From the NCBI RefSeq assembly GCF_964204645.1, contig NC_134027.1, positions 20,236,560-20,300,559 of the forward strand: a DNA stretch of 64,000 nt. Reading direction: 5' to 3'. Origin of the DNA: Tubulanus polymorphus (Eukaryota > Animalia > Nemertea). The notes beneath the pieces were generated by a model. The model did not search any database. It was given only the letters and a program-made list of their open reading frames with translations, and was not told the DNA's origin. A program made the position numbers and the translations under genes. Positions 1 to 64,000 of this stretch are shown in pieces. Numbering within the stretch: position 1 is the stretch's first letter; every line of letters starts with the position of its first letter.

Positions 1-3000
1 TGCGGTATTTTATCGTTTTAGGAGTGATTTGAATAAATAAACTCTTGCCATTGTAAGTGTTGCTACCGTTGTATACGCCATGATAACCGTATAAAGTGAG
101 TAGCACTGTAGGTCAGTATATATGGTGAACAAATGCTGTTTATTTTAGCGATTATACACAGGCTTCATGTACTAACGCGCACATGTGCTTGTGTTGATTG
201 TCATAGTTAACATCATAAATAGCGCCACCCCCTGGTTGAATATGAACTATACGCACGGAGTGAAGGATAAATAGATAACTATTCCGCTAACTATTACGGC
301 TAATTCGTGCTCCTTTTTTCAATAAGTCACATCTCAGGTCGCTATATGTATACTAAAGTTTCTTCTGGCTAAGAAATCACGGAAAGTACAATTTTGATGG
401 CATTTGCCCTTTAAGTTATCAAAATACGAATTAATCATTAATCAACATTGAACTGAATTTCTAGGCTTCTGAATCTATACATTAAGCTATCACCGGATCC
501 ACCAAATATATGTCAAATTCATTTTACTTTTCAATTAATTCATATATTTTTCTAGAGAAATATTCATTCGAATTTAGGAGAAAAGTAGAAGAAACACGGA
601 CTCCTAGCGAACCTGAAGGATCCTCGCCATAAACAGAATCCTTGATTGCCACAGGAGTATTCAAGGTTCCCCTCCCATTGTCACTTCAGTTACCCACCTA
701 ATGTTGGTTTTATGGACAGATATTTTAACTTAAACCTGGGGTTTAAGCCCGGTCCTAAGTTGTTCGATTTGCTACGGAACTAAGATGGGCACGAATTGTT
801 GTGTAGGCCCTGGTGATTAGGGGATATTCCTTGCCAGACAAGGCTTCAAAACTTGAAATCTTTAGACTGGATACATTCAAAATTGATTTTCTTTAGGACC
901 TTGACATCTAAAAATTTGAAAAAATAATCAACAAAAGTTTTTTATTGATGGTTAAGGTTTGTATGCATCTAAATCAGTTAAAATAAACAGAATTAAATAA
1001 ATCAAGTCTAGGCCTATATCAAAATAAACTTAGAATGAACCATACTGTCTATGAAACATGGTCTCACTTTATGGTCTATTACTATGCATCAGTTTGTTCA
1101 GATTAATTGCATTCGAAATAAACAATTATTTGTCGTGAATTTGTTTTTTCTATCAGCGATTAATCTATGCACCCATCAATCAATTGGACTAACCCCCCAG
1201 CTCATAGACTCAATTGTTATTCGATGAACTTGACATCCACTCAATATCGAAGTAGCAACGATGAAAAAATTGTCGAACGGACAGAACCACAAAAAGTACA
1301 TGATCAATTTCTTTTAGTCCCCAATGAACAGAAATTGAGTGAAAATGTGCATCCCACTTGTGATGCTCTCAACAGGTTCTACTAGCAGGGCAGGTCACCC
1401 TGCTGTGTTAGGCTACACTACTGTGCTAAAACTTGATCACCCCGCAGAAACATAGCTACCTGGTATGTGATCACTTTATTCATTTGCATTACACTTAGGC
1501 AGACCACATTAGGTCCGTGGAAGCGGTTTTTCAATACACAGGCCTCACAGTGCCCTTTAAAAACCTAGAGGATAGTTCTTAGGTTCTTAGAGGACATGAT
1601 TTGCAGTAGAGGACATAGAGGACAAAAATTACTAAAATAATGTATCGGTAACATAAACTAAACTATGCATATCTCAATTCTCATGGAATGTTTTTGATAA
1701 TTGATTTCAGGTACTTGAACAATTGACCAAATCAAGGTATTTGCAGAACAGTCATAATGCATATTACATGAAATTTGATCGGCTCAATTTAACCCGAACC
1801 TTATGGCGAACCTATAGTGACTGTGATGTAGAGAGCTCAACTCGAATGCATCTAAGCACATTCAGTCAGCTGCTAAATTAAGGTACAGTATGTATAATTT
1901 TAGAATTAAAGATGGCCACCAGTCGGCCATATTGGATATCTTTACCTAGTTTTGTCATATTCCATTGACCATTTCATTTCACTATCTCATATGAAAAATG
2001 AAAGCTCTACATGGAATATCATATATCAGTTGATAGCCAAAACATGCATTTTCAGAAACCAAGATGGCAATCAGTCAGCCATATTGGATGACACCATGAT
2101 CTACGTAGTGGAGTCATATGAAGGACAGGGTTCTTACAGATCAGGAAATCCAAAATTCCCTGAATTTCCCTTATCCTTGACCTACGTTAATGAGAATTCA
2201 TAGTTGCAGACAGGATGTATGATCAACAACTGATTGAATGCAAACCTGGATCAAAATGTTGCACGAAGGCCACGTGTGACAGACAGTAGAAGATTTTACA
2301 ACTGTATCATTCTGGAGCTACAGAGCTTCTAGAGTTTTGTGTCAAGAAATAAATTATACACATATCCGATACTTACAAGAACAGCCAATGCTGCAGGTCA
2401 TTAACTTCGGGAATTGCTTTCAGAAATCGTTTGTTTTGGCGAAATTGTTCCAAAGCGAGATGCAACCCGGACACTTGATCGCTGAAATCATGTCTTGTAC
2501 CATCGAGAAACTGACCCATAATCTAGAAACAAAAATGTCCAACCTAACAATCGGTTTTGCTGACAATAAATCTATTAACCTACATTGCAAATCTTGAGAT
2601 GTTACAATTTTATATGTAGGCTACGTATATAAAACGCTAGCAGCTAGAGAGCAGGGGTGGTTTTACACTGCACTCATTGCATGTTATGAGGTTCAAATCC
2701 CTGCGAGGCAGAAATGTGGCACTTTAACGATGTCACCAGGTTCACATTCCAGCAGCCTATGTGAGGCAGGACTGTGACGTATATCGCAAGGCCATCATGT
2801 TCAAATCTTTGCAACGGAAGAATGTGGCAGTCTTGCTGTCTTTAGATTAGAATTCCTGTAAGGACGGGATATGGCCGAGTCTCATGATGCCGTTTTTAGA
2901 ATTGAATACTTGAATAGACAAAGGGCCATGAATGATCCTGCCTGCATTGATCAGGCAATGGGATACCAGCTAGGTTACAGAGGGAGAGTCAATGATAATT

Positions 3001-3194
3001 CACCAGGATCACTTGGTACTGAGTTACAGCGTTTTTATTTTTTTTTCAAAGTTATTACGCGTACGTGACCATACGACAACCTCCACAGATTAGCCGCACG
3101 TGAGTTCTCTCTGCGCATGCATCAATTATCTACCCACGCACATGCGTGAAAGAGGTTAGGTGAGGCTATATGTAAATTAACTTTCGTAAACCAT

Positions 3195-3627
3195 GCAGCA
3201 TGTGCGGTAGTCGCAGTTTAGCCCTCGAAAAATTTGTTTCGGGATTAAAGTAAATTAAAGGGCACATAATTTGTGCGCCATAAAAAATAATCGTCTTTCA
3301 GTACTAGGCCAAAAGCAAAATGTGAATGAAATAAATTGCCCAAAACCATTAAACGCAATCTAAGGCATTTTTTTTACTCCAGAGGGCACTATTCTAAAAG
3401 AAACATAATTTTTGCTCTATAAATTTAATCGAAAAAGGGCAAATTTCGCCAAAAATCTAAAAAAAGCCACAAGCAAATTGAATGTGAAGGCAAATTTAGT
3501 GGCATGATACAAATGAATGGCACTCAAACTCAAACTCGCTCGTTGGGCATTAATACTGGCCCTTTTCAAAGTTGGTACCCTTTTTTCACTGTGCTGTAGT
3601 TACTGTATGGCCCTGCATCCGCGCCTG
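3195..3627 (-). mobile_element. Partial copy of the CAGGCGCGGATCC-ended MITE family (full copy at 25378-25845)
   Basis: Reverse complement aligns along most of 25378-25845. One terminus (GCATCCGCGCCTG, ends 3627) is retained; the other was not found. Confidence 0.75.
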
Positions 3628-3676
3628 AAATCAGTGAGTCGACCGGCACTGATATGGGTCTTACTACCTATAACAA

Positions 3677-4303
3677 GGTAAAAGTGCAGATCAGCACCTC
3701 TCGTAAATGGTTCAATCAATTACATTAAATATCACTGATTGAGACTCAAAATGTCATCAGCAATTCATTACACTGGTTTATTTTATAGTATCTTCACTAG
3801 AAAGTAGATTTTTAGCCTGGATTTTGTCTTGAGATCGTCACGATTTTTGAACCAGACGCCATATTGGATGGGAAAATCTAAAGTGAAGATTTGCTTAGAA
3901 TATTTGCTGAAACGATGTTTCATGACCAACTCAATTTGAGGATGAAAAATATAAATTTCTTGTCAATTTCAACAATGATATCTGACAATTTGGTTAGCAT
4001 TAATAACCTTAGTGACAGTTGACAAAAATTTGATTAGTTTATGCACTGATTACCCTCACATCGTTTCAGTAATTACTTCAGACAAATCTTCACTTTAGAT
4101 TTCCCAATCCAACATGGCGTCCTATCGAAAGATCGTCACAATTCTGAGATAAAGACCGGGCCAAAAATCTGCTTTCTAGTAGAGATATCATAAGATAAAT
4201 CACTGCCTGCATTGGATTCTGTGAGACATTCTGAAGTTAGAACAGTGATTTGTAATTCAGTAGATTGCGTCAGTCACGAGAGGTGCGGATCTGCACTTTT
4301 ACC
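3677..4303. mobile_element. Foldback MITE with long degenerate inverted arms
   Basis: GGTAAAAGTGCAGATC at 3677 and GATCTGCACTTTTACC ending 4303. Arms stay complementary for roughly 240 bp (e.g. AATCTAAAGTGAAGATTTG / CAAATCTTCACTTTAGATT). CAA on both flanks could be a 3-bp TSD. Confidence 0.75.
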
Positions 4304-5093
4304 CAAGGCAAAGGTTTCACTAGGATTCAAACAGATAACCTCTCGGTTGTGAGTCGAGGTTGTGAGTCAAACACCTGCCTTATCCACAATGCCACAGGAC
4401 AGGACATGCTCACATACGGCTAGGCTGTAGTGTGTGTGTGGTAATCGCCTTAGGCGTACAACAGTCTCGACGACGGTACGGGTAAATTAACAACAGCATG
4501 TTTTTTCTATTTTCGACGAGCGCAAACTTTTTTTGCAAATAAATCATATCTATTGGGCAAAAGTGTATTATAATTTTCTTTACTGATCCATGAAATTTGG
4601 GTCATATCTGAAATTCTAACGATCCGAATAAATCGTATTCAAAAACAGTGTTTTGTGTCACGTAGGCCACCACAAATAATCGGCTAAATAATCGTCGCAA
4701 CAGCTTCCGATTTGGGAATTTTTGCAGATTTAAACATCGTTTTCGGCAGTTTAATTTCGACTTGCACCTGTTGAAATTTGACGCAATGGTGACGAGTCGA
4801 TTGTTCGTCTTTAGCGGCTTTCAGATGACTGGCTAACACCTTCATTTTCCTACTGAGATCGCATATACTAAGTTCCGAAAGCGTCCGATCTACTAGGCCA
4901 TCATCGGCCATGGTGTTGGCGCCAGCATCGGGATTGGTGTTTACATTCCCGATTGACAGCTGGCGCCACTGTACGATCAGTCTTTCGTAACCGACGCCGA
5001 CCAAGCTCAAGGTCGTCGAGCGAATATTTTGGGAAAAAACGAAATATTGAGATTTTTTAATTTTGTAGACTCAGTTGATTATTACTAAGAAAA

Positions 5094-8000
5094 ATGCTGG
5101 TTTCTAGATTATTGAGCAGAGTTCAGGGATGTGCAATACGAGTAATGCTTGCAGTTGGACCTCGAAACAAACCGGCGTAAGTAACTTGTTGGATTTTTTA
5201 GTAAGCAGTCAGGAACACTTTCCAAAAACGGCTTAATATTATTGCCTTATTCTGCCAATTTCGGCGTTTTCCGCCAATTACGGCAGAATCAGCCGTTTAT
5301 GGATCACTCAGTTTTGAAACTTTCACAGTCGTTTATGGCTTAATCAGCCAGTTTCAGCTCACTAAGTTTCGAGTTTTGCTTTAAAGTTTTTTGCGCACTT
5401 CCGGTCCAATTAGCGCACGTTGCCGATTAAGTCATAATCTCAAGCAGACGATAAGCTTTCATATGACGCTAGGATGGAAATTTTTGAGCTAGGTAAAATG
5501 GTTAAATTTACGTTTTTCTAAATGATTACGTCATATGAAGCCCAAAAACTCCTGGAAAACTCTCAAAACTACTACAGCATGAAACAAGTTTATTAATCAT
5601 GATTTTTGTTACAAATAAATGTGGGAACAAGTTTTAAAAACTATTATAAAGTTTTCAAGTAAACGTTGCCATGGGTACACATAAAAACATTCGCCATTTC
5701 TGGCGTATTCAGCCGTTTTTGGCGTAGTTAGTTTTATAACCATAAACTATTAAGCCTGCATTATTGGCATTCCACTTGTTATACATGAGGATTCCACTTA
5801 GACGTTTTCCCTAGTGTCTACGCGGTACTTTTTTTAGGAATTTTTAAAATAATTAATTTGCTGAGGTGAACGTGTGTGTAAATATTATATGTTAAAAATA
5901 AAAATAAAAATAAAATTATTATCATTATCATTCTCATAAGACAAATCAATCGTGGACGTAGAAACTAGTGTATCAAAAATCTAGTTTATAAGTGTTGCCC
6001 ATGGTCTTATCTTGCCTTATAAAGCATAGAATGGTTGAGGGATATATTGGACTGCAAATGATGTTGGTTAATTGAAGGTAATTAAGATCTTCAATGCCTC
6101 CCAGCTAATTGGACTTGTGATGGATAGTGATTGAATGAATTGGTGGCCCATGACGGTACAACACTCAAAATCAATACAGCCGTATTTGGACTCATTCCAA
6201 AATACAACAAACATTTTTGAAACAATTTGGGAAACATGTACGTATATATTTATTACATAGAATACAGGCATACAGGAAGAACAGAATTAAACTACTGTTG
6301 CTATCAGAAATTCTGTACATTTATGTTTAATTCTTTCTTGAAGTCTGGAATGGATCAATGAGATAAATTTTTCAGCGAAAATATACAAATGTATGCCAGC
6401 AGAAAAGCGATGATGTCATAATAGGGACTCCCATGGATCTAAGCACTATAAATAGCACCTGTAAAACTATCTACGCTAAAAACGCCGTAACTAGCGATGT
6501 AGTTTTATAAACTGTAATAGCTGAAAACGGCGGAAATGGCGTTTTTTAAGAACAAGCCTAAATGGCAGAAAACGCTGATTTCGGCTAAATTGGCAGAAGC
6601 AGTTTAAAACTGAGTGATCCATAAACGGCTGATTCTGCCGTTATTGGCGGAAAACGCCGAAATTGGCAGAATAAGCCGTTTTTGGAAAGTGTTCCTCTTC
6701 GTTGTGTTCACCGGTTGTCCTTTCTTAATTTCTTTAATTTGTACTGCGTCGGCCACGATAGCATGTATCATTGGCGCAGGGAGGTGTGCGTTCTTTATAG
6801 TTGACGCTCTGCGGGTTCACGCTGGAACGGATGTGGTAGATATCGGCCTGTGTAGCCTACATCTGTTCCAATTGTTAACTGTCTTTGAGAAGAAAGAGTT
6901 CGTGTACTCTTCGGTTTTCGCTTGAAATTTATTAGGATCCTTCTTTTTACCGAGATGCATGCACCGTCATACCGCGATGAACCGAGTGAACAGCATTGAT
7001 TCGATCATCCGATCCAGCAAGCCCTAAAGCCACATTTAATTACAAATCACAACTTCAACAACCGACTCCATAGAAGAGGGATTCATAGTCGCCCTCTGCG
7101 CTACACAGCAGACCATTGCCTTAAGCGGGCCGCACACTAGCGTCAAAGCCGTTGCAACAAGTATGCCGCGGCAATTTATCAGCAACATCGAAAACTTTTC
7201 CTGCACACTAGCAACAATGACGCAGCTTCGGGTGCTGCCTCTGCCACTTTTGTAGGTCAAGTGGCCAATAATGTGATCTCAACGCGTGTGCATTGAAACT
7301 AAATCCTGGAGCACTGCTGCAAACTTAGGCGCACACTCAGGCGTACTTGCCTGATATAAAATTTTTTAGATGTTGGCATCAAAGCCACAAGTGGTAAAAA
7401 CGCCTAACAATTTCACGCGCACACTAGGTGATTTTGACGCCAGCGTCGCAGCCGCTACTGTGTGGGGGCTTAACATTTTAGTTTATCTATCACTCTCTCC
7501 CGTTGTGTATACCCAATGCGATTGTTGCGTTGCAAGTGAGTCGGTTGCGGTGCGATTGTCTGTGACCGTGCGACTAGTTAGTGCCAGTCACAAGAGCGCG
7601 TTGGTCGAAGCAACGCAATCCGCAATTCTGGTTGACACTTAGTTACTAAGAATGGCACCAAACAACACAAAGATAGAGAGTTTAAATTCCTGGTTATTAC
7701 AAGGGAAAGGTAGCTTTCTAACCCTCAGATCGAACATAACAACTTACTTGTTGCATTTTCTATCACCATCGACCGGTTCCATTTCATAATCGGTAGGCTT
7801 TCATAATAGTCTTGACTTAAAGCTAAAATACTGGAATTTATGGGCTTAACAGCATGAATACAGAGATTAAATTCTCGATAAAAGACATTTTTCGAATATC
7901 TTCAAAAAAATTATCTCATTACCATTATGGACCCAATTCCACAGTATTGTGTTAAGATTCGACTCAAAGTTAACTCATCGAAAATGAACTAATCTTTACT

Positions 8001-11000
8001 CAGAGTTAGGCCTAACTCAAAACTGTGGAACTGGGTCATGGTAATGAGATGCGTTTTGAAATAATTTTTTTTAAGGATTCGAGAAATGTCTTATCGAGAA
8101 TTTAATCTCCTCTTGTTGCGTCGCAAGTCACAACGATTGTGGGTTCGAATCCCATATTGTGGACTGGGTTCGAATCGCGTCACTCCCAGTCACAAGAGCT
8201 CGTAGGTCGGTTGCGACAAAGAACCCTGGTAGTCGCAACCCATCACTGGGATTCGCAAGGTAGCGTAGGTCGTGAGTTTTTGCGACGCGATTGTCGCTGG
8301 CAGTGAGGCTGACCTACACTCACCTTTAGATCTGTCTATATTTCATATGTCGCGGAATTAAAGGAAATAACGACTTTTTTGGCTTGGACACAGAAATTCA
8401 TTCGTTGAAACTAATATTTCTTTGTAGACGATCTCGTAATGAGGGTTGGCTGTATATCCTTTCTTGCTGTAATTTAGATCCTCAATTGCCAGAGTAGGGT
8501 TGCAGGTTCTCCATTGTTTGAATAGATAAGACCGTGCCATAGAGCCAGGTCACCTGGTCATGACTGAACTGCTGAGTTCCGTAAGGAACTGCAAACCTGA
8601 GGTGGCATCCCAAAGTAATGACGATCACGTTCATTTCATAAATTGTTAACGTCTTATGTAAATTTGTGGTTTTTTTTCAGTTGCTTTAGAAATTATTCAA
8701 TCGGCGAGTATACGGGATGTTCGGAAAATGAGGCAGTCGGCGGTTCATTGAAAACATCGACGATCTCGATACTGAATCAAGATCAGGAATCAATATTGAT
8801 TAACTCTTACAGTCAGATGGGATTCAGATTGAACAATGGAATGAGAGTTATCGGGCCTTGTGTAATATTCCCAAACTCAATTCTTCAATGGAACGTAAGT
8901 TGATTATGTACCATGATTACATGTTTAAGATACAAGGGGCTCGTCGCGTATAGGAGGTGGGCTCAAATTGATGTGAAAGACGGATGTCTGCTGAATGAAT
9001 TGGGGAAAATGTGGGAGCAATTCAAGAAAAGTGTCAGTCTGTCAAAACATATCAGTCTAGATTGTGATCGGTAACCACTTATGTGTACCTCGTCAATGTG
9101 AAAAGTCCTGGTATTTTGTTCTGAAAAGATATGAAGAAGCCACTCTTGTAAGGATGTAAAAAAGTGATCCCTGGGCCAATTCAAATCTGGCTTGAAGAAG
9201 GAGGGCATTTAGTGAAGTGATTTTTGGGGGTGCCTCTGGTCCAATTTAACTGAAAAACGATAGAGCAAGTTCCTTATAGGAATGGAAATGCGAGCTTGTC
9301 ACTCAATCAAAAATGAAAAATGACTGTTTGAAAATACAGTAGACAGACATTTTGGGGCCGTAGAAATGTGTTCAATTAAGATCCGAGTTGGATTTTATGA
9401 ATTATGTTACAAAAAATATTTCAACAAACCTCTGAGTTGATTGGACCCGACTTGAACATAGTCTACTGTGACGACCTCTACGAAGGCTCCATTTGGGAAA
9501 ATTTTTAAATCACCCTTGAAATACTTGGAAAAAACTTGTGTATTTTGAATTCATATATAACTATGGGAATAACGAGTTATCAATAAGTTGTAACTCAGAA
9601 TCGAAAGTTCACTTTCAAATGCTGTATTCCACGAGTCTTAGTTTACGTCAACTCAGACCTATGGAAGCTGGTCTTGATTCTTAGTTGAAATCTTTAGGTT
9701 TGCCTTATTTTCTCCTAAAATGTTGTTTGTTTTCTAGGTATCAGGGTCACACGATATCAATAAAGATTCTTTGAGTTTATTTACTGTGATTGAGCCTAAA
9801 CTCGGTACGTAATTCTAGGTGTCTCGCCGAACAAGTGTTCATATTGTCATAACATGTAAATCATAGAAATTTTAGTCTTATTTTTTTGAATTACAGATAT
9901 TTTGATTATTGGTAAAGGGGAAAGAGAAGCAGCCATTGATAATACTATCCTGCGTACGTTATTGTCACATAAGATTAACGTGGAAATCTTATCAACGGTA
10001 AGAAGGGGGAAATTATCAAGTTTTTGTTGGTGCAGGTATCAAATCTGCAGCCTAAATCTACCCTCTTCGTGACATTCACACATCATGTTTTATTGTGTGA
10101 AGTCTGGACGTTTGCCTTTTGATGGAGGATTATGCCGGAATCTCATCAATGTTATCAGGTTCAAATTCGTGCGTTCAGACCCCCTTCAAGAAATGTTAGT
10201 ACGTGAAATCTGGTTAACCTTTCCATTTTGACAGTCTGGTCATTGATAAAGTCTAAGGACTACATATTTGTGTTCAATTTTGATGTCATGGCTAACAGAA
10301 CTTGTGTAAACAGTGGGGGATCCAGCCTACCGCTACTACCGCTTCAGCGGTACTCACGATTGTAGAAACACCCTTCTATTTTCCAAGTTCTGGTAGAAGT
10401 GATTTAAAACAGCCAATTTGAATAATCGACAATGGGTCAACTTCTTATTTTCAATGAATGATATTTCTTTGACATGTGAAAATGTCATATTTTGTGCATA
10501 CAGAGAAGGACTTGATGCCCTAAATTGACTCAGATATACATGTCTGAACCCTAAAAATTCAAGATATTCTATGACATAGGTGCCCTTCCACAGCTGAGCA
10601 GTACTCAAAAACCTAGGCTAGAACTACCCCTGTGTAAATGCAAAATCTCTTGAAAGTGTGCTGATGCAATTTCAATCGCCTGGTTTCATGATTAATTTGT
10701 AAGCTCACTAGCCCACTGAGGTATTAAGTCCCAGCAGGCTATTGATTGAACTTTTCATCCATCAATGCATCATTAAAGGCAGTTCTGTGTTAAAGTTCTT
10801 ACTAGAAGGATGTAACCAACAAGGCACTGTTCTACAAGTTAAAATAAATACTTTAATATTATGAAGGAATGTGTGGCTGTAGTTGCTACCAAGATTAATG
10901 ATCTACAGTAGATAACGAAGCAAGTTTTAGTCTTGTTCAAGTTCTTCCTAAAATCAGATTCAGTCCAGCAGAACGGCCCATTGTCTGTTGATTCTAGCTT

Positions 11001-11475
11001 TGGAAAATACATTCATCGATACCCCTGGATGTCGACTACTCGTTGAATTATAGGCATAAAACGGCTTTATGCTGAAGAACCGTTTCATTTTTTTTTTTTT
11101 CAGGATCAAGCGTGTTCGACGTTTAACTTTTTGAATTCTGAAGGACGATTCGTTGCGGCAGCTTTGATACCGCCGTCGTACGTCGACCGTTATCATGACG
11201 ACAGCGTCGACTTGCAATCGGCACTAGATCGCCAGCTGCTCGACAATATCAGCGATTTCACCGTGTTGCCGAAACGATTGCAGAATTTCTCTGACATTCC
11301 TGGTTACGCTAACTTCGAGGAAACGGCTGAGTTGGGCTACAAGTCGTTGAAAGGCAGTCTTGCGAAAACGAAATCACGAATCGCAAGTCACACTGGAAAA
11401 GGACAGAGGATGCACGAGGAAATGTTTAAAAACTCACAAAATGATAGAAATGATAAAAAAGATGATAAAGAGTGA
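5094..11475 (+). CDS. NDUFAF3: NADH dehydrogenase 1 alpha subcomplex assembly factor 3 (Mth938-like domain); join(5094..5176,8681..8894,9738..9804,9897..9997,11104..11475), 278 aa
   Basis: All introns GT-AG with consistent phases (2,0,1,0). Translation gives an Arg-rich, acid-free N-terminus resembling a mitochondrial presequence (MLVSRLLSRVQGCAIRVML), then INSYSQMGFRLNNGMRVIGPCVIFPNSILQWNV, SLSLFTVIEPKLDILIIGKG and VEILSTDQACSTFNFLNSEGRFVAAALIPP, the characteristic NDUFAF3 motifs. Exon 1 is the least certain. Confidence 0.92.
5211..6696. mobile_element. Non-autonomous DNA transposon (~1.5 kb) in NDUFAF3 intron 1
   Basis: ~100-bp TIRs: AGGAACACTTTCCAAAAACGGCTTA...GGATCACTCAGTTTT at 5211 and its reverse complement ending GTTCCT at 6696. 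No transposase ORF and no clear TSD. Confidence 0.8.
7863..8109. repeat. Short foldback/MITE-like inverted repeat
   Basis: GAGATTAAATTCTCGATAA...TTATCGAGAATTTAATCTC termini; inner arms ATCTCATTACCAT/ATGGTAATGAGAT and TTCCACAGT/ACTGTGGAA. Confidence 0.65.
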
Positions 11476-14400
11476 TTCATTACTTGGTATTTCTTATCAG
11501 GGTAGTTTCTTTATTTATGCATTCATCAATCTGAAGCTTGGAACCACCCTTTCAGACATTCAACATTGTAGGGTAAAGTCTTGATGACGTTTTTTTAAGT
11601 GTGTTGATAAAATGATCAAGCGTTTGTAGTTCATTAATTGGCTGTTCATTTTCATGCCCAATATAATACTGTTCCAGTCAAACATGGCGTAGTTTTTGAA
11701 GTAGTCTTCGTATAGTTCATTTTCGATTCGGAATGCCTCGGGTGACGTCCTGAACACATTTAAAGGTCAGATGATCTTGAATTGGAATAATGCCAATGAT
11801 AAAGTACTGGTATCGAATCCCTGGGGGCTGGTTCTGGCAGCAGATTGAATGATTCCTGTATTAAGTTTTGAAAAATGGTTCTAATAATCTAGAACTTTGT
11901 TAGCCCCTAGTATTGTTAATAAACCTACGCTTTTGTCGATCATACTTTCATCTATTTGTTCTATTGTCATACTGATTTTTAGCCCAGATTTAAGCTCGAT
12001 AATTGGTGGCCATTATTGTTTGCAGAAATCAGTACTTCTATACATTCTGGATGTTTACGAGAGAAATTTTGAAGATGCTTTGATGTCTGGTCAGTGTCAG
12101 CATTGTCATAGGACACATCCTCTTACATGGATTTGGGGTTACTCAGCTTTTTAGGAAAAACAATGATTAGATTATCTGCCATTTTGAACATGTTTTCATC
12201 GATGAAGTACATATGCATAGATTCCTGGCTCGTACCTATGATATGCAATATGGGAGGCTGTTCAAAGCTGTTTGATAATTTTTCGGGCTTAAACTGCCTC
12301 CTCCCATATGACAGATTCCTGATGGATTATGATACCCAGTGTAAGAGGAAGTTGTCGACATGGTAATGGTTCCAACTGAAATTGAAATTTCATTGAGTTT
12401 GACCATATAGACATTATTCACGTTATGTCACAGTGTGTTATAATGTCTGTCAAACTGAACTGTGGAACTGAAGTTTGAAAAATTCACAATTTTTTATTGA
12501 CAGCCATGTGACAGACATTATGATGCAAGTGATCAAAACACCTCCTGACATCAGCTATGAATCGGGCCCAAATAGTATTTGAACTGATTTCAAGTTTGAC
12601 AGTATATCCAATCACTTGCTACATTGTAGGTCAATTTGATGTCATATGGTAATTAGGAGACAGCCATTATCAATGATAATGGCTGCCTCCTAATGATTCA
12701 TGAAAGGGTCCTAACGGTTCTTTTGATGCAGTATTCCTTCAGATAGTTCAACTTGGGGTCAATTATTTGTTACGTATTCAAACAAATGGGGATGCGTACA
12801 TACCTGTATGGGAAGGGAGGTTAAAAAGGTTATTGTATGTTCCCATGTACCATATTTAATAACGAAGCCAGTTTCTCATAGCAAAATTATTAGTAGCTTA
12901 TGGCAACCCATTTACTGACTTCAATGTTATTCGAAAATAATTATATATTTCAAACATATACTTGGTAGATACCATTGAAGGGCAGGAGCAGTAACTAAGA
13001 GACAATGTGATTAGATTGTGATTAACTTCGTGAATACGGTTCTCATTGTTCCAATCTCCTTCCGCAAACAGTTACACTGTAACTCAGTTTTGAAAGGTTT
13101 TCACACGATTAGTAGCCAGAAAGAGGCGCTGGATGAAATGTCAAACAGCAGCAATATATATGTTGCTTGGTATGTTTTTATCCGATTTGGGACTTCAATC
13201 CCAGCGGGCTATTGCGTTCACTTTTCGTCTGTTCGTCCGTAGACGGAATATACTGGTAGTTATTTTGGGAAGTCTTGATCTTTGGTTTATACATGTATCT
13301 ACCCTAGATAAATCTTCTGCCAAAAAACTGGTCTGATCAGAATCAAGATGGCCGACTGGCAGCCATTGTTGTTCGCCAAAATCAGCACTTTTTATTATAC
13401 ATTTTTATAGTTTTCATGGGAAATATTGAAAACGCTTTGATCAATTATTTTGATTTTTCACATATTATGTTTGTATCTCCCTATGGTACACCAGCATAAG
13501 TGAAATTGGGTTGATCGGACACAAGATGGTCATCGTGTGACCTATTTTGTGCCCAAAAAGGCCATTTTTGCCCTGAATTCTGAGACCTAAAGCTTCCGAA
13601 TGTTTGCCATTTTTCATTGAAATTCATGATGCTTATGCTTTGAGGGCTCATATATATCAACCAGATTCTTTGATCGGTTAAGCGTGACGCAATCAGCAGC
13701 CAACTTGATGTCATTAGTCCTAATTTGTAGATAGAAAAAGGTGTTTTGAGTAAAATATAAATAGGTTTTCAATTTCAGTCTTGATATTTGATAAGTAATA
13801 TCACTGTCATAGTTTTCATCTCCTCACGTGGAATTGGGGTTACCCAGGTGTGATTGGCTGGTGAGTTTAAGGTCATTGCTTGGGCGTTGAATTTTGAAAT
13901 TCTCTGTTTGTTGAGCATTTCAAACCACCTACCAAGTGGGCTTGTGTCCCTGGACCCCTAGTTGTAAGGCAACTCCGATATAGCATCAACATCAGTGATT
14001 TAGGATTTAGGGTTCATTTCACTAGTTCCTAAACAAAATGTAGACAGTCCAACCCGGTCATTTGATGGGGGTGGTGGTCAATTTGGGTCTGAAATCCAGT
14101 ATTTACCGAGGGTAGAACTGTAAAAAGTATGATTGCATCTTGGGAAGGGGTTCCTTGAAGAGAAGAGTAAGTAACGAATGAGTGATCCCTTTCATCTAGA
14201 CTTGAATGCAACTGACAAACAATTGTGGAATTTCAGAATACTACAACTATGAAGACTAAATTCAGATTTTCAGCTAGAGATAAAATTCATCTATTTATTC
14301 ACACATGTATCTGACTATGGTTTACATGAAATAATATACATAATGAATACAATCCAATCTCGTTAAATTATATTATTTAATTATCAATATTAATTACTGG

Positions 14401-15121
14401 TATAAATTCTACCGGAAATATATAATTACAACAAAAACAATATTTTACTACAATCAAATAAACTCATTCTTCTACTTAACTAGACAGGGATTTCAACCCT
14501 ATGGCTTCACATGACTGACATGGTACCCTACAAATCAAGTTGACCAAGTGTACAGCTCTTTCAATTGCATCAGATCATGATACAGATAAACCTTGGTTAT
14601 CCGCCATTCTCAATCTTGTAAAGGTATCAGTTAGATACTTTGTGACTGGACGATTCTTCGCAACTTTCAAAAAGTTTTGGATTTTCAAGCTCTTGACAAA
14701 CAAGAAACGCACCTCAATTTAGTAATACCCCGATACATGTGCACCAACTTATTTTATATAATGGATATATGTATCTCAACCTATAGTGGTTTTAGCATAT
14801 TATTTTGATGCCTGCATTAGCCATTTCAGAAGATGTAATATTGTTAAACTCTGTTCTAGTGAGTTGACTATATGTATATCCGGTAACAGGAAATATGATT
14901 GGGTCTACACCCAGCCGAGTCTAAAAGTATAAGATATTTTCCTCTTATTAACCTTTTCTCGAAATATTCAAATAACTTGTACTTATGTGCATCAATCTCA
15001 AAAGATGCAGTCGAACTTGGCCAAGTTATCATGATGTTGACTATCTAAATGATGACTAATACTTTGTTTTTGAATACAAATTGGGACTAAAAATGAGTGA
15101 CGACTTAAGTACCAGTACCCA

Positions 15122-15539
15122 CAGTGGCGGATCCAGGGTCCAATTTTTACTGCCTCACCAAAGAAAAAAGGGCAATTTTTTCAGAAAACTTTCCAGAAAA
15201 TGCTCAATGCATACAATTGGATATCCAAAACAGCATTCAGGATCCCAAGGAAACAGCTGTTGGAAACAATGTTGTATTGCTGCTGCCAAATGCCGATTTT
15301 GGACAGATTCTTAATTATGTCACGACGAATTGACTTAATTTCTTCAAAAACGTGGTATTCAAAGAAAAAAAAACGTCATTCGGGATCGCCGCACTTCCAA
15401 CGCCACTGTTGAGGCAAACCCTTACTGAATTTTGCTTGATGAGACATTTGAAAAGTATTCAAATTGATTTCCAATTTTTCTGTCTTTCCGAAGTGGGTGC
15501 CTCACTCAAGGCATGCGAGGTACCCTAAATCCGCCACTG
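15122..15539. mobile_element. MITE with CAG...CTG termini and 5-bp TSD (hAT5-like)
   Basis: CAGTGGCGGAT...ATCCGCCACTG termini, flanked on both sides by ACCCA. Confidence 0.8.
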
Positions 15540-16436
15540 ACCCAGAAATTTGACAACTTTTCTGATGAAGAGTTAAGCGAGTTCAACTGCATAAAACAAT
15601 CACTGATTTAACATCATTTCAATTTTTAATAATGCTGACCGGAACAACCCTCCACAATATTTGATCACCGATCTTCCAATTTTTTATAAAAGCAATCATC
15701 CAGACCAGTTTAAGACACTAGACCTGAAACATTTCTAAATGGAAATAATTATTAACATCAGGCATTAGATCTGTATCACTACAATTTCAAAAAGTAATCA
15801 TCCTGCAATCGTCTAATCATCGCACAGTATTTCATGTTGGACATTTTTAATTGATAAAGAACTATATGTAGAACAAAATAGCAAAAAATCGAGGACGAGG
15901 AAGATTTCCAGGCAGCAGGTCGATTGATAGACATAAGCTTTGAGAATAATTATCGCAGAAATTCCTGGGCATAAAATAAAACAACTGATACAATGTTTTT
16001 GTGTAAAGAATTAGAACTACATTATAGTCTGACTAGACGAAAAGAATATACACGTAATGTTTATAATACATTTTAACAAACTGATATAGTACAGCATAGA
16101 CAGGTTTATGAAACTACGGGTCCAGGAACAACACGCCCACTTGGAAAGTGGTCTGAAATGCTTGACAATCAAAAAATTTAAAAGTTCAATGACCCCTGGT
16201 GAAGTTACAATTAAACCAATGACCTACAAAATAACTACAATCATAAGCTACAACCTTGCAATTTAATATGGTTACACATTATATAAATAGAAATACCATT
16301 GGTATTTCCATTTAGTACCGACGCAACAATTTGGCGATTTATGACCCCACCCCCTTGTACGCAGCTGCACATTTCACGGTATGCGATTTCATACGTGACG
16401 TCCCAAAATTTGGTAGCTATTACTGTGGTTTCAACA

Positions 16437-16443
<7 letters not shown>

Positions 16444-16527
<84 letters not shown>
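16444..16527. repeat. (TA)n microsatellite
   Basis: Uninterrupted AT dinucleotide run of about 84 bp. Confidence 0.98.
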
Positions 16528-16531
<4 letters not shown>

Positions 16532-18197
16532 GCTTCTTCAACCATAGAAAATAGATCTCATATCTACCAGTCTAAAAAGTAAGGGGTCTATAGGTCCAAA
16601 GGTTTAATTTTAGGGTTTAGAGGGCAGGGTTAGGGTAAGGTATCGCATAATAATAGATAAAGATATAAGTACTAAATAAAAATCGACACCTTTGTTTCGG
16701 CTAGATCGGTATGGGCTAGCACTCACGTGTTCAATTTCCGAATTTCGCAAAAATTACTTAGAAATTTAGAAGTACAGCGAAATTGTGCATGCACAGTGGA
16801 GAATCGCGGATCGGTTATTGGAGGTGACTCCAACCACATAAGGGCAAAGGGTCAGGATTATGATTAGAGTTAAGGGTTAGGGTAAAATCTAGTGGGCCAA
16901 GGTCAATACGGAAACTCACTACTGATGAGATCCAGCAAAAATTCAAAAACCTGGAACAATTAGGGTTCTGTCTTGTGGACCAATATAAATTATTCAGAAA
17001 GAATAAAGAAACTACAAGACAAGAATATCAGCAAGCATTCGCTATGCCGAATCCTAAGACCCTAAAACAATATTCGAACAAGCTCAATTAACATTTATCA
17101 TATAGTCTCTGATAAACAGTAATGGAAAATCGGATAAATTAAATAAAAAACTGTACTGATAGTACATTGCGCCTTGTTTTAGTGCTGCCTTTCCAAGCGA
17201 CAGTAATAGCTACCAAATTTCGGGATGCCATGTAAGAAATCGCTACCCATTTCACTTTGCCACCTACCCCCCCCCCCAATACATATGCAAGAGCGATGTT
17301 TGTAACAAGAATTTGAAGTTTTTATCATTATAAAACGTTTTAGTTTTGTTTTCTGTGGAAAGGCGGCATCTATGGTACCAGGAATTAATTCTAATTTGTG
17401 CAAATAAAATCATCGTCGATGTCGCAGTCATTATTACGAAGTTAGAAAAATGCTATAGAGAACATAAAATCCTTAAATATCACTTCATTTTTAATTTGAA
17501 TGCGGAATGAACGCTCAATTGCGTGCAAAAATGATTATTAGACGCCGTACCGTACACAGATCCCCTGTATGCATTTTCAGAGACCCCTCCCTCTAATGTG
17601 CATTACGTACTAATTACATGGTCCTAAATTGAAATACCTGATAAATTTTAATATTCAACTCCCCCAAGGTGAGAACAATACACTGGAAAGATTGGCCCTA
17701 CCACAGTGCTCACAATTATCGAATAGGCCTTCCAAGACTATACATTGAAACATATTGATATTTTCCTCAAAAAACCATTTCAAGATATGGAGGGAGAACT
17801 GTTGAAAGATGGCCACTGGCTGCATTAAAATGAAAATTGGCTGATCAAAAAACCTGTTTGATAAGTTGAACTTTCCATGTATTATGATCTCCCTCGTGAC
17901 CCTTCAATTTTCGGGTTGTAAGTCTAGGGAAGAGATACATATTGTATAAACTAAATATGAAGAGAATAAGTCAAGCCTATTGAAAATTCATAACTCAAAA
18001 TCAAACTCTAGGAAATGAACTTACGAATAGTGAACTCTCTGGGGAAGTGAGCTAAAAGAACTTTTCAACTTCAGCCAGAAAAAATACATTCTTCTTGTCT
18101 GATCTGAACTTCAGATGTGGTTCAGGTCCTGAGATTAATATCAGTCCCTAAAAATTCATTTGATTGAAATACACAAATAATTCACATATATATATAT

Positions 18198-18464
18198 ATA
18201 TATTAAATATTCTGGTATTTGAAATGTACGATATATCATTTTTGAAGCATTACAAACAAAACAGCAACAAAATACATGGTTTTTACAATCGTATAGTTAC
18301 TACCGAATTTGCTCTTTGTTTTTGGGATATATACGTATAATATATTAAATATTCTGGTATTTGAAATGTACGATATATCATTTATGAAGCGTTACAATGA
18401 AAACGACAACAAAATACATGGTTTTTACAATCGTATATTTACCACCGAATTTGCTCTTTGTTTT
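18198..18464. repeat. Two-copy tandem duplication, period ~141 bp
   Basis: TATATTAAATATTCTGGTATTTGAAATGTACGATATATCATTT...ACCGAATTTGCTCTTTGTTTT occurs twice with a few substitutions. Confidence 0.85.
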
Positions 18465-19505
18465 CGGGAAGTTTTGGTATTATCAGGAAATTCCCTGTTA
18501 TTTTGCTATCAGTTCACCACCTGGCTAACTCCTGTATTGGGTCAGTCCAATGCATATGGCACACCAGGGAAATACGAGAAATTGTTTCCAAACATTTCAC
18601 TTGGTCATGCGCATTTATGACCAAAGTTCAACGTGCAGGGTAACAAGAGAAACAGAAACATATAGTTATGTATATGTATGATATAAATGATAATTCATTG
18701 TTAACCAAGACAGAAAATGTGTCCGTCCTATGCATCATCTGGGATGCATCATTTGTGTTTGTCATCGCAGAAACATGAAAACCCAAAAAGTTCCTTGTTT
18801 CCGCGTTTCCCTCAATGCCCTGGGCTTAAAACAAGTTCAGTGTACATAAACTTAGCTTTAACAACACAATGAGTAGTCAGCAATGCTGCTAACCTCTGAA
18901 AAGTACTATCAGTTACAAATCAAATTTTTTCTAGTGACATTTTCATTTGAAACATGAAAGAAAATGTTCAAATTAATCAGTAATCAACAGTCTCAGTAAC
19001 ACCTTTAATATTTCTGTATGCGTCAAACAAATCAAATCAGTATTTCTCATCATAGAATAGTATCCTGAAAAGCAGCGAGTAGTTGGTAGCTATGAACTAG
19101 TGGCTTACTTCACTAAAGCTATGTCTACACTTGCTTCCTCATACCCGGGTTATGCATCTACATAACGCTAGAAAGAATGGTTCAATGCTGTTCAAAGAAG
19201 TTTACCCCGCATTAAACCTTAAACCTACATTCGTATCTGATTCTACATTTTTTTCTAGCAAGTGTTGACAGGACACCAGTGTTCAAAATTGACCATGAAC
19301 TTGACCTTGAATTGAGGATATGGATTAATACTACCCACAACGCTTTTCACTACGAACCAGGGTTGACGTCGAAACCGCTTACATCAAACTCAGGTTCAAC
19401 GAGCAAATGTAGACATATTTTAAATATCATTCAGACTTCAAATTTGCAAAACCTACACAATCTTGCAACTTGTAACAAAGTGACTGCATTCCAGATCTAC
19501 AGTAC

Positions 19506-19770
19506 CAGGGCCATCGGAACAGGGGCGGACAAAGCCGCCCCACTTTTTTGCTTAACAAAAATTTTTCAAAAGCACGCTGTATCGCGTAGCAGCTCGTCGT
19601 TCTCTGTACTAGGTGGTTGGCTCACGACTTCTCATGCTTCTGTGAATGAGACCGTGAACTGGCCCCAAAACGCATCTCCGGCGATTGAATTTCAAAAAAT
19701 TTTTCTAGGGGGCCAAGACCCCCCTTCAGAAATAAGCCTCGCCACTGAAAAATTCCTTCCGACGACTCTG
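19506..19770. mobile_element. MITE with CAG...CTG termini and 5-bp TSD (hAT5-like)
   Basis: Imperfect TIRs CAGGGCCATCGGAA / TTCCGACGACTCTG, flanked on both sides by AGTAC. Confidence 0.7.
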
Positions 19771-20338
19771 AGTACACTTTCAAAAAGGTGATCATCGACA
19801 GACTTCCTGCAGCAAATAGCAATCTGAAGATGGTAGATTCAGAAGTGACAAACCTGTTATAAAACACACCTTTCTTCCCCAATACAAATATCATAAAAAG
19901 GCATTTAAAGAGTTGACGAAACAATTGGTACCTCAAATCTTTTATAAATATATGAGACAAATATAGTCCATCCAACCTCTACCCACACTGCTTTTTGAAG
20001 TTTCAAAAATATCATCTAGAGGCTTTCTCATAAGTAATTTGCTAAAAAATGTGATAACCGGTCCAGATTCTAGGAGGAACTCAGTTTCTCAGTTCGCCAT
20101 CCAGTTAAAATAACACTAGACTCCCGAGAGCATGGTGGTTATCACATGAATTTCAGTGGGAAAATTTAAAGGTTTTAGTCCTAAGCCATGTGATAACCCA
20201 TTAGGCGCATTAGAGTTCATAATCGGGCTAAACATGTGTGTCAGGTTTTCATCCACTACTGTAGAACAAAAGCAGCTCTTCAATATCTAATTCACTGACT
20301 GATATTCTGAATATTTTTTCCTTACTAATATTTATCGC

Positions 20339-21388
20339 TTATGATCTTTTCAAGAGACGTTTGTTCTGTAAAGTGACCCTCTTTCCTTTCACAAGGGTGA
20401 CGACACTTTTCTTTGAATCCGCGAAGAGGTCTCGTCGCTGTTGCTCAGCTCGAAACTGGTTTGCCGCTTCGAACTGACTCGCCGTGGTTAACGAAAGCGG
20501 CGTCACTTTAACAGGAATCGTTTTTACCGGATTCGATGCTAACTTTTTACGGGGGACGTTTTCAGCATCTCGACGAAATTTGTTTTTCGTCGAAACACAC
20601 AATTTTTTCTCGCCAAGCGGTAACATTCCGCGACCGTTGTTGATGTTGGCCTTCTCGAGGGCAGCAGTCAGTTTTCCCCGGGCTTGCAGCAACTGCGGAC
20701 TAGCTGAACGCTTTCGAGGCGTATCTAATAACGACGATTTGGCACAAGCGTTCAACGACTGATTCAATGCGGGGAACGACTCTGACGATGATGAGACTCC
20801 GAGAGTCCGACTGTATAGGAGTCGTGTCGTATTTATCCGAGGAGTCAAAACTGATTTCGATAATTCGGCATCAAGTCGATCGATCCGCGATAACTCGCGC
20901 GAGGTCGAAAAATTTCCGAATCCCGAAATATCTTTCTTGAACACGGAAATCGTGCAATTCATCGGCGACGTTCGCGGACGCTTTTTCGGTGACGATATCG
21001 CGTAGGCGAAGTCTCCGTCGACTTCATCGATCGTCGGTTCTCGTTTCACATTGTCGTTCAACGTGAGAAACGGATTGATTTCATCGAACGAAAAATTTAA
21101 CGACGACAAATCGTGCGGCGACATGTACCCGCTGTCGAACGACGATGCCTCGCTCGACTGTCGATTAAATTCGAAACCTCGCGCTTCCAAAGAAGACGCC
21201 GCAGTAGGAGATGTCAGCGGCCAGTTTTCATCGAAAGAATCGCTCAAGTTGAAACTCGACGACGACATCGTCGCGTGGTCACCGGACTCATCGCCGATCG
21301 ACAGGAAACTATCCTCCATGCTGAAGTTGAATGTCGAGTCCCATTCGTCAGTTGACGTCGGAAAAACGTCAGGGTCGAAAAGATCCAT
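20339..21388 (-). CDS. Uncharacterised Ser-rich, probably disordered 349-aa protein (acidic N-half, basic C-half); putative cell-cycle regulator
   Basis: Long ORF, more GC-rich than its flanks. A TTTCAG acceptor lies 16 nt before ATG 21388, and a candidate 5'UTR exon ends at an AAG|GTAAGA donor at 22175. Motifs: DSGYMS, SPKKR, TPRKR, RRDLF. No recognisable folded domain. Confidence 0.7.
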   Translation of the reverse strand: MDLFDPDVFPTSTDEWDSTFNFSMEDSFLSIGDESGDHATMSSSSFNLSDSFDENWPLTSPTAASSLEARGFEFNRQSSEASSFDSGYMSPHDLSSLNFSFDEINPFLTLNDNVKREPTIDEVDGDFAYAISSPKKRPRTSPMNCTISVFKKDISGFGNFSTSRELSRIDRLDAELSKSVLTPRINTTRLLYSRTLGVSSSSESFPALNQSLNACAKSSLLDTPRKRSASPQLLQARGKLTAALEKANINNGRGMLPLGEKKLCVSTKNKFRRDAENVPRKKLASNPVKTIPVKVTPLSLTTASQFEAANQFRAEQQRRDLFADSKKSVVTLVKGKRVTLQNKRLLKRS

Positions 21389-22307
21389 ACTTATTCTATC
21401 GACTCTGAAATTTAAGGTTATGATAATTATCATTAATTGTACGGAGTAAAAATCGGGATTGTCGAAATGAGACTCGACATCTACAGCTACAGATCTGTTA
21501 CTGTATCCGGTCCGTGATCGCATGTATAAGTTAACGATGCAGTGATATAATCAGATTACATCACAGCCTAAAGATCTGTAAGTTTTTATGATCTTCATAG
21601 TTATGCACTTTTAGTCAATGAAAGTTTCCACCCTACGGGGGCCGGGAAACGAAAATTTAACGATCCATAGCGCCGGGACAGAGGCGATCCAGCGAAAAAA
21701 TGAGTGGATTAGTTATGGTCTATTGGTGATAAGCTTTTATAATGGCATGCCGCTGGGCTTATATCAACTTGTGGTGATAATGAAAAATATCCGATCGCGA
21801 CCTAAAACCACAGTCACAGACAGGATGGCACTGGCAGACAATGTGGTGACATGGACATTTTTAAGCAGGGATCGAACATCGCCAGATTGTCATCATGGCA
21901 TGAACCACTGGCTTGGATCAGTCAGGATGCATGCAGCTTTTAGGCCTACTTTAATTTAGCCCATCGCCAGTGTAGGAGTGTTGTGTTTTGTGTAGTGTAG
22001 TACGGTAGGGGCCTAGACATTAGCTAGCCTTCTTAATTCACCTAGTAGTAGTTATTCAATCATGGCATGGGCATGGGCATCTGTGGATTGTCGATTGAGT
22101 GAGTTTAATTTTCCGAGGCAAGCCTTTGATTATTGATTTCGATTCAATTGACTGATGAGACACGGTCTTCTTACCTTCAAATTAAAACTCAGATCGAAGA
22201 TTCTTCGACGTCTTGAACCTCGATTAATCTATTCGACTTCTTTCTTTCTTTAAAGCCGTCTTTTGTTTACATTTTACCAACACGCCACTCTCCCAGCTGT
22301 CACAAAC

Positions 22308-22319
22308 TTTGGCGCGAAA
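22308..22319 (-). promoter_or_regulatory. Palindromic E2F binding site TTTCGCGCCAAA
   Basis: Exact match to the classical overlapping double E2F element, just upstream of the candidate first exon (about 22175-22290, minus strand) of the 20339-21388 gene. Confidence 0.6.
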
Positions 22320-23331
22320 TGTTCTCGAGAAGTGGCAGCTGGTTCGCACTAGAGTCTAGGGACACCGGAGTCCATCAGATTCATAGCGATTATTAGAGCG
22401 TAATGATTTTACGAAATGTTTCACGAATCTTTTAGTACAACTTAATTCATAAGATAACAAACTTATTCACATTCAAAGTCGGTTTCAAGTCATTAGTGTT
22501 TCACGAATATTCGGGATTCGATTATAATGGTCGATTTTGGTCACTGGTGATTAAGAATAAGTCGTTACCCAGGGAGCCTTTTCAAGACTACAAATAATTA
22601 CCGCTAGGATATTAGCGCCATAGCGCCGAGTCTAGACGAAACGAATCATGATAGTACGTACGTGAAGTAACAAACGGAATCCGATATTACACCATAGCCC
22701 AGTGCGAAAATAAGAAGTTTTATTTCCATTCTGCAATGTCGAATCGACTGACTGATAGTTGTGCACCGGTACAAGGCTCTATAATCTCTTTAATCAATAT
22801 GTTCTGCCTGTTTTCCACAATTTGTGGACAATGAACCCTGAACAAAACAGGAAGTTTCGTCTGCTATTTTCGTTCGTTAGGAAATCTGTCTTTTACGAGA
22901 TGAAGTATTGTGGGTGTTTTTGGACGAATCCAGTATCGGCAGAAGATTCATACGCCATGTGTCTGTGTATTTCATCTCCCTGAAAGTCTTTTAGAAACCC
23001 CTGATCAAATAGATATTTAATCGATAATTGTGGGTTTTATTTCTTTTATTCCGAAGGACTTGTTTATGATGCAAATTGAAAGTGTGCATAACGAGAACAT
23101 GGAGATTTCAAGTTAATAGTCGGGTATTCCCAGCATGAGCGCATTCGTAACTGCATCGTAAAGTCATTTTCTATTACTCTAGAGACGGCGTCTGCGTACT
23201 GTAGGCTTGTGGTTACTTAGAGCGGAGATCGTGTTTCAATTGATATAATTGATATATTTCTGCCACACGTGCGTTCTAACTTTAACCGAAATCTCACCCG
23301 CGATTGAATATTTGTTTTTCGTGGTGGAATT

Positions 23332-24170
23332 ATGAATGTAACATTACTTGATTTGCGATCAGACCGTTTGCAATCGACTGGTACACAGCGTTCGACCAAT
23401 TTCATATTTCATCTTGTGTGGATTTTCGGTAGTATTTGCAACATATTTACGTATTATTTAGTTTGCCCTCACTAACACGCAATACCTGCCCTCATTAACT
23501 GCGTCCGATCTTATATATTTGAATATAATGTCAATGAAATTGCTGGGAAGGATCAGCTTGGCTTCGGGAACGGGCTTTGGTATCTACGTACGTCTGTTAC
23601 ACGACTTCTGAATTCATGTGTAAGTCTCTACTCGTTACGGCAAATATCGTTAAAACTCTCTACATGGACACGTGTATTTTCAGTCTCGGGAGAACGTTTG
23701 CCGTTTGGATGCTCTTAAAAACTGTAACAATTTTTACCAAACTACGCACTTTGATTTTATCAATTGCATACAATTTACTGTAATGACTAGGGGAAAATGC
23801 CATTTTTGTGATATCTATCCAGTACGTATATAGCCACGCTCTACATCGCTCCGTACTTCATAAACTTATCGTATGTAGTTGTGATAGCTATAGAACTAGT
23901 AGCAGCCAGACCGACCAAAGCCTCTTTTCGACGAATTCACGGAATACTCTTCCAACACAAGACAAGACCTATAAAAAATTTGGTTGTGATAACGTCTTTA
24001 TATATAATCCTTTCGATGCCTGCATTACTGATTAATGATCGATCAAGTTTGAAATGACCCGTCAACCCATGCGACAACTCATAAGCTTGACAACGTTGAT
24101 TATTGAAACATCAAACAATGCAATGAACTTCATCGTCTCAGCTTTAGGAAATTTCGAAATGAAATTAGGA
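23332..24170 (+). pseudogene. Class A (rhodopsin-like) GPCR pseudogene
   Basis: Starts MNVT; TM1 WIFGSICNIFT; TM2 LTASDLIYL; TM3 CKSLLVTANI...SLGRTFAVWMLLK; helix 8 SFRKFRNEI. Broken by stops and frameshifts. Paralogous to 37290-38291, including ~340 bp of upstream DNA. Confidence 0.75.
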
Positions 24171-24183
24171 CGACTTTATATGG

Positions 24184-26341
24184 TGGCTGATTCGGGCCAT
24201 GGGATTCTTCGCGAGTAGCTGCTTTTCTAAGCAGATACATACTGATAAATAATTTTTCAATAATTTCCTTCAAAAAAATTAATGCATGAACGTTTATGGT
24301 CAGGACCTTATTAATCTATGTTCAGCAGTGACGAAGACATATCAAGATGGCCACTATGACGTCATGAAACTGTGACGTCACAGGAAAAAATCATCTCCGT
24401 CACGTCAAGAATTTGCTGAAAAATCCCCGTAACGCATAGAGTTTTAAAGAGAAACAAATTTTTCAAAATGGCCAATATAGTTGTATAAGTAGTTGTAAAA
24501 TACATGTATATTTTTTCATTTAATTACTTTCAAGTTTGTGTAAAAAAATTGTATGCAAAATCATAAGATAATGTGAAGGATTTTTATGAGAAATATACAA
24601 ATATCAAGTTTAGAAAATATTTGTCGAGAGAACACAGGTTAACTACATTTAAAGGGAATGCATTATTAGATTAAACTACTTATTATCATAAAGGATCAAA
24701 TTTTTAGTTTTGAGCTCTATTTTCCGTGATGGAGATGAATTTTTGTGATGGAGATGAATGTGCACCAATGGAATCGTGACGGAGATGATTTTTTTTTCAA
24801 ATACCACGAGGGTTAAAAGATAATGAATGTTTTTATAATATTTTACTATTAGGAGATTACTTAAAATAAATTGCGTTAACAGAGCCTATCACATGATTAG
24901 ATTTGTGAATATTTAATACAAATATATTTTGATTTAATTCATCTCCGTCACGAAACCGGAATGCCAAAATGTGACAGAGATTAACGTGACGGAGATGAAT
25001 GACTAGATGAGCATGAGGGGTTACATCTTTTATTGATTTTTTGAGCAAATTGTTTGAAGGTTGATGTTAAGCGCGGTAAAATGTCCTCAATCAATAAATG
25101 TATTTTTTATTGATACAATGTATAGTATTCCAACTCTACAGACCGTTCGGAGATGAATGAGAATAAACATATGCACTCACTCATCACTTGTTTAGATGCA
25201 GTTGTTTTTTCCCTTCAAATGTGCAGAGATGAGCGTTATGCATTCAAGCGTTTAAAGATTGCGCCAAATGACAGGGGCGCGATAATTCGTCATAGATAGT
25301 TCAAATGTAAACTGGTTGAGATGGTTTTACGTCGGCCGTGACGGAGAGGAAAAATATTTGGGGACGCCCTCCCCCAACAGGCGCGGATCCAGGGCCATAC
25401 AGTGACTACAGCACAGTGAAAAAGGGCACCAACTTTGAAAAGGGCCAGTATTAATGCCCAGCGAGCGAGTTTGAGTTTGAGTGCAATCATTGGTATCATG
25501 CCACTAAATTTGTCTTCACATTCAGTTCGCTTTTAGCCTTTGTTTAGATATTTGGTCAAAATTTGCCTTTTCTCGATTAAATTTATAAAGCGACAATAAT
25601 TTCTTTTTTAGAATAGTGCCCTTTTGAGTAAAAAATGCCTTAGATTACCTTTTATGATTTTGGGCAATTTATTTCATTCACATTTCGCTTTAGGCCTTGT
25701 ACAGAAAGGCAATTATTTTTTTATGACGCACGTAAATTGTGTGCCCCTTTATTTACTTTTTTCCCGAAACATAAATTTTTCAAGGGCATTTGAAAACTGC
25801 GACTACCGCACGTCCTTCATGTGCGACAGTGTGGATCCGCGCCTGCCCAAATGAATTGAAATGGATTTATTAATATCCTAAGAATAGAAGATATTTCTAC
25901 TAACTCAGAATTTATATGCAATATATATTATCAGATAGGCACAAATTTGGCATCTTAAAACTTGGGTGTCATATCATGAGAAAGAAACATGGACTGTGTA
26001 TCGGGGACGACATGACGATGTGGCGTACTCAATAATTTTCAATGGATTAAAATTCACCATTAAATGCGGAAAATTTCTTGAAATTCTATTCAAACAATTA
26101 GTTTATTGAACTAATAAATTTTGGTCAAAGGTCGTGAAAAATTCTGAATTCGTGATAAATCTCTGTCCGGGACATGAATAGCTGCTACTCGTGAAGAATG
26201 ACCCCCATATAGTTCCAGGCCATAGTTGAAAATGTTTTGAATTCTCGCGCGAGGAAACCAAAAAAACGGGCCAATGTGAAAATCTTTTTATCGTTGCTCT
26301 AGCCGTAAAGAATTTTTTTTTACTATGACCCGAATCAGCCA
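24184..26341. mobile_element. Non-autonomous TIR element with iterated internal motif CGTGACGGAGATGA
   Basis: TGGCTGATTCGGGCCAT at 24184 and ATGACCCGAATCAGCCA ending 26341. Subterminal CTTCGCGAGTAGC/GCTACTCGTGAAG. About seven copies of GTGAYGGAGATGA in both orientations between 24390 and 25350. Contains the nested MITE at 25378-25845. Confidence 0.55.
25378..25845. mobile_element. MITE with 14-bp TIRs and 5-bp TSD (hAT5-like)
   Basis: Perfect TIR CAGGCGCGGATCCA...TGGATCCGCGCCTG, CCCAA on both flanks, second copy at 3195-3627. Confidence 0.88.
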
Positions 26342-27395
26342 TAAAACATGCCAAGCGCGCAGTCATTTATAGAAATATGTGAGTTGCTTTCAAGCGTGCA
26401 CGTGCTGCGAGCGTGGCGACGAACCATATCGTTCGGAATATTGTTGGATTTATTCCAAGACAACCACTTTCAGACTTATTCACAGTGCGTGTCAGTGTTC
26501 TTTCATCAGTTTTATTTTGTCGCAGAGTACCAGAGAAGCTATGCGTATAGTATCTCACTGCGAGAGACATCGAGTGTCACTCAAACGACAAATAATAGGC
26601 CGAAAGCCACCAGGCCAGTGAGATATTTTCCTCAACTCAAAATCTGCAGTTTCTTACGTATCATCTTGTCATTGTAAATCGTAGGATTCACGTATGTGAA
26701 ATGTGTAGAGAATCCCACAATCATAACGAAAAAATAATATGAAGTCCGAAAAAGTTTCATTGAGCTGTTTTATTTGATGTTTCTAATAGCCATCTTCAGA
26801 AATACTGCATCTTGTATGAAAATTCATGGGTAAAGTCAGTAAATTAACAAGTGAAGATGAAATTAGGAAGACACGATTGTGTACTTTTTATGTTGTTGGT
26901 ATTATGAATTGCGCAATAACGTATTTCCATAAATATCGATTATGATGATGATTTGTGTCATAAATTTTTATTTATTCATATAGAAACGCAACTATCATTG
27001 AAAATGATATAGCTGCAATATAACTTTACACTCGAATTACTGACGAACAATCATGCATCATCAAGTTTTGCTTATAATGTAATCTAAGTTATCGAACATT
27101 TTTCTCGCGAGGATAATAGATTGTAGTTAGCTACACTTTGTTTGATTCCATAATAGAATCCACCCATACAAGTTAATCGAAGAACCCCCACGCGTACACA
27201 ATCTGCACAGGTTATGTCGAGGAAAAACGGATCGAACGGTTCAGTGCCAAAAATACAGTTGGAATTCAATTATAGTCCTAGAAATCAAATCATTCCCAAA
27301 CTCTTGACTCTTTGAGTTTTCGTATGGGTAGCTTAACGTGGATCCGTAAAAATTGGTTTAAAACAATGCGTCTGATTTAAATCAACAACCGATCA

Positions 27396-28376
27396 TTATG
27401 TTCTTCCAGAGCGTAACAACAATTTCATTTGTTCTTTGAAGTTCTTACTGTATACATAATAAAATATACCGTTTACAGCTGAATTCAGGGCTTGAGAGAT
27501 ATCATTCAAGAGCAATATCGTCCAAGTCACAGACCAAGGATAATAAAGTCTCAGAATATTGTATAACATATCAGGGGAAACTGACACCATGAATAAAGAG
27601 GATGCGATAAATACCATTCTATGCGCCGTTCCATCTTGTTTATTTTGTTTAGTGTCTGTACTCGTCAGTTGGTTCCTATTTTTAGCGTGAATGTGTAATT
27701 TGATTATCATGATCAAATTCAAAAGTGGCACAAGAGCAAATGGCAAATATGTCGAGAAAATACTTTCTAACAAATACGAGTATTTGTGAGGATTTTGAAC
27801 TGTTTTGGCACCGAGGACAGAGAGGCCGTATGAACATGTCTTTTTCACATGCGCAACAATCCTGTCTTGCGCGCGATATGAAGATACTCCACACCATATC
27901 AGAATACAAACGGCTGAAAATGCATAACAATGTTTCAGATTCCAGTGTCTTTTAGCTTTAAGCGGAAAACAAATGTGAAATGCTCGATCGAACGCTACTA
28001 ATAATGTAAGACTGTTGCGAATGTATGAACCCCATTTTGAGATGATATTTCCCGCAATATAAAGCCCAGGAGCTCCCAAATCTCCGTCTAAATAAAATCC
28101 TGTTTTTCCATAGCGAATAAGTTTCAAAATCCAAACTAAATGGTTATAAATGATTATAGCGATGCAACAGACAATATCAAAAACAGCTAATAACAATAAG
28201 ATGAAATGTGAAGTCGCGGAATTATTCATTTTATGTAGTCGATAAAGTACAATCATAGTAACTGAGTTTGTTATGAGGCCAAACCATCCGATCGGTCCTA
28301 TCACAGTCGCTGCAACAAAATTCCAAACTACGCGATCGTGAGGGAGGCATTTCTTCACAACCGTGGCGTTTAACAT
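27396..28376 (-). CDS. Intronless class A GPCR (peptide-receptor-like / chemoreceptor-like), 326 aa
   Basis: Seven hydrophobic segments; N-terminal NAT sequon; TM1 GLITN, TM2 LAVFD, TM3 FDRAFHICFPLKA, TM5 LPF, TM6 SVSP, TM7 NSAVNGIFY, helix 8 SKNFKEQM. First ATG at 28376. Confidence 0.9.
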   Translation of the reverse strand: MLNATVVKKCLPHDRVVWNFVAATVIGPIGWFGLITNSVTMIVLYRLHKMNNSATSHFILLLLAVFDIVCCIAIIIYNHLVWILKLIRYGKTGFYLDGDLGAPGLYIAGNIISKWGSYIRNSLTLLVAFDRAFHICFPLKAKRHWNLKHCYAFSAVCILIWCGVSSYRAQDRIVAHVKKTCSYGLSVLGAKTVQNPHKYSYLLESIFSTYLPFALVPLLNLIMIIKLHIHAKNRNQLTSTDTKQNKQDGTAHRMVFIASSLFMVSVSPDMLYNILRLYYPWSVTWTILLLNDISQALNSAVNGIFYYVYSKNFKEQMKLLLRSGRT

Positions 28377-28724
28377 ACTGCATACAAAGTGTGTGATGGT
28401 AAAGAAGTATCGGTTGACGCTGCGCACAAGTCGAATCGCATCAGAAGACCACACCTTCGATTCTGGAATATTTTTGCGTAGCAAGAAAATTACATAGTTG
28501 AAACACTGTATCGTTGAATAACATACATTAGACAGCAGTGCTTCCAGTGAGGCAAATTCACAAGTTCATATAACATTATTTGATCGAAGTCACCTGGAAT
28601 ACGAAATATTTTCTTCGTATTTTACAAAATCCGAGGTCATCGCCGAAATGAATCTAATATATTAGATTAATCATTTCGCCGATGACCTTGGACGCACGAA
28701 AAACGAGTAATCATCAAATATGTT

Positions 28725-28795
28725 CATCGAGTGCAACAACAATTTCATCTGTTCTTTGGAGTTTTTACTTAAAACAGTAGAATATACCATGAAAT
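28725..28795 (-). pseudogene. Remnant of the 3' end of a paralog of the 27396-28376 GPCR
   Basis: Translates SKNSKEQMKLLLHS versus SKNFKEQMKLLLRS; DNA AACAACAATTTCATCTGTTCTTTG matches 27415-27438. Confidence 0.65.
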
Positions 28796-29284
28796 ATGTG
28801 TATGACAATGTCAAAATGTGTACAAGTCTGGATTTTTTCCCTTCTTTCACATACATTGTTCTTTATTTTCAAACGATCTCGAAACGTTCCTCGATAGCCA
28901 TATGCAACTGCATACTCGATAAGACGATAACCTTAAACCATCTGGTGTTACTTAACGCCCTGACCATACAGTGATGTTCGTTGATAATCCTATTATCTTA
29001 CTCTTCAAACAAGAGCTTTTCTAGAACTAAAATACATCTATATGAAGTAAATCATGCAAAGTTTATTTCAGTGGTCTGACACCAAAGTTTTCTTGGCTTA
29101 AAAAATTAAAAATAAATTCTCACACGCTCGAATTTATTTTTATTTTTCACTCACTCAACCTTTCAACCTCTGATATGAAACAACACTTACCCTATTACTC
29201 TAATAATATTCATATATATGAACATTATATAAATGAATATCATATTAATGAAATCAATTTTAATTAAAAAAATATGTATAATAA

Positions 29285-29626
29285 ATGGAAAGTAAACAAA
29301 CACACGGTGAATTCTTAGATAGAATCAAAGATACTACAAATGTCAAATCTGTAGATTATAGATTCAAAAAGTTAACAGAATTAACATTACATAAGAAATA
29401 TTTAATTACAAATATTGAAACAATTACTAATAGATATGGTAATAAATCAGTTATTCACTTAGAATATGAAGGATTAAAAGGAAATGAATATAAATTTAGA
29501 ACATATTTACCAGATAGATTTCATAGATTATCTAGTGACGATAAAGAAAAAGTGTGTTCTGGTGATTTCTATTTCATATGTAAAGGTAAGAATGAAAAAG
29601 GATGTCATGATATAGATTTCGAATAA
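29285..29626 (+). CDS. Small viral protein, 113 aa, possibly OB-fold/ssDNA-binding
   Basis: Intact ORF starting at TAAATG. Beta-strand-like pattern FKKLTELTLHKKYLITNIETITNRYG...FRTYLPDRF resembles small proteins I recall from invertebrate Polintons. Function is inference. Confidence 0.6.
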   Translation: MESKQTHGEFLDRIKDTTNVKSVDYRFKKLTELTLHKKYLITNIETITNRYGNKSVIHLEYEGLKGNEYKFRTYLPDRFHRLSSDDKEKVCSGDFYFICKGKNEKGCHDIDFE

Positions 29627-29643
29627 AAAAATACATAAAATAA

Positions 29644-30080
29644 ATGCAAGATAAATTAAAAGAATATAGTATATTTGTTGATTCAAGAAGACTTACATAT
29701 TATATATCTCATAATTTATTGATACAACTAGATAGAGAATTTAGAAGTTGTGTTGATTTAAAATTAGTAGATATTAGCTTATGTAACTCATTTTACAATA
29801 TATCGAATAAAACTATTGAACATGGAGCCTTTTTAATTTTTAATAAAAATGAAAATGAATGGTTCTATACAAATTTAAAACTAAGGTTATATAATTTAGA
29901 AACATTATCACAAGAAATTAATAGAAAAGCCTGGCACAAATTAGGTAGTCATTCCGGGTTTAACCATTAGATTATTAAAAGTGATAGTTCTGATAAAATA
30001 AAGATAAGGTTATCCCATAGTGAAAAACATATAAATTTATCTTAAAAAAACCTATAGCTAAACTGTTAGGAATTCCACCA
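29644..30080 (+). pseudogene. Minor capsid (penton)-like protein, truncated
   Basis: LKLVDISLCNSFYNIS...LYNLETLSQEIN and, after a frameshift, PIAKLLGI: the YNIS / Y..L...IN / LLG pattern typical of Polinton/PLV single jelly-roll pentons. C-terminal half missing. Confidence 0.5.
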
Positions 30081-30098
30081 AATTTTTTTAATAAATAA

Positions 30099-30330
30099 AT
30101 GAGTGATAATAAGTAGATAATAACTGGTTTATATAATGGAGCATTACTATCAGTGGGAACGGTTGGTTATACAATGTTATTGAAGAAAGTATTCAAAATG
30201 GGAAATATTAATGTTGATAGATTTGATATCAATGATATTCTAAAATTAACATTAGCAGTAACTTTATCTTATTTAACAATTGATTATTTGGAAAAACAAA
30301 AATATTCCTCCTATGAACGCATAATTTTTG
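30099..30330 (+). pseudogene. Small two-helix hydrophobic viral protein
   Basis: TAAATG start; MSDNK*IITGLYNGALLSVGTVGYTMLLKKVF...ILKLTLAVTLSYLTIDYLEKQK; one in-frame stop. Confidence 0.55.
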
Positions 30331-30338
30331 TTAAATAA

Positions 30339-30682
30339 ATGGCTTCTGCATAACTATTATAGGATCGGCAATTGTTAACGATTTAGCATTTACAGGTGGT
30401 GGTTATTTATTTAAGCATATTGATAAAATGGTTCATTATCAGACAAAATTATATGGATTATATAAACAAAGAATTATACAATCAGAAAATTTCACATAGA
30501 GATTTTCAATCAGTCGATGATGCTATGAGTTTATATAACGCAGTAACAAATAAAGAAAAATTACATCTATATAAACCTACAATATCAGATAATTATTCCC
30601 CAAGTAATGAACAACAAAAATATGAAATAATTTGGATTTAACTGTTATTGTTATATTTGTAGCATATAAATTTACAAATTAA
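30339..30682 (+). pseudogene. Small viral membrane protein
   Basis: TAAATG start; IIGSAIVNDLAFTGGGYLF...DYINKELYNQKISHRDFQSVDDAMSLY...PTISDNYSPSNEQQKYEII followed by a hydrophobic tail; frameshifted. Confidence 0.55.
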
Positions 30683-30708
30683 TTATATATTATTTTTTTG
30701 TTAAATAA

Positions 30709-31129
30709 ATGGATGATAAAGTTGATAATATTGATATTATTCCTCAGGATATAAATAAAACTAAATTAAAATTATATCTAGAAAAACAAATATTAGAATT
30801 TGAAAATGACTTAAAGATAAAAAAGAAAATATATTGAAAATCTAGAACTATATATTATTTATTATAAGTGGTTCAGTTACAATTAGTTCTGTAATAACAT
30901 TTTTAGCAATATTCAGTCCATAAACACCTTTAGCTATATCAATTGGCGTGCTAGGTTTAATTTCAAGTGTTTTAACTGGTATAAGCTCAAAATTGAATAT
31001 AAAAAGTAATAAAGAAAAATAAAATCTAATATAAAAGAAATTAATAAATTAAAAAATAGATTAGATTATATAATTAGTTTGAATGGAAATATTACAACTG
31101 AAGAACAAGATAAATTATTAAAAGAATGA
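30709..31129 (+). pseudogene. Viral coiled-coil / two-TM protein
   Basis: TAAATG start; charged helix, then ISGSVTISSVITFLAIFSP*TPLAISIGVLGLISSVLTGIS, then a charged helix ending GNITTEEQDKLLKE. Confidence 0.55.
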
Positions 31130-31157
31130 ATAAATTATTAATTTTTTTATTATATAA

Positions 31158-32492
31158 ATGGTAGATAGTTTTCCAAAAGCTTTCCAATATAATAGATTAA
31201 TTAAATATAACATTCCAGCAATAGATTTTAATAAAAATATTTACATACAAAAATAAAGTTTTAAATTCATTAATTAATTTAGATATTTATGTTTCTGAAA
31301 CTAATAATTTCAATGTAAAGATGGAAAATATTTTTCATGTATACTTAATTATTTTTAAAAAATTGAAAGATGAAAAACGATGGTTATTAAAATCTAATAT
31401 GAAGTAATGAAGTATTGGCAGAACCAATTACATTATGCAGTTTATTGTGCAACAACAGGATGTGGAATTAGTTGGAATGATCATTTAAATAAATCAAAAT
31501 ATTATAAATCCAAAGTTTATTTAGATTTCATACATACTTTCAAATAAGATTAATATTAAATAAATTAGAGTGTCTAGATATTTTAAAGAATTAGATAACA
31601 ATATTAATTTGTCAAGGTTTTATAAAGTTTGTAATGAATATAATATAAATATGAATAATTCTGATTTTCGAACAAAAATTGGAACAATAAGATCACTTCC
31701 TTGTCCTGAAAATATTTTACAATATTGCACACTTTTCATACCATCTAATAGTTTTTATTATATCTATAATAATAAATTAGGTTATGGTAAAATAGAAAAT
31801 ATGGATTTAAAAACATTAAATTCCAATAAATTACCGAAATTTTATGACAATTTAAAACAAGAAAACAATAATGGTTGGGTTTATTTCATTTTAGAAAATA
31901 GTGAAGGTTTTACAAAATCAGGTATACAAAGAATAAATCAATCTATAAGAATATAGTTGATTTGTATATTAGGATCATAGGTTGAAACAAGATCCCCAAT
32001 AATTGGAAATTTAAATACATCATTTGATACACAAAAACAATTCACAGTATTATTTGAAGATTATATTCATAATGATAAAAACAGATCGATTCCAGAAATC
32101 ATTGTAAGATATCAAAATTATTTAGATAAATCTCATGTAAGATTAAATTATTGTATAGGTCCTAATTTATTAATTATTTCTGATGATTTAATATTAAAAA
32201 TGGGAAATATAATTGGTTATAATAATTTGATTAAAACTGCAACAATAAATAATTCATTTGGATTAAATGATATATATATATATAAAAATTATGACTGCTC
32301 CAAAACTAATGGAAGGTGAAAACATTTAAAAAAATATTCAATCAACTGAAACTAAAACAAAGAATATTAAATCGAAAAATGATTTTAGAATAAATATTAC
32401 AATACATCAGAAAATATAAAAACTGAAAATACTAAATTAGCTATAACTTGTATAGGTATGATAAAGGAGGAATATTATATTTCAAATTTTGA
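31158..32492 (+). pseudogene. Conserved viral protein of unknown function (W.NQL..A.YCATTGCG family) with C-terminal hydrophobic tail
   Basis: TAAATG start; YWQNQLHYAVYCATTGCGISW, SEGFTKSGIQRINQSI, CILGS*VETRSPIIG, IIGYNNLI. I recall these motifs from uncharacterised proteins of invertebrate endogenous DNA-virus elements; not verified by search. Confidence 0.55.
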
Positions 32493-32508
32493 TTTTTATA
32501 AGATATAA

Positions 32509-34250
32509 ATGGATGTAGAAGGTGGATAAGATATTCCAATGGATACTTTTGATGAACCCGCTATTACCGATGAACAACAACCTGATTTTAATTAAACTAA
32601 TACTGATAATGATAATGAAACAGCATATAATTCTAATCTAAATAATGATGATGGATATGATGATGATTTTAGTGGATATAGTGATTATGAAGAATATAAA
32701 GATGATATTGAAACAAATGAAAAATTAATAGATAATTTTAAAGCTCCCGATAGGAAAGTAATTAAAACTAAAAAAGAAAGAAAACATTTAATTAATAGAT
32801 TTAAAAAAACAGATAATCCTATATTGAAAAAATATTTATTAATCATAAAACATAGTGTAACAAATACAGTTATTGATGAAATATTACCAAAAGATGTAAC
32901 ATATAACATTGAACCAGACGATATTTCAGAACAAATTAGAAAAGGTGATCAATTTTTCATGTCTAATTTATAGTTTAAAAATGATTCATAGTTTATAACC
33001 TTGAATTAAATGATAAACTTGTATGAATAAAATTATCTAAAATGGGGCAAGAAGATCTGTTCCATCCTGGAATGTTAGCAAGATCTTCAATTGAAAAATC
33101 AAAAGGTGGTTCAAAATTTATCAGAATTATATGGAATGCACTCGAAAGAGTAAATGAAGAAGAACCAATTGAGAATATTTATATTAACAAATATTCACCA
33201 TTTAAAAATCCAAATTCAAATCCTTTTAATGTTGATCCAGAAATGAAAGAGTATGGAGATCGATTAGATAAATTATGAACTTCAACACCAGAAACATCGA
33301 GAAGAGACACTCAACCAATTAGTAATGATTCAAGTCAATTAGAAGTAGTATTAGAAAAAACAAATTGAAAGACCAAATAATTCAGAAGAACAGATAAATG
33401 GTACTTTAGATACATCTGATACTGTAACCGGAACAAATCAAATGCAACTTGAATTGGAAGGATTTCTTGATTTAACTGAAGAAGAATTAAAAATATTTCC
33501 TGAACAAACACGATGAGAAATTAAAGGTGTGCAAAAATCAGCTGATTAAATTGCGCACGATAAAAGTATAAGAGATTTTAAGATTAAAACTTTAAAAAAA
33601 AGAATTATCTGAATCAAATGAAGAATTAAACATTTAAAATCTCATTTAGATCATCAATTAATTGATTAAATTGAATATAGACAAAAAGAATTATGTTTAG
33701 AAAAAGAAATTGATGATTTAAAATATAATTTAGAATTACAGAAAGAAGAAAAAAAAACTATTATTAAAATCATATATGATTATTGTATTAATAGATTAAA
33801 AGTTATTATTAAAGATTTAATGATAAAACCAAATTCTAAAGTATCATTGAAAGAATGAATAAAATTATTATCTAAATTAGAATGTATCACAATTCTTTCA
33901 ATTCTAACAGCTGTAACTAATGATATTTACAACAATAGGTTTAGCTATATCAAATTCATTAAAAGCTACACCAAATCCTAATAAACCAGATAAACCACCA
34001 AATGATAATAATCTATACAAGATAAAGTTAAGGATGGTTTAAAAGAATTAGCAAAATATCTATGGGAACTATCTAAAGAATCTGCCGCAGCTTGACCTGG
34101 ATTTATAGCATCAATTGTTGGTTTTGTTTTAAAATCTGCTGGAAATATTATTAGTTTTGCCGCAGAACATATAATTTTATTTCTAATAACAGCTGTTAGT
34201 GCTACTATTTTGGACTAGTAAACATGATAAAAGATAAACAAGTAATAATT
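32509..34250 (+). pseudogene. Large viral protein: acidic N-terminus, coiled coil, hydrophobic C-terminal helices
   Basis: TAAATG start; MDVEGG*DIPMDTFDE...; C-terminus ITILSILTAV...KVKDGLKELAKYLWELSKESAAA*PGFIASIVGFVLKSAGNIISFAAEHIILFLI; multiple lesions. Confidence 0.55.
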
Positions 34251-34265
34251 ATTTTTCTTAAATAA

Positions 34266-35474
34266 ATGGGTGGGAGTTATATAAATCCTTCTAAGAATTG
34301 TAGAATATCTAATGCAATTTAAGCAGAGAGATCTCATCATATGATTACTCATAATCCTTCTAATATTAATCCCGATGAAACTTTATATGTTAGAATTCCT
34401 CGATTAACATAAAATACTTTTTATGTTTTAAATAGTATTTATTTATCAGCTGATATAAAAGTAACTGGTAATAATCATAATTATGTCGTAGATAATGTTG
34501 GAAGATATTTAATTAGAAAATTAATTATAAAGATTGGACCAGAAACAGTTTTTTTCATTAGATGATTATAATTTATTTACGCATTGTAATGATTTATGGT
34601 TAACAAAAGAAAATAGAAATAATATGATATTTCAAGGCATCCAATCAGAAAAACAAAATAAATTAAGACCAGAAGCTAATAATTGATTAAAACGATTTAT
34701 GGAAGCAAATATAAAATTCCATTAGACTTCGAATTGATAAATAGTAATGCGCCTTTATATAAATATGCTATTCAAGAAGATATTATATTCGAAATAACAA
34801 TTGCTCCTGTTAATGAAATTGTATTATATAGCGTTGATAAAGATATGGATTATAAATTATCAAATAAATGTTTAGAATATGACACAGTAACTAATGAAAA
34901 TATTGCTAACACAATTCAAACTAAATACAATCAAGGATTTTCATTATTCTATGATTATATTGATAAATTTAAAACTGTAACGATTAATGCAAATGATGAA
35001 ATAATTGATGAGAATATTAACTTCCCAAGAAGATCTATTAAAGGTATATTAATACTTTTTACCATTGCAACATATTCTAATGGTGCAATTAAAGTTGATA
35101 ATTATTATAATCCTGAAATATCAAAAGTAGAAATAAATAACTATCGAAGGAATAGCAAATAAAATATTTTGTCAGGGAATGAGAATGATTGATCAATGGG
35201 TTAAATTAAAAAATATTTTATGAATGGAAAAATAAAATCATCTGAAGATTGTAATATTAATCAAATTGATTACAATACCGGCAATAAATATACAGTATGG
35301 TTAGATTTTAGGACGAAAGAGGATAAATTATACATGGTTCTGGGAAAAAAATTGCAAAATACAAAAGATGAAATACAATTATTTATGAAAAAGAAAAAAG
35401 GAGGTTTAAATTATAAAATGCATATTTATATCATATCTGACGCGCAATTAAATATTATATTATTAGTTTTCTAA
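34266..35474 (+). pseudogene. Major capsid protein (double jelly-roll-like) of the Polinton-like element
   Basis: TAAATG start; ITHNPSNINPDETLYVRIP, VVDNVGRYLIRKLIIKIG, DLWLTKENRNNMIFQGI, YGSKYKIPLDFELI, YKLSNKCLEYDTV, NINFPRRSIKGILILF, VWLDFRT. About 400 codons, beta-rich; motif order as in PLV-type capsids. Confidence 0.7.
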
Positions 35475-35842
35475 CACAATTAATCGTGTTAAATGTTTTA
35501 TCAATTAATTTATTTGAAACGAATATAATTTCAGACTGTTGATATTCTGAATGTATTATGTAATGTAGTCTTTTATTTTGTAATTAGATGATACAATTAT
35601 TTCTATTTATTATACAAATATCTTATTAAATTTGTGTTTATTTTTTGTTTTTATTCATATTTAGTTCATTAGGAATGAATTCATTAAATCTTATTTTCAG
35701 TCCTGCTAGTTGATTCAACAAAATATAATCATCGAATCTTATTTTCAGTCTTACTCCTTACTACATTCAAAATTAATTATTTAAATCTTATTTTAGGTCC
35801 TATAATCTAATGCACTAAAATTGAATTTATCAAATCTTATTT

Positions 35843-36156
35843 TTATTCAAATCTATAATATGATATCCGTTTTTATCTTTACCTAAGTATGTTGAATAAA
35901 ACTCACCTGAACATAAATCTTCAACATCTTTTAATAATTTATTGAAGCTATTTAGTAAATAAGTTTAAATTTCTATTTAGTAAATAAGTTTAATTTTCTT
36001 CTTTAAACCATCAAACATATTTTTGATAAATATATATGTTAGTTCATTTGATTTCTTATACTTATTTTCTGTAATTCTAGCAGCAGTTGTATCGTTTATT
36101 CTCTGAAGAAAGCTATTTTGGTTATGCGATTGTTTGTTGTCTTTATTTCCTACCAT
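35843..36156 (-). pseudogene. Diverged inverted paralog of the 29285-29626 gene
   Basis: TAAATG start on minus strand; KQSHNQNSFLQRINDTT...YKKSNELT...DGLK...LCSGEFYSTYLGKDKNGYHIID aligns with KQTHGEFLDRIKDTT...FKKLTELT...EGLK...VCSGDFYFICKGKNEKGCHDID. Confidence 0.7.
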
Positions 36157-37289
36157 TTAATTACTAAATCTTTGTTAAATTCAAAATTATTCTACATACA
36201 CAAATTACAATTATACGTATTAGTAAAGGTGGGCTTTCATATCAGAGGTTGAAGTCGGGAAAAATAAAAACATCAAAATAGTGAAATATATAGCTATGTT
36301 ATCATTTGTTTATCGAGAAAAAAATCATATTTTTCTATAGATGAATCAATAGCAGAAATTATGAATTATTTAACCATTTGAATATTTTGATACCTTTGGT
36401 ATAAAAACCCACACCATTAACCTGCTCATTTGACCGGTGGCGAATAAAATGATAAATTTCTCGAGATTTCGGGGAATTTTTTCAAAAGTCCTGCCACTTT
36501 TCAGTGTTCGGGCATCTCAACGATTGTAAGACAGCTCTACTGCATGCCAGTAGTGCAGTTAGAGCAGCCACCTTGGACTAGCCCGTTATCTAGCGGACAA
36601 TTAAGTCAGTAACTCAGTCACGCCTGAGGTGACATTGCCCACATTTCTAGGTTTTCATCGTCACTCCCACGTGACCAGGCCAAGGTTTTAAGCTCAATGA
36701 ATCACCAAGACAACGCCAAGATTTTTTTGCTTGCTTAATATGGTGAAAAACCTAATCATTGAGATTTGAAGTTAATTCTCAAATTAATTTTTCCTTACTG
36801 ACGCAAGAAGCATAAACTCAGTTTCAAAACCTGCAACCATTCTTTATTAAGAACAGGATCATGACTGATCACTTTGTATAGTTGATCGGCATCAGCGTAC
36901 ATCAGCTTTACGAGTCTGTATATTTCATTCCCCCGAAATTGAGATTGATAGAAACTCCTGACGAAATAGATATTCATTTGATAATTGCGGATTTTATTTA
37001 TATCATTCGCAAGTGTTGTTTATAATAGAATGATCAAAATGAAAATGGATATTTCGAGGACGATTTCATTCAAATCAAGTAAATAGTCGAGGATTCCAAA
37101 ATCTAGCATTAGATTCATAACTGCATCGTTTGATAAAGTTATTTTTCATTACTCGAGAGAACCTCTGCATTTTCCTTAAATTGAACCGGAGTTCGTATAT
37201 CAATTACTGCGTCATTATGTTTCTGGCATACGTGCGTTTTAACTTAGATCGAAATCTTTCGAATTGGAATATTTTTTGGTGGTAGAATT

Positions 37290-38291
37290 ATGAATCTAAC
37301 ATCACTGCAATTGCCATCGGGAGTGTTGGCAATCGACTGTCGAGTATATGTTCAATTTCATAGTTTATCCCTTATGGATTTTCGGTAGAATGGGCAATAT
37401 ATTTACGTTAGTTTTACTCAGTCTATTGCACCATGAATTAGACCTCGTTGTCATTGGCTGCGTCCGATCTCATATATTTGAATACAACGTCACTGAAAAG
37501 GATTAGCTTGGCTTCGGGAACGGGCTTTGGTATCTACGTCTTTTACACTTCTGAATTAATTTGTAAGTTTCTACTCGTTACGGCAAATATTTCGTGTATT
37601 TGAAGTCTAGAGAGAACGTTTGCCGTTTGGATGCCCTTAAGGGCAGCTATATCTCTTACCAAACCACGGCGTCGCACTTTGATTGTATCTCAATGGATCA
37701 TCGTCATAGCGGTAGAGGGTGCCATGTCCAATTTATTTGGCATTCGTGTCACGAATGGACAGCAGAAGAACTACATACTTCTTTTTGTAAAAACTGAAGA
37801 GGATGCCATTTTGCGATATTTATTATGATGTACATAACAGCGACGCTCTACACCGTTCCATATCTTATGAACTTCTCGTGTATTGTTTTTATAGCTATAA
37901 GACTGGTATAAGACCTGGACAGCTTCTTCGACAAATTCACAGAATACCATTTCAAAACAAGATAAAACTTGCTTAAGAAATCTGATGACGATAGCGTAAT
38001 TCTCTCGATGCCTAACAATTTGGTCAATGCACTGAATACGGATCCGTCAATTTTGACATGGCCACGTCAACCCCACATGCGTCAACTCATAACCTTGACA
38101 TCGTCGACACTTGAAACAATGCAATTAACTGCATTGTCTATTTCTTCAGCTTTAGGAAATTTCGAACTGAAATAAGGAACATTTTTAGACATTTCGCGAG
38201 TTCAAAAGAAAAGCAAGACAAACGAAGGATGACGTTTAAAAAAATTCAAATATATATTTTACAAGTCTCATCCGTAACAGGGAAGGTTTAA
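37290..38291 (+). pseudogene. Class A GPCR pseudogene
   Basis: MNLTS start; TM1 WIFGRMGNIFTLVLL; TM2 LAASDLIYL; TM3 ICKFLLVTANI...LERTFAVWMPLRA; helix 8 VYFFSFRKFRTEIR; several frameshifts. Confidence 0.78.
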
Positions 38292-39167
38292 AGAGGCAAA
38301 GTGCAGGGGTCATTATGGTAGTATTGAGGACTAGTGTTTAAGCGTGCATGACGTAAACATTAATGAATAAGATACTTTGTATAATAAACTTCTATGAATC
38401 ATAAACAACTCGAATTTTGTAGACATATGATATTTAGCGTATATAAATATAGAGAGAAAACGGTCGAAAACTATCGATAGGCAAATTAAATCGATTGCAC
38501 TTTCAAGAATATACATACATTTTTAGTTATACATTGGGGTAACACCAGGCGTTGGTTGGAATCAAATGGGAGCCGTTGATAAAATGTAAAGGTCCCACAA
38601 TCATATTGTCTAAAAAGTTGATAAAAATAATGGTATAGTGATACTACCTCTTCGTCTTAAATGTTTCTATATGTCCAATAAACCTTTTAGTAGTGGGACT
38701 TAAACGTTTTAGCACTGCATCATCGAGATATTGCAATTCACAGGGATTCAGCAGCTGTCAGTATTAGAAGACTCTTTTCATATACACTTTTATGATACAT
38801 TCTATGTACAGATTAATTGCAATGATCGATAATATTGAACGATGAAGACAACGGTATTCAATTTCCCTTATCTATAAAGCCTATCACACTGCAGCTATCA
38901 GCTAAGAAAAGAGTAGAGAACTTTTAATCCAGCTGATAGTGTGCTACAGGTAATCATGGAAAGTACTATTTAGATGACGTGTACCCTTAAAGTCCAAACA
39001 GTTGTCTCAAAAATCTAAAAAAAATTATGGTCTTGTTAGATTCACGACTGTGCAACTGGGCCCAGGTCAGTACCAGAAAATTAAATATCGACAGAGCTTG
39101 AGTTCCATTTTCGGTGTGATAAATGAATCGATCGATTTTCATCCATCGTAAGTTCCTCTCTCTCTTT

Positions 39168-40174
39168 TCATTGAGCACACAGAATAGCTTTGAATTCTGA
39201 AATTAGAAAAACATGTGTCAAACAAAATGATACATTTAGATATGTTTTATAGCCGACTAACCCCGATTCCTTTCAGATATGAACACGGCTTATGGAGATT
39301 CCCATGGGGACTGGGACTGTAGGGAATGGGCGTGCACTGACCGGTGTAGTTTACGAATCCGTCCCGATCGGTGTCGGCTTCGTCGATCATTTCTTTCGCC
39401 TCGTCCTAAAAGAAACATCGAAAAGATACTTCATAATCATTATTGCAAAATATTGAAATACGTTTCAGCCAAACCTTTTCCCTATTGATTTTGGCCACAT
39501 ATTACTATACTTCTAGTATACTATTATACTCACATAGGGTACTCACATACAACCCTAGAAATAAGGGAACGCGCACTTTTTCACCCATATATACAGAAAA
39601 TCTCAAAAAGGAACTTTTTGACTTATCTTCCAGCAAAAAAGATGGTTCAATGTCTGTGTTAGTTGTGATATTTTTGATAATTTGCTCTGCACAAACGAAT
39701 TAATTGGATGGGTGGTAGGCAAAAAACTTCCAGGTTCCATGAACAAAAAGCTTTCCACAAATGGATGATATGCAAATTTAGACAAAGATGACGCACACAT
39801 TTCCCATATATATACATCCCAAACTGATGCATGACCCACCCAGCAACGTTTGTTTCAGGTGTTAAAAACTGACCAACCGCATAATGTTCTATAATATCTA
39901 GAATGGTTTAGTTATCATAAATCGGATAATCGTATGCTGAACTACCCGGTACCCACCACCCAAGACAAACAGAAACAACAATCTCCAGGCAGACGTACAT
40001 ATGTTATATTCTCTCCAAGTTTAACGAGAACACCGTAAAGTTCATCAACCGATATTTTTCCATCTTTATTCTTATCAAACACTCTGAACACGTTGTACAT
40101 CTCGGCTTCCTGGTCCGTATGCATCTTCTTATTCATCATTACCAAGAATTCGTTGAAGTCTATAGTACCGCTGT
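39168..40174 (-). CDS. Calmodulin-like EF-hand protein, last three coding exons: 39999..40174, 39342..39405, 39168..39196 (5' exons not found in window)
   Basis: GT-AG introns with consistent phase. Translation SGTIDFNEFLVMMNKKMHTDQEAEMYNVFRVFDKNKDGKISVDELYGVLVKLGENITY|DEAKEMIDEADTDRDGFVNYTE|FKAILCAQ* covers part of EF-hand 2 and EF-hands 3-4. Too diverged to be canonical calmodulin. Confidence 0.88.
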
Positions 40175-41423
40175 CTGAAATGATAGAAATTATTACTGTG
40201 ATGATACATACACGCGCTAACCAACTTCATTGATATACCTGGATATATTTAAGCGGGTGCAGCGAGTGTTGCGTTATATTCAATATTGTATAAACTATTG
40301 ATGGTAGCTTTATTAGAGAAAATGCAACGAGAAGGCTGATAGATTTGATTTCAAAGGTTATCAGGCAATTTTCAATTTAATACAAAGGCAATTTTATTTT
40401 TTGTTCTGTTTGTAAATATTCTTATGGCATGCTTTCTTATGAAATTGAAAAAAATGAAAGGCTTGTCCGAAACTTTAGAGCCGTTGACTGTGTTCTAATC
40501 TGGTTTCTCATAATGTCAAAAACCAATAACGCGAATTGTTTGTTACGGTGTTTATCGTTTATTCTCCCTTACATTTTCTATCACAACTTGAACTTAGCTC
40601 ACAATCAGGGGCATATTTGTTTAGAGTCAACCGATTAGGTTCAGTCGGATTCGCTCAAACCGGTAGGCCTACACGTTTTGTCAAACGAGGAGCGGTTTGC
40701 TAGGATCTTGAGCACTCTCCTGACTGGTTATTCCAAGATCAAGCGACTGAACCAGGATTGCTGTGTCAGACGTTATCATCAGCAGCCCTATCAACTTAGT
40801 GCATTCGTTTACATCACATAAATCGTTCTCAGCCTCTAATATAGTGGCTTACTCTTAGTAAAGGCAAATATAAACAACTGTGAAACTGGATCTGTGTGTA
40901 TCTTAGAGGGGTATTAACATGTTATACATAGAGGTCATGGTATGATATTAGCTTTCATAAACAAATTGAAGTTTAGTGTTCGTATGTATTTTTTCAGTTA
41001 TGGACTCACGATATGGCATTAGCAATTTTGACAATTGTCATGTTGAAGAAGCTGCACAAGATGAAGAGGAGATGAAAAACGAAGTCTATTATTTGATCAA
41101 AGTTTCATCTATTTTTGATATCTTACGGTAGTGTTTTCATTATGTAATCTCCGGTACTCGAAAAACGCCTAATGAAATACACCGAATCGGAAAACGCATA
41201 ACGCCTAATTCCTAGAAAATGACCTAATTTCGTAATTGCACCATCTACTGAGACTCACAATCCAACTCATCAACGGAACAGTTTGAAAATACATGTGTTT
41301 TACGCTTCACGAAACAAGACTAGTACTCTTATAAACTTCATTATAGGATGATGATAGAATGTCCGCAGTGCAAGCGATTAATTACATAACGCCATAGAAG
41401 TGTAAACTGAAGCAGTTTACACT

Positions 41424-42348
41424 TTTAGCAAGGAGTATTTTTATCTGGAACTGCGGATTGTGTTTTTATGCTTAAATATTGTAATCAATATTTTGCCAGG
41501 TCATTTGTAGCTAAGAAAACATATTTGTAGATTTTTCCTATGTCCATTAATGGATCTAACCCTTAGTCTTTGTCACTTTTACCCGGTTACCGTCTTGTTT
41601 ATTGAGTATTTTGTCTACCTAGCGAACTGGCACTATTTTCGAATAAGTGATGTAATAGCAATATAAACAACTCTCAACTCACCTGCCCTCGCAACTAGTT
41701 TAGCTCTCATCAGGTAATTAGTGTCTTAATATGTCATTAAGATTTGGATGAACCAATCGCTAGAAGTTTTGGTCACTAATTTCTTGATGGGAGTGTCTGA
41801 ATCAACTTGGTTTTTGGCAGCACAGATTTGATCACTCTGTGCCTGCTATCCAACTGATTAAGACGTAAAATAAACTGGTATTAACACATAAATTCAATCG
41901 TTTGAATTTTCAGGTGAGTTACATCCATTTTTCATAGTTAAATCTTATATATGTTTTGGCATAAATGTGTACCTAGGCTTGGCTGAGAAATCAGACCTTT
42001 ATGTAACACGTACATTTGGTACTGAGAGTCAATTTTTATAGATTAGGTATTTAATCTAAAATGACGGCTAATGATTATTTGTTTGTAGAAATAGGCCTTT
42101 GTATTAAGTATGTAGTTAAAGAAAAGTCATTGTAGGACAATCTCAGTTACGATCTGATGAAGTATGAGTAATCAAGTAGTATAATATTCGATTCTATTCT
42201 GTGTATACTGTAACTAATTATCATAACACTCTGTGCCTGCTATCCAACTGATTAAGACGTAAAATAAACTGGTATTAACACATAAATTCAATCGTTTGAA
42301 TTTTCAGTTTTTGTAAAATTGGCAACGCGCAAAAAGTCCGTTGCTAAA
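41424..42348 (+). repeat. LTR 1 (925 bp)
   Basis: TTTAGCAA...TTGCTAAA; repeated at 48742 and 56060; followed by the PBS. Confidence 0.92.
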
Positions 42349-42349
42349 A

Positions 42350-42359
42350 TGGTGGAGAA
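42350..42359 (+). promoter_or_regulatory. Primer binding site, tRNA-Ala-like (also at 49668-49677)
   Basis: TGGTGGAGAA begins 1 nt after the LTR end and is complementary to the ...UUCUCCACCA 3' end found in eukaryotic tRNA-Ala. Confidence 0.65.
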
Positions 42360-42411
42360 CCCGTTGCTAAAATGGTGAGAACCCTTTAACGATTTCCGAA
42401 ACCTCTCGCAA

Positions 42412-43548
42412 ATGAATCCTCGCTCGGTAGCACAAAACAACGGCAGGATAACAAGATCGACGACTTCGAGGAACGATCCTCTCTGGAATTTGGCTGTACC
42501 GAGCTCTCCGGTACGTCTGCAGCCCGTCGATATACGTGTGCACAGCACGGACAATCAGGAAGCGCACGCGTTAGTACGGGGCGAACAAAGCAATATGCCG
42601 AAAGTTAGTTTGGATTATTTTGGCGTCGGGTATGGTACCAATGTACCAGCCTGGTTGGATCGTTTCGACCAATATCTCAGGCTGAACAACGTACCAGCGG
42701 AGAAACACGTCGATGTGTTTTTGTATCATTTAGGGCACCATGCGGCCAATATCAAGAACAGCCTTCCGGTGGCCGACCAACTTGATATCAATAAGTTAAA
42801 GACGGCACTGAAAGAGCGCTTTCAGCCGTTGGAGGACCAGTTGCTTACGACCAATATTATGCAAGCGCAAAACGAGTCGGTGAACGATTATCTTAACCGT
42901 ATCGATATTCTCGCGTCACAATCGTCACTGACCCCGCAACAAATCGTTTCGCGGGCAATACAAGGGTTACAGCCACGAATTGCGGCGACTGTAGCTGGCC
43001 ATTTGCCCGATAGCATGCCGAAACTGCGAAAAATCGCCCTGACCGTCGAAAACTCAAGCAATTTCGTGCCGTTATCTACACCTGTTGTAGCCGCTGCTTC
43101 AACTTCAACGGATGCTGCTGTGGAGAAATTGCAGGCTCTTACAACCGTCATCGCCGAGCAGTTTCAACAGAATTTGAAAGACACCTCTGCTATGTTATCG
43201 AACCGATTTGATGATGCGATGGAAACCCTCAGATCGGAGGTATGCGCCATTGATACTCGACACATACGTCACCAAGACCGTCCGTCGTTCGACCGCGAAC
43301 AATACCGCCCACGACATTGGGCTCCTGACCACCGTCGCCAACCAAGATTTAGTCGCGGGAGAGGCCAACCAAGAGGCAGTTACAGAAATTCGTCACAGAC
43401 CCAGAACCGAAATTTCGGTTCAAGTAAGTGTATAAGGTGTTTTAAGCCAGATTGTGAATCAGAAGATTCTTGTTATGCCAAATCATTAGAATGTCGTAAC
43501 TGCCATAGAATAGGTCATGTCGTGCGTGCATGCCCCGATAGAAGATAG
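42412..43548 (+). CDS. gag: Gag, copy 1
   Basis: 378 aa; capsid-like region with Q...ESVNDY motif; CCHC knuckle CRNCHRIGHVVRAC. Confidence 0.92.
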   Translation: MNPRSVAQNNGRITRSTTSRNDPLWNLAVPSSPVRLQPVDIRVHSTDNQEAHALVRGEQSNMPKVSLDYFGVGYGTNVPAWLDRFDQYLRLNNVPAEKHVDVFLYHLGHHAANIKNSLPVADQLDINKLKTALKERFQPLEDQLLTTNIMQAQNESVNDYLNRIDILASQSSLTPQQIVSRAIQGLQPRIAATVAGHLPDSMPKLRKIALTVENSSNFVPLSTPVVAAASTSTDAAVEKLQALTTVIAEQFQQNLKDTSAMLSNRFDDAMETLRSEVCAIDTRHIRHQDRPSFDREQYRPRHWAPDHRRQPRFSRGRGQPRGSYRNSSQTQNRNFGSSKCIRCFKPDCESEDSCYAKSLECRNCHRIGHVVRACPDRR

Positions 43549-46500
43549 GGGTGCGCGCCTGTCCCGGTTCAAAGTACTCAGGACGGGCACCCACAGGTTC
43601 AACTTAAGGCTACCTTGGAACGCAATTTGACTACCATTTTTATAGGTGGTCATCGTGTCAAAGGTTTGCTAGATACCGGAGCACACATTTCGTGTATATC
43701 CAAACAATGCCTAAATAGGACTAAGTTTGCACATAGTAGGTTACATAAGTCCGATATCAAAGAAGTTGTCGGTGTGGGTGGGCATCTGATTCCTGTCTTA
43801 GGGACCATAGAACTGCCCTTGACTTTTCCCGATGTCGCTACTCCGGTCATACATACTTTTCATGTCTTTGAGAAACTCCATCAACAGCTAATTCTGGGCA
43901 TCGACTTTATGGATCAGAAAAAGGTCGATATTTTCTATTCTGATCAATGTTTTACTATGAAGGAATGTGCTCCTCAAAAACCATTACTTCTGGAAGTTCA
44001 CTCGGTTATAGCTAGGTCATCTGTTAAAACGAAATTACCCCCCAGGTCAGAATTAAATATTCCCGTTAGGATTCCTAAACGCGTAGGTAACGAGCTCGTT
44101 CTACTATCACCTCTAGATGAGCTTGCTTTCAAGAATTTTTCCGGCGCAAAATGCCTGGTTCACATTCGAAATGGTAACGCTACAATGCGGCTCATAAACC
44201 CAACCAATAAATCCATCTCCATCAGGAATAACCAACCTCTCGCCTCTGTCTCTGAACTGGATAATTCAGTACCGATTTCGTCACTTGATGAAAAAGACTC
44301 CGACCCATCTCCGGTCAATTATAACTCGGTCAACAACATGAGCTTACCCTCTGAATATACACACGACACGGCAGATACGTTGAAATTTCATACAAAAGCG
44401 CCGCCCCCTCCGCAGGAGAAGATTGAGTTTGATTTATCTCAGTCAGACATTTCTGAAGAGCAAAAGCAGGTCTTACAAAATTTCTTACATCAGAACAGGG
44501 ACAGGTTCTCCACTAACTTACATGAACTAGGATTCTCGAATATTCAACAACATCGAATTGATACAGGTGATCACCCGCCTGTGAATTCTCGCCCGTACCG
44601 CCAAAACGCCACCGTGCGAAATGAACAGAATAGACAAATCGGCGAAATGCTTAAAACTGACATTATCACTCCATCTAACTCTCCATTCCAATCCCCGGTA
44701 GTCATGGTCAAGAAGAAAAATGGGGAATACCGATTTGCTGTCGACTATCGCTAGTTAAATGAAATAACGAAGCCCATGGCTTACCCATTGCCCAGAATCG
44801 CAGATGTGATTGACTCTGTGGGAGAATCTCAGGCAAAGCTTTTTACCACGCTTGACTTAAAAAGTGGCTTCTGGCAGATCAAACTAGATCCTACTACAGC
44901 CCATAAGACAACTTTTGTAACACAGAATGGGGCGTATATGTTCAAACGCCTCCCGTTTGGTTTGAAAAACTCACCCATGACATTTCAGATGACTATGAAC
45001 GAAGTTCTTAGGGGCTTTCATTGGAAATTTGCTCTTGTATACATTGACGACATTCTCATTTATAGCAGCTCATTTGAAGAACACTTGGAACATTTACAAC
45101 TTATTTTTGATAGATTGAGAGAAGTCAAGCTAACCCTGCAACCTGAGAAGTGTAAGTTTGCAGTCAGCTCAGCCACTTATCTAGGTTTCATCTTCACCAA
45201 AGAGGGAGTGAAGGCTGATCCAAGCAAATGTGAGGCCATAAATTCTTTCCCTGAACCTAAGTGTCGAAAGGACCTCCGGGCTTTCTTAGGTTTATGCAAT
45301 TTCTATCGGCGTTTTGTTAAGGATTTCTCTCATGTATCTACAAAATTGACTCCTCTTTTGAAAAAGGATGCCAAATTTATCTGGACTGACGAACATCGAC
45401 AAGCCTTTAACCAATTAAAATCCAATCTGATATCACCCCCTATCCTGGTCTATCCTGATAATAACCGTCATTATTTCTTGTCAACCGATGCGTCAGACAC
45501 TGCTGTAGGTTATATATTGGGTCAGTTCGATGAAGAAGGCCGAGAGAGGGTCATCGCCTATGGGGGTCGCTCTCTGTCTACTCCCCAAAGAAATTGGCCT
45601 ACCCGAGACAAAGAGGGTCTAGCCATTGTTCTCGGTATAGATTCGTATCGTGAATATCTATCGGACAGGGAGTTTACCATTTTCACCGATCATATGTCCT
45701 TGACCCAACTTCTTAAGGCTAAGGATACATCACAACGTGTTACCAGGTGGGCGACAAAGTTACAAGCTTATCAATTCACCATTGTCCATCGACCGGGTAA
45801 GCAGAATTCCAATGCCGATGGGGTGTCCCGACGAGATTACCCTCCCATTGAAGATGACAGCGATCATGACGATTTTCCCGCCCCACTTGGGGCCATTCTA
45901 CCGTCAACTCGGTCAGACGTTTCAGTCTCTGCTAGTCGCATAGGTGAAGGCCTATCCAGCCACCCTAATGTTACTCCGAATGTTACTCCAAATGATGATT
46001 CGATAAGAACCTGGTTGGAGACGGAACTAATGTATGAACAGGATTTACCCCCTGCAGTTTCGTCCCTTCAAGATGTAGATTTCCGGTCAAAACAATGCAG
46101 CTCTCCAACTTATGGACCCATGATTGCTTTCCTTGAGAATGGTACCTTACCCTCAGATCCAAAACTGGCTAAATGGATAACAGCTGCAGAACACCTATTT
46201 CATATGTATGACGGTATTTTGTATCGTGATTTTCGAAGCAAAAAGGAAAAGTTGGCCAGTGTCGTCGCTCAAATCGTCGTCCCGGAAGACCTTCAGTTGC
46301 ATATCTTGGTAGCTTATCATGATTGTTGTGCTGGGGGTGGCCACGCAGGTATCCAAAAAACATATGACGCTATCAAAACCAAATATTTTTGGCGAAATAT
46401 GTATCGGGATGTGGTCCAATATGTGCAGTCTTGCGTGTCTTGTCAGCAATCAAAGGTTAATCCACACGCAAAACCCCCTCATCTGACAAATCTGCCCATT

Positions 46501-47735
46501 GAGGACACATTCGGGCGTTGGCATATCGACTTCCTGGGGCCACTTCCTGAGGGAAAAAATGGCGAGAAACATATTTTGCTCGTAGCTGATAGCTTTTCGC
46601 GCTGGCCCGAAGCATTTGCATTAAAATCACAAGAGGCATCAGAAGTGGCAAAGGTTTTATATAATGAAATTTTTGCCCGATACGGTGCTCCGAGGTCACT
46701 TGTTTCAGATCGTGGAAAATGTTTTCTCGCTAAACTAGTTTTATCTATCTGCGAAATGTTTCAAGTTAAAAGATATCACACATCTGCTTACCACCCCAAA
46801 CAAATGCATCCTGTGAGCGCACTAATAGGTCAATTGCTCAGATTTTTCGTTCCTATATAAGCGAGGACCAGACTGAATGGCCCGATATACTATCTAGTGT
46901 TCTCATGGCTCTACGTGCTTCCCCATCGTCTCACACGACTGGCTTTTCTCCATTTCATGTCTTATTCGGAACGGATATGTCACTACCTATTGACACTACT
47001 CTAATTCCGAAAGAGAATTTGGCTAAAACTGTGCAGGAACACATTGCACGCAAGCAAAGGCATTTGAAAGTAGTCAAAGAAATCGCTACTCAGCAAACTG
47101 AAAAGCACCAGTTACGCAACAAAGAACTCCATGATAAGCATGCCTCGACACCAGATTACCAAGTCGGTCAAAAAGTTTGGTTGTTGCGTAAGCACACTAA
47201 GAAAGGAAAGTCTAAGAAATTCATGCCCAAATTTACAGGCCCATATAAAATTATAGCGTTAGGTAAAAATTTTACCTACTTTCTCAGATGTTGTCGAACA
47301 AACAAAGACCTGCCTTCAGCGGTGAATGCTTCCCGCCTCAGTACTTTTGTAGACCGGGCTGATTACCCGCATCTACTACCTCAGCTCGAGAATGAGAGTA
47401 CACATGACGACTCGGTAACGGATTCTCAAGTCATGCACCCTCAAAGATCAGTTACACCTGACATTCAGGACAATGAAACAGACACAGCATTTGATGCTAC
47501 AAGACAGTCCCTGCAAGAGCCGACCACTGATAAGACTTTCTTTCCAATTGATAAGATTTTAAAGATGCGTACTAGATCTGGCATTATAGAATTCTACGTA
47601 AAATGGTCCAGTAAATCTCCAAATTCTTGGCAACCCTCTGATAATCTTACCCAGGCGGCCAAGGACGAGTTCTTCCGTACCCACACGAGACAGGGTAAAA
47701 CGCGAAAACGAAGGTCCTGTTTCAAGAGATCATAA
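43549..47735 (+). pseudogene. pol: Pol (PR-RT-RNaseH-IN-chromodomain-like), copy 1, with a premature stop and a frameshift
   Basis: LLDTGA; FAVDYR*LN (TAG 44752-44754); LDLKSGFWQ; YIDD; TDASD; HHCC; DFLGP...SDRG; 1-bp frameshift near 46798 in the expected YHPxTNASCER; GPY/F motif KFTGPYKI. Confidence 0.92.
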
Positions 47736-48730
47736 CTCGATTTTGCTGTTTCACCTGTGATTGGAGTATTTTTTTTTTTTAGGAGTTTGGCACGAAAGAG
47801 ACAACTAATATGTGCTATGAGTTGTGCGCACAACTCTCCTTTCGCGTCTCTTGCTTGAAATAGCAGGTGTCATACTCCTAGGTTGAATTTCTTTTTATTA
47901 GGTGGAACAAATTTTCGAATACTGGAATTTGTTGAAGGATTTTTCGTGATTAGTCTCTTCCCTCGGCGAGCTCTGACTTATCTCGTGCGGGATGTTTCTC
48001 TCGTGTCCGCCTGGATCGGGTGCAACTTACGCGGTCCGTTAGTTGCCACCCCACACCGGTCAACTTGAATCGTCGTGACAGGTTATCTTGAATTTTGTGC
48101 AATGCGTCTTCAAAGAGAATGAATCTGTGGTTGTCTAAATTTTGTTGGGTTATTGATTAATTATATTCCGTCAAGGGTTACCTTCAGTTAAAATACTACA
48201 TGTCAAGTTTTCGAGTATAATATGGATCTGGCGTACTATTTACCCATGTCATGGAACTTGTATTACTTTCATGGTACAGATCATGGTACATAGTTATATT
48301 ATGAAAGAAAGAAAAAATGTATATCCTATGTTTTATAGTATTTTTTAATGCGCCGATGTTGCAGCTAAATGGTGGCGGTGATTTTTCTGTATCTGTGAAT
48401 TTTTTTTTTTACTATATCTATGATTTGATGAGTATTTCATATTTTTATATGATAAGGATTATTAATGTTACTACACCTGGATTCGGGTTAATTTTTCTAA
48501 TATAACAATATCGATGAGTCACTGTCTATTGTTAGGTGATTATGTTGATTGTTGCTGATGTTTTGCCATGTATTTACCCTTTTAGTATTATAAGAATTAT
48601 GCAATGGAATAGGAATGTAAGTTTTTAGAGATATATTGCAGGACTTATGTTGAATGAGATGACTTTATATTTTTACCTCCCTAGGCTTGTGTGTTAATTT
48701 TCTGCTTTTGTGGACAAAAGCTTGAATATA

Positions 48731-48741
48731 GTGTGGGAGAG
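48731..48741 (+). promoter_or_regulatory. Polypurine tract (also at 56049-56059)
   Basis: GTGTGGGAGAG directly abuts the downstream LTR. Confidence 0.65.
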
Positions 48742-49666
48742 TTTAGCAAGGAGTATTTTTATCTGGAACTGCGGATTGTGTTTTTATGCTTAAATATTGT
48801 AATCAATATTTTGCCAGGTCATTTGTAGCTAAGAAAACATATTTGTAGATTTTTCCTATGTCCATTAATGGATCTAACCCTTAGTCTTTGTCACTTTTAC
48901 CCGGTTACCGTCTTGTTTATTGAGTATTTTGTCTACCTAGCGAACTGGCACTATTTTCGAATAAGTGATGTAATAGCAATATAAACAACTCTCAACTCAC
49001 CTGCCCTCGCAACTAGTTTAGCTCTCATCAGGTAATTAGTGTCTTAATATGTCATTAAGATTTGGATGAACCAATCGCTAGAAGTTTTGGTCACTAATTT
49101 CTTGATGGGAGTGTCTGAATCAACTTGGTTTTTGGCAGCACAGATTTGATCACTCTGTGCCTGCTATCCAACTGATTAAGACGTAAAATAAACTGGTATT
49201 AACACATAAATTCAATCGTTTGAATTTTCAGGTGAGTTACATCCATTTTTCATAGTTAAATCTTATATATGTTTTGGCATAAATGTGTACCTAGGCTTGG
49301 CTGAGAAATCAGACCTTTATGTAACACGTACATTTGGTACTGAGAGTCAATTTTTATAGATTAGGTATTTAATCTAAAATGACGGCTAATGATTATTTGT
49401 TTGTAGAAATAGGCCTTTGTATTAAGTATGTAGTTAAAGAAAAGTCATTGTAGGACAATCTCAGTTACGATCTGATGAAGTATGAGTAATCAAGTAGTAT
49501 AATATTCGATTCTATTCTGTGTATACTGTAACTAATTATCATAACACTCTGTGCCTGCTATCCAACTGATTAAGACGTAAAATAAACTGGTATTAACACA
49601 TAAATTCAATCGTTTGAATTTTCAGTTTTTGTAAAATTGGCAACGCGCAAAAAGTCCGTTGCTAAA
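48742..49666 (+). repeat. LTR 2 (shared central LTR)
   Basis: Same sequence as LTR 1; preceded by the PPT and followed by the PBS. Confidence 0.92.
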
Positions 49667-49729
49667 ATGGTGGAGAACCCGTTGCTAAAATGGTGAGAAC
49701 CCTTTAACGATTTCCGAAACCTCTCGCAA

Positions 49730-50866
49730 ATGAATCCTCGCTCGGTAGCACAAAACAACGGCAGGATAACAAGATCGACGACTTCGAGGAACGATCCTCT
49801 CTGGAATTTGGCTGTACCGAGCTCTCCGGTACGTCTGCAGCCCGTCGATATACGTGTGCACAGCACGGACAATCAGGAAGCGCACGCGTTAGTACGGGGC
49901 GAACAAAGCAATATGCCGAAAGTTAGTTTGGATTATTTTGGCGTCGGGTATGGTACCAATGTACCAGCCTGGTTGGATCGTTTCGACCAATATCTCAGGC
50001 TGAACAACGTACCAGCGGAGAAACACGTCGATGTGTTTTTGTATCATTTAGGGCACCATGCGGCCAATATCAAGAACAGCCTTCCGGTGGCCGACCAACT
50101 TGATATCAATAAGTTAAAGACGGCACTGAAAGAGCGCTTTCAGCCGTTGGAGGACCAGTTGCTTACGACCAATATTATGCAAGCGCAAAACGAGTCGGTG
50201 AACGATTATCTTAACCGTATCGATATTCTCGCGTCACAATCGTCACTGACCCCGCAACAAATCGTTTCGCGGGCAATACAAGGGTTACAGCCACGAATTG
50301 CGGCGACTGTAGCTGGCCATTTGCCCGATAGCATGCCGAAACTGCGAAAAATCGCCCTGACCGTCGAAAACTCAAGCAATTTCGTGCCGTTATCTACACC
50401 TGTTGTAGCCGCTGCTTCAACTTCAACGGATGCTGCTGTGGAGAAATTGCAGGCTCTTACAACCGTCATCGCCGAGCAGTTTCAACAGAATTTGAAAGAC
50501 ACCTCTGCTATGTTATCGAACCGATTTGATGATGCGATGGAAACCCTCAGATCGGAGGTATGCGCCATTGATACTCGACACATACGTCACCAAGACCGTC
50601 CGTCGTTCGACCGCGAACAATACCGCCCACGACATTGGGCTCCTGACCACCGTCGCCAACCAAGATTTAGTCGCGGGAGAGGCCAACCAAGAGGCAGTTA
50701 CAGAAATTCGTCACAGACCCAGAACCGAAATTTCGGTTCAAGTAAGTGTATAAGGTGTTTTAAGCCAGATTGTGAATCAGAAGATTCTTGTTATGCCAAA
50801 TCATTAGAATGTCGTAACTGCCATAGAATAGGTCATGTCGTGCGTGCATGCCCCGATAGAAGATAG
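49730..50866 (+). CDS. gag: Gag, copy 2
   Basis: Translation identical to 42412-43548. Confidence 0.92.
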   Translation: MNPRSVAQNNGRITRSTTSRNDPLWNLAVPSSPVRLQPVDIRVHSTDNQEAHALVRGEQSNMPKVSLDYFGVGYGTNVPAWLDRFDQYLRLNNVPAEKHVDVFLYHLGHHAANIKNSLPVADQLDINKLKTALKERFQPLEDQLLTTNIMQAQNESVNDYLNRIDILASQSSLTPQQIVSRAIQGLQPRIAATVAGHLPDSMPKLRKIALTVENSSNFVPLSTPVVAAASTSTDAAVEKLQALTTVIAEQFQQNLKDTSAMLSNRFDDAMETLRSEVCAIDTRHIRHQDRPSFDREQYRPRHWAPDHRRQPRFSRGRGQPRGSYRNSSQTQNRNFGSSKCIRCFKPDCESEDSCYAKSLECRNCHRIGHVVRACPDRR

Positions 50867-53800
50867 GGGTGCGCGCCTGTCCCGGTTCAAAGTACTCAGG
50901 ACGGGCACCCACAGGTTCAACTTAAGGCTACCTTGGAACGCAATTTGACTACCATTTTTATAGGTGGTCATCGTGTCAAAGGTTTGCTAGATACCGGAGC
51001 ACACATTTCGTGTATATCCAAACAATGCCTAAATAGGACTAAGTTTGCACATAGTAGGTTACATAAGTCCGATATCAAAGAAGTTGTCGGTGTGGGTGGG
51101 CATCTGATTCCTGTCTTAGGGACCATAGAACTGCCCTTGACTTTTCCCGATGTCGCTACTCCGGTCATACATACTTTTCATGTCTTTGAGAAACTCCATC
51201 AACAGCTAATTCTGGGCATCGACTTTATGGATCAGAAAAAGGTCGATATTTTCTATTCTGATCAATGTTTTACTATGAAGGAATGTGCTCCTCAAAAACC
51301 ATTACTTCTGGAAGTTCACTCGGTTATAGCTAGGTCATCTGTTAAAACGAAATTACCCCCCAGGTCAGAATTAAATATTCCCGTTAGGATTCCTAAACGC
51401 GTAGGTAACGAGCTCGTTCTACTATCACCTCTAGATGAGCTTGCTTTCAAGAATTTTTCCGGCGCAAAATGCCTGGTTCACATTCGAAATGGTAACGCTA
51501 CAATGCGGCTCATAAACCCAACCAATAAATCCATCTCCATCAGGAATAACCAACCTCTCGCCTCTGTCTCTGAACTGGATAATTCAGTACCGATTTCGTC
51601 ACTTGATGAAAAAGACTCCGACCCATCTCCGGTCAATTATAACTCGGTCAACAACATGAGCTTACCCTCTGAATATACACACGACACGGCAGATACGTTG
51701 AAATTTCATACAAAAGCGCCGCCCCCTCCGCAGGAGAAGATTGAGTTTGATTTATCTCAGTCAGACATTTCTGAAGAGCAAAAGCAGGTCTTACAAAATT
51801 TCTTACATCAGAACAGGGACAGGTTCTCCACTAACTTACATGAACTAGGATTCTCGAATATTCAACAACATCGAATTGATACAGGTGATCACCCGCCTGT
51901 GAATTCTCGCCCGTACCGCCAAAACGCCACCGTGCGAAATGAACAGAATAGACAAATCGGCGAAATGCTTAAAACTGACATTATCACTCCATCTAACTCT
52001 CCATTCCAATCCCCGGTAGTCATGGTCAAGAAGAAAAATGGGGAATACCGATTTGCTGTCGACTATCGCTAGTTAAATGAAATAACGAAGCCCATGGCTT
52101 ACCCATTGCCCAGAATCGCAGATGTGATTGACTCTGTGGGAGAATCTCAGGCAAAGCTTTTTACCACGCTTGACTTAAAAAGTGGCTTCTGGCAGATCAA
52201 ACTAGATCCTACTACAGCCCATAAGACAACTTTTGTAACACAGAATGGGGCGTATATGTTCAAACGCCTCCCGTTTGGTTTGAAAAACTCACCCATGACA
52301 TTTCAGATGACTATGAACGAAGTTCTTAGGGGCTTTCATTGGAAATTTGCTCTTGTATACATTGACGACATTCTCATTTATAGCAGCTCATTTGAAGAAC
52401 ACTTGGAACATTTACAACTTATTTTTGATAGATTGAGAGAAGTCAAGCTAACCCTGCAACCTGAGAAGTGTAAGTTTGCAGTCAGCTCAGCCACTTATCT
52501 AGGTTTCATCTTCACCAAAGAGGGAGTGAAGGCTGATCCAAGCAAATGTGAGGCCATAAATTCTTTCCCTGAACCTAAGTGTCGAAAGGACCTCCGGGCT
52601 TTCTTAGGTTTATGCAATTTCTATCGGCGTTTTGTTAAGGATTTCTCTCATGTATCTACAAAATTGACTCCTCTTTTGAAAAAGGATGCCAAATTTATCT
52701 GGACTGACGAACATCGACAAGCCTTTAACCAATTAAAATCCAATCTGATATCACCCCCTATCCTGGTCTATCCTGATAATAACCGTCATTATTTCTTGTC
52801 AACCGATGCGTCAGACACTGCTGTAGGTTATATATTGGGTCAGTTCGATGAAGAAGGCCGAGAGAGGGTCATCGCCTATGGGGGTCGCTCTCTGTCTACT
52901 CCCCAAAGAAATTGGCCTACCCGAGACAAAGAGGGTCTAGCCATTGTTCTCGGTATAGATTCGTATCGTGAATATCTATCGGACAGGGAGTTTACCATTT
53001 TCACCGATCATATGTCCTTGACCCAACTTCTTAAGGCTAAGGATACATCACAACGTGTTACCAGGTGGGCGACAAAGTTACAAGCTTATCAATTCACCAT
53101 TGTCCATCGACCGGGTAAGCAGAATTCCAATGCCGATGGGGTGTCCCGACGAGATTACCCTCCCATTGAAGATGACAGCGATCATGACGATTTTCCCGCC
53201 CCACTTGGGGCCATTCTACCGTCAACTCGGTCAGACGTTTCAGTCTCTGCTAGTCGCATAGGTGAAGGCCTATCCAGCCACCCTAATGTTACTCCGAATG
53301 TTACTCCAAATGATGATTCGATAAGAACCTGGTTGGAGACGGAACTAATGTATGAACAGGATTTACCCCCTGCAGTTTCGTCCCTTCAAGATGTAGATTT
53401 CCGGTCAAAACAATGCAGCTCTCCAACTTATGGACCCATGATTGCTTTCCTTGAGAATGGTACCTTACCCTCAGATCCAAAACTGGCTAAATGGATAACA
53501 GCTGCAGAACACCTATTTCATATGTATGACGGTATTTTGTATCGTGATTTTCGAAGCAAAAAGGAAAAGTTGGCCAGTGTCGTCGCTCAAATCGTCGTCC
53601 CGGAAGACCTTCAGTTGCATATCTTGGTAGCTTATCATGATTGTTGTGCTGGGGGTGGCCACGCAGGTATCCAAAAAACATATGACGCTATCAAAACCAA
53701 ATATTTTTGGCGAAATATGTATCGGGATGTGGTCCAATATGTGCAGTCTTGCGTGTCTTGTCAGCAATCAAAGGTTAATCCACACGCAAAACCCCCTCAT

Positions 53801-55053
53801 CTGACAAATCTGCCCATTGAGGACACATTCGGGCGTTGGCATATCGACTTCCTGGGGCCACTTCCTGAGGGAAAAAATGGCGAGAAACATATTTTGCTCG
53901 TAGCTGATAGCTTTTCGCGCTGGCCCGAAGCATTTGCATTAAAATCACAAGAGGCATCAGAAGTGGCAAAGGTTTTATATAATGAAATTTTTGCCCGATA
54001 CGGTGCTCCGAGGTCACTTGTTTCAGATCGTGGAAAATGTTTTCTCGCTAAACTAGTTTTATCTATCTGCGAAATGTTTCAAGTTAAAAGATATCACACA
54101 TCTGCTTACCACCCCAAACAAATGCATCCTGTGAGCGCACTAATAGGTCAATTGCTCAGATTTTTCGTTCCTATATAAGCGAGGACCAGACTGAATGGCC
54201 CGATATACTATCTAGTGTTCTCATGGCTCTACGTGCTTCCCCATCGTCTCACACGACTGGCTTTTCTCCATTTCATGTCTTATTCGGAACGGATATGTCA
54301 CTACCTATTGACACTACTCTAATTCCGAAAGAGAATTTGGCTAAAACTGTGCAGGAACACATTGCACGCAAGCAAAGGCATTTGAAAGTAGTCAAAGAAA
54401 TCGCTACTCAGCAAACTGAAAAGCACCAGTTACGCAACAAAGAACTCCATGATAAGCATGCCTCGACACCAGATTACCAAGTCGGTCAAAAAGTTTGGTT
54501 GTTGCGTAAGCACACTAAGAAAGGAAAGTCTAAGAAATTCATGCCCAAATTTACAGGCCCATATAAAATTATAGCGTTAGGTAAAAATTTTACCTACTTT
54601 CTCAGATGTTGTCGAACAAACAAAGACCTGCCTTCAGCGGTGAATGCTTCCCGCCTCAGTACTTTTGTAGACCGGGCTGATTACCCGCATCTACTACCTC
54701 AGCTCGAGAATGAGAGTACACATGACGACTCGGTAACGGATTCTCAAGTCATGCACCCTCAAAGATCAGTTACACCTGACATTCAGGACAATGAAACAGA
54801 CACAGCATTTGATGCTACAAGACAGTCCCTGCAAGAGCCGACCACTGATAAGACTTTCTTTCCAATTGATAAGATTTTAAAGATGCGTACTAGATCTGGC
54901 ATTATAGAATTCTACGTAAAATGGTCCAGTAAATCTCCAAATTCTTGGCAACCCTCTGATAATCTTACCCAGGCGGCCAAGGACGAGTTCTTCCGTACCC
55001 ACACGAGACAGGGTAAAACGCGAAAACGAAGGTCCTGTTTCAAGAGATCATAA
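50867..55053 (+). pseudogene. pol: Pol, copy 2, with the same stop and frameshift
   Basis: ORF fragments identical to copy 1 (TAG 52070-52072; frameshift near 54116). Confidence 0.92.
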
Positions 55054-56059
55054 CTCGATTTTGCTGTTTCACCTGTGATTGGAGTATTTTTTTTTTTTAG
55101 GAGTTTGGCACGAAAGAGACAACTAATATGTGCTATGAGTTGTGCGCACAACTCTCCTTTCGCGTCTCTTGCTTGAAATAGCAGGTGTCATACTCCTAGG
55201 TTGAATTTCTTTTTATTAGGTGGAACAAATTTTCGAATACTGGAATTTGTTGAAGGATTTTTCGTGATTAGTCTCTTCCCTCGGCGAGCTCTGACTTATC
55301 TCGTGCGGGATGTTTCTCTCGTGTCCGCCTGGATCGGGTGCAACTTACGCGGTCCGTTAGTTGCCACCCCACACCGGTCAACTTGAATCGTCGTGACAGG
55401 TTATCTTGAATTTTGTGCAATGCGTCTTCAAAGAGAATGAATCTGTGGTTGTCTAAATTTTGTTGGGTTATTGATTAATTATATTCCGTCAAGGGTTACC
55501 TTCAGTTAAAATACTACATGTCAAGTTTTCGAGTATAATATGGATCTGGCGTACTATTTACCCATGTCATGGAACTTGTATTACTTTCATGGTACAGATC
55601 ATGGTACATAGTTATATTATGAAAGAAAGAAAAAATGTATATCCTATGTTTTATAGTATTTTTTAATGCGCCGATGTTGCAGCTAAATGGTGGCGGTGAT
55701 TTTTCTGTATCTGTGAATTTTTTTTTTTACTATATCTATGATTTGATGAGTATTTCATATTTTTATATGATAAGGATTATTAATGTTACTACACCTGGAT
55801 TCGGGTTAATTTTTCTAATATAACAATATCGATGAGTCACTGTCTATTGTTAGGTGATTATGTTGATTGTTGCTGATGTTTTGCCATGTATTTACCCTTT
55901 TAGTATTATAAGAATTATGCAATGGAATAGGAATGTAAGTTTTTAGAGATATATTGCAGGACTTATGTTGAATGAGATGACTTTATATTTTTACCTCCCT
56001 AGGCTTGTGTGTTAATTTTCTGCTTTTGTGGACAAAAGCTTGAATATAGTGTGGGAGAG

Positions 56060-56984
56060 TTTAGCAAGGAGTATTTTTATCTGGAACTGCGGATTGTGTT
56101 TTTATGCTTAAATATTGTAATCAATATTTTGCCAGGTCATTTGTAGCTAAGAAAACATATTTGTAGATTTTTCCTATGTCCATTAATGGATCTAACCCTT
56201 AGTCTTTGTCACTTTTACCCGGTTACCGTCTTGTTTATTGAGTATTTTGTCTACCTAGCGAACTGGCACTATTTTCGAATAAGTGATGTAATAGCAATAT
56301 AAACAACTCTCAACTCACCTGCCCTCGCAACTAGTTTAGCTCTCATCAGGTAATTAGTGTCTTAATATGTCATTAAGATTTGGATGAACCAATCGCTAGA
56401 AGTTTTGGTCACTAATTTCTTGATGGGAGTGTCTGAATCAACTTGGTTTTTGGCAGCACAGATTTGATCACTCTGTGCCTGCTATCCAACTGATTAAGAC
56501 GTAAAATAAACTGGTATTAACACATAAATTCAATCGTTTGAATTTTCAGGTGAGTTACATCCATTTTTCATAGTTAAATCTTATATATGTTTTGGCATAA
56601 ATGTGTACCTAGGCTTGGCTGAGAAATCAGACCTTTATGTAACACGTACATTTGGTACTGAGAGTCAATTTTTATAGATTAGGTATTTAATCTAAAATGA
56701 CGGCTAATGATTATTTGTTTGTAGAAATAGGCCTTTGTATTAAGTATGTAGTTAAAGAAAAGTCATTGTAGGACAATCTCAGTTACGATCTGATGAAGTA
56801 TGAGTAATCAAGTAGTATAATATTCGATTCTATTCTGTGTATACTGTAACTAATTATCATAACACTCTGTGCCTGCTATCCAACTGATTAAGACGTAAAA
56901 TAAACTGGTATTAACACATAAATTCAATCGTTTGAATTTTCAGTTTTTGTAAAATTGGCAACGCGCAAAAAGTCCGTTGCTAAA
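56060..56984 (+). repeat. LTR 3
   Basis: Same sequence as LTR 1; followed by CACT and flanking DNA instead of the PBS. Confidence 0.92.
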
Positions 56985-58082
56985 CACTTCTATGATAACA
57001 CGAAAACAAACGCCGCGGTTATAAACCGGCTTTCTTGAATTTTGAAACCGGAATGCATAAATATGGTACAACCTACGCTCGTAGGTACAACGCACACAAA
57101 GACTGATAAAATAGCCTTTCTCAAAATTATCCTCCAAAACTGTTCACAACCACGCTAATGTGAACCTACCGAACCAATGAGAGACTAAATAATGTCCAGC
57201 CCCTGAACTTCCTTGAACAAAAGATAATAAACTATATGTTCCATATAAAAATATGATGTCTTTTATTATCATATATGTTATGCGTTTTCCGATTCGGTGT
57301 TTTTCATTAGGCGTTTTTCGAATACCGTGTAATCTCTACGCGCTCACTAGGTAAAGTTCTATTCTATGTGGATAACTGGTTTTACAGCTGTGATATATGT
57401 GTTTATACAGGTTGTTTGAGGTCCATGCTTCAACAAATTCGAAACCTGTGTGTCGTTTTAGTTAGATTAGAAAGACTTGTTATGATACTTTTCCCGGACT
57501 CGAAAGGTGGTGATTTTTTTTTCTTATTTCTATTCTAAGGGTTTCTGCTTTTATCCATTTGTGATGGACCGGTAAAGTCCGGTATCCGGCTTTTACCGAG
57601 TCCAAATCTGTATTCTAGTGACCCCGAATTGTGTGGGAATTCTTTTGTTCTCTTTTGGCGTGGAAATAAAAGAAAGAAGACGTTAGGTAAATCTCGGCGT
57701 GGTCTTTGATTAATTTAGAGTTTCTGTGGAAACGATTATTCCCCCTTTCTTGATTGAGCCAACGAAAGAGGAGATTTTACAAATGGTGCCAGCGTACTGG
57801 GATTTTTAGAACCTTAAAACTGTGGAAATATTGAGTTGAATCGAAGCGAACATATAGTCTGTGTTAATTCTCTCACGGAGAGACGGAAAGCTATCGGTTT
57901 ATTCACGGCCACTGAGATTAATCTGGTGTCGGTTATTAGTTTGCCACAGTCTGTTGAGTTAACCTCCAGTGTTTTTACCTCAGATTGCTGACCCTTACCC
58001 ACCTTACAGCCAGCAATTATCAGTGTAGGCCTAAATTTGGATATTGTAGATTTTTATTTTTCACTTTTCGTATCCAATAATA

Positions 58083-59115
58083 ATGTCGGTACCGCATAAC
58101 GTAGATCATGGAGCTGAGGCTTACCTCAGTGACGATGAACCAAGCACATCGGGCGAGAATTTGTTTTTAGACAACCTCAATAAACTCATCCAAAAGTCGT
58201 TAAAAGATCAGGAGAGTCGTCTATCAAGTGATAGCCGGTCAAGCATTCCGCCACCAAAACCCTATAATATTGGGCAAAATTTTAGAATTTGGTTGGAACG
58301 GTTTAATGACTATGCAGATGAGGTCGGGATAAGCGCCATCAGGGATGGGGGTTCGTCCCGGAAGAAAAACCTTAAATGCGGCTCGATCATGAGGCTTATC
58401 AAGCAGTGTCGAATTTACAGCTCCCAGTTGATATGTCATATATGGATTTCTGCGACCGGCTGCATGACCGTTTTAAACAGTCTCGTACTGTGAGAGACTA
58501 TAAAATGTTGCTGAAAGCACGGGTTCAGCGTGGAGGGGAGTCCCTTGAACATTACGCAGATGAATTACAAGAACTGGCCCAGAGCGCATATCCTACCACT
58601 TCAAGGGAAGTGCAGGACGAACTGGCTAGGGACCAGTTCCTGGCGGGGGTGAACCTACCGGATACCGCCAGGGAGTCGCTGATGATAGAGGACCCGCCCT
58701 CAATTTCGGACGCTGTACGACATGCCAGGAGTAGGCTCACTGCGAAAAAACTGACGGAAACCCTCTCCAGTTCGGCAGAAAGCCGCAAAAAGAAAGTTTC
58801 TGTGGTACCGAGGGCCAGATTGCAGCAGTCAGTGTCCCCCAAAATGACATGACTAAACTCCTTCAAATGGTTGAGTCCTTAGCCACACGAATGGATAAGA
58901 TGGAGCTGAGGATGAACCAACCGTCACAACGGAGCGACGACATATGCTGGCGCTGTCGCGAGCCTGATCATCCTGGCAGTCAGTGCCCCCAGGTCCAGTG
59001 TTACAACTGCGGTCAACGAGGACATTATTCCAGTCAATGCCAAGTCACAGAACCATCATCATCGGGAAACGACAGGAGGGGCTCTCAGAGGGGCAGGAGA
59101 ACCCCGACCCAGTAA
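58083..59115 (+). pseudogene. gag: Gag of second element, two frameshifts
   Basis: Three overlapping ORF pieces; RVQRGGESLEHYADEL; two zinc knuckles CWRCREPDHPGSQC and CYNCGQRGHYSSQC. Confidence 0.88.
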
Positions 59116-62100
59116 GACTACTCTACCCTGGGCAGCCCCATGATGCGTCAAGAAAATATCAAATACCGCAAAGACGTATGAGGCAACAGATTTTGGGTGA
59201 TGTGCCTGCAGGTGACTGGAACCTAACCCAGATGGCTGGTATAATGGTATCACCTGAACTGGAACCACTCCCCCATACCTACGAATCAGAAATTGAAACC
59301 GAGATAGCCACACCACCAACAATGGCCGGGGAGGGTTACCTCTTTCTACAACCAGCGGGGGGCGCTCAGGTGTTTACACCGTGGGCGATGTAATCGTTCA
59401 TGACTCAGGACTTTATTGTACTGGCCAAATAAATAGCCAAGATGAGGTCTGTATCCTTCTCGATACGGGCGCTGCAGTCACTGTCCTAAAGACCTCAGTC
59501 TGGGCAGCAAGTAACCCAACAAAGTCGGTAAGCGAGCTGCAAAAAGCCGAGGGATGCCTAAGTACAGCTAATGGACAGGATCTTCACCTCAGAGGGATAG
59601 AGATGGCGCGGCTTACATTAGGGGGTCGTGACTTTGATATCTCCATGGTTATTGTAGATGATATTACTCAAGATTGTCTACTTGGTAGTGATTTCTTTGA
59701 GTCCTTCAACTGCAAGATTGATTTTGAATTAAAGGAGCTTATTTTTGGCACGGCTAGCATTCCACTTCAAAATCAAGAGAGTAAGGCCAGATGCTGCAGG
59801 ATTTTCGCCAGTAAGACCTTGTGTATCCCGGCGGGAACAGAGATAGTCACTAGTGGTATAATGCGACGTAAATTCGTGGGTAATAACTCGACTTCAGGTA
59901 CCATTGAAAACTTAAAGTCATCAGGTCTGATGGCTGCCAAAGTAGTAGCAACCCCATCGAAGAGTCGCACACCGGTGCGACTAGCAAATTTCACCGATTC
60001 ACCACAGTGGATAAAAAGGGGCCAACCCATCGCCTGGTTTAGTCAAATTGAGTCCCTGACCTTGTCCCGGATTAATGAGGGCGAAAAGAGTCACCATGAC
60101 CGTTTAGTCTCACAGGGACCGATCCCTGAAGAAAAGGTCCAGTCCGTGCTAGATGACTTGCAGATTGCGGATATGGGGATTCCTGAGGAGACCAAAAAGG
60201 AATTGACCAGAGTAATCCGGAGCAACATTGATGTGTTCTCAACAGGTGATTTCGATCTGGGGCGCACCAGCCTATTAAAACACGAAATTGACACTCAGGA
60301 TACTCGTCCGATTAAGCAAAACCCTCGTCGAATACCACCTCATCGACAGAAATTTGTGTCGGACACGACTGATCAACTTCTAGAACAGGGTTTGATACGT
60401 GAGTCACATGGAGCTTGGTCAAGCCCGATAGTTCTCGCAAAGAAAGCAGATGGCTCACTTAGATTCTGTGTGGACTACCGTAAACTTAATGAGGCCACGG
60501 TCAAAGACGCCCATCCATTACCGAGGGTTGACTCGACGCTTGAGACTCTCGCGGGATCAACGTGGTTTTCGTCACTCGATCTTGCAAGTGGATACTGGCA
60601 GATGCCCGTGAGTGAGGCAGATAAAGCGAAAACAGCCTTCGCTACAGAAAGGGGCTTATTCGAATGGAACGTCATGCCATTCGGGCTAACCAATGTACCT
60701 GCGTCGTTTTCACGGCTGATGGCTCTGGTTTTGGATCCCGTAGCATGGAAAACATGTTTAGTGTATCTGGACGATGTTATTGTTTTCAGCCCTGACTTGG
60801 GAAGTAATCTTAATCGACTTGTCGAAGTTTTTGCCTGTTTCCGAGCAGCTAACTTGAAGCTGAAACCCAAGAAGTGCCACTTGTTTCGGAGGATGCTGAA
60901 ATTCCTAGGTCATATAGTTAGTGGGGCTGGAATCCAGACCGATCCGGAGAAAGTACAGCGAGTGGTTGATTGGCCGGCCCCCTCCAACTTAACTGAACTT
61001 AGGAGTTTCATTGGCCTCGTCGCATATTACTCTCGCTTCATTGAAGATTATGCATCGATTGCTCACCCGCTCTACATTCTTACCAAGAAAGGAACGCCGT
61101 TTCATTGGGGAGAGGCACAGGAGTCTGCATTTCAGCGATTGAAAATGGCCCTTGCAAAACCACCAATTCTCGGATTCCCTGATTTCAGTACGTCGTCAAA
61201 AGCCTTCATTCTCGACACTGATGCCAGCAACTTGGCTATCGGCGGTGTCCTTTCACAAGAGGATAGCCAGGGGGTTGAGAGAGTTATTGCCTACAGTGGA
61301 CGAACATTGAAAGGAGGTGAAGAAAATTACTGCACGACACGTCGAGAGATGCTTGCTTTAGTAGACATGATCCATCATTTCAGACATTATCTGCTCGGCA
61401 AAAGGTTCCTGGTAAGGACGGACCACGCGGCCCTCAAGTGGTTAAGAAATTTTAAGGAGCAGGAGGGTCAGATTGCGCGCTGGAACGAGCGCCTTGAAGA
61501 GTACCAGTTCGATATTCAGCATCGGCCCGGAAGGCAACATGGGAATGCAGATGCCATGTCTCGTTTCCCAAAAAAGGTCAGACGTCATGGCAATTGCCCC
61601 AGTTGTGGACCGACTGAACCGAAACCGATACGACGAATACAGGAACTGACAGGAACTGTTAAGCACGATTTGAACATGCGAGAAATTGAGAGTGCACAGA
61701 AAGCAGACCCACAAATAGACCTCGTCCGTACAATGGTGCTGAGTAATCAGCCAAAACCTACTACAAATGAGATGCGACAGTTCGGTCGTATAAGTAGGAG
61801 TCTGTTGGCTATTTATGAGCGGTTGTTAGTTGTGGACAATGTGCTGTGTGTTACACCCATAACAGGGACTCGGTACACCAGGAACCGGATTGTACTTCCG
61901 AGTAAGTTAAATGAGACCGTCCTGAGGGAGTTACACGATGGTTTTGCAGGGAAACACCTAGGTGAAAAGAAAACTGACCGGAAAGTCAAAGAACGTTTTT
62001 GGTGCCCCGGCCTGAAAGGTATGGTGCGGAGATATGTCCAGAGCTGTAAGGCCTGCCAAACCAGCAAAAACCCACCTAGAAAGGCCAGGGCCCCACTCAT

Positions 62101-63420
62101 CTCGACACCTAATGGCCGTGCAAACCAGCGTCTGCATATCGACGTGATAGGGCCGATAAACCCTAGGACACGAAGAGGCAACCAGTATATACTAGTTGTG
62201 CAGGACGCTTTCACTAAGTGGCCGGAAGCCTGGCCGATGCGGAACCAGAAAGTGAAAACAGTGGCACGGTTACTCATCAATGAGTGGATCTGCAGATATG
62301 GTTGCCCGGAGAGCCTCCATTCAGATAAGGGCTCCAATTTTACGTCGAGGGTGTTCAAGGAGATCAATCAGCTACTCGGCATCCATCGAACTTTAACCAC
62401 CGCTTTCCACCCTCAAGGGAACGGACAAGTTGAAAATTTCAACAAATCGATCAAAGCGATGCTGACGGTGACAGTTGACGAGAATGGGAAAGACTGGGAT
62501 GACCATCTCCCGGGATGCTTAATGGCATTCCGATCGAGTGTTCAGTCATCAACACAGAAGACCCCATCCTTTTTGACATTTGGACGTGAAATTAGCCTCC
62601 CGATTGATCTGATGGTGGCTAGCCCGGAGCTGGATCAGTCCACAACAGAATACGCCCGGTGTGTCGGGGCCCGACTTGAATCTGCCTACGATGGAGTCAG
62701 GGAGAGATTAACCGTTGCCCAACGGCGCCAGCGACAGTATTATGACAGATTCACATCACGTGGTGGCTATCAAGTGGGTGACAGAGTCTGGCTATACAGT
62801 CACTATGTCAAGCCCGGGGAAGCCCCGAAATTCCATAAGAAGTGGTATGGCCCGTTTGTAGTCACGCAGCGCCTGACTGAGGTAAATTATCGCGTGGAGA
62901 CTCTGTCAGGAAAGACCAAGACCAAAGTTGTCCACTTCAACGACATGAAACCAGCCATAGTTTTGATGGTGATGAAAACCCCCAGGTTCCCCAGAACAAA
63001 CCTCCCTCCACTAGGCACGGCACCATGAAGCATGACCCGGTCGCACGAGGACATAGTCCTTCAAGCTCGGAGGAGGAGGAAGAGGACCAGCTGATTCCGG
63101 TGGACCCGCACCCTCAGAATGGAAGGATTCGAGCCGAAACACCTGCTGGAGCTGAGCCACCGACTTCCGCTGGCTCAGAACAAGGTGAATCCGACGGAGA
63201 ATCGGTAGATGAGGGACAACCTGCCAGGGGACGGCTCCGACCGCGAGCTGCAATAAAGGCTCCTACATGGCAGATGGACTTTGTGTGCTCAGTGGCTCCC
63301 AGTAACCAAGATGTCTGGATGGAAACTTGGGACCGGATCCGGAAACAAAAGCCATTCTGGCTGAAGAAGGGTATAGAGATCTCGAGGGCCCTGAAAATGA
63401 ATCGGTCGCCAGTCAAATAG
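59064..63420 (+). pseudogene. pol: Pol of second element (PR-RT-RNaseH-IN); core ORF 59381-63028 open, frameshifts near 59370 and 62960
   Basis: LLDTGA, FCVDYRKLN, LDLASGYWQ, YLDD, DTDAS, HHCC, DVIGP...SDKGSNF...HPQGNGQVE, KWYGPF. Confidence 0.93.
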
Positions 63421-64000
63421 GCAAACAATGCTAACCCTAAGTGGTTTAGTAATGTTGGCTTGGGTTTGGGATTTCCCCTGTGCGGAAAGTTGCTCAACTG
63501 GTTTCTCGAGTACCCTCAAATGGTTGTCGAGGTGCCACATAGTTCAACTGTGATAGTTGGCACTTGCCCACTAGGGAAACTGATCACATACTTGAAGACT
63601 GGTGGATCAAATCTGTATATAGCCATATGTATATACTCAAGATGTTTTTAGTCGATAACCCACACATTTTATTAAACGAATTATTTGTTGTTTCTTCATA
63701 ATAGTGAACCCTTGAGAAAGCAAAATGGAAGCTGTCGAATTAGACCGAGTAAAATGTAGTTCTGCTGTAATCGGGAAGAAGCGAGCATTCAGTCGAGCCG
63801 TATGTGATTTTCTGCGACGCCCTGACACCGCACCACCACCAGACGGTCATGAGTTTGTGGAAGCCGCAGAAGATGAACTTTTGAATCCCGCTTCATTGGT
63901 AACAGGAGCCGTGGTGATGGGTATAAAGACTGCCCTACCTAGGTCCCTGCCAAGGCTTCGCGGCCCAGATTCGACATGGTGGCCACAAAGTTGAAATCCT

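What the first reader, a model, noticed from the sequence alone, without database searches (positions are those of the whole stretch)
29162..36253. Endogenous Polinton-like virus relic rich in membrane proteins and lacking visible replication, packaging or integration genes
Seen: a 7.1-kb extremely AT-rich block between 19-bp inverted repeats, with nine decayed or intact intronless genes: capsid-like, penton-like, five with hydrophobic helices, and two terminal paralogs. I found no pPolB, retroviral integrase, A32 ATPase or adenain motifs. Known: canonical animal Polintons are ~15-20 kb and carry those genes; the capsid here does not read like the usual animal Polinton capsid. Inference: a divergent, possibly membrane-containing PLV lineage, present as an internally deleted copy or as a structural-only segment mobilised in trans.
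Basis: partly seen in the sequence, partly recalled or inferred. Interest (0 to 1): 0.78.

Follow-up and report, generated by a model that had tools for sequence, protein, structure and literature searches.

The report
Broken Polinton with poxvirus-style promoters
This is a decayed, cut-down copy of an abundant virus-like jumping element of an already described sea-anemone Polinton type; close relatives carry the packaging and integration genes it lacks, and its genes start at poxvirus-style promoter-like motifs, which suggests the family may borrow the transcription machinery of an unidentified large virus.

Summary
The block is real, but it is neither a new capsid lineage nor a structural-only segment. 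Eight + strand genes match, in order, the left half of an intact 11.5-kb metagenome contig (74-80% nucleotide identity). That contig continues with an rve integrase and an A32 ATPase. An intact relative of the capsid folds as a double jelly-roll and, by eye, matches the published Polinton-3_NV capsid, a PgVV-related clade that also lacks the protease. Reads show a highly repeated family. The right end of this copy lies in one unique contig, so the 7-kb form is a one-off deletion product. The repeated sequence starts at a 49-nt hairpin at 29101, outside the 19-bp repeat; no target-site duplication was found. What remains unusual: 9 of 9 window genes and 52 of 70 genes in related loci start at TAAATG, often after a T-run and short spacer. 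This is the vaccinia late-promoter layout, and I found no paper reporting it for Polintons. It points to transcription by a poxvirus-type helper, untested. Four genes have predicted membrane helices; an internal membrane is not shown.

The parts
29101..36270 (.). Whole remnant of a Polinton-3_NV-type element (revised ends; the right end is approximate)
   Evidence: Summed contig depth rises from 41 to thousands at 29101; GC 0.227; colinear with L001
29101..29149 (.). Imperfect palindrome with a 10-nt loop, at the edge of the repeated sequence
   Evidence: DNA fold -10 kcal/mol, z -6.9, 0 of 200 shuffles as stable; opposite-strand joint 29101/29153 in all 3 runs
29162..29198 (+). Left sub-terminal inverted repeat (19 bp perfect, 37 bp at 78%)
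29285..29626 (+). ORF1, 113 aa, intact; possible phi29-type single-stranded DNA-binding protein (lead only)
   Evidence: 34% to L001 ORF1; nearest Pfam-bearing Atlas cluster of the L001 homologue is Phi29_Phage_SSB, score 0.87, on 44% of members
29644..30057 (+). Penton-like (minor capsid) gene, N-terminal half only, broken
   Evidence: E 2e-26 to a profile of 6 intact homologues, positions 1-136; homologues follow the Polinton PX alignment pattern by eye; not folded
30099..30338 (+). ORF4, small conserved moderately hydrophobic protein, broken by a stop
   Evidence: 92.5% to L001 ORF4; peak hydropathy 1.15
30339..30676 (+). ORF5, predicted membrane protein with hydrophobic helices at both ends, frameshifted
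30709..31138 (+). ORF6, predicted membrane protein, broken
31158..32490 (+). ORF7, about 440 aa, C-terminal membrane helix, globular domain with no fold match, broken
   Evidence: 50% to L001 ORF7; 1321 homologues; model pLDDT 83; no Foldseek or VIA match
32509..34215 (+). ORF8, long protein with three C-terminal hydrophobic segments, broken
   Evidence: 43-45% over the C-terminal part to L001, L003, L005
34266..35474 (+). Major capsid protein, double jelly-roll, Polinton-3_NV type, broken by stops and frameshifts
   Evidence: 61% to P0004 read with X, 118 of 150 in the longest open stretch; fold of P0004
35661..35848 (.). 49-bp tandem repeats of unknown origin in the right-end module
   Evidence: no penton match
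35830..36156 (-). Paralogue of ORF1 pointing inward, broken, with a 25-bp tandem duplication
   Evidence: 36% over 113 aa, E 3e-14
36217..36270 (-). Right sub-terminal inverted repeat plus an A-rich match to the inner hairpin arm

Best explanation
The block is a decayed remnant of a highly repeated, integrating Polinton whose capsid appears to be of the Polinton-3_NV type; it likely lost its integrase, packaging-ATPase and polymerase region by deletion, and its family likely relies on a poxvirus-type virus for transcription. Shown: gene order, capsid fold of an intact relative, integrase and ATPase in close relatives, many diverged copies in the host, a unique right end, and a conserved T-run/spacer/TAAATG start motif. 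Inferred: full-length members (about 14-17 kb) integrate with the rve integrase, package DNA with the A32 ATPase into a double jelly-roll capsid without an adenain protease, and use the membrane proteins in assembly or entry. Inferred with less support (about 45%): the motif is read by a cytoplasmic poxvirus-type RNA polymerase, so the family multiplies as a virophage-like passenger and rests in the germline between infections. This copy is not expected to do any of this by itself.
For: Colinearity and 74-80% nucleotide identity with L001. Pfam rve E 1.5e-10, Chromo, Pox_A32 E 4.6e-11 and dNK in L001; rve in L003. AlphaFold2 pLDDT 87, pTM 0.87; Foldseek top hits PBCV-1 and iridovirus capsids, E about 1e-14. 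44 of 70 identical residues in four hand-picked blocks against the printed P3_NV capsid. Polinton-3, N1, N1A and N1B_NV are 14.4-16.6 kb and lack the protease. 5,701 contigs of run X1 lie on 12.5 kb, most 90-99% alike; one unbranched 1,145-bp contig at host depth covers 35426-36570. TAAATG at 52 of 70 ORF starts against 150 of 2,555 ATGs. T-run plus spacer in 33 of 57 starts against 10 of 82 other TAAATG; the TAA is an upstream stop in only 1 of 57. The vaccinia late promoter is described as T residues, a 5-7 bp spacer, then TAAAT(G/A) (PMC5294985).
Against: No tree with named reference capsids: the P3_NV match is by eye. No host assembly, so no full-length copy in this host was seen and the time of the deletion is unknown. 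The closest loci (L001, L003, L005) end before any polymerase; the polymerase-like ORFs in L006 and L025 were recognised by recalled motifs only, with no supporting Pfam, PHROGs or PDB hit. The motif is absent from L014, L015, L016 and L018 (0 of 11 starts). The loci are not independent (L002/L003 and L011/L012 are near-identical pairs). No helper virus and no transcript were seen. A short AT-rich motif could serve another NCLDV polymerase or host Pol II. No target-site duplication.
Confidence: 0.68

Rival explanations
1. Same element, but an ordinary nuclear Polinton: the start motif is a compact promoter or translation context read by host Pol II, or a leftover from an ancestral helper.
For: Coral polintoviruses are reported as expressed (PMC11131425 abstract). 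The motif is missing in 4 more distant loci. No helper was found.
Against: Fixed spacing (T at -12 in 95% of 57 starts against 32% of 82 controls). It precedes integrase, ATPase, kinase and capsid genes alike, also in 33-44% GC loci. T at -3 is a poor Kozak context (recalled).
Confidence: 0.3
2. A structural-only segment or non-autonomous 7-kb unit that is copied and moved in trans.
For: Both ends carry inward-pointing paralogues and a perfect 19-bp repeat. Non-autonomous-named Polinton-N1_NV elements exist in this clade.
Against: The right-end module has summed depth about 250 in X1, against 2,800-145,000 across the rest, and lies in one unbranched single-copy contig. Relatives keep integrase and ATPase next to the capsid. 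This copy also lacks half the penton and ORF3.
Confidence: 0.07
3. A chimera: the left 6.4 kb of one element joined tail-to-tail to the terminal module of a second, diverged family member, so the 'TIRs' come from two elements.
For: The arms are only about 70% alike (71% over 163 nt), while most laid contigs of the family are 90% or more alike; the right module is rare.
Against: Beyond the paralogue the right module does not resemble the penton gene that follows ORF1 on the left. A genuine right end could be this diverged, and the 19 bp are still perfect.
Confidence: 0.25
4. Contaminant or misassembly.
For: The left junction is bridged by only 29 letters on the element side. Run X1 may be the assembly's own sample.
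Against: The right junction is spanned in X1 (0 differences) and in X2 and X3 of a second sample (36211-36551, 2 differences). The genes are decayed as host insertions are.
Confidence: 0.03

Closest known systems
Polinton-3_NV and Polinton-N1/N1A/N1B_NV of Nematostella vectensis (PMC4028283 Table S1, Figs S2-S3; PMC11296320)
   Same: Capsid of about 412-415 aa with matching blocks (by eye); ATPase present in relatives; no adenain protease seen; animal host
   Different: This copy is a broken 7.2-kb remnant against 14.4-16.6 kb. A penton was not detected in Polinton-3_NV. The passages read say nothing on promoters or membrane genes.
Gezel-14T / PgVV (Aquintoviricetes; 10.1101/2022.07.28.501842)
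   Same: Related capsid type (via P3_NV); depends on a large virus for transcription and shares its promoter motif
   Different: Algal host, tyrosine recombinase and TVpol, mimivirus early motif. Here: rve integrase in relatives and a poxvirus-late-type motif, helper unknown.
Entomopoxvirus-associated PLVs AHEV_PLV2, CBEV_PLV1, Ca_PLV1 (PMC11296320)
   Same: Animal PLVs proposed as poxvirus parasites; the AHEV_PLV2 and Ca_PLV1 capsids branch next to the P3_NV clade
   Different: They encode a cysteine protease, have no rve integrase and were found in occlusion bodies (Ca_PLV1 integrated). The paper has 0 occurrences of 'promoter'.
Canonical Mavericks / adintoviruses (Polintoviricetes; PMC8502044)
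   Same: rve integrase, A32 ATPase, penton, inverted repeats, membrane-active accessory genes
   Different: Different capsid lineage; adenain not seen here; no target-site duplication found at this copy.

Membership tests
Polinton-3_NV / N1_NV clade | Capsid of the P3_NV type (double jelly-roll, outside the Maverick capsid lineage) | tested here: met
   Fold; 44 of 70 identities in four hand-picked blocks, by eye
Polinton-3_NV / N1_NV clade | Phylogenetic nesting with the named reference capsids | not testable with these tools
   No reference sequence could be fetched; the tree holds only 77 unnamed rows (quick method)
Polinton-3_NV / N1_NV clade | ATPase present, protease absent | tested here: inconclusive
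   Pox_A32 in L001; no protease hit among 15 L001 ORFs plus the capsid, but the contig is incomplete
Canonical Maverick/Polinton (Polintoviricetes) | Maverick-lineage capsid | tested here: not met
   0 of 76 aligned capsids hit a Polinton DJR family at E 0.1, 26 hit Capsid_N weakly; P3_NV capsids are placed outside the mavpol lineage
Canonical Maverick/Polinton (Polintoviricetes) | rve integrase | tested here: met
   In close relatives L001 and L003; absent from this copy
Canonical Maverick/Polinton (Polintoviricetes) | Protein-primed family B polymerase | tested here: inconclusive
   Absent from this copy; polymerase-like motifs (recalled) in L006 and L025 without library support
Canonical Maverick/Polinton (Polintoviricetes) | Terminal inverted repeats flanked by a 5-6 bp target-site duplication (recalled) | tested here: not met
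Helper-dependent PLV / virophage | Genes carry the promoter motif of a large DNA virus | tested here: met
   Vaccinia-late layout at gene starts; sequence match only, no function shown
Helper-dependent PLV / virophage | A helper virus is identified and needed for expression | not testable with these tools
   No RNA holder listed; no host assembly
Internal-membrane jelly-roll virus | Lipid membrane inside the capsid | not testable with these tools
   Four predicted membrane proteins; ORF7 matches no known fold; no virions

The most novel reading that the evidence does not exclude
The Polinton-3_NV capsid family, with more than 1,800 clusters at 50% identity, includes germline-integrating virophages of poxvirus-type viruses in invertebrates. 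Their genes are wired for poxvirus late transcription, their genome ends meet in hairpin or palindromic junctions, and their particles carry a conserved set of membrane proteins, one with an unknown fold.
Probability: 0.4. Interest if true: 0.82.

Novelty: new member of a known kind. Interest (0 to 1): 0.47.

Why it matters
The copy itself is a dead insertion. The family signal matters more: how animal Polintons are switched on, and whether they parasitise larger viruses as mavirus and Gezel-14T do in protists, is open. A fixed poxvirus-late-type motif at almost every gene start names the kind of helper to look for and gives a simple molecular test (transcript 5' ends). It also predicts poxvirus-type viruses in invertebrate hosts where none was seen here. 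ORF7 is a widespread membrane-anchored protein with a confident model and no fold match.

Tried and rejected
No whole genome is held, so intact copies and partner segments in the host could not be searched. IMG/VR scans with the window capsid fragment, A1, A2, A4 and a 27-nt end motif gave no relative. GTDB gave nothing with A2 and two short contigs in MAG records with A1. Pfam on 14 window fragments of the element gave nothing at a curated cut-off. Sequence search of the PDB with capsid, penton and polymerase-like queries found nothing significant. The ORF7 model had 0 BFVD matches at E 0.001 and a best VIA Z of 4.6 (rmsd 3.2, 93 aligned); this shows neither that the fold is new nor that it differs. 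Rejected: that the right module continues as a second penton (no profile hit; nucleotide score 59 against 55 +/- 8 in shuffles); that TAAATG is stop-start coupling (1 of 57); that the element interrupts the neighbouring GPCR; a hairpin at the right end (z 0.7). No RNA holder listed. Runs X2 and X3 do not cover 35674-36090 or most of 28594-29063; a hole proves nothing. The penton was not folded (both jobs went to the capsid and ORF7). The capsid tree is the quick version, without named references, and the window row includes out-of-frame stretches. Earlier-findings look-ups by place, by sequence and by 8 words were empty.
Full report
Observation. The block has GC 0.227 against 0.379 and 0.421 in the flanks. 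The 19-bp inverted repeat is real: 2 matches, 0.05 expected. Three-frame translation shows eight + strand genes and one - strand gene, and 9 of 9 start at TAAATG. Only ORF1 is whole. The neighbouring intronless Srw-type GPCR and the Gypsy-like ORFs place the window in an invertebrate animal. No assembly is held.

Capsid. The gene at 34266, read with X at stops, found 126 proteins among 1,476 candidates, the best 61% identical over 415 aa. A profile of 76 of them found 3,369 clusters at E 0.001 and 1,863 at 1e-10. The intact relative P0004 gave a confident model (pLDDT 87, pTM 0.87). Its top Foldseek hits are PBCV-1 and iridovirus capsids in the PDB and NCLDV capsids in BFVD. Pfam gave only weak Capsid_N hits (26 of 76). 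The printed Polinton-3_NV capsid (PMC4028283 Fig. S3) matches the window protein by eye at 11 of 18, 10 of 18, 9 of 14 and 14 of 20 residues. I picked these four blocks as the best conserved, so they overstate mean identity. That paper links the P3_NV capsid to PgVV. Its Table S1 lists Polinton-3, N1, N1A and N1B_NV at 14.4-16.6 kb, with ATPase and without protease. PMC11296320 places P3_NV and N1A_NV outside the Maverick capsid lineage. So the odd capsid and the missing adenain are traits of a described clade.

Gene content of relatives. A metagenome scan gave 23 loci from 240 candidates. L001 (11,483 bp, 20% GC) has the window's gene order and 74-80% nucleotide identity in six of seven blocks (83% in a 52-nt seventh). 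After the capsid it continues with an rve-plus-chromodomain integrase, a Pox_A32 ATPase and a deoxynucleoside kinase. L003 has an rve hit too, and L002, L003 and L005 carry similar integrase and ATPase ORFs in another orientation. None of these matches the 64-kb window. The window also lacks L001 ORF3 and the second half of the penton. The penton call rests on homology plus a by-eye match to the published PX alignment, not on a fold. A polymerase next to the closest relatives was not seen. L006 and L025 hold polymerase-like ORFs by recalled motifs only, with no library support. A 16,883-bp contig is on record for both the capsid cluster and the penton of L001, but it could not be read.

Reads. 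Three runs were listed, from two samples of one study; X1 may be the assembly's source. On 26500-39000, 5,701 contigs of X1 were laid, 712/1,678/2,323/988 at 99+/95-99/90-95/under 90% identity. Summed depth is 41-58 in most host bins and 2,800-145,000 over 29.0-35.7 kb; the tool warns that this is no copy number, but the contrast shows a highly repeated family. The bin 35674-36090 has 254. One unbranched contig at depth 45.7 with 0 differences runs from 35426 to 36570, through the capsid end, the right module and the host flank. So this 7-kb arrangement is unique, not an amplified unit. X2 and X3 also span the right junction. The left junction is covered to 29129 only.

Ends. High depth begins at 29101, not 29162. 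29101-29149 folds into a hairpin (z -6.9). All three runs show an opposite-strand joint at 29101/29153 at single-copy depth. Contigs that extend past 29101 (8 in X2, agreement 0.64; 3 in X3, agreement 0.98) continue, by eye, with an inverted copy of the sub-terminal motif. In some copies the hairpin is therefore the centre of a palindromic junction. This fits a circle or tandem junction, or a replicated hairpin end; contigs cannot tell these apart, and the tables were cut. No target-site duplication was found. The right module is an ORF1 paralogue (36%) followed by 49-bp repeats. It is either the diverged true right end or a piece of a second element.

Start motif. Among L001-L018, 52 of 70 ORFs of 110 aa or more begin at TAAATG, against 150 of 2,555 ATGs overall; L019-L023 were left out. 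L014, L015, L016 and L018 contributed 0 of 11. In the 14 loci L001-L013 and L017 (L014-L016 and L018-L023 left out), 33 of 57 such starts have a run of four or more T ending 4-9 nt upstream, against 10 of 82 other TAAATG (p 2e-8). T stands at -12 in 95% against 32%, and the TAA is an upstream stop in 1 of 57. In the window 6 of 9 starts have the T-run. Some loci are near-duplicates, so the p-values are too small. PMC5294985 describes this layout for vaccinia late promoters, and salmon gill poxvirus genes are annotated with TAAATG. Shared promoter motifs mark helper dependence in Gezel-14T, Sputnik and mavirus. Searches for polinton with TAAATG, TAAAT, poxvirus-late or promoter terms listed no paper on this motif in animal Polintons; most subscription papers and Repbase reports are outside the library. 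An unchecked AI note from another genome (e1-8580207) proposes the same idea; it is not independent support, and I had noted the motif before seeing it.

Membrane proteins. In the intact L001 homologues, ORF5, ORF6, ORF7 and ORF8 have segments above 1.6 on a 19-residue hydropathy window; ORF4 does not. ORF7 has 1,321 homologues, a confident model of residues 1-350 plus a C-terminal helix, and no fold match. Adintoviruses already have described membrane-active accessory proteins, so these genes may serve entry or egress and need not imply an internal membrane. ORF1 may be a phi29-type single-stranded DNA-binding protein; the Atlas score of 0.87 makes this a lead only.

Mechanism. Shown: a decayed remnant of a highly repeated family whose close relatives carry integrase and ATPase beside the same structural genes. 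Inferred: it inserted as, or descends from, a longer element and lost the right half. Less certain: the family is transcribed by a poxvirus-type helper (about 45%), against host Pol II or a vestigial motif (about 30%) or another large-virus polymerase.

Papers seen. PMC11296320: abstract, part 1 of 4 of Results, section 8, passages. PMC4028283: passages, supplements 1 and 4, part 1 of 2 of supplement 3. PMC11131425: abstract, sections 6 and 8. 10.64898/2026.06.19.733378: passages and section 7; it notes that some Octocorallia, Hydrozoa and Bivalvia ATPases group with Aquintoviruses. PMC4642659, PMC4542343, PMC5294985, PMC8502044, 10.1101/2025.04.19.649669 and 10.1101/2022.07.28.501842: passages. 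10.64898/2026.10.13.758929: abstract and outline. Supplements of the preprints are closed and those of PMC11296320 and PMC11131425 were not read; they may already hold elements of this family. The Kozak context, polymerase motifs and Maverick target-site length are recalled.

Verdict. The element is a new, broken member of a known but thinly described clade. The promoter signature, the palindromic junction and ORF7 are what deserve follow-up. Interest 0.47.

Noticed in passing
window 41424-56984: Two head-to-tail Gypsy-like LTR elements, 100% identical over 8,243 nt and sharing a 925-nt repeat; each has in-frame TAG stops between gag, protease and RT regions. Very recent tandem insertion or assembly duplication.
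   Followed up: partly
window 27396-28565 (-) and 28719-28788: Intronless Srw-type GPCR ORF (Pfam E 1.2e-10) with a short 81%-identical duplicate of its 3' end nearby.
   Followed up: partly
window 28630-28692: Strong isolated hairpin, -22.4 kcal/mol, z -7.6; possibly a small foldback element.
   Followed up: no
window 36914-38178 and 22961-24170: An old repeat pair, about 69-70% identical.
   Followed up: no
window 59297-63028: A further Gypsy-like pol ORF of 1,243 aa, different from the tandem pair.
   Followed up: no
L001 10340-10981 (-): A deoxynucleoside kinase (Pfam dNK E 1.7e-31) inside the related element, with the same start motif.
   Followed up: partly
window 29002-35673, runs X1 against X2/X3: The element-to-flank depth ratio is roughly ten times higher or more in X1 than in X2/X3. 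It could reflect copy number, free replicating DNA or contig summing; not resolvable from contigs.
   Followed up: no
L024, L025: Capsid relatives on short contigs inside bacterial and archaeal MAG records; probably binned eukaryote-derived DNA.
   Followed up: no

What the first reader, a model, noticed from the sequence alone, without database searches (positions are those of the whole stretch)
29282..36159. All nine viral genes start at TAAATG, the poxvirus late-promoter initiator
Seen: ATGs at 29285, 29644, 30099, 30339, 30709, 31158, 32509, 34266 (+) and 36156 (-) are each embedded in TAAATG, several as T-tract-TTAAATAAATG. AT richness raises the chance rate, but nine of nine with a shared upstream context is notable. 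Known: TAAAT(G) is the poxvirus late initiator, and virophages share late promoters with their helper giant viruses. Inference: the element was transcribed by a cytoplasmic large DNA virus RNA polymerase, i.e. a virophage-like hyperparasite of a pox-like virus of this animal. Alternative: simple TAA-ATG gene packing, although several upstream stops lie tens of bases away.
Basis: partly seen in the sequence, partly recalled or inferred. Interest (0 to 1): 0.75.

Follow-up and report, generated by a model that had tools for sequence, protein, structure and literature searches.

The report
Poxvirus-style promoters in ribbon-worm Polinton-like virus
A decayed virus lodged in the genome of what is probably a ribbon worm, and its intact relatives, begin nearly every gene with the short signal poxviruses use to switch on late genes and avoid a poxvirus stop signal inside genes, so it likely borrowed the transcription machinery of a larger, still undiscovered pox-like virus.

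Summary
Observation confirmed and strengthened. All 9 listed ATGs sit in TAAATG (14 of 261 other ATGs do), and all 9 have T at -12. The region is a broken, integrated Polinton-like virus (double-jelly-roll capsid family) in a probable ribbon-worm genome. In intact relatives 64 of 73 starts are TAAATG, also at 38-44% GC, and 61 of those 64 have T at -12. A sister clade of similar AT content has 2 of 29. Gene packing is refuted: 1 of 64 motifs is an upstream gene's stop, and head-to-head genes carry it too. The poxvirus terminator TTTTTNT is depleted in the coding strand of this clade only. Against a strictly poxviral reading: uncultured Pimascovirales (PM_01) also start 34 of 90 genes at TAAATG, the conserved T lies one base nearer than in vaccinia, TTTTTNT is not enriched at gene ends, and no helper or RNA was found. 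Best reading: a promoter for a cytoplasmic large-DNA-virus polymerase (0.65), most likely pox-like (about 0.4 overall). Poxvirus-associated Polinton-like viruses are known in insects, but have visibly different capsids. The scan's index held no note on this family.

The parts
29162..29198 (+). Left arm of an imperfect terminal inverted repeat (19-nt exact core 29162-29180)
   Evidence: 2 matches in the window, 0 in 100 shuffles
36217..36253 (-). Right arm of the terminal inverted repeat (exact core 36235-36253)
29273..29287 (+). Start motif 1: T at -12 ... TAAATG
29285..29626 (+). ORF1, 113 aa, unbroken; homologue of L001 125-469; no Pfam family
29632..29646 (+). Start motif 2
29644..29970 (+). 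ORF2, 108 aa; matches the first 99 of 254 residues of L001 565-1329
30087..30101 (+). Start motif 3 (T-tract ... TAAATG)
30099..30305 (+). ORF3, broken; small hydrophobic protein family (75-78 aa in relatives)
30327..30341 (+). Start motif 4
30339..30676 (+). ORF4, broken; 139-144 aa family in relatives
30697..30711 (+). Start motif 5
30709..31138 (+). ORF5, broken; homologue of the 144-aa L001 protein
31146..31160 (+). Start motif 6
31158..32490 (+). ORF6, broken; 410-442 aa family, function unknown
32497..32511 (+). Start motif 7
32509..34221 (+). ORF7, broken; family with an acidic N-terminus and hydrophobic C-terminus, 356-485 aa where complete
34254..34268 (+). Start motif 8
34266..35474 (+). 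Major capsid protein gene, broken; 61% identical to intact P0001, whose model has a double-jelly-roll fold
36154..36168 (-). Start motif 9
35977..36156 (-). ORF9, 59 codons to the first stop; paralogue of ORF1, just inside the right repeat
27396..28376 (-). Flanking host gene (not part of the element): 7TM receptor, only hit a nemertean FMRFamide-receptor-like protein at 53%

Best explanation
This is a broken, integrated copy of a Polinton-like virus whose genes each begin at a compact two-part signal (T at -12, then TAAATG) that likely worked as a poxvirus-type late promoter, read by the RNA polymerase of a co-infecting cytoplasmic large DNA virus, most likely a pox-like one. Shown: the motif, its conservation in intact relatives, its rarity in the sister clade, and coding-strand avoidance of TTTTTNT. 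Inferred from vaccinia: transcription would start in the AAA of TAAAT and slip to add a 5' poly(A) leader. That leader would replace the T at -3, a poor translation context (Kozak rule, recalled), with A, so no 5' UTR is needed. Inferred: the element was a virophage-like hyperparasite that shelters in the animal's genome using its integrase (present in relatives, missing from this copy). Odds: helper-virus polymerase of any kind 0.65, of which pox-like about 0.40, Pimascovirales-like about 0.12, other about 0.13.
For: Window: 9 of 9 starts against 14 of 261 other ATGs. Intact relatives: 57 of 66 starts in 15 close loci and 7 of 7 in L024/L025, against 84 of 2206 and 5 of 262 other ATGs; 54 of 63 after dropping three near-duplicate loci. 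In loci of GC 0.30-0.44, 32 of 35 starts carry it. Sister clade (GC 0.32): 2 of 29. T at -12 in 61 of 64 TAAATG starts, against 30 of 89 non-start TAAATG. Four of the nine exceptions keep TAAAT just upstream of the ATG (61 of 66 with TAAAT within 8 nt), matching vaccinia's TAAAT(G/A) (PMC5294985, passages). The stop before the ATG is TAA 57 times, TGA once and TAG never, whereas terminal stops are TAA 45, TAG 7, TGA 7 (p 5e-4). Head-to-head genes 19-37 nt apart carry the motif on both sides (6 loci plus near-duplicate L013). Vaccinia late promoters are TAAAT(G) plus a conserved upstream T among other Ts (PMC11980589, passages). Exact-five T run + non-T + T in the coding strand: 8 observed against 22.3 expected from synonymous-codon shuffles (0 of 200 shuffles as low). 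Its mirror image (20 vs 24.6) and the antisense strand (92 vs 84.5) are not depleted, nor are the other PLV clades (19 vs 18.2) or PM_01 (41 vs 42.4). No RNA polymerase among the 15 L001 ORFs scanned.
Against: TAAATG is not pox-specific: PM_01 Pimascovirales use it at 34 of 90 starts not selected by my pattern, and one Algavirales locus at 4 of 11. The fixed T is at -12 (-13 is T in 46 of 64), while the tabulated vaccinia consensus has it at -13 (PMC11423596 Table 1). TTTTTNT is an early-gene signal in poxviruses, so a strict late model does not predict its avoidance. It is not enriched at gene ends (12 of 65 sense, 16 of 65 antisense). Imitervirales show a mild depletion too (34 vs 45.5), and sense-strand T runs of 6 or more are depleted in the motif-free clades as well (12 vs 22.3). 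L015/L020 fall in the same 30-row capsid clade at an unresolved node, yet have 0 of 6. The loci are related, so the p-values overstate independence. No poxvirus genome went through my pipeline as a positive control, and no helper was found.
Confidence: 0.65

Rival explanations
1. Host RNA polymerase II core promoter: a compact, nearly leaderless initiator next to the ATG, used in the nucleus, so the virus needs no helper.
For: The family is integrated, and related sequence is very abundant in the host's DNA runs (summed depth about 2,000-150,000 over 28920-35831 against about 45 on flanks in run X1; not a copy number). Relatives carry an rve+chromodomain integrase. The sister clade also has a start-fused motif, T(A)3-8-ATG in 16 of 29 against 21 of 1133, so the whole family may use one host mechanism with small variations. 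An earlier scan note proposes host-type gene-by-gene promoters in another Polinton (e1-9578067, unchecked).
Against: No TATA box at the usual distance: TATAWA begins 21-40 nt upstream in 2 of 35 starts in GC-richer loci. No AG acceptor directly before the ATG (0 of 72). T at -3 in 88% of starts is a poor scanning context (recalled). It does not explain the strand- and orientation-specific TTTTTNT deficit.
Confidence: 0.2
2. Same mechanism, but the helper is a Pimascovirales (irido/marseille-related, PM_01-like) virus rather than a pox-like one. This share is counted inside the 0.65 above.
For: PM_01 loci: 34 of 90 starts TAAATG against 136 of 3677 other ATGs, with A at -4 in 88%. An unnamed locus with 4 of 9 such starts has an iridovirus-like capsid. 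PM_01 is aquatic and uncharacterised (PMC8575486, passages).
Against: PM_01 lacks the fixed T at -12 (15 of 34 against 61 of 64, p 2e-8) and does not avoid TTTTTNT.
Confidence: 0.12
3. Translation-level signal: an in-frame stop just before each ATG from gene packing or termination-reinitiation.
For: TAA is a stop codon and the commonest terminal stop (45 of 59). One abutting pair exists in L001.
Against: Only 1 of 64 motifs is the stop of an upstream gene. Head-to-head starts have it. TAG and TGA are nearly excluded. It does not explain T at -12.
Confidence: 0.06
4. The signal is read by a polymerase of the element's own family or of a cytoplasmic plasmid-like element (as for yeast virus-like elements with 5' poly(A) leaders).
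For: Yeast elements make such leaders with their own polymerase (PMC6831550, PMC6211774; search listing and start of abstract only). No complete genome of the family was in hand (longest locus 11.5 kb).
Against: No polymerase family among 26 ORFs of relatives scanned or among the ORF families listed.
Confidence: 0.07
5. Chance, from AT richness plus motif-guided choice of starts.
For: The element is 77% AT and holds 23 TAAATG on both strands.
Against: Starts confirmed by homology; motif kept at GC 0.38-0.44; rare in an equally AT-rich sister clade.
Confidence: 0.01

Closest known systems
Vaccinia/poxvirus late promoter (TAAATG initiator with upstream T; PMC11980589, PMC11423596, PMC5294985, passages read)
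   Same: TAAAT overlapping the start codon, TAAATA tolerated, T-rich block about 10 nt upstream with one fixed T, AT-rich core
   Different: Fixed T at -12 instead of -13; carried by nearly all genes of a small virus in which no polymerase was found; function untested
Entomopoxvirus-associated Polinton-like viruses AHEV_PLV1/2, CBEV_PLV1, Ca_PLV1 (Barth et al. 2024, PMC11296320; sections 5-7 and supplement searches read)
   Same: Small integrative PLVs proposed to hyperparasitise poxviruses in an animal
   Different: Their capsid proteins (about 370 aa) look unlike this family by eye, and four conserved motifs of this family gave 0 hits in their supplement. They encode an adenovirus-type protease, not seen in my loci. 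Their main text has no 'promoter' or 'TAAAT'. Hosts are insects, not a marine spiralian
Virophages and Gezel-14T-type PLVs matched to giant viruses by shared promoters (PMC11502894, passages; Sputnik and mavirus recalled)
   Same: Same logic: a small virus carries the promoter motif of a large helper
   Different: Those involve protists and mostly Imitervirales-type motifs; here an animal and a pox-type motif, with the helper unknown
Polintons/Mavericks (adintoviruses) of animals
   Same: Double-jelly-roll capsid, A32 ATPase, rve+chromo integrase, protein-primed PolB (seen in sister-clade L018), terminal inverted repeats
   Different: This copy lacks ATPase, integrase and PolB; relatives carry a deoxynucleoside kinase; no protease seen; placement relative to the Maverick capsid clade not tested
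Pimascovirales family PM_01 giant viruses (PMC8575486 supplement)
   Same: Frequent ATAAATG starts
   Different: No fixed T at -12, no TTTTTNT avoidance, about 38% of starts rather than about 88%

Membership tests
Polinton-like virus | Double-jelly-roll major capsid protein | tested here: met
   Model of homologue P0001 (pLDDT 85) matches iridovirus, PBCV-1, mavirus and Sputnik capsids; window gene 61% identical
Polinton-like virus | A32-type packaging ATPase | tested here: met
   In relatives (PF04665); no match in the window copy
Polinton-like virus | Integration into the host genome, terminal inverted repeats | tested here: met
   Repeat cores; single-depth contigs run from the flanks into both ends (one study, possibly the window's own source); target-site duplication not identified
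Maverick/Polinton proper | Protein-primed PolB, rve integrase and adenain protease together | tested here: inconclusive
   rve in L001 and PolB in sister-clade L018; a PolB-related fragment in L006 and L024; no protease seen; all loci partial
Entomopoxvirus-associated PLV lineages (Barth 2024) | Capsid of lineage 1 or lineage 2 | tested here: not met
   0 hits for four family motifs in the supplement; sequences unlike by eye; no alignment was run
Poxvirus late promoter | TAAAT(G/A) at the start codon | tested here: met
Poxvirus late promoter | Conserved T at the vaccinia spacing (-13) within a T-rich block | tested here: inconclusive
   T block present; fixed T at -12 (61 of 64), -13 is T in 46 of 64
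Poxvirus late promoter | Initiation in AAA with a non-templated 5' poly(A) leader | not testable with these tools
   No RNA holder listed
Poxvirus early termination signal | TTTTTNT avoided inside genes | tested here: met
   10 vs 36.6 expected; exact-five form 8 vs 22.3
Poxvirus early termination signal | TTTTTNT present at gene 3' ends | tested here: not met
   12 of 65 sense against 16 of 65 antisense
Virophage-like hyperparasite | Replication depends on a co-infecting large DNA virus | not testable with these tools
   No helper identified

The most novel reading that the evidence does not exclude
A widespread, undescribed clade of Polinton-like viruses of aquatic invertebrates is a hyperparasite of an undiscovered lineage of pox-like viruses. 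Its cis-signals (T-12...TAAATG promoters, TTTTTNT avoidance) are a fossil record of that helper's transcription machinery in a ribbon-worm genome, and the switch to T(A)n-ATG in the sister clade marks a change of helper or a move to host transcription.
Probability: 0.38. Interest if true: 0.85.

Novelty: new variant of a known kind. Interest (0 to 1): 0.64.

Why it matters
Whether animal Polinton-like viruses are autonomous nuclear viruses or parasites of larger viruses is open. A clade-wide, two-signal poxvirus-type signature gives a direct test (5' poly(A) leaders, reporter activity in infected cells) and predicts a pox-like virus in marine spiralians, for which my one search found no specific report. 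The motif-poor sister clade is a built-in control. The side result that PM_01 giant viruses also start many genes at TAAATG means the hexamer alone cannot name a poxvirus helper.

Tried and rejected
No whole genome is held for the window, so other copies and host-borne giant-virus genes could not be searched. Pfam gave no family above cut-off for the 17 element pieces. Capsid-based scans of viral contigs found no relative; genome contigs gave one locus, L117, a sister-type element with 0 of 4 TAAATG. No RNA holder listed; the 5' leader test was not possible. Two pattern scans of viral contigs for a helper with the same promoter (88 and 83 stretches): of 150 loci with at least 4 unselected ORFs, 28 had 30% or more TAAATG starts and none 70% or more. 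I recognised no poxvirus among the roughly 30 loci whose ORFs I listed; the rest were not classified. The dNK gene gave no pointer to a helper (4 unnamed hits; mixed taxa). Cluster look-ups for 30 capsid homologues gave no animal host name; one cluster carries Bartonella labels on short contigs, probably contamination. TAAAT is not depleted inside genes (270 vs 259). TTTTTNT as a systematic terminator was rejected. TATA box, trans-splice acceptor and gene packing were rejected. AATAAA as the upstream gene's poly(A) signal was rejected: AAATAA precedes 17 of 64 starts only, and head-to-head starts have no upstream gene on their strand. Yang et al. 2011 was not held, so the vaccinia spacing rests on two secondary papers that agree. 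Literature searches for prior description: TAAATG+polinton (3 unrelated papers, listing only), polinton+promoter motif+helper+poxvirus (1 algal paper, listing only); most subscription journals and bioRxiv supplements are not covered. The ATPase tree is the quick version only.
Full report
Observation. All nine listed ATGs are preceded by TAA. Within 29080-36400 (GC 22.8%, against about 36% around it), 14 of the other 261 ATGs are (Fisher p 4e-11). Because seven of the nine genes are broken within 59 codons, I checked the starts by homology to intact relatives. Alignments begin at query residues 1, 1, 1, 2, 3, 6 and 13 for seven genes. ORF9 is an in-register paralogue of ORF1. The 32509 start rests on a short N-terminal match. 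All nine also have T at -12, against 2 of 7 other + strand TAAATG.

What the element is. The last + strand gene has 57 homologues and a larger family (276 representatives at E up to 1e-30). The model of the closest intact one is a double jelly roll like iridovirus, PBCV-1 and virophage capsids. The eight + strand genes are in the same order as in the intact metagenome contig L001, apart from one 126-aa L001 gene with no match in the window. L001 adds an rve+chromodomain integrase, an A32 ATPase and a deoxynucleoside kinase; sister-clade L018 has a protein-primed PolB. The window copy lacks these and is bounded by an imperfect inverted repeat. Single-depth contigs run from host flank into both ends, and related sequence is very deep in three runs of one study; the tool warns this is no copy number and may be the window's own source. 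The flanking receptor's only hit is nemertean, and two earlier notes on this genome call it a ribbon worm. So: a decayed, non-autonomous, integrated Polinton-like virus.

Conservation. From 28 loci I took 5'-complete, non-nested ORFs that belong to a family seen in two or more loci or are at least 110 aa long. Four antisense shadow families were dropped, and the start was the first ATG after an in-frame stop. That rule slightly favours TAA-ATG, which the sister clade controls for. Close relatives (15 loci): 57 of 66 TAAATG, 61 of 66 with TAAAT within 8 nt, against 84 of 2206 other ATGs. L024/L025: 7 of 7. Distant clade (9 loci, GC 0.32): 2 of 29, with AAA-ATG in 19. L015/L020: 0 of 6. Loci of GC 0.30-0.44 have 32 of 35. 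Capsid and ATPase trees split the distant clade from the rest with full support; L015 and L025 sit at an open node. The loci are related, so p-values are optimistic; dropping three near-duplicates leaves 54 of 63.

Anatomy of the signal. A-rich at -18 to -16, T-rich at -14 to -10 with T fixed at -12 (61 of 64; 30 of 89 for non-start TAAATG), then A, TAA, ATG, and G at +4 in 45 of 66. It is not packing: 1 of 64 motifs is an upstream gene's stop; divergent gene pairs only 19-37 nt apart carry it on both sides; and TAG and TGA, 14 of 59 terminal stops, give 1 of 58 stops before an ATG. It is not a TATA box at normal distance or a splice acceptor.

Comparison with poxviruses. Vaccinia late promoters are TAAAT(G/A) with a T-rich core and one conserved T upstream (PMC11980589 and PMC5294985, passages). 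The tabulated consensus places that T at -13 (PMC11423596 Table 1), one base further than here. Late mRNAs carry 5' poly(A) leaders. As a second, pre-chosen test I counted the poxvirus terminator TTTTTNT in coding strands against synonymous-codon shuffles: 10 against 36.6 in this clade. The exact-five form, which removes the effect of long T runs, gave 8 against 22.3 (0 of 200 shuffles as low). The mirror motif and the antisense strand were not depleted, nor were the other PLV clades (19 vs 18.2) or PM_01 (41 vs 42.4); Imitervirales were mildly depleted (34 vs 45.5) (13 motifs were explored). Against the simple picture: this signal is early-specific in poxviruses, it is not enriched at gene ends (12 of 65 vs 16 of 65), and long sense T runs are avoided in the other clades too.

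Is it pox-specific? No. Pattern scans of viral contigs returned many giant-virus loci with TAAATG starts. Those named in the Aylward 2021 supplement as Pimascovirales PM_01 have 34 of 90 after removing pattern-matched starts; Imitervirales 7 of 61 (not above background); Pokkesviricetes incertae sedis 4 of 26 (not above); one Algavirales locus 4 of 11. PM_01 lacks the fixed T (15 of 34) and the TTTTTNT deficit. None of 150 loci reached 70%. No poxvirus genome was available as a positive control.

Mechanism. Shown: motif, conservation, clade specificity, terminator avoidance, no polymerase among ORFs scanned. Inferred: a helper virus's post-replicative polymerase starts in the AAA, slips to add a poly(A) leader that supplies A at -3 (Kozak rule recalled), and so makes leaderless, 20-30-nt intergenic promoters workable. 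The element would integrate by its own integrase and be woken by infection, as recalled for mavirus. I put helper-polymerase transcription at 0.65 (pox-like 0.40, Pimascovirales-like 0.12, other 0.13), host polymerase II at 0.20, a self- or plasmid-encoded polymerase at 0.07, translation-level selection at 0.06 and chance at 0.01.

Prior knowledge. Poxvirus-associated PLVs are described from moths and a beetle (PMC11296320; abstract, sections 5-7, supplement searches), without promoter analysis in the main text and with visibly different capsids. Matching small viruses to helpers by promoter is established (PMC11502894, PMC11788076, passages). My searches found no report of this motif in Polinton-like viruses, and the scan's index had no note on this family. 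Verdict: a real, new variant of a known kind, with a testable prediction of an unknown helper; interest 0.64.

Noticed in passing
L036, L078, L060, L076, L037, L108, L080 (PM_01 giant-virus contigs): Pimascovirales PM_01 genomes start 34 of 90 genes at TAAATG, mostly ATAAATG; 52 of 90 end in T(A)2-6 before the ATG. My one search on promoter motifs in this order listed no paper on it.
   Followed up: partly
L017-L019, L021-L023, L026-L028, L117: The sister PLV clade has its own start-fused motif, T(A)3-8-ATG (16 of 29 against 21 of 1133), a T-rich block 7-9 nt further up, and head-to-head spacing as short as 15 nt.
   Followed up: partly
L001 10340-10981, L007 2895-3377: Members of the TAAATG clade carry a deoxynucleoside kinase (PF01712), with no close named relative.
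   Followed up: partly
window 29285-29626 (+) and 36156-35977 (-): Paralogous genes sit just inside each terminal repeat in inverted orientation, perhaps the remnant of a longer repeat. The right-hand part is far less deep in the runs than the rest.
   Followed up: partly
window 41152-57327: Two tandem, apparently identical 7318-bp copies of a chromodomain Ty3/Gypsy element with three repeat blocks, flanked by a 51-nt inverted repeat; either very recent or an assembly duplication.
   Followed up: no
window 58083-63420: A second Ty3/Gypsy element with a 1141-aa pol ORF.
   Followed up: no
window 27396-28376 and about 28720-28790: Single-ORF 7TM receptor gene next to the insertion, with a diverged partial duplicate about 1320 bp away.
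   Followed up: no
L194: A compact small-virus-like contig with 3 of 9 unselected TAAATG starts and two more TAAAATG; possibly another satellite using this signal.
   Followed up: no
P0009 cluster; L117: Capsid genes of this family are deposited under Bartonella and Saprospiraceae labels on short contigs, probably contamination.
   Followed up: no

Follow-up and report, generated by a model that had tools for sequence, protein, structure and literature searches.

An 81-bp sequence that occurs twice within each long terminal repeat (LTR) of a gypsy retrotransposon appears to act, in its first copy, as the first exon and, in its second copy, as the tail of an LTR intron that reverse transcription would regenerate, a reading to which we assign a probability of roughly 0.6. 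The repeat ends lie exactly where a jump of strong-stop cDNA from spliced RNA to copy 2 must place them. Put more fully, this gypsy family would package a spliced genome and keep its intron, with R split, an arm in U3 hiding the wrong copy and the first strand transfer rewriting the intron, a scheme that we somewhat favor. We observed the anatomy listed below, co-variation of the two copies, persistence of the pair across subfamilies and a rare spacer-less form in DNA. The LTR architecture is real and unusual, concerted evolution of the copies is well supported at the DNA level, and the mechanism, as far as sequence can tell, is coherent.

The window is the whole 64,000-nucleotide stretch of Tubulanus polymorphus DNA that was analyzed, and positions are counted from its first letter. 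The features of the element and of its LTR are as follows.

41420..41423 (+): target-site duplication CACT, 4 bp; second occurrence at 56985-56988
41424..42348 (+): LTR 1, 925 bp, with inverted ends TTTAGCAA...TTGCTAAA, not TG...CA
41662..41667 (+): TATAAA, a possible upstream promoter by motif only
41703..41794 (+): predicted U3 hairpin, -32.5 kcal/mol, z -4.26, which buries the donor-like site at 41714
41795..41826 (+): U3 arm antisense to the beginning of copy 1, with 25 predicted pairs to 41836-41864
41833..41913 (+): copy 1, putative first exon and 5' R, with an Inr-like start, AATAAA at 41869 and a TTTTCAG end
41914..42307 (+): putative 394-nt GT-AG intron, comprising the donor GTGAGT, a 313-nt unique spacer with eight ATGs, and copy 2
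42227..42307 (+): copy 2, putative intron tail and 3' R, with AATAAA at 42263, branch-like TTAAC at 42275 and an acceptor-like TTTTCAG
42308..42348 (+): rest of U5, 41 nt
42350..42384 (+): primer-binding-site (PBS)-like TGGTGGAGAA, within a 23-nt tandem duplication of the LTR end plus PBS (42338-42384)
42412..43548 (+): gag (Retrotrans_gag), closing with TAG in frame with pol
43549..47735 (+): pol, with PR, RT, RNase H and integrase; SH3 and chromo matches are weak
48730..48741 (+): polypurine-tract (PPT)-like stretch directly 5' of LTR 2
48742..56984 (+): LTR 2 with the second internal unit and LTR 3, matching the first unit at 100% identity (offset 7318)
48742-49666 and 56060-56984 (+): LTR 2 and LTR 3, both identical to LTR 1

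The element forms a tandem array, LTR-internal-LTR-internal-LTR, with a period of 7318 bp and zero mismatches between units. Of the ten runs listed for the element, none is recorded as RNA. Reads from X1-X3 and X5 were aligned to 41000-44000, and those of X5, X1, X6 and X7 to 41690-42370, where X6 and X7 gave no alignment, a result that speaks neither way; X5 consists of 150-nt raw genomic reads from a different study and sample than X1-X3, and that study is not the one behind the runs with most of the element's words. Matches of many reads with diverse flanks begin at 41424 and end at 42348, and empty-site reads of the host repeat pass from 41424 straight into post-array sequence. Pfam matches place gag before a pol in the order PR-RT-RH-IN, and the direct LTRs come with a PBS, a PPT and a target-site duplication, as in Ty3/gypsy elements. 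TG...CA termini are usual, not universal, in Ty3/gypsy LTRs. The ends found here, TTTAGCAA...TTGCTAAA with a 4-bp duplication, are of another kind, and the relatives L081, L142 and L211 described below apparently end in CA. The third ORF of an errantivirus-like, env-bearing element was not found, there being no ORF of at least 150 aa between 47735 and 48742; relatives carry a third ORF of 740-830 aa after pol, possibly env-like (L081:4202-6697, L133:6439-8865, L142:975-3368 and L214, oriented 7553-9784), at the place where the window element has a 1-kb non-coding stretch. The hallmarks of Penelope-like elements (a PLE-type RT, a GIY-YIG endonuclease or none, a pseudo-LTR) do not describe the element, which has an rve integrase and gypsy domains, and its nearest named Pol relatives are Mytilus and Pinctada proteins.

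In both units pol is broken twice, by a stop codon (44752-44754) and by a shift of frame near 46800. The units share these breaks and differ from most family reads at several sites, for example 41471, 41640, 41799 and 41981; the array could have arisen by a recent unequal crossover, as an integrated dimer or as an assembly duplication. At 41591 the X2 and X3 contigs have 22 additional letters, and the window copy appears to carry a small U3 deletion there. The 23-nt duplication of LTR end and PBS is missing in 23 of 157 reads. The in-frame gag stop is followed by G-[CY]-[AV]-P in the window (43546-43560) and also at L082:98, L083:2404 and L133:1592, and a conserved stop-codon readthrough from gag into pol is likely in the window element and its relatives.

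The array itself lies inside a multi-copy short element (41152-41423 and 56985-57327) with 51-bp inverted ends (41152-41202 / 57277-57327) and a read depth of about 270-355 in X5, which is probably a MITE. Directly after it follows an unrelated second gypsy element (57328-63420) with a TG-start LTR of about 450 bp and a 1243-aa pol frame, in which no internal LTR repeat was found among the best 20 of 21 repeat families. Elsewhere in the window, a single-frame gene for a 389-aa Srw-type 7TM receptor (GPCR) occupies 27396-28565 on the reverse strand.

The exact 81-bp pair with a spacing of 394 is present, as originally predicted, at 41833/42227 and likewise at 49151/49545 and 56469/56863, that is, in all three LTRs, and in the window copy the repeat is not extendable beyond 81 nt. 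Copy 1 ends in CAG and runs into the donor GTGAGT at 41914. The other motifs on which the original prediction was built could be located as well: TTTTCAG at both copy ends (41913 and 42307), AATAAA in both copies (41869 and 42263), TTAAC at 41881 and 42275 with its branch-like A 29 nt upstream of the AG, and 41 nt from the AG to the LTR end at 42348, with the PBS-like TGGTGGAGAA beginning at 42350. TATAAA at 41662 and a donor-like CAG/GTAATT at 41714, which had been raised as a caveat, are both there too. The claim that only copy 1 starts in an Inr-like site stood in part. TCACT is found at 41832 for copy 1, and copy 2 is without it in the window copy only; 19 of 137 reads are without 2 nt at 42225, so that their copy 2 starts like copy 1 and the repeat becomes 83 nt.

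Outside the array the window offers 96,880 strand positions, among which there are 40 GTRAGT, two MAG/GTRAGT, 68 TTTCAG and no TTTCAG/GTRAG. TTTCAG is the commonest of its 120 permutations there (median 27), a rank that fits a host-style acceptor. That the repeat ends meet donor and acceptor motifs is more than chance would give. Donor, branch-like motif and acceptor follow one another in the order of a spliceosomal GT-AG intron at the motif level, and the read-alignment tool reports the 41914-42307 skip as GT..AG. All ATGs of this region fall in the spacer, with eight there and none in copy 1 or U5. Two other candidate explanations were rejected, an origin by tandem AG/GT duplication because no GT follows copy 2, and recursive splicing at the copy 1 AG/GT from the 41714 donor because that donor lies in a predicted stem and nothing speaks in favor. 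Deleting 41914-42307 leaves the same letters as losing one repeat. Spliced RNA that starts in copy 1 is identical in sequence to unspliced RNA that starts in copy 2, so the junction reads from 41913 to 42308 proposed as a check are undiagnostic unless they reach upstream of 41833, and because the joined, spacer-less form is also present as DNA, even longer junction reads are not decisive.

In the proposed cycle, transcription of the 5' LTR would begin at the left edge of copy 1, and 41914-42307 would be spliced out, joining exon 1 to U5 and the PBS and removing both the poly(A) signal of copy 2 and eight upstream ATGs. In the 3' LTR, the U3 arm is predicted to pair with the first part of copy 1, leaving copy 2 open, so that cleavage would take place in copy 2; U1 on the donor may contribute. 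Strong-stop cDNA of U5 and exon 1 would then, as standard strand transfer implies, anneal to copy 2 and be extended across the spacer, copy 1 and U3, so that a complete LTR results. Copy 2 would be overwritten from copy 1 every cycle, which would keep the copies identical and oblige the repeat to stop at donor and acceptor. Jumps that now and then went to copy 1 would instead give a spacer-less LTR. The model requires nothing beyond standard strand transfer. It forces a repeat that runs from start site to donor and ends in AG, and the observed repeat agrees. One counterpoint is TATAAA at 41662: with a start upstream of copy 1, which this motif permits, the strand jump would have to come prematurely. 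Direct repeats are often deleted per cycle of retroviral reverse transcription (PMC3187697), so a pair that persists needs a biased jump, selection for the intron, or both.

Whether the copies change together was judged from variants in X5, where the 40 listed of 197 variant rows include three in copy 2 and nine in copy 1. All three copy-2 variants among these rows recur at the same copy-1 offset, with shares of 12-15%, which bears out the co-variation that the model calls for: at offset 16, 41848 A>T in 21/154 reads and 42242 in 21/158; at offset 35, 41867 A>C in 19/147 and 42261 in 24/165; and at offset 53, 41885 C>T in 19/135 and 42279 in 19/153. The partners of the other six copy-1 variants lie outside the 40 listed rows. 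Given nine listed copy-1 changes out of 243 possible, three matches would arise by chance about 5 times in 100,000, a rough figure as the rows were chosen by support. Read misplacement is an unlikely cause, given a read length of 150 nt, a mere 8 of 838 reads with two possible placements, and other differences in the offset-16 reads that go down to 0-1. The reads with 0-1 such differences define a young subfamily that has the offset-16 change in both copies.

Assembled sequences point the same way at greater divergence. A 575-nt X1 contig (depth 31) covers 41816-42348 at about 85-88% identity (61 other letters, 20 gaps) and retains the pair. As far as end distances tell, both of its copies have the offset-53 change, and at offset 35 they disagree, with T in copy 1 and C in copy 2. 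A relative with a short spacer of about 74 nt, represented by six reads and one contig, has both copies, a spacer start and donor end like those of the window, and a diverged U5. The concern that the second repeat might be confined to one copy did not materialize, since most LTR copies keep the spacer and both the diverged contig and the short-spacer relative keep the pair. At 80% likeness, depth in X5 is about 180-205 over U3, 115-125 over the spacer and 165-170 over copy 2, a dip that would follow from a drifting or vanishing spacer between maintained repeats. The first flank bin has a depth of about 8 against 115-205 across the LTR, giving roughly 15-25 LTR loci on the assumption that the flank bin is single-copy. 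The spacer-less LTR exists in DNA as three X5 reads with three starts. In 54/169 reads the run of T that follows the AG is 1 nt shorter, with the acceptor motif intact, and decayed forms occur, for example a 75-nt deletion that removes the donor (3 reads). As expected for an intron of the proposed kind, the repeat ends at a donor in copy 1 and at an acceptor in copy 2, and the copies co-vary while the spacer drifts, with one discordant site in the phased contig and 40 of 197 rows covered. The pair thus predates the splits between subfamilies, and its two copies change together.

The choice of copy 2 over copy 1 may be made by RNA folding. The U3 arm and the start of copy 1 are predicted to form a stem of -26 kcal/mol (z -3.33, with 0/200 shuffles as stable) whose loop, 41827-41835, contains the left edge of the repeat, and the equivalent span at copy 2 is unstructured (-1.7, z +2.53). 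In the 3'-end context, the predicted mean unpaired probability is 0.25 for the start of copy 1 versus 0.57 for copy 2, and 0.36 versus 0.88 for the respective AATAAA; in the 5' context, the same comparisons give 0.47 versus 0.54 and 0.61 versus 0.65. If RNA starts in the loop, the arm is present only in the 3' LTR transcript, where its folding onto copy 1 is predicted to steer both the strand jump and poly(A) addition to copy 2. Such a mask over copy 1 may be an alternative or an addition to the U1 silencing invoked in the original prediction; predicted accessibility of the donor is 0.003 for a 9-nt window in both the 5' and 3' contexts, with per-base means of 0.44 versus 0.30. Since the minus strand of the arm folds too (z -4.06), a DNA palindrome is also possible. 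The variants seen in reads agree with the stem in part. Position 41799 is T in 169/184 reads, opposite A41860, at which A>G (12/152) would keep a wobble pair, and 41815 T>G (23/180) faces 41848 A>T (21/154), a G-U pair if the two unphased changes are on one molecule; 41809 G>A (23/189) disrupts a predicted pair if its partner stays the same.

An RT tree groups the window element in one clade with ten loci of host DNA that lie in bacterial bins (support 1.0; 0.96 in a second tree). These relatives, at about 50% RT identity and from another host, offer five readable LTR regions (L081, L083, L133, L142 and L211), in none of which a pair of the 81-bp type was found; they have a single module instead. 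The pair is kept across the subfamilies and absent from all five readable LTRs of distant clade relatives, so on the evidence here it is a trait at family level. In L081, L083, L133 and L211, AATAAA is followed 41-53 nt on by a pyrimidine-rich YAG that lies 21-50 nt before the LTR end; the L142 LTR differs from this order and has a gap. With AATAAA and YAG near the LTR end in four of five relatives, the acceptor-like motif does not need the repeat, and since the same order is also found outside the clade (L098 and L220), it may partly be a U-rich element of the poly(A) signal. L081 and L083 have ATTGG boxes and an Inr-like site directly upstream of the module. In our reading the single module is the ancestral state, from which the intron-bracketing pair was derived in the window family.

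Wider searches were made for further cases. An exact-repeat scan of 160 loci listed 29 loci with short-range repeats (the best at most 8 repeats per locus), and among the matches listed a pair ending at AG/GT and AG was seen only in the window control. No such pair emerged from a blastn self-scan of 53 oriented loci among the matches listed (at most 14 per locus), and no internal repeat of at least 25 nt was found in eleven complete LTR pairs outside the clade, by a filter that failed on the LTR of the window itself, where the match continues into the second unit. A DNA search for further copies of three relatives' LTRs found only themselves, a search for gag homologues gave 0 among 3190 candidates, a single-protein scan of viral contigs gave no relative, and five long-contig genomes with host DNA yielded a best score of 1106 bits versus 1400-1740 for clade members. 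A 91-nt repeat around an N gap in L142 was taken as an assembly effect because it equals the contig's circular overlap length. The genome behind L081 (G001) is a bacterial bin with 133 gypsy pol matches, a heavy contamination with host DNA. In L084, one LTR of an unrelated gypsy element carries a 413-bp, piggyBac-like insertion at TTAA (7401-7813).

Co-variation would also be produced if nearby repeats underwent gene conversion or template switching, and an old duplication of the R module, kept alike in either of these ways, could be transcribed into unspliced genomic RNA from copy 2. The donor after copy 1 would then be incidental, or would only silence the copy 1 poly(A) signal through U1, as U1 binding alone can suppress a poly(A) site (PMC3694450). 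We consider this unlikely. The relatives' single module, with promoter-like elements directly upstream, is what it would lead one to expect, and ordinary U3 repeats in the clade (L133) and the three spacer-less reads also agree with it; left unexplained is why identity stops exactly at AG/GT and near an Inr-like site. Nor does the 313-nt spacer have any likeness to U3, U5 or the rest of the window (best match 13 nt, E 0.59), and the offset-16 change is already in both copies of a young subfamily. Template switching, moreover, removes repeats rather than preserving them (PMC3187697).

An intron that serves the messenger only is distinctly improbable. Here TATAAA at 41662 or a copy 1 promoter would give a spliced Gag-Pol mRNA, and the packaged genome would start in copy 2. 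Spliced LTR transcripts are common in maize (10.64898/2026.05.08.723830), and the long LTRs of L081 (7707 and 7974) and L211 (1945 and 2251), which are free of the repeat, pair an upstream donor-like site with an acceptor-like one close to the LTR end and possibly contain messenger-only introns themselves. Yet if the spliced RNA started in copy 1, it would match copy-2 RNA letter for letter and share in its packaging, and unless spliced RNA is reverse transcribed nothing would homogenize the copies, which do co-vary. A recent one-off duplication or assembly artefact, to which the window by itself would amount as a single event, given three LTRs and two units that are 100% identical and share a broken pol, is very improbable and largely refuted, since both junctions between copy and spacer are spanned in independent runs by raw reads and by contigs (a 373-nt contig covers 41884-42256) and diverged subfamilies keep the pair.

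Intron loss was founding evidence for retrotransposition via RNA and is the basis of reporter assays (PMC12786077). An LTR intron regenerated by reverse transcription would, if real, be a natural means of evading the usual loss of introns on retrotransposition, and would settle the choice between 5' and 3' poly(A) sites in a new way. Cap-proximal splicing would be gained at no cost, with its benefits of export and of removing leader ATGs and the element's own 5' poly(A) site; more speculatively, and from general knowledge, the element might escape host systems that flag intron-less transcripts. The layout would move the U3, R and U5 boundaries in LTR annotation, lends itself to an easy genome screen, and points to vectors designed so that their intron is kept through each round of reverse transcription.

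In the open PMC and bioRxiv literature, no description was found of an exon-copy repeat that rebuilds an LTR intron. In Penelope-like elements, a 5' UTR intron in the terminal repeat survives retrotransposition and its significance is called unknown (10.1101/2021.04.23.441226); these elements have another RT class and no integrase, and the available text of that source names no exon-copy repeat. For Drosophila TART, a template jump between two internal direct repeats has been proposed to rebuild the RNA's 5'-end sequence (PMC1636488), but TART is a non-LTR telomeric element and what is rebuilt, as the available portion describes it, is a 5' UTR, not a spliced-out intron. Split-intron retroviral vectors create an intron when reverse transcription copies a splice site between LTRs (Ismail et al. 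2000, via the review PMC3182074); they are engineered and one-way, remove the packaging signal and, in the review's available account, are not self-renewing. In maize, spliced RNAs contained within LTRs were detected by long reads and called the first evidence of introns in LTRs (10.64898/2026.05.08.723830), but these RNAs are described as non-coding and of unclear role, and neither repeat nor regeneration is named in the accessible part of the report. Foamy virus shares a splice donor inside the LTR, and there U1 and a context-dependent RNA fold set the choice of 5' versus 3' poly(A) (Schrom et al. 2013, PMC3694450); in the window element the roles of fold and U1 are predicted only. The foamy virus donor lies upstream of the poly(A) signal and is hidden by the fold, whereas the predicted fold here hides copy 1, and the available text of that source describes neither a duplicated R nor an intron wholly inside the LTR. 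With Ty3/gypsy (Metaviridae-type) elements, the window element has in common its gag, the PR-RT-RH-IN order, the PBS, the PPT and a 4-bp target-site duplication. It differs from them in carrying the R module twice around a GT-AG segment and in LTR ends that are not TG...CA, and it represents an unnamed Ty3/gypsy clade whose nearest named proteins come from Mytilus and Pinctada.
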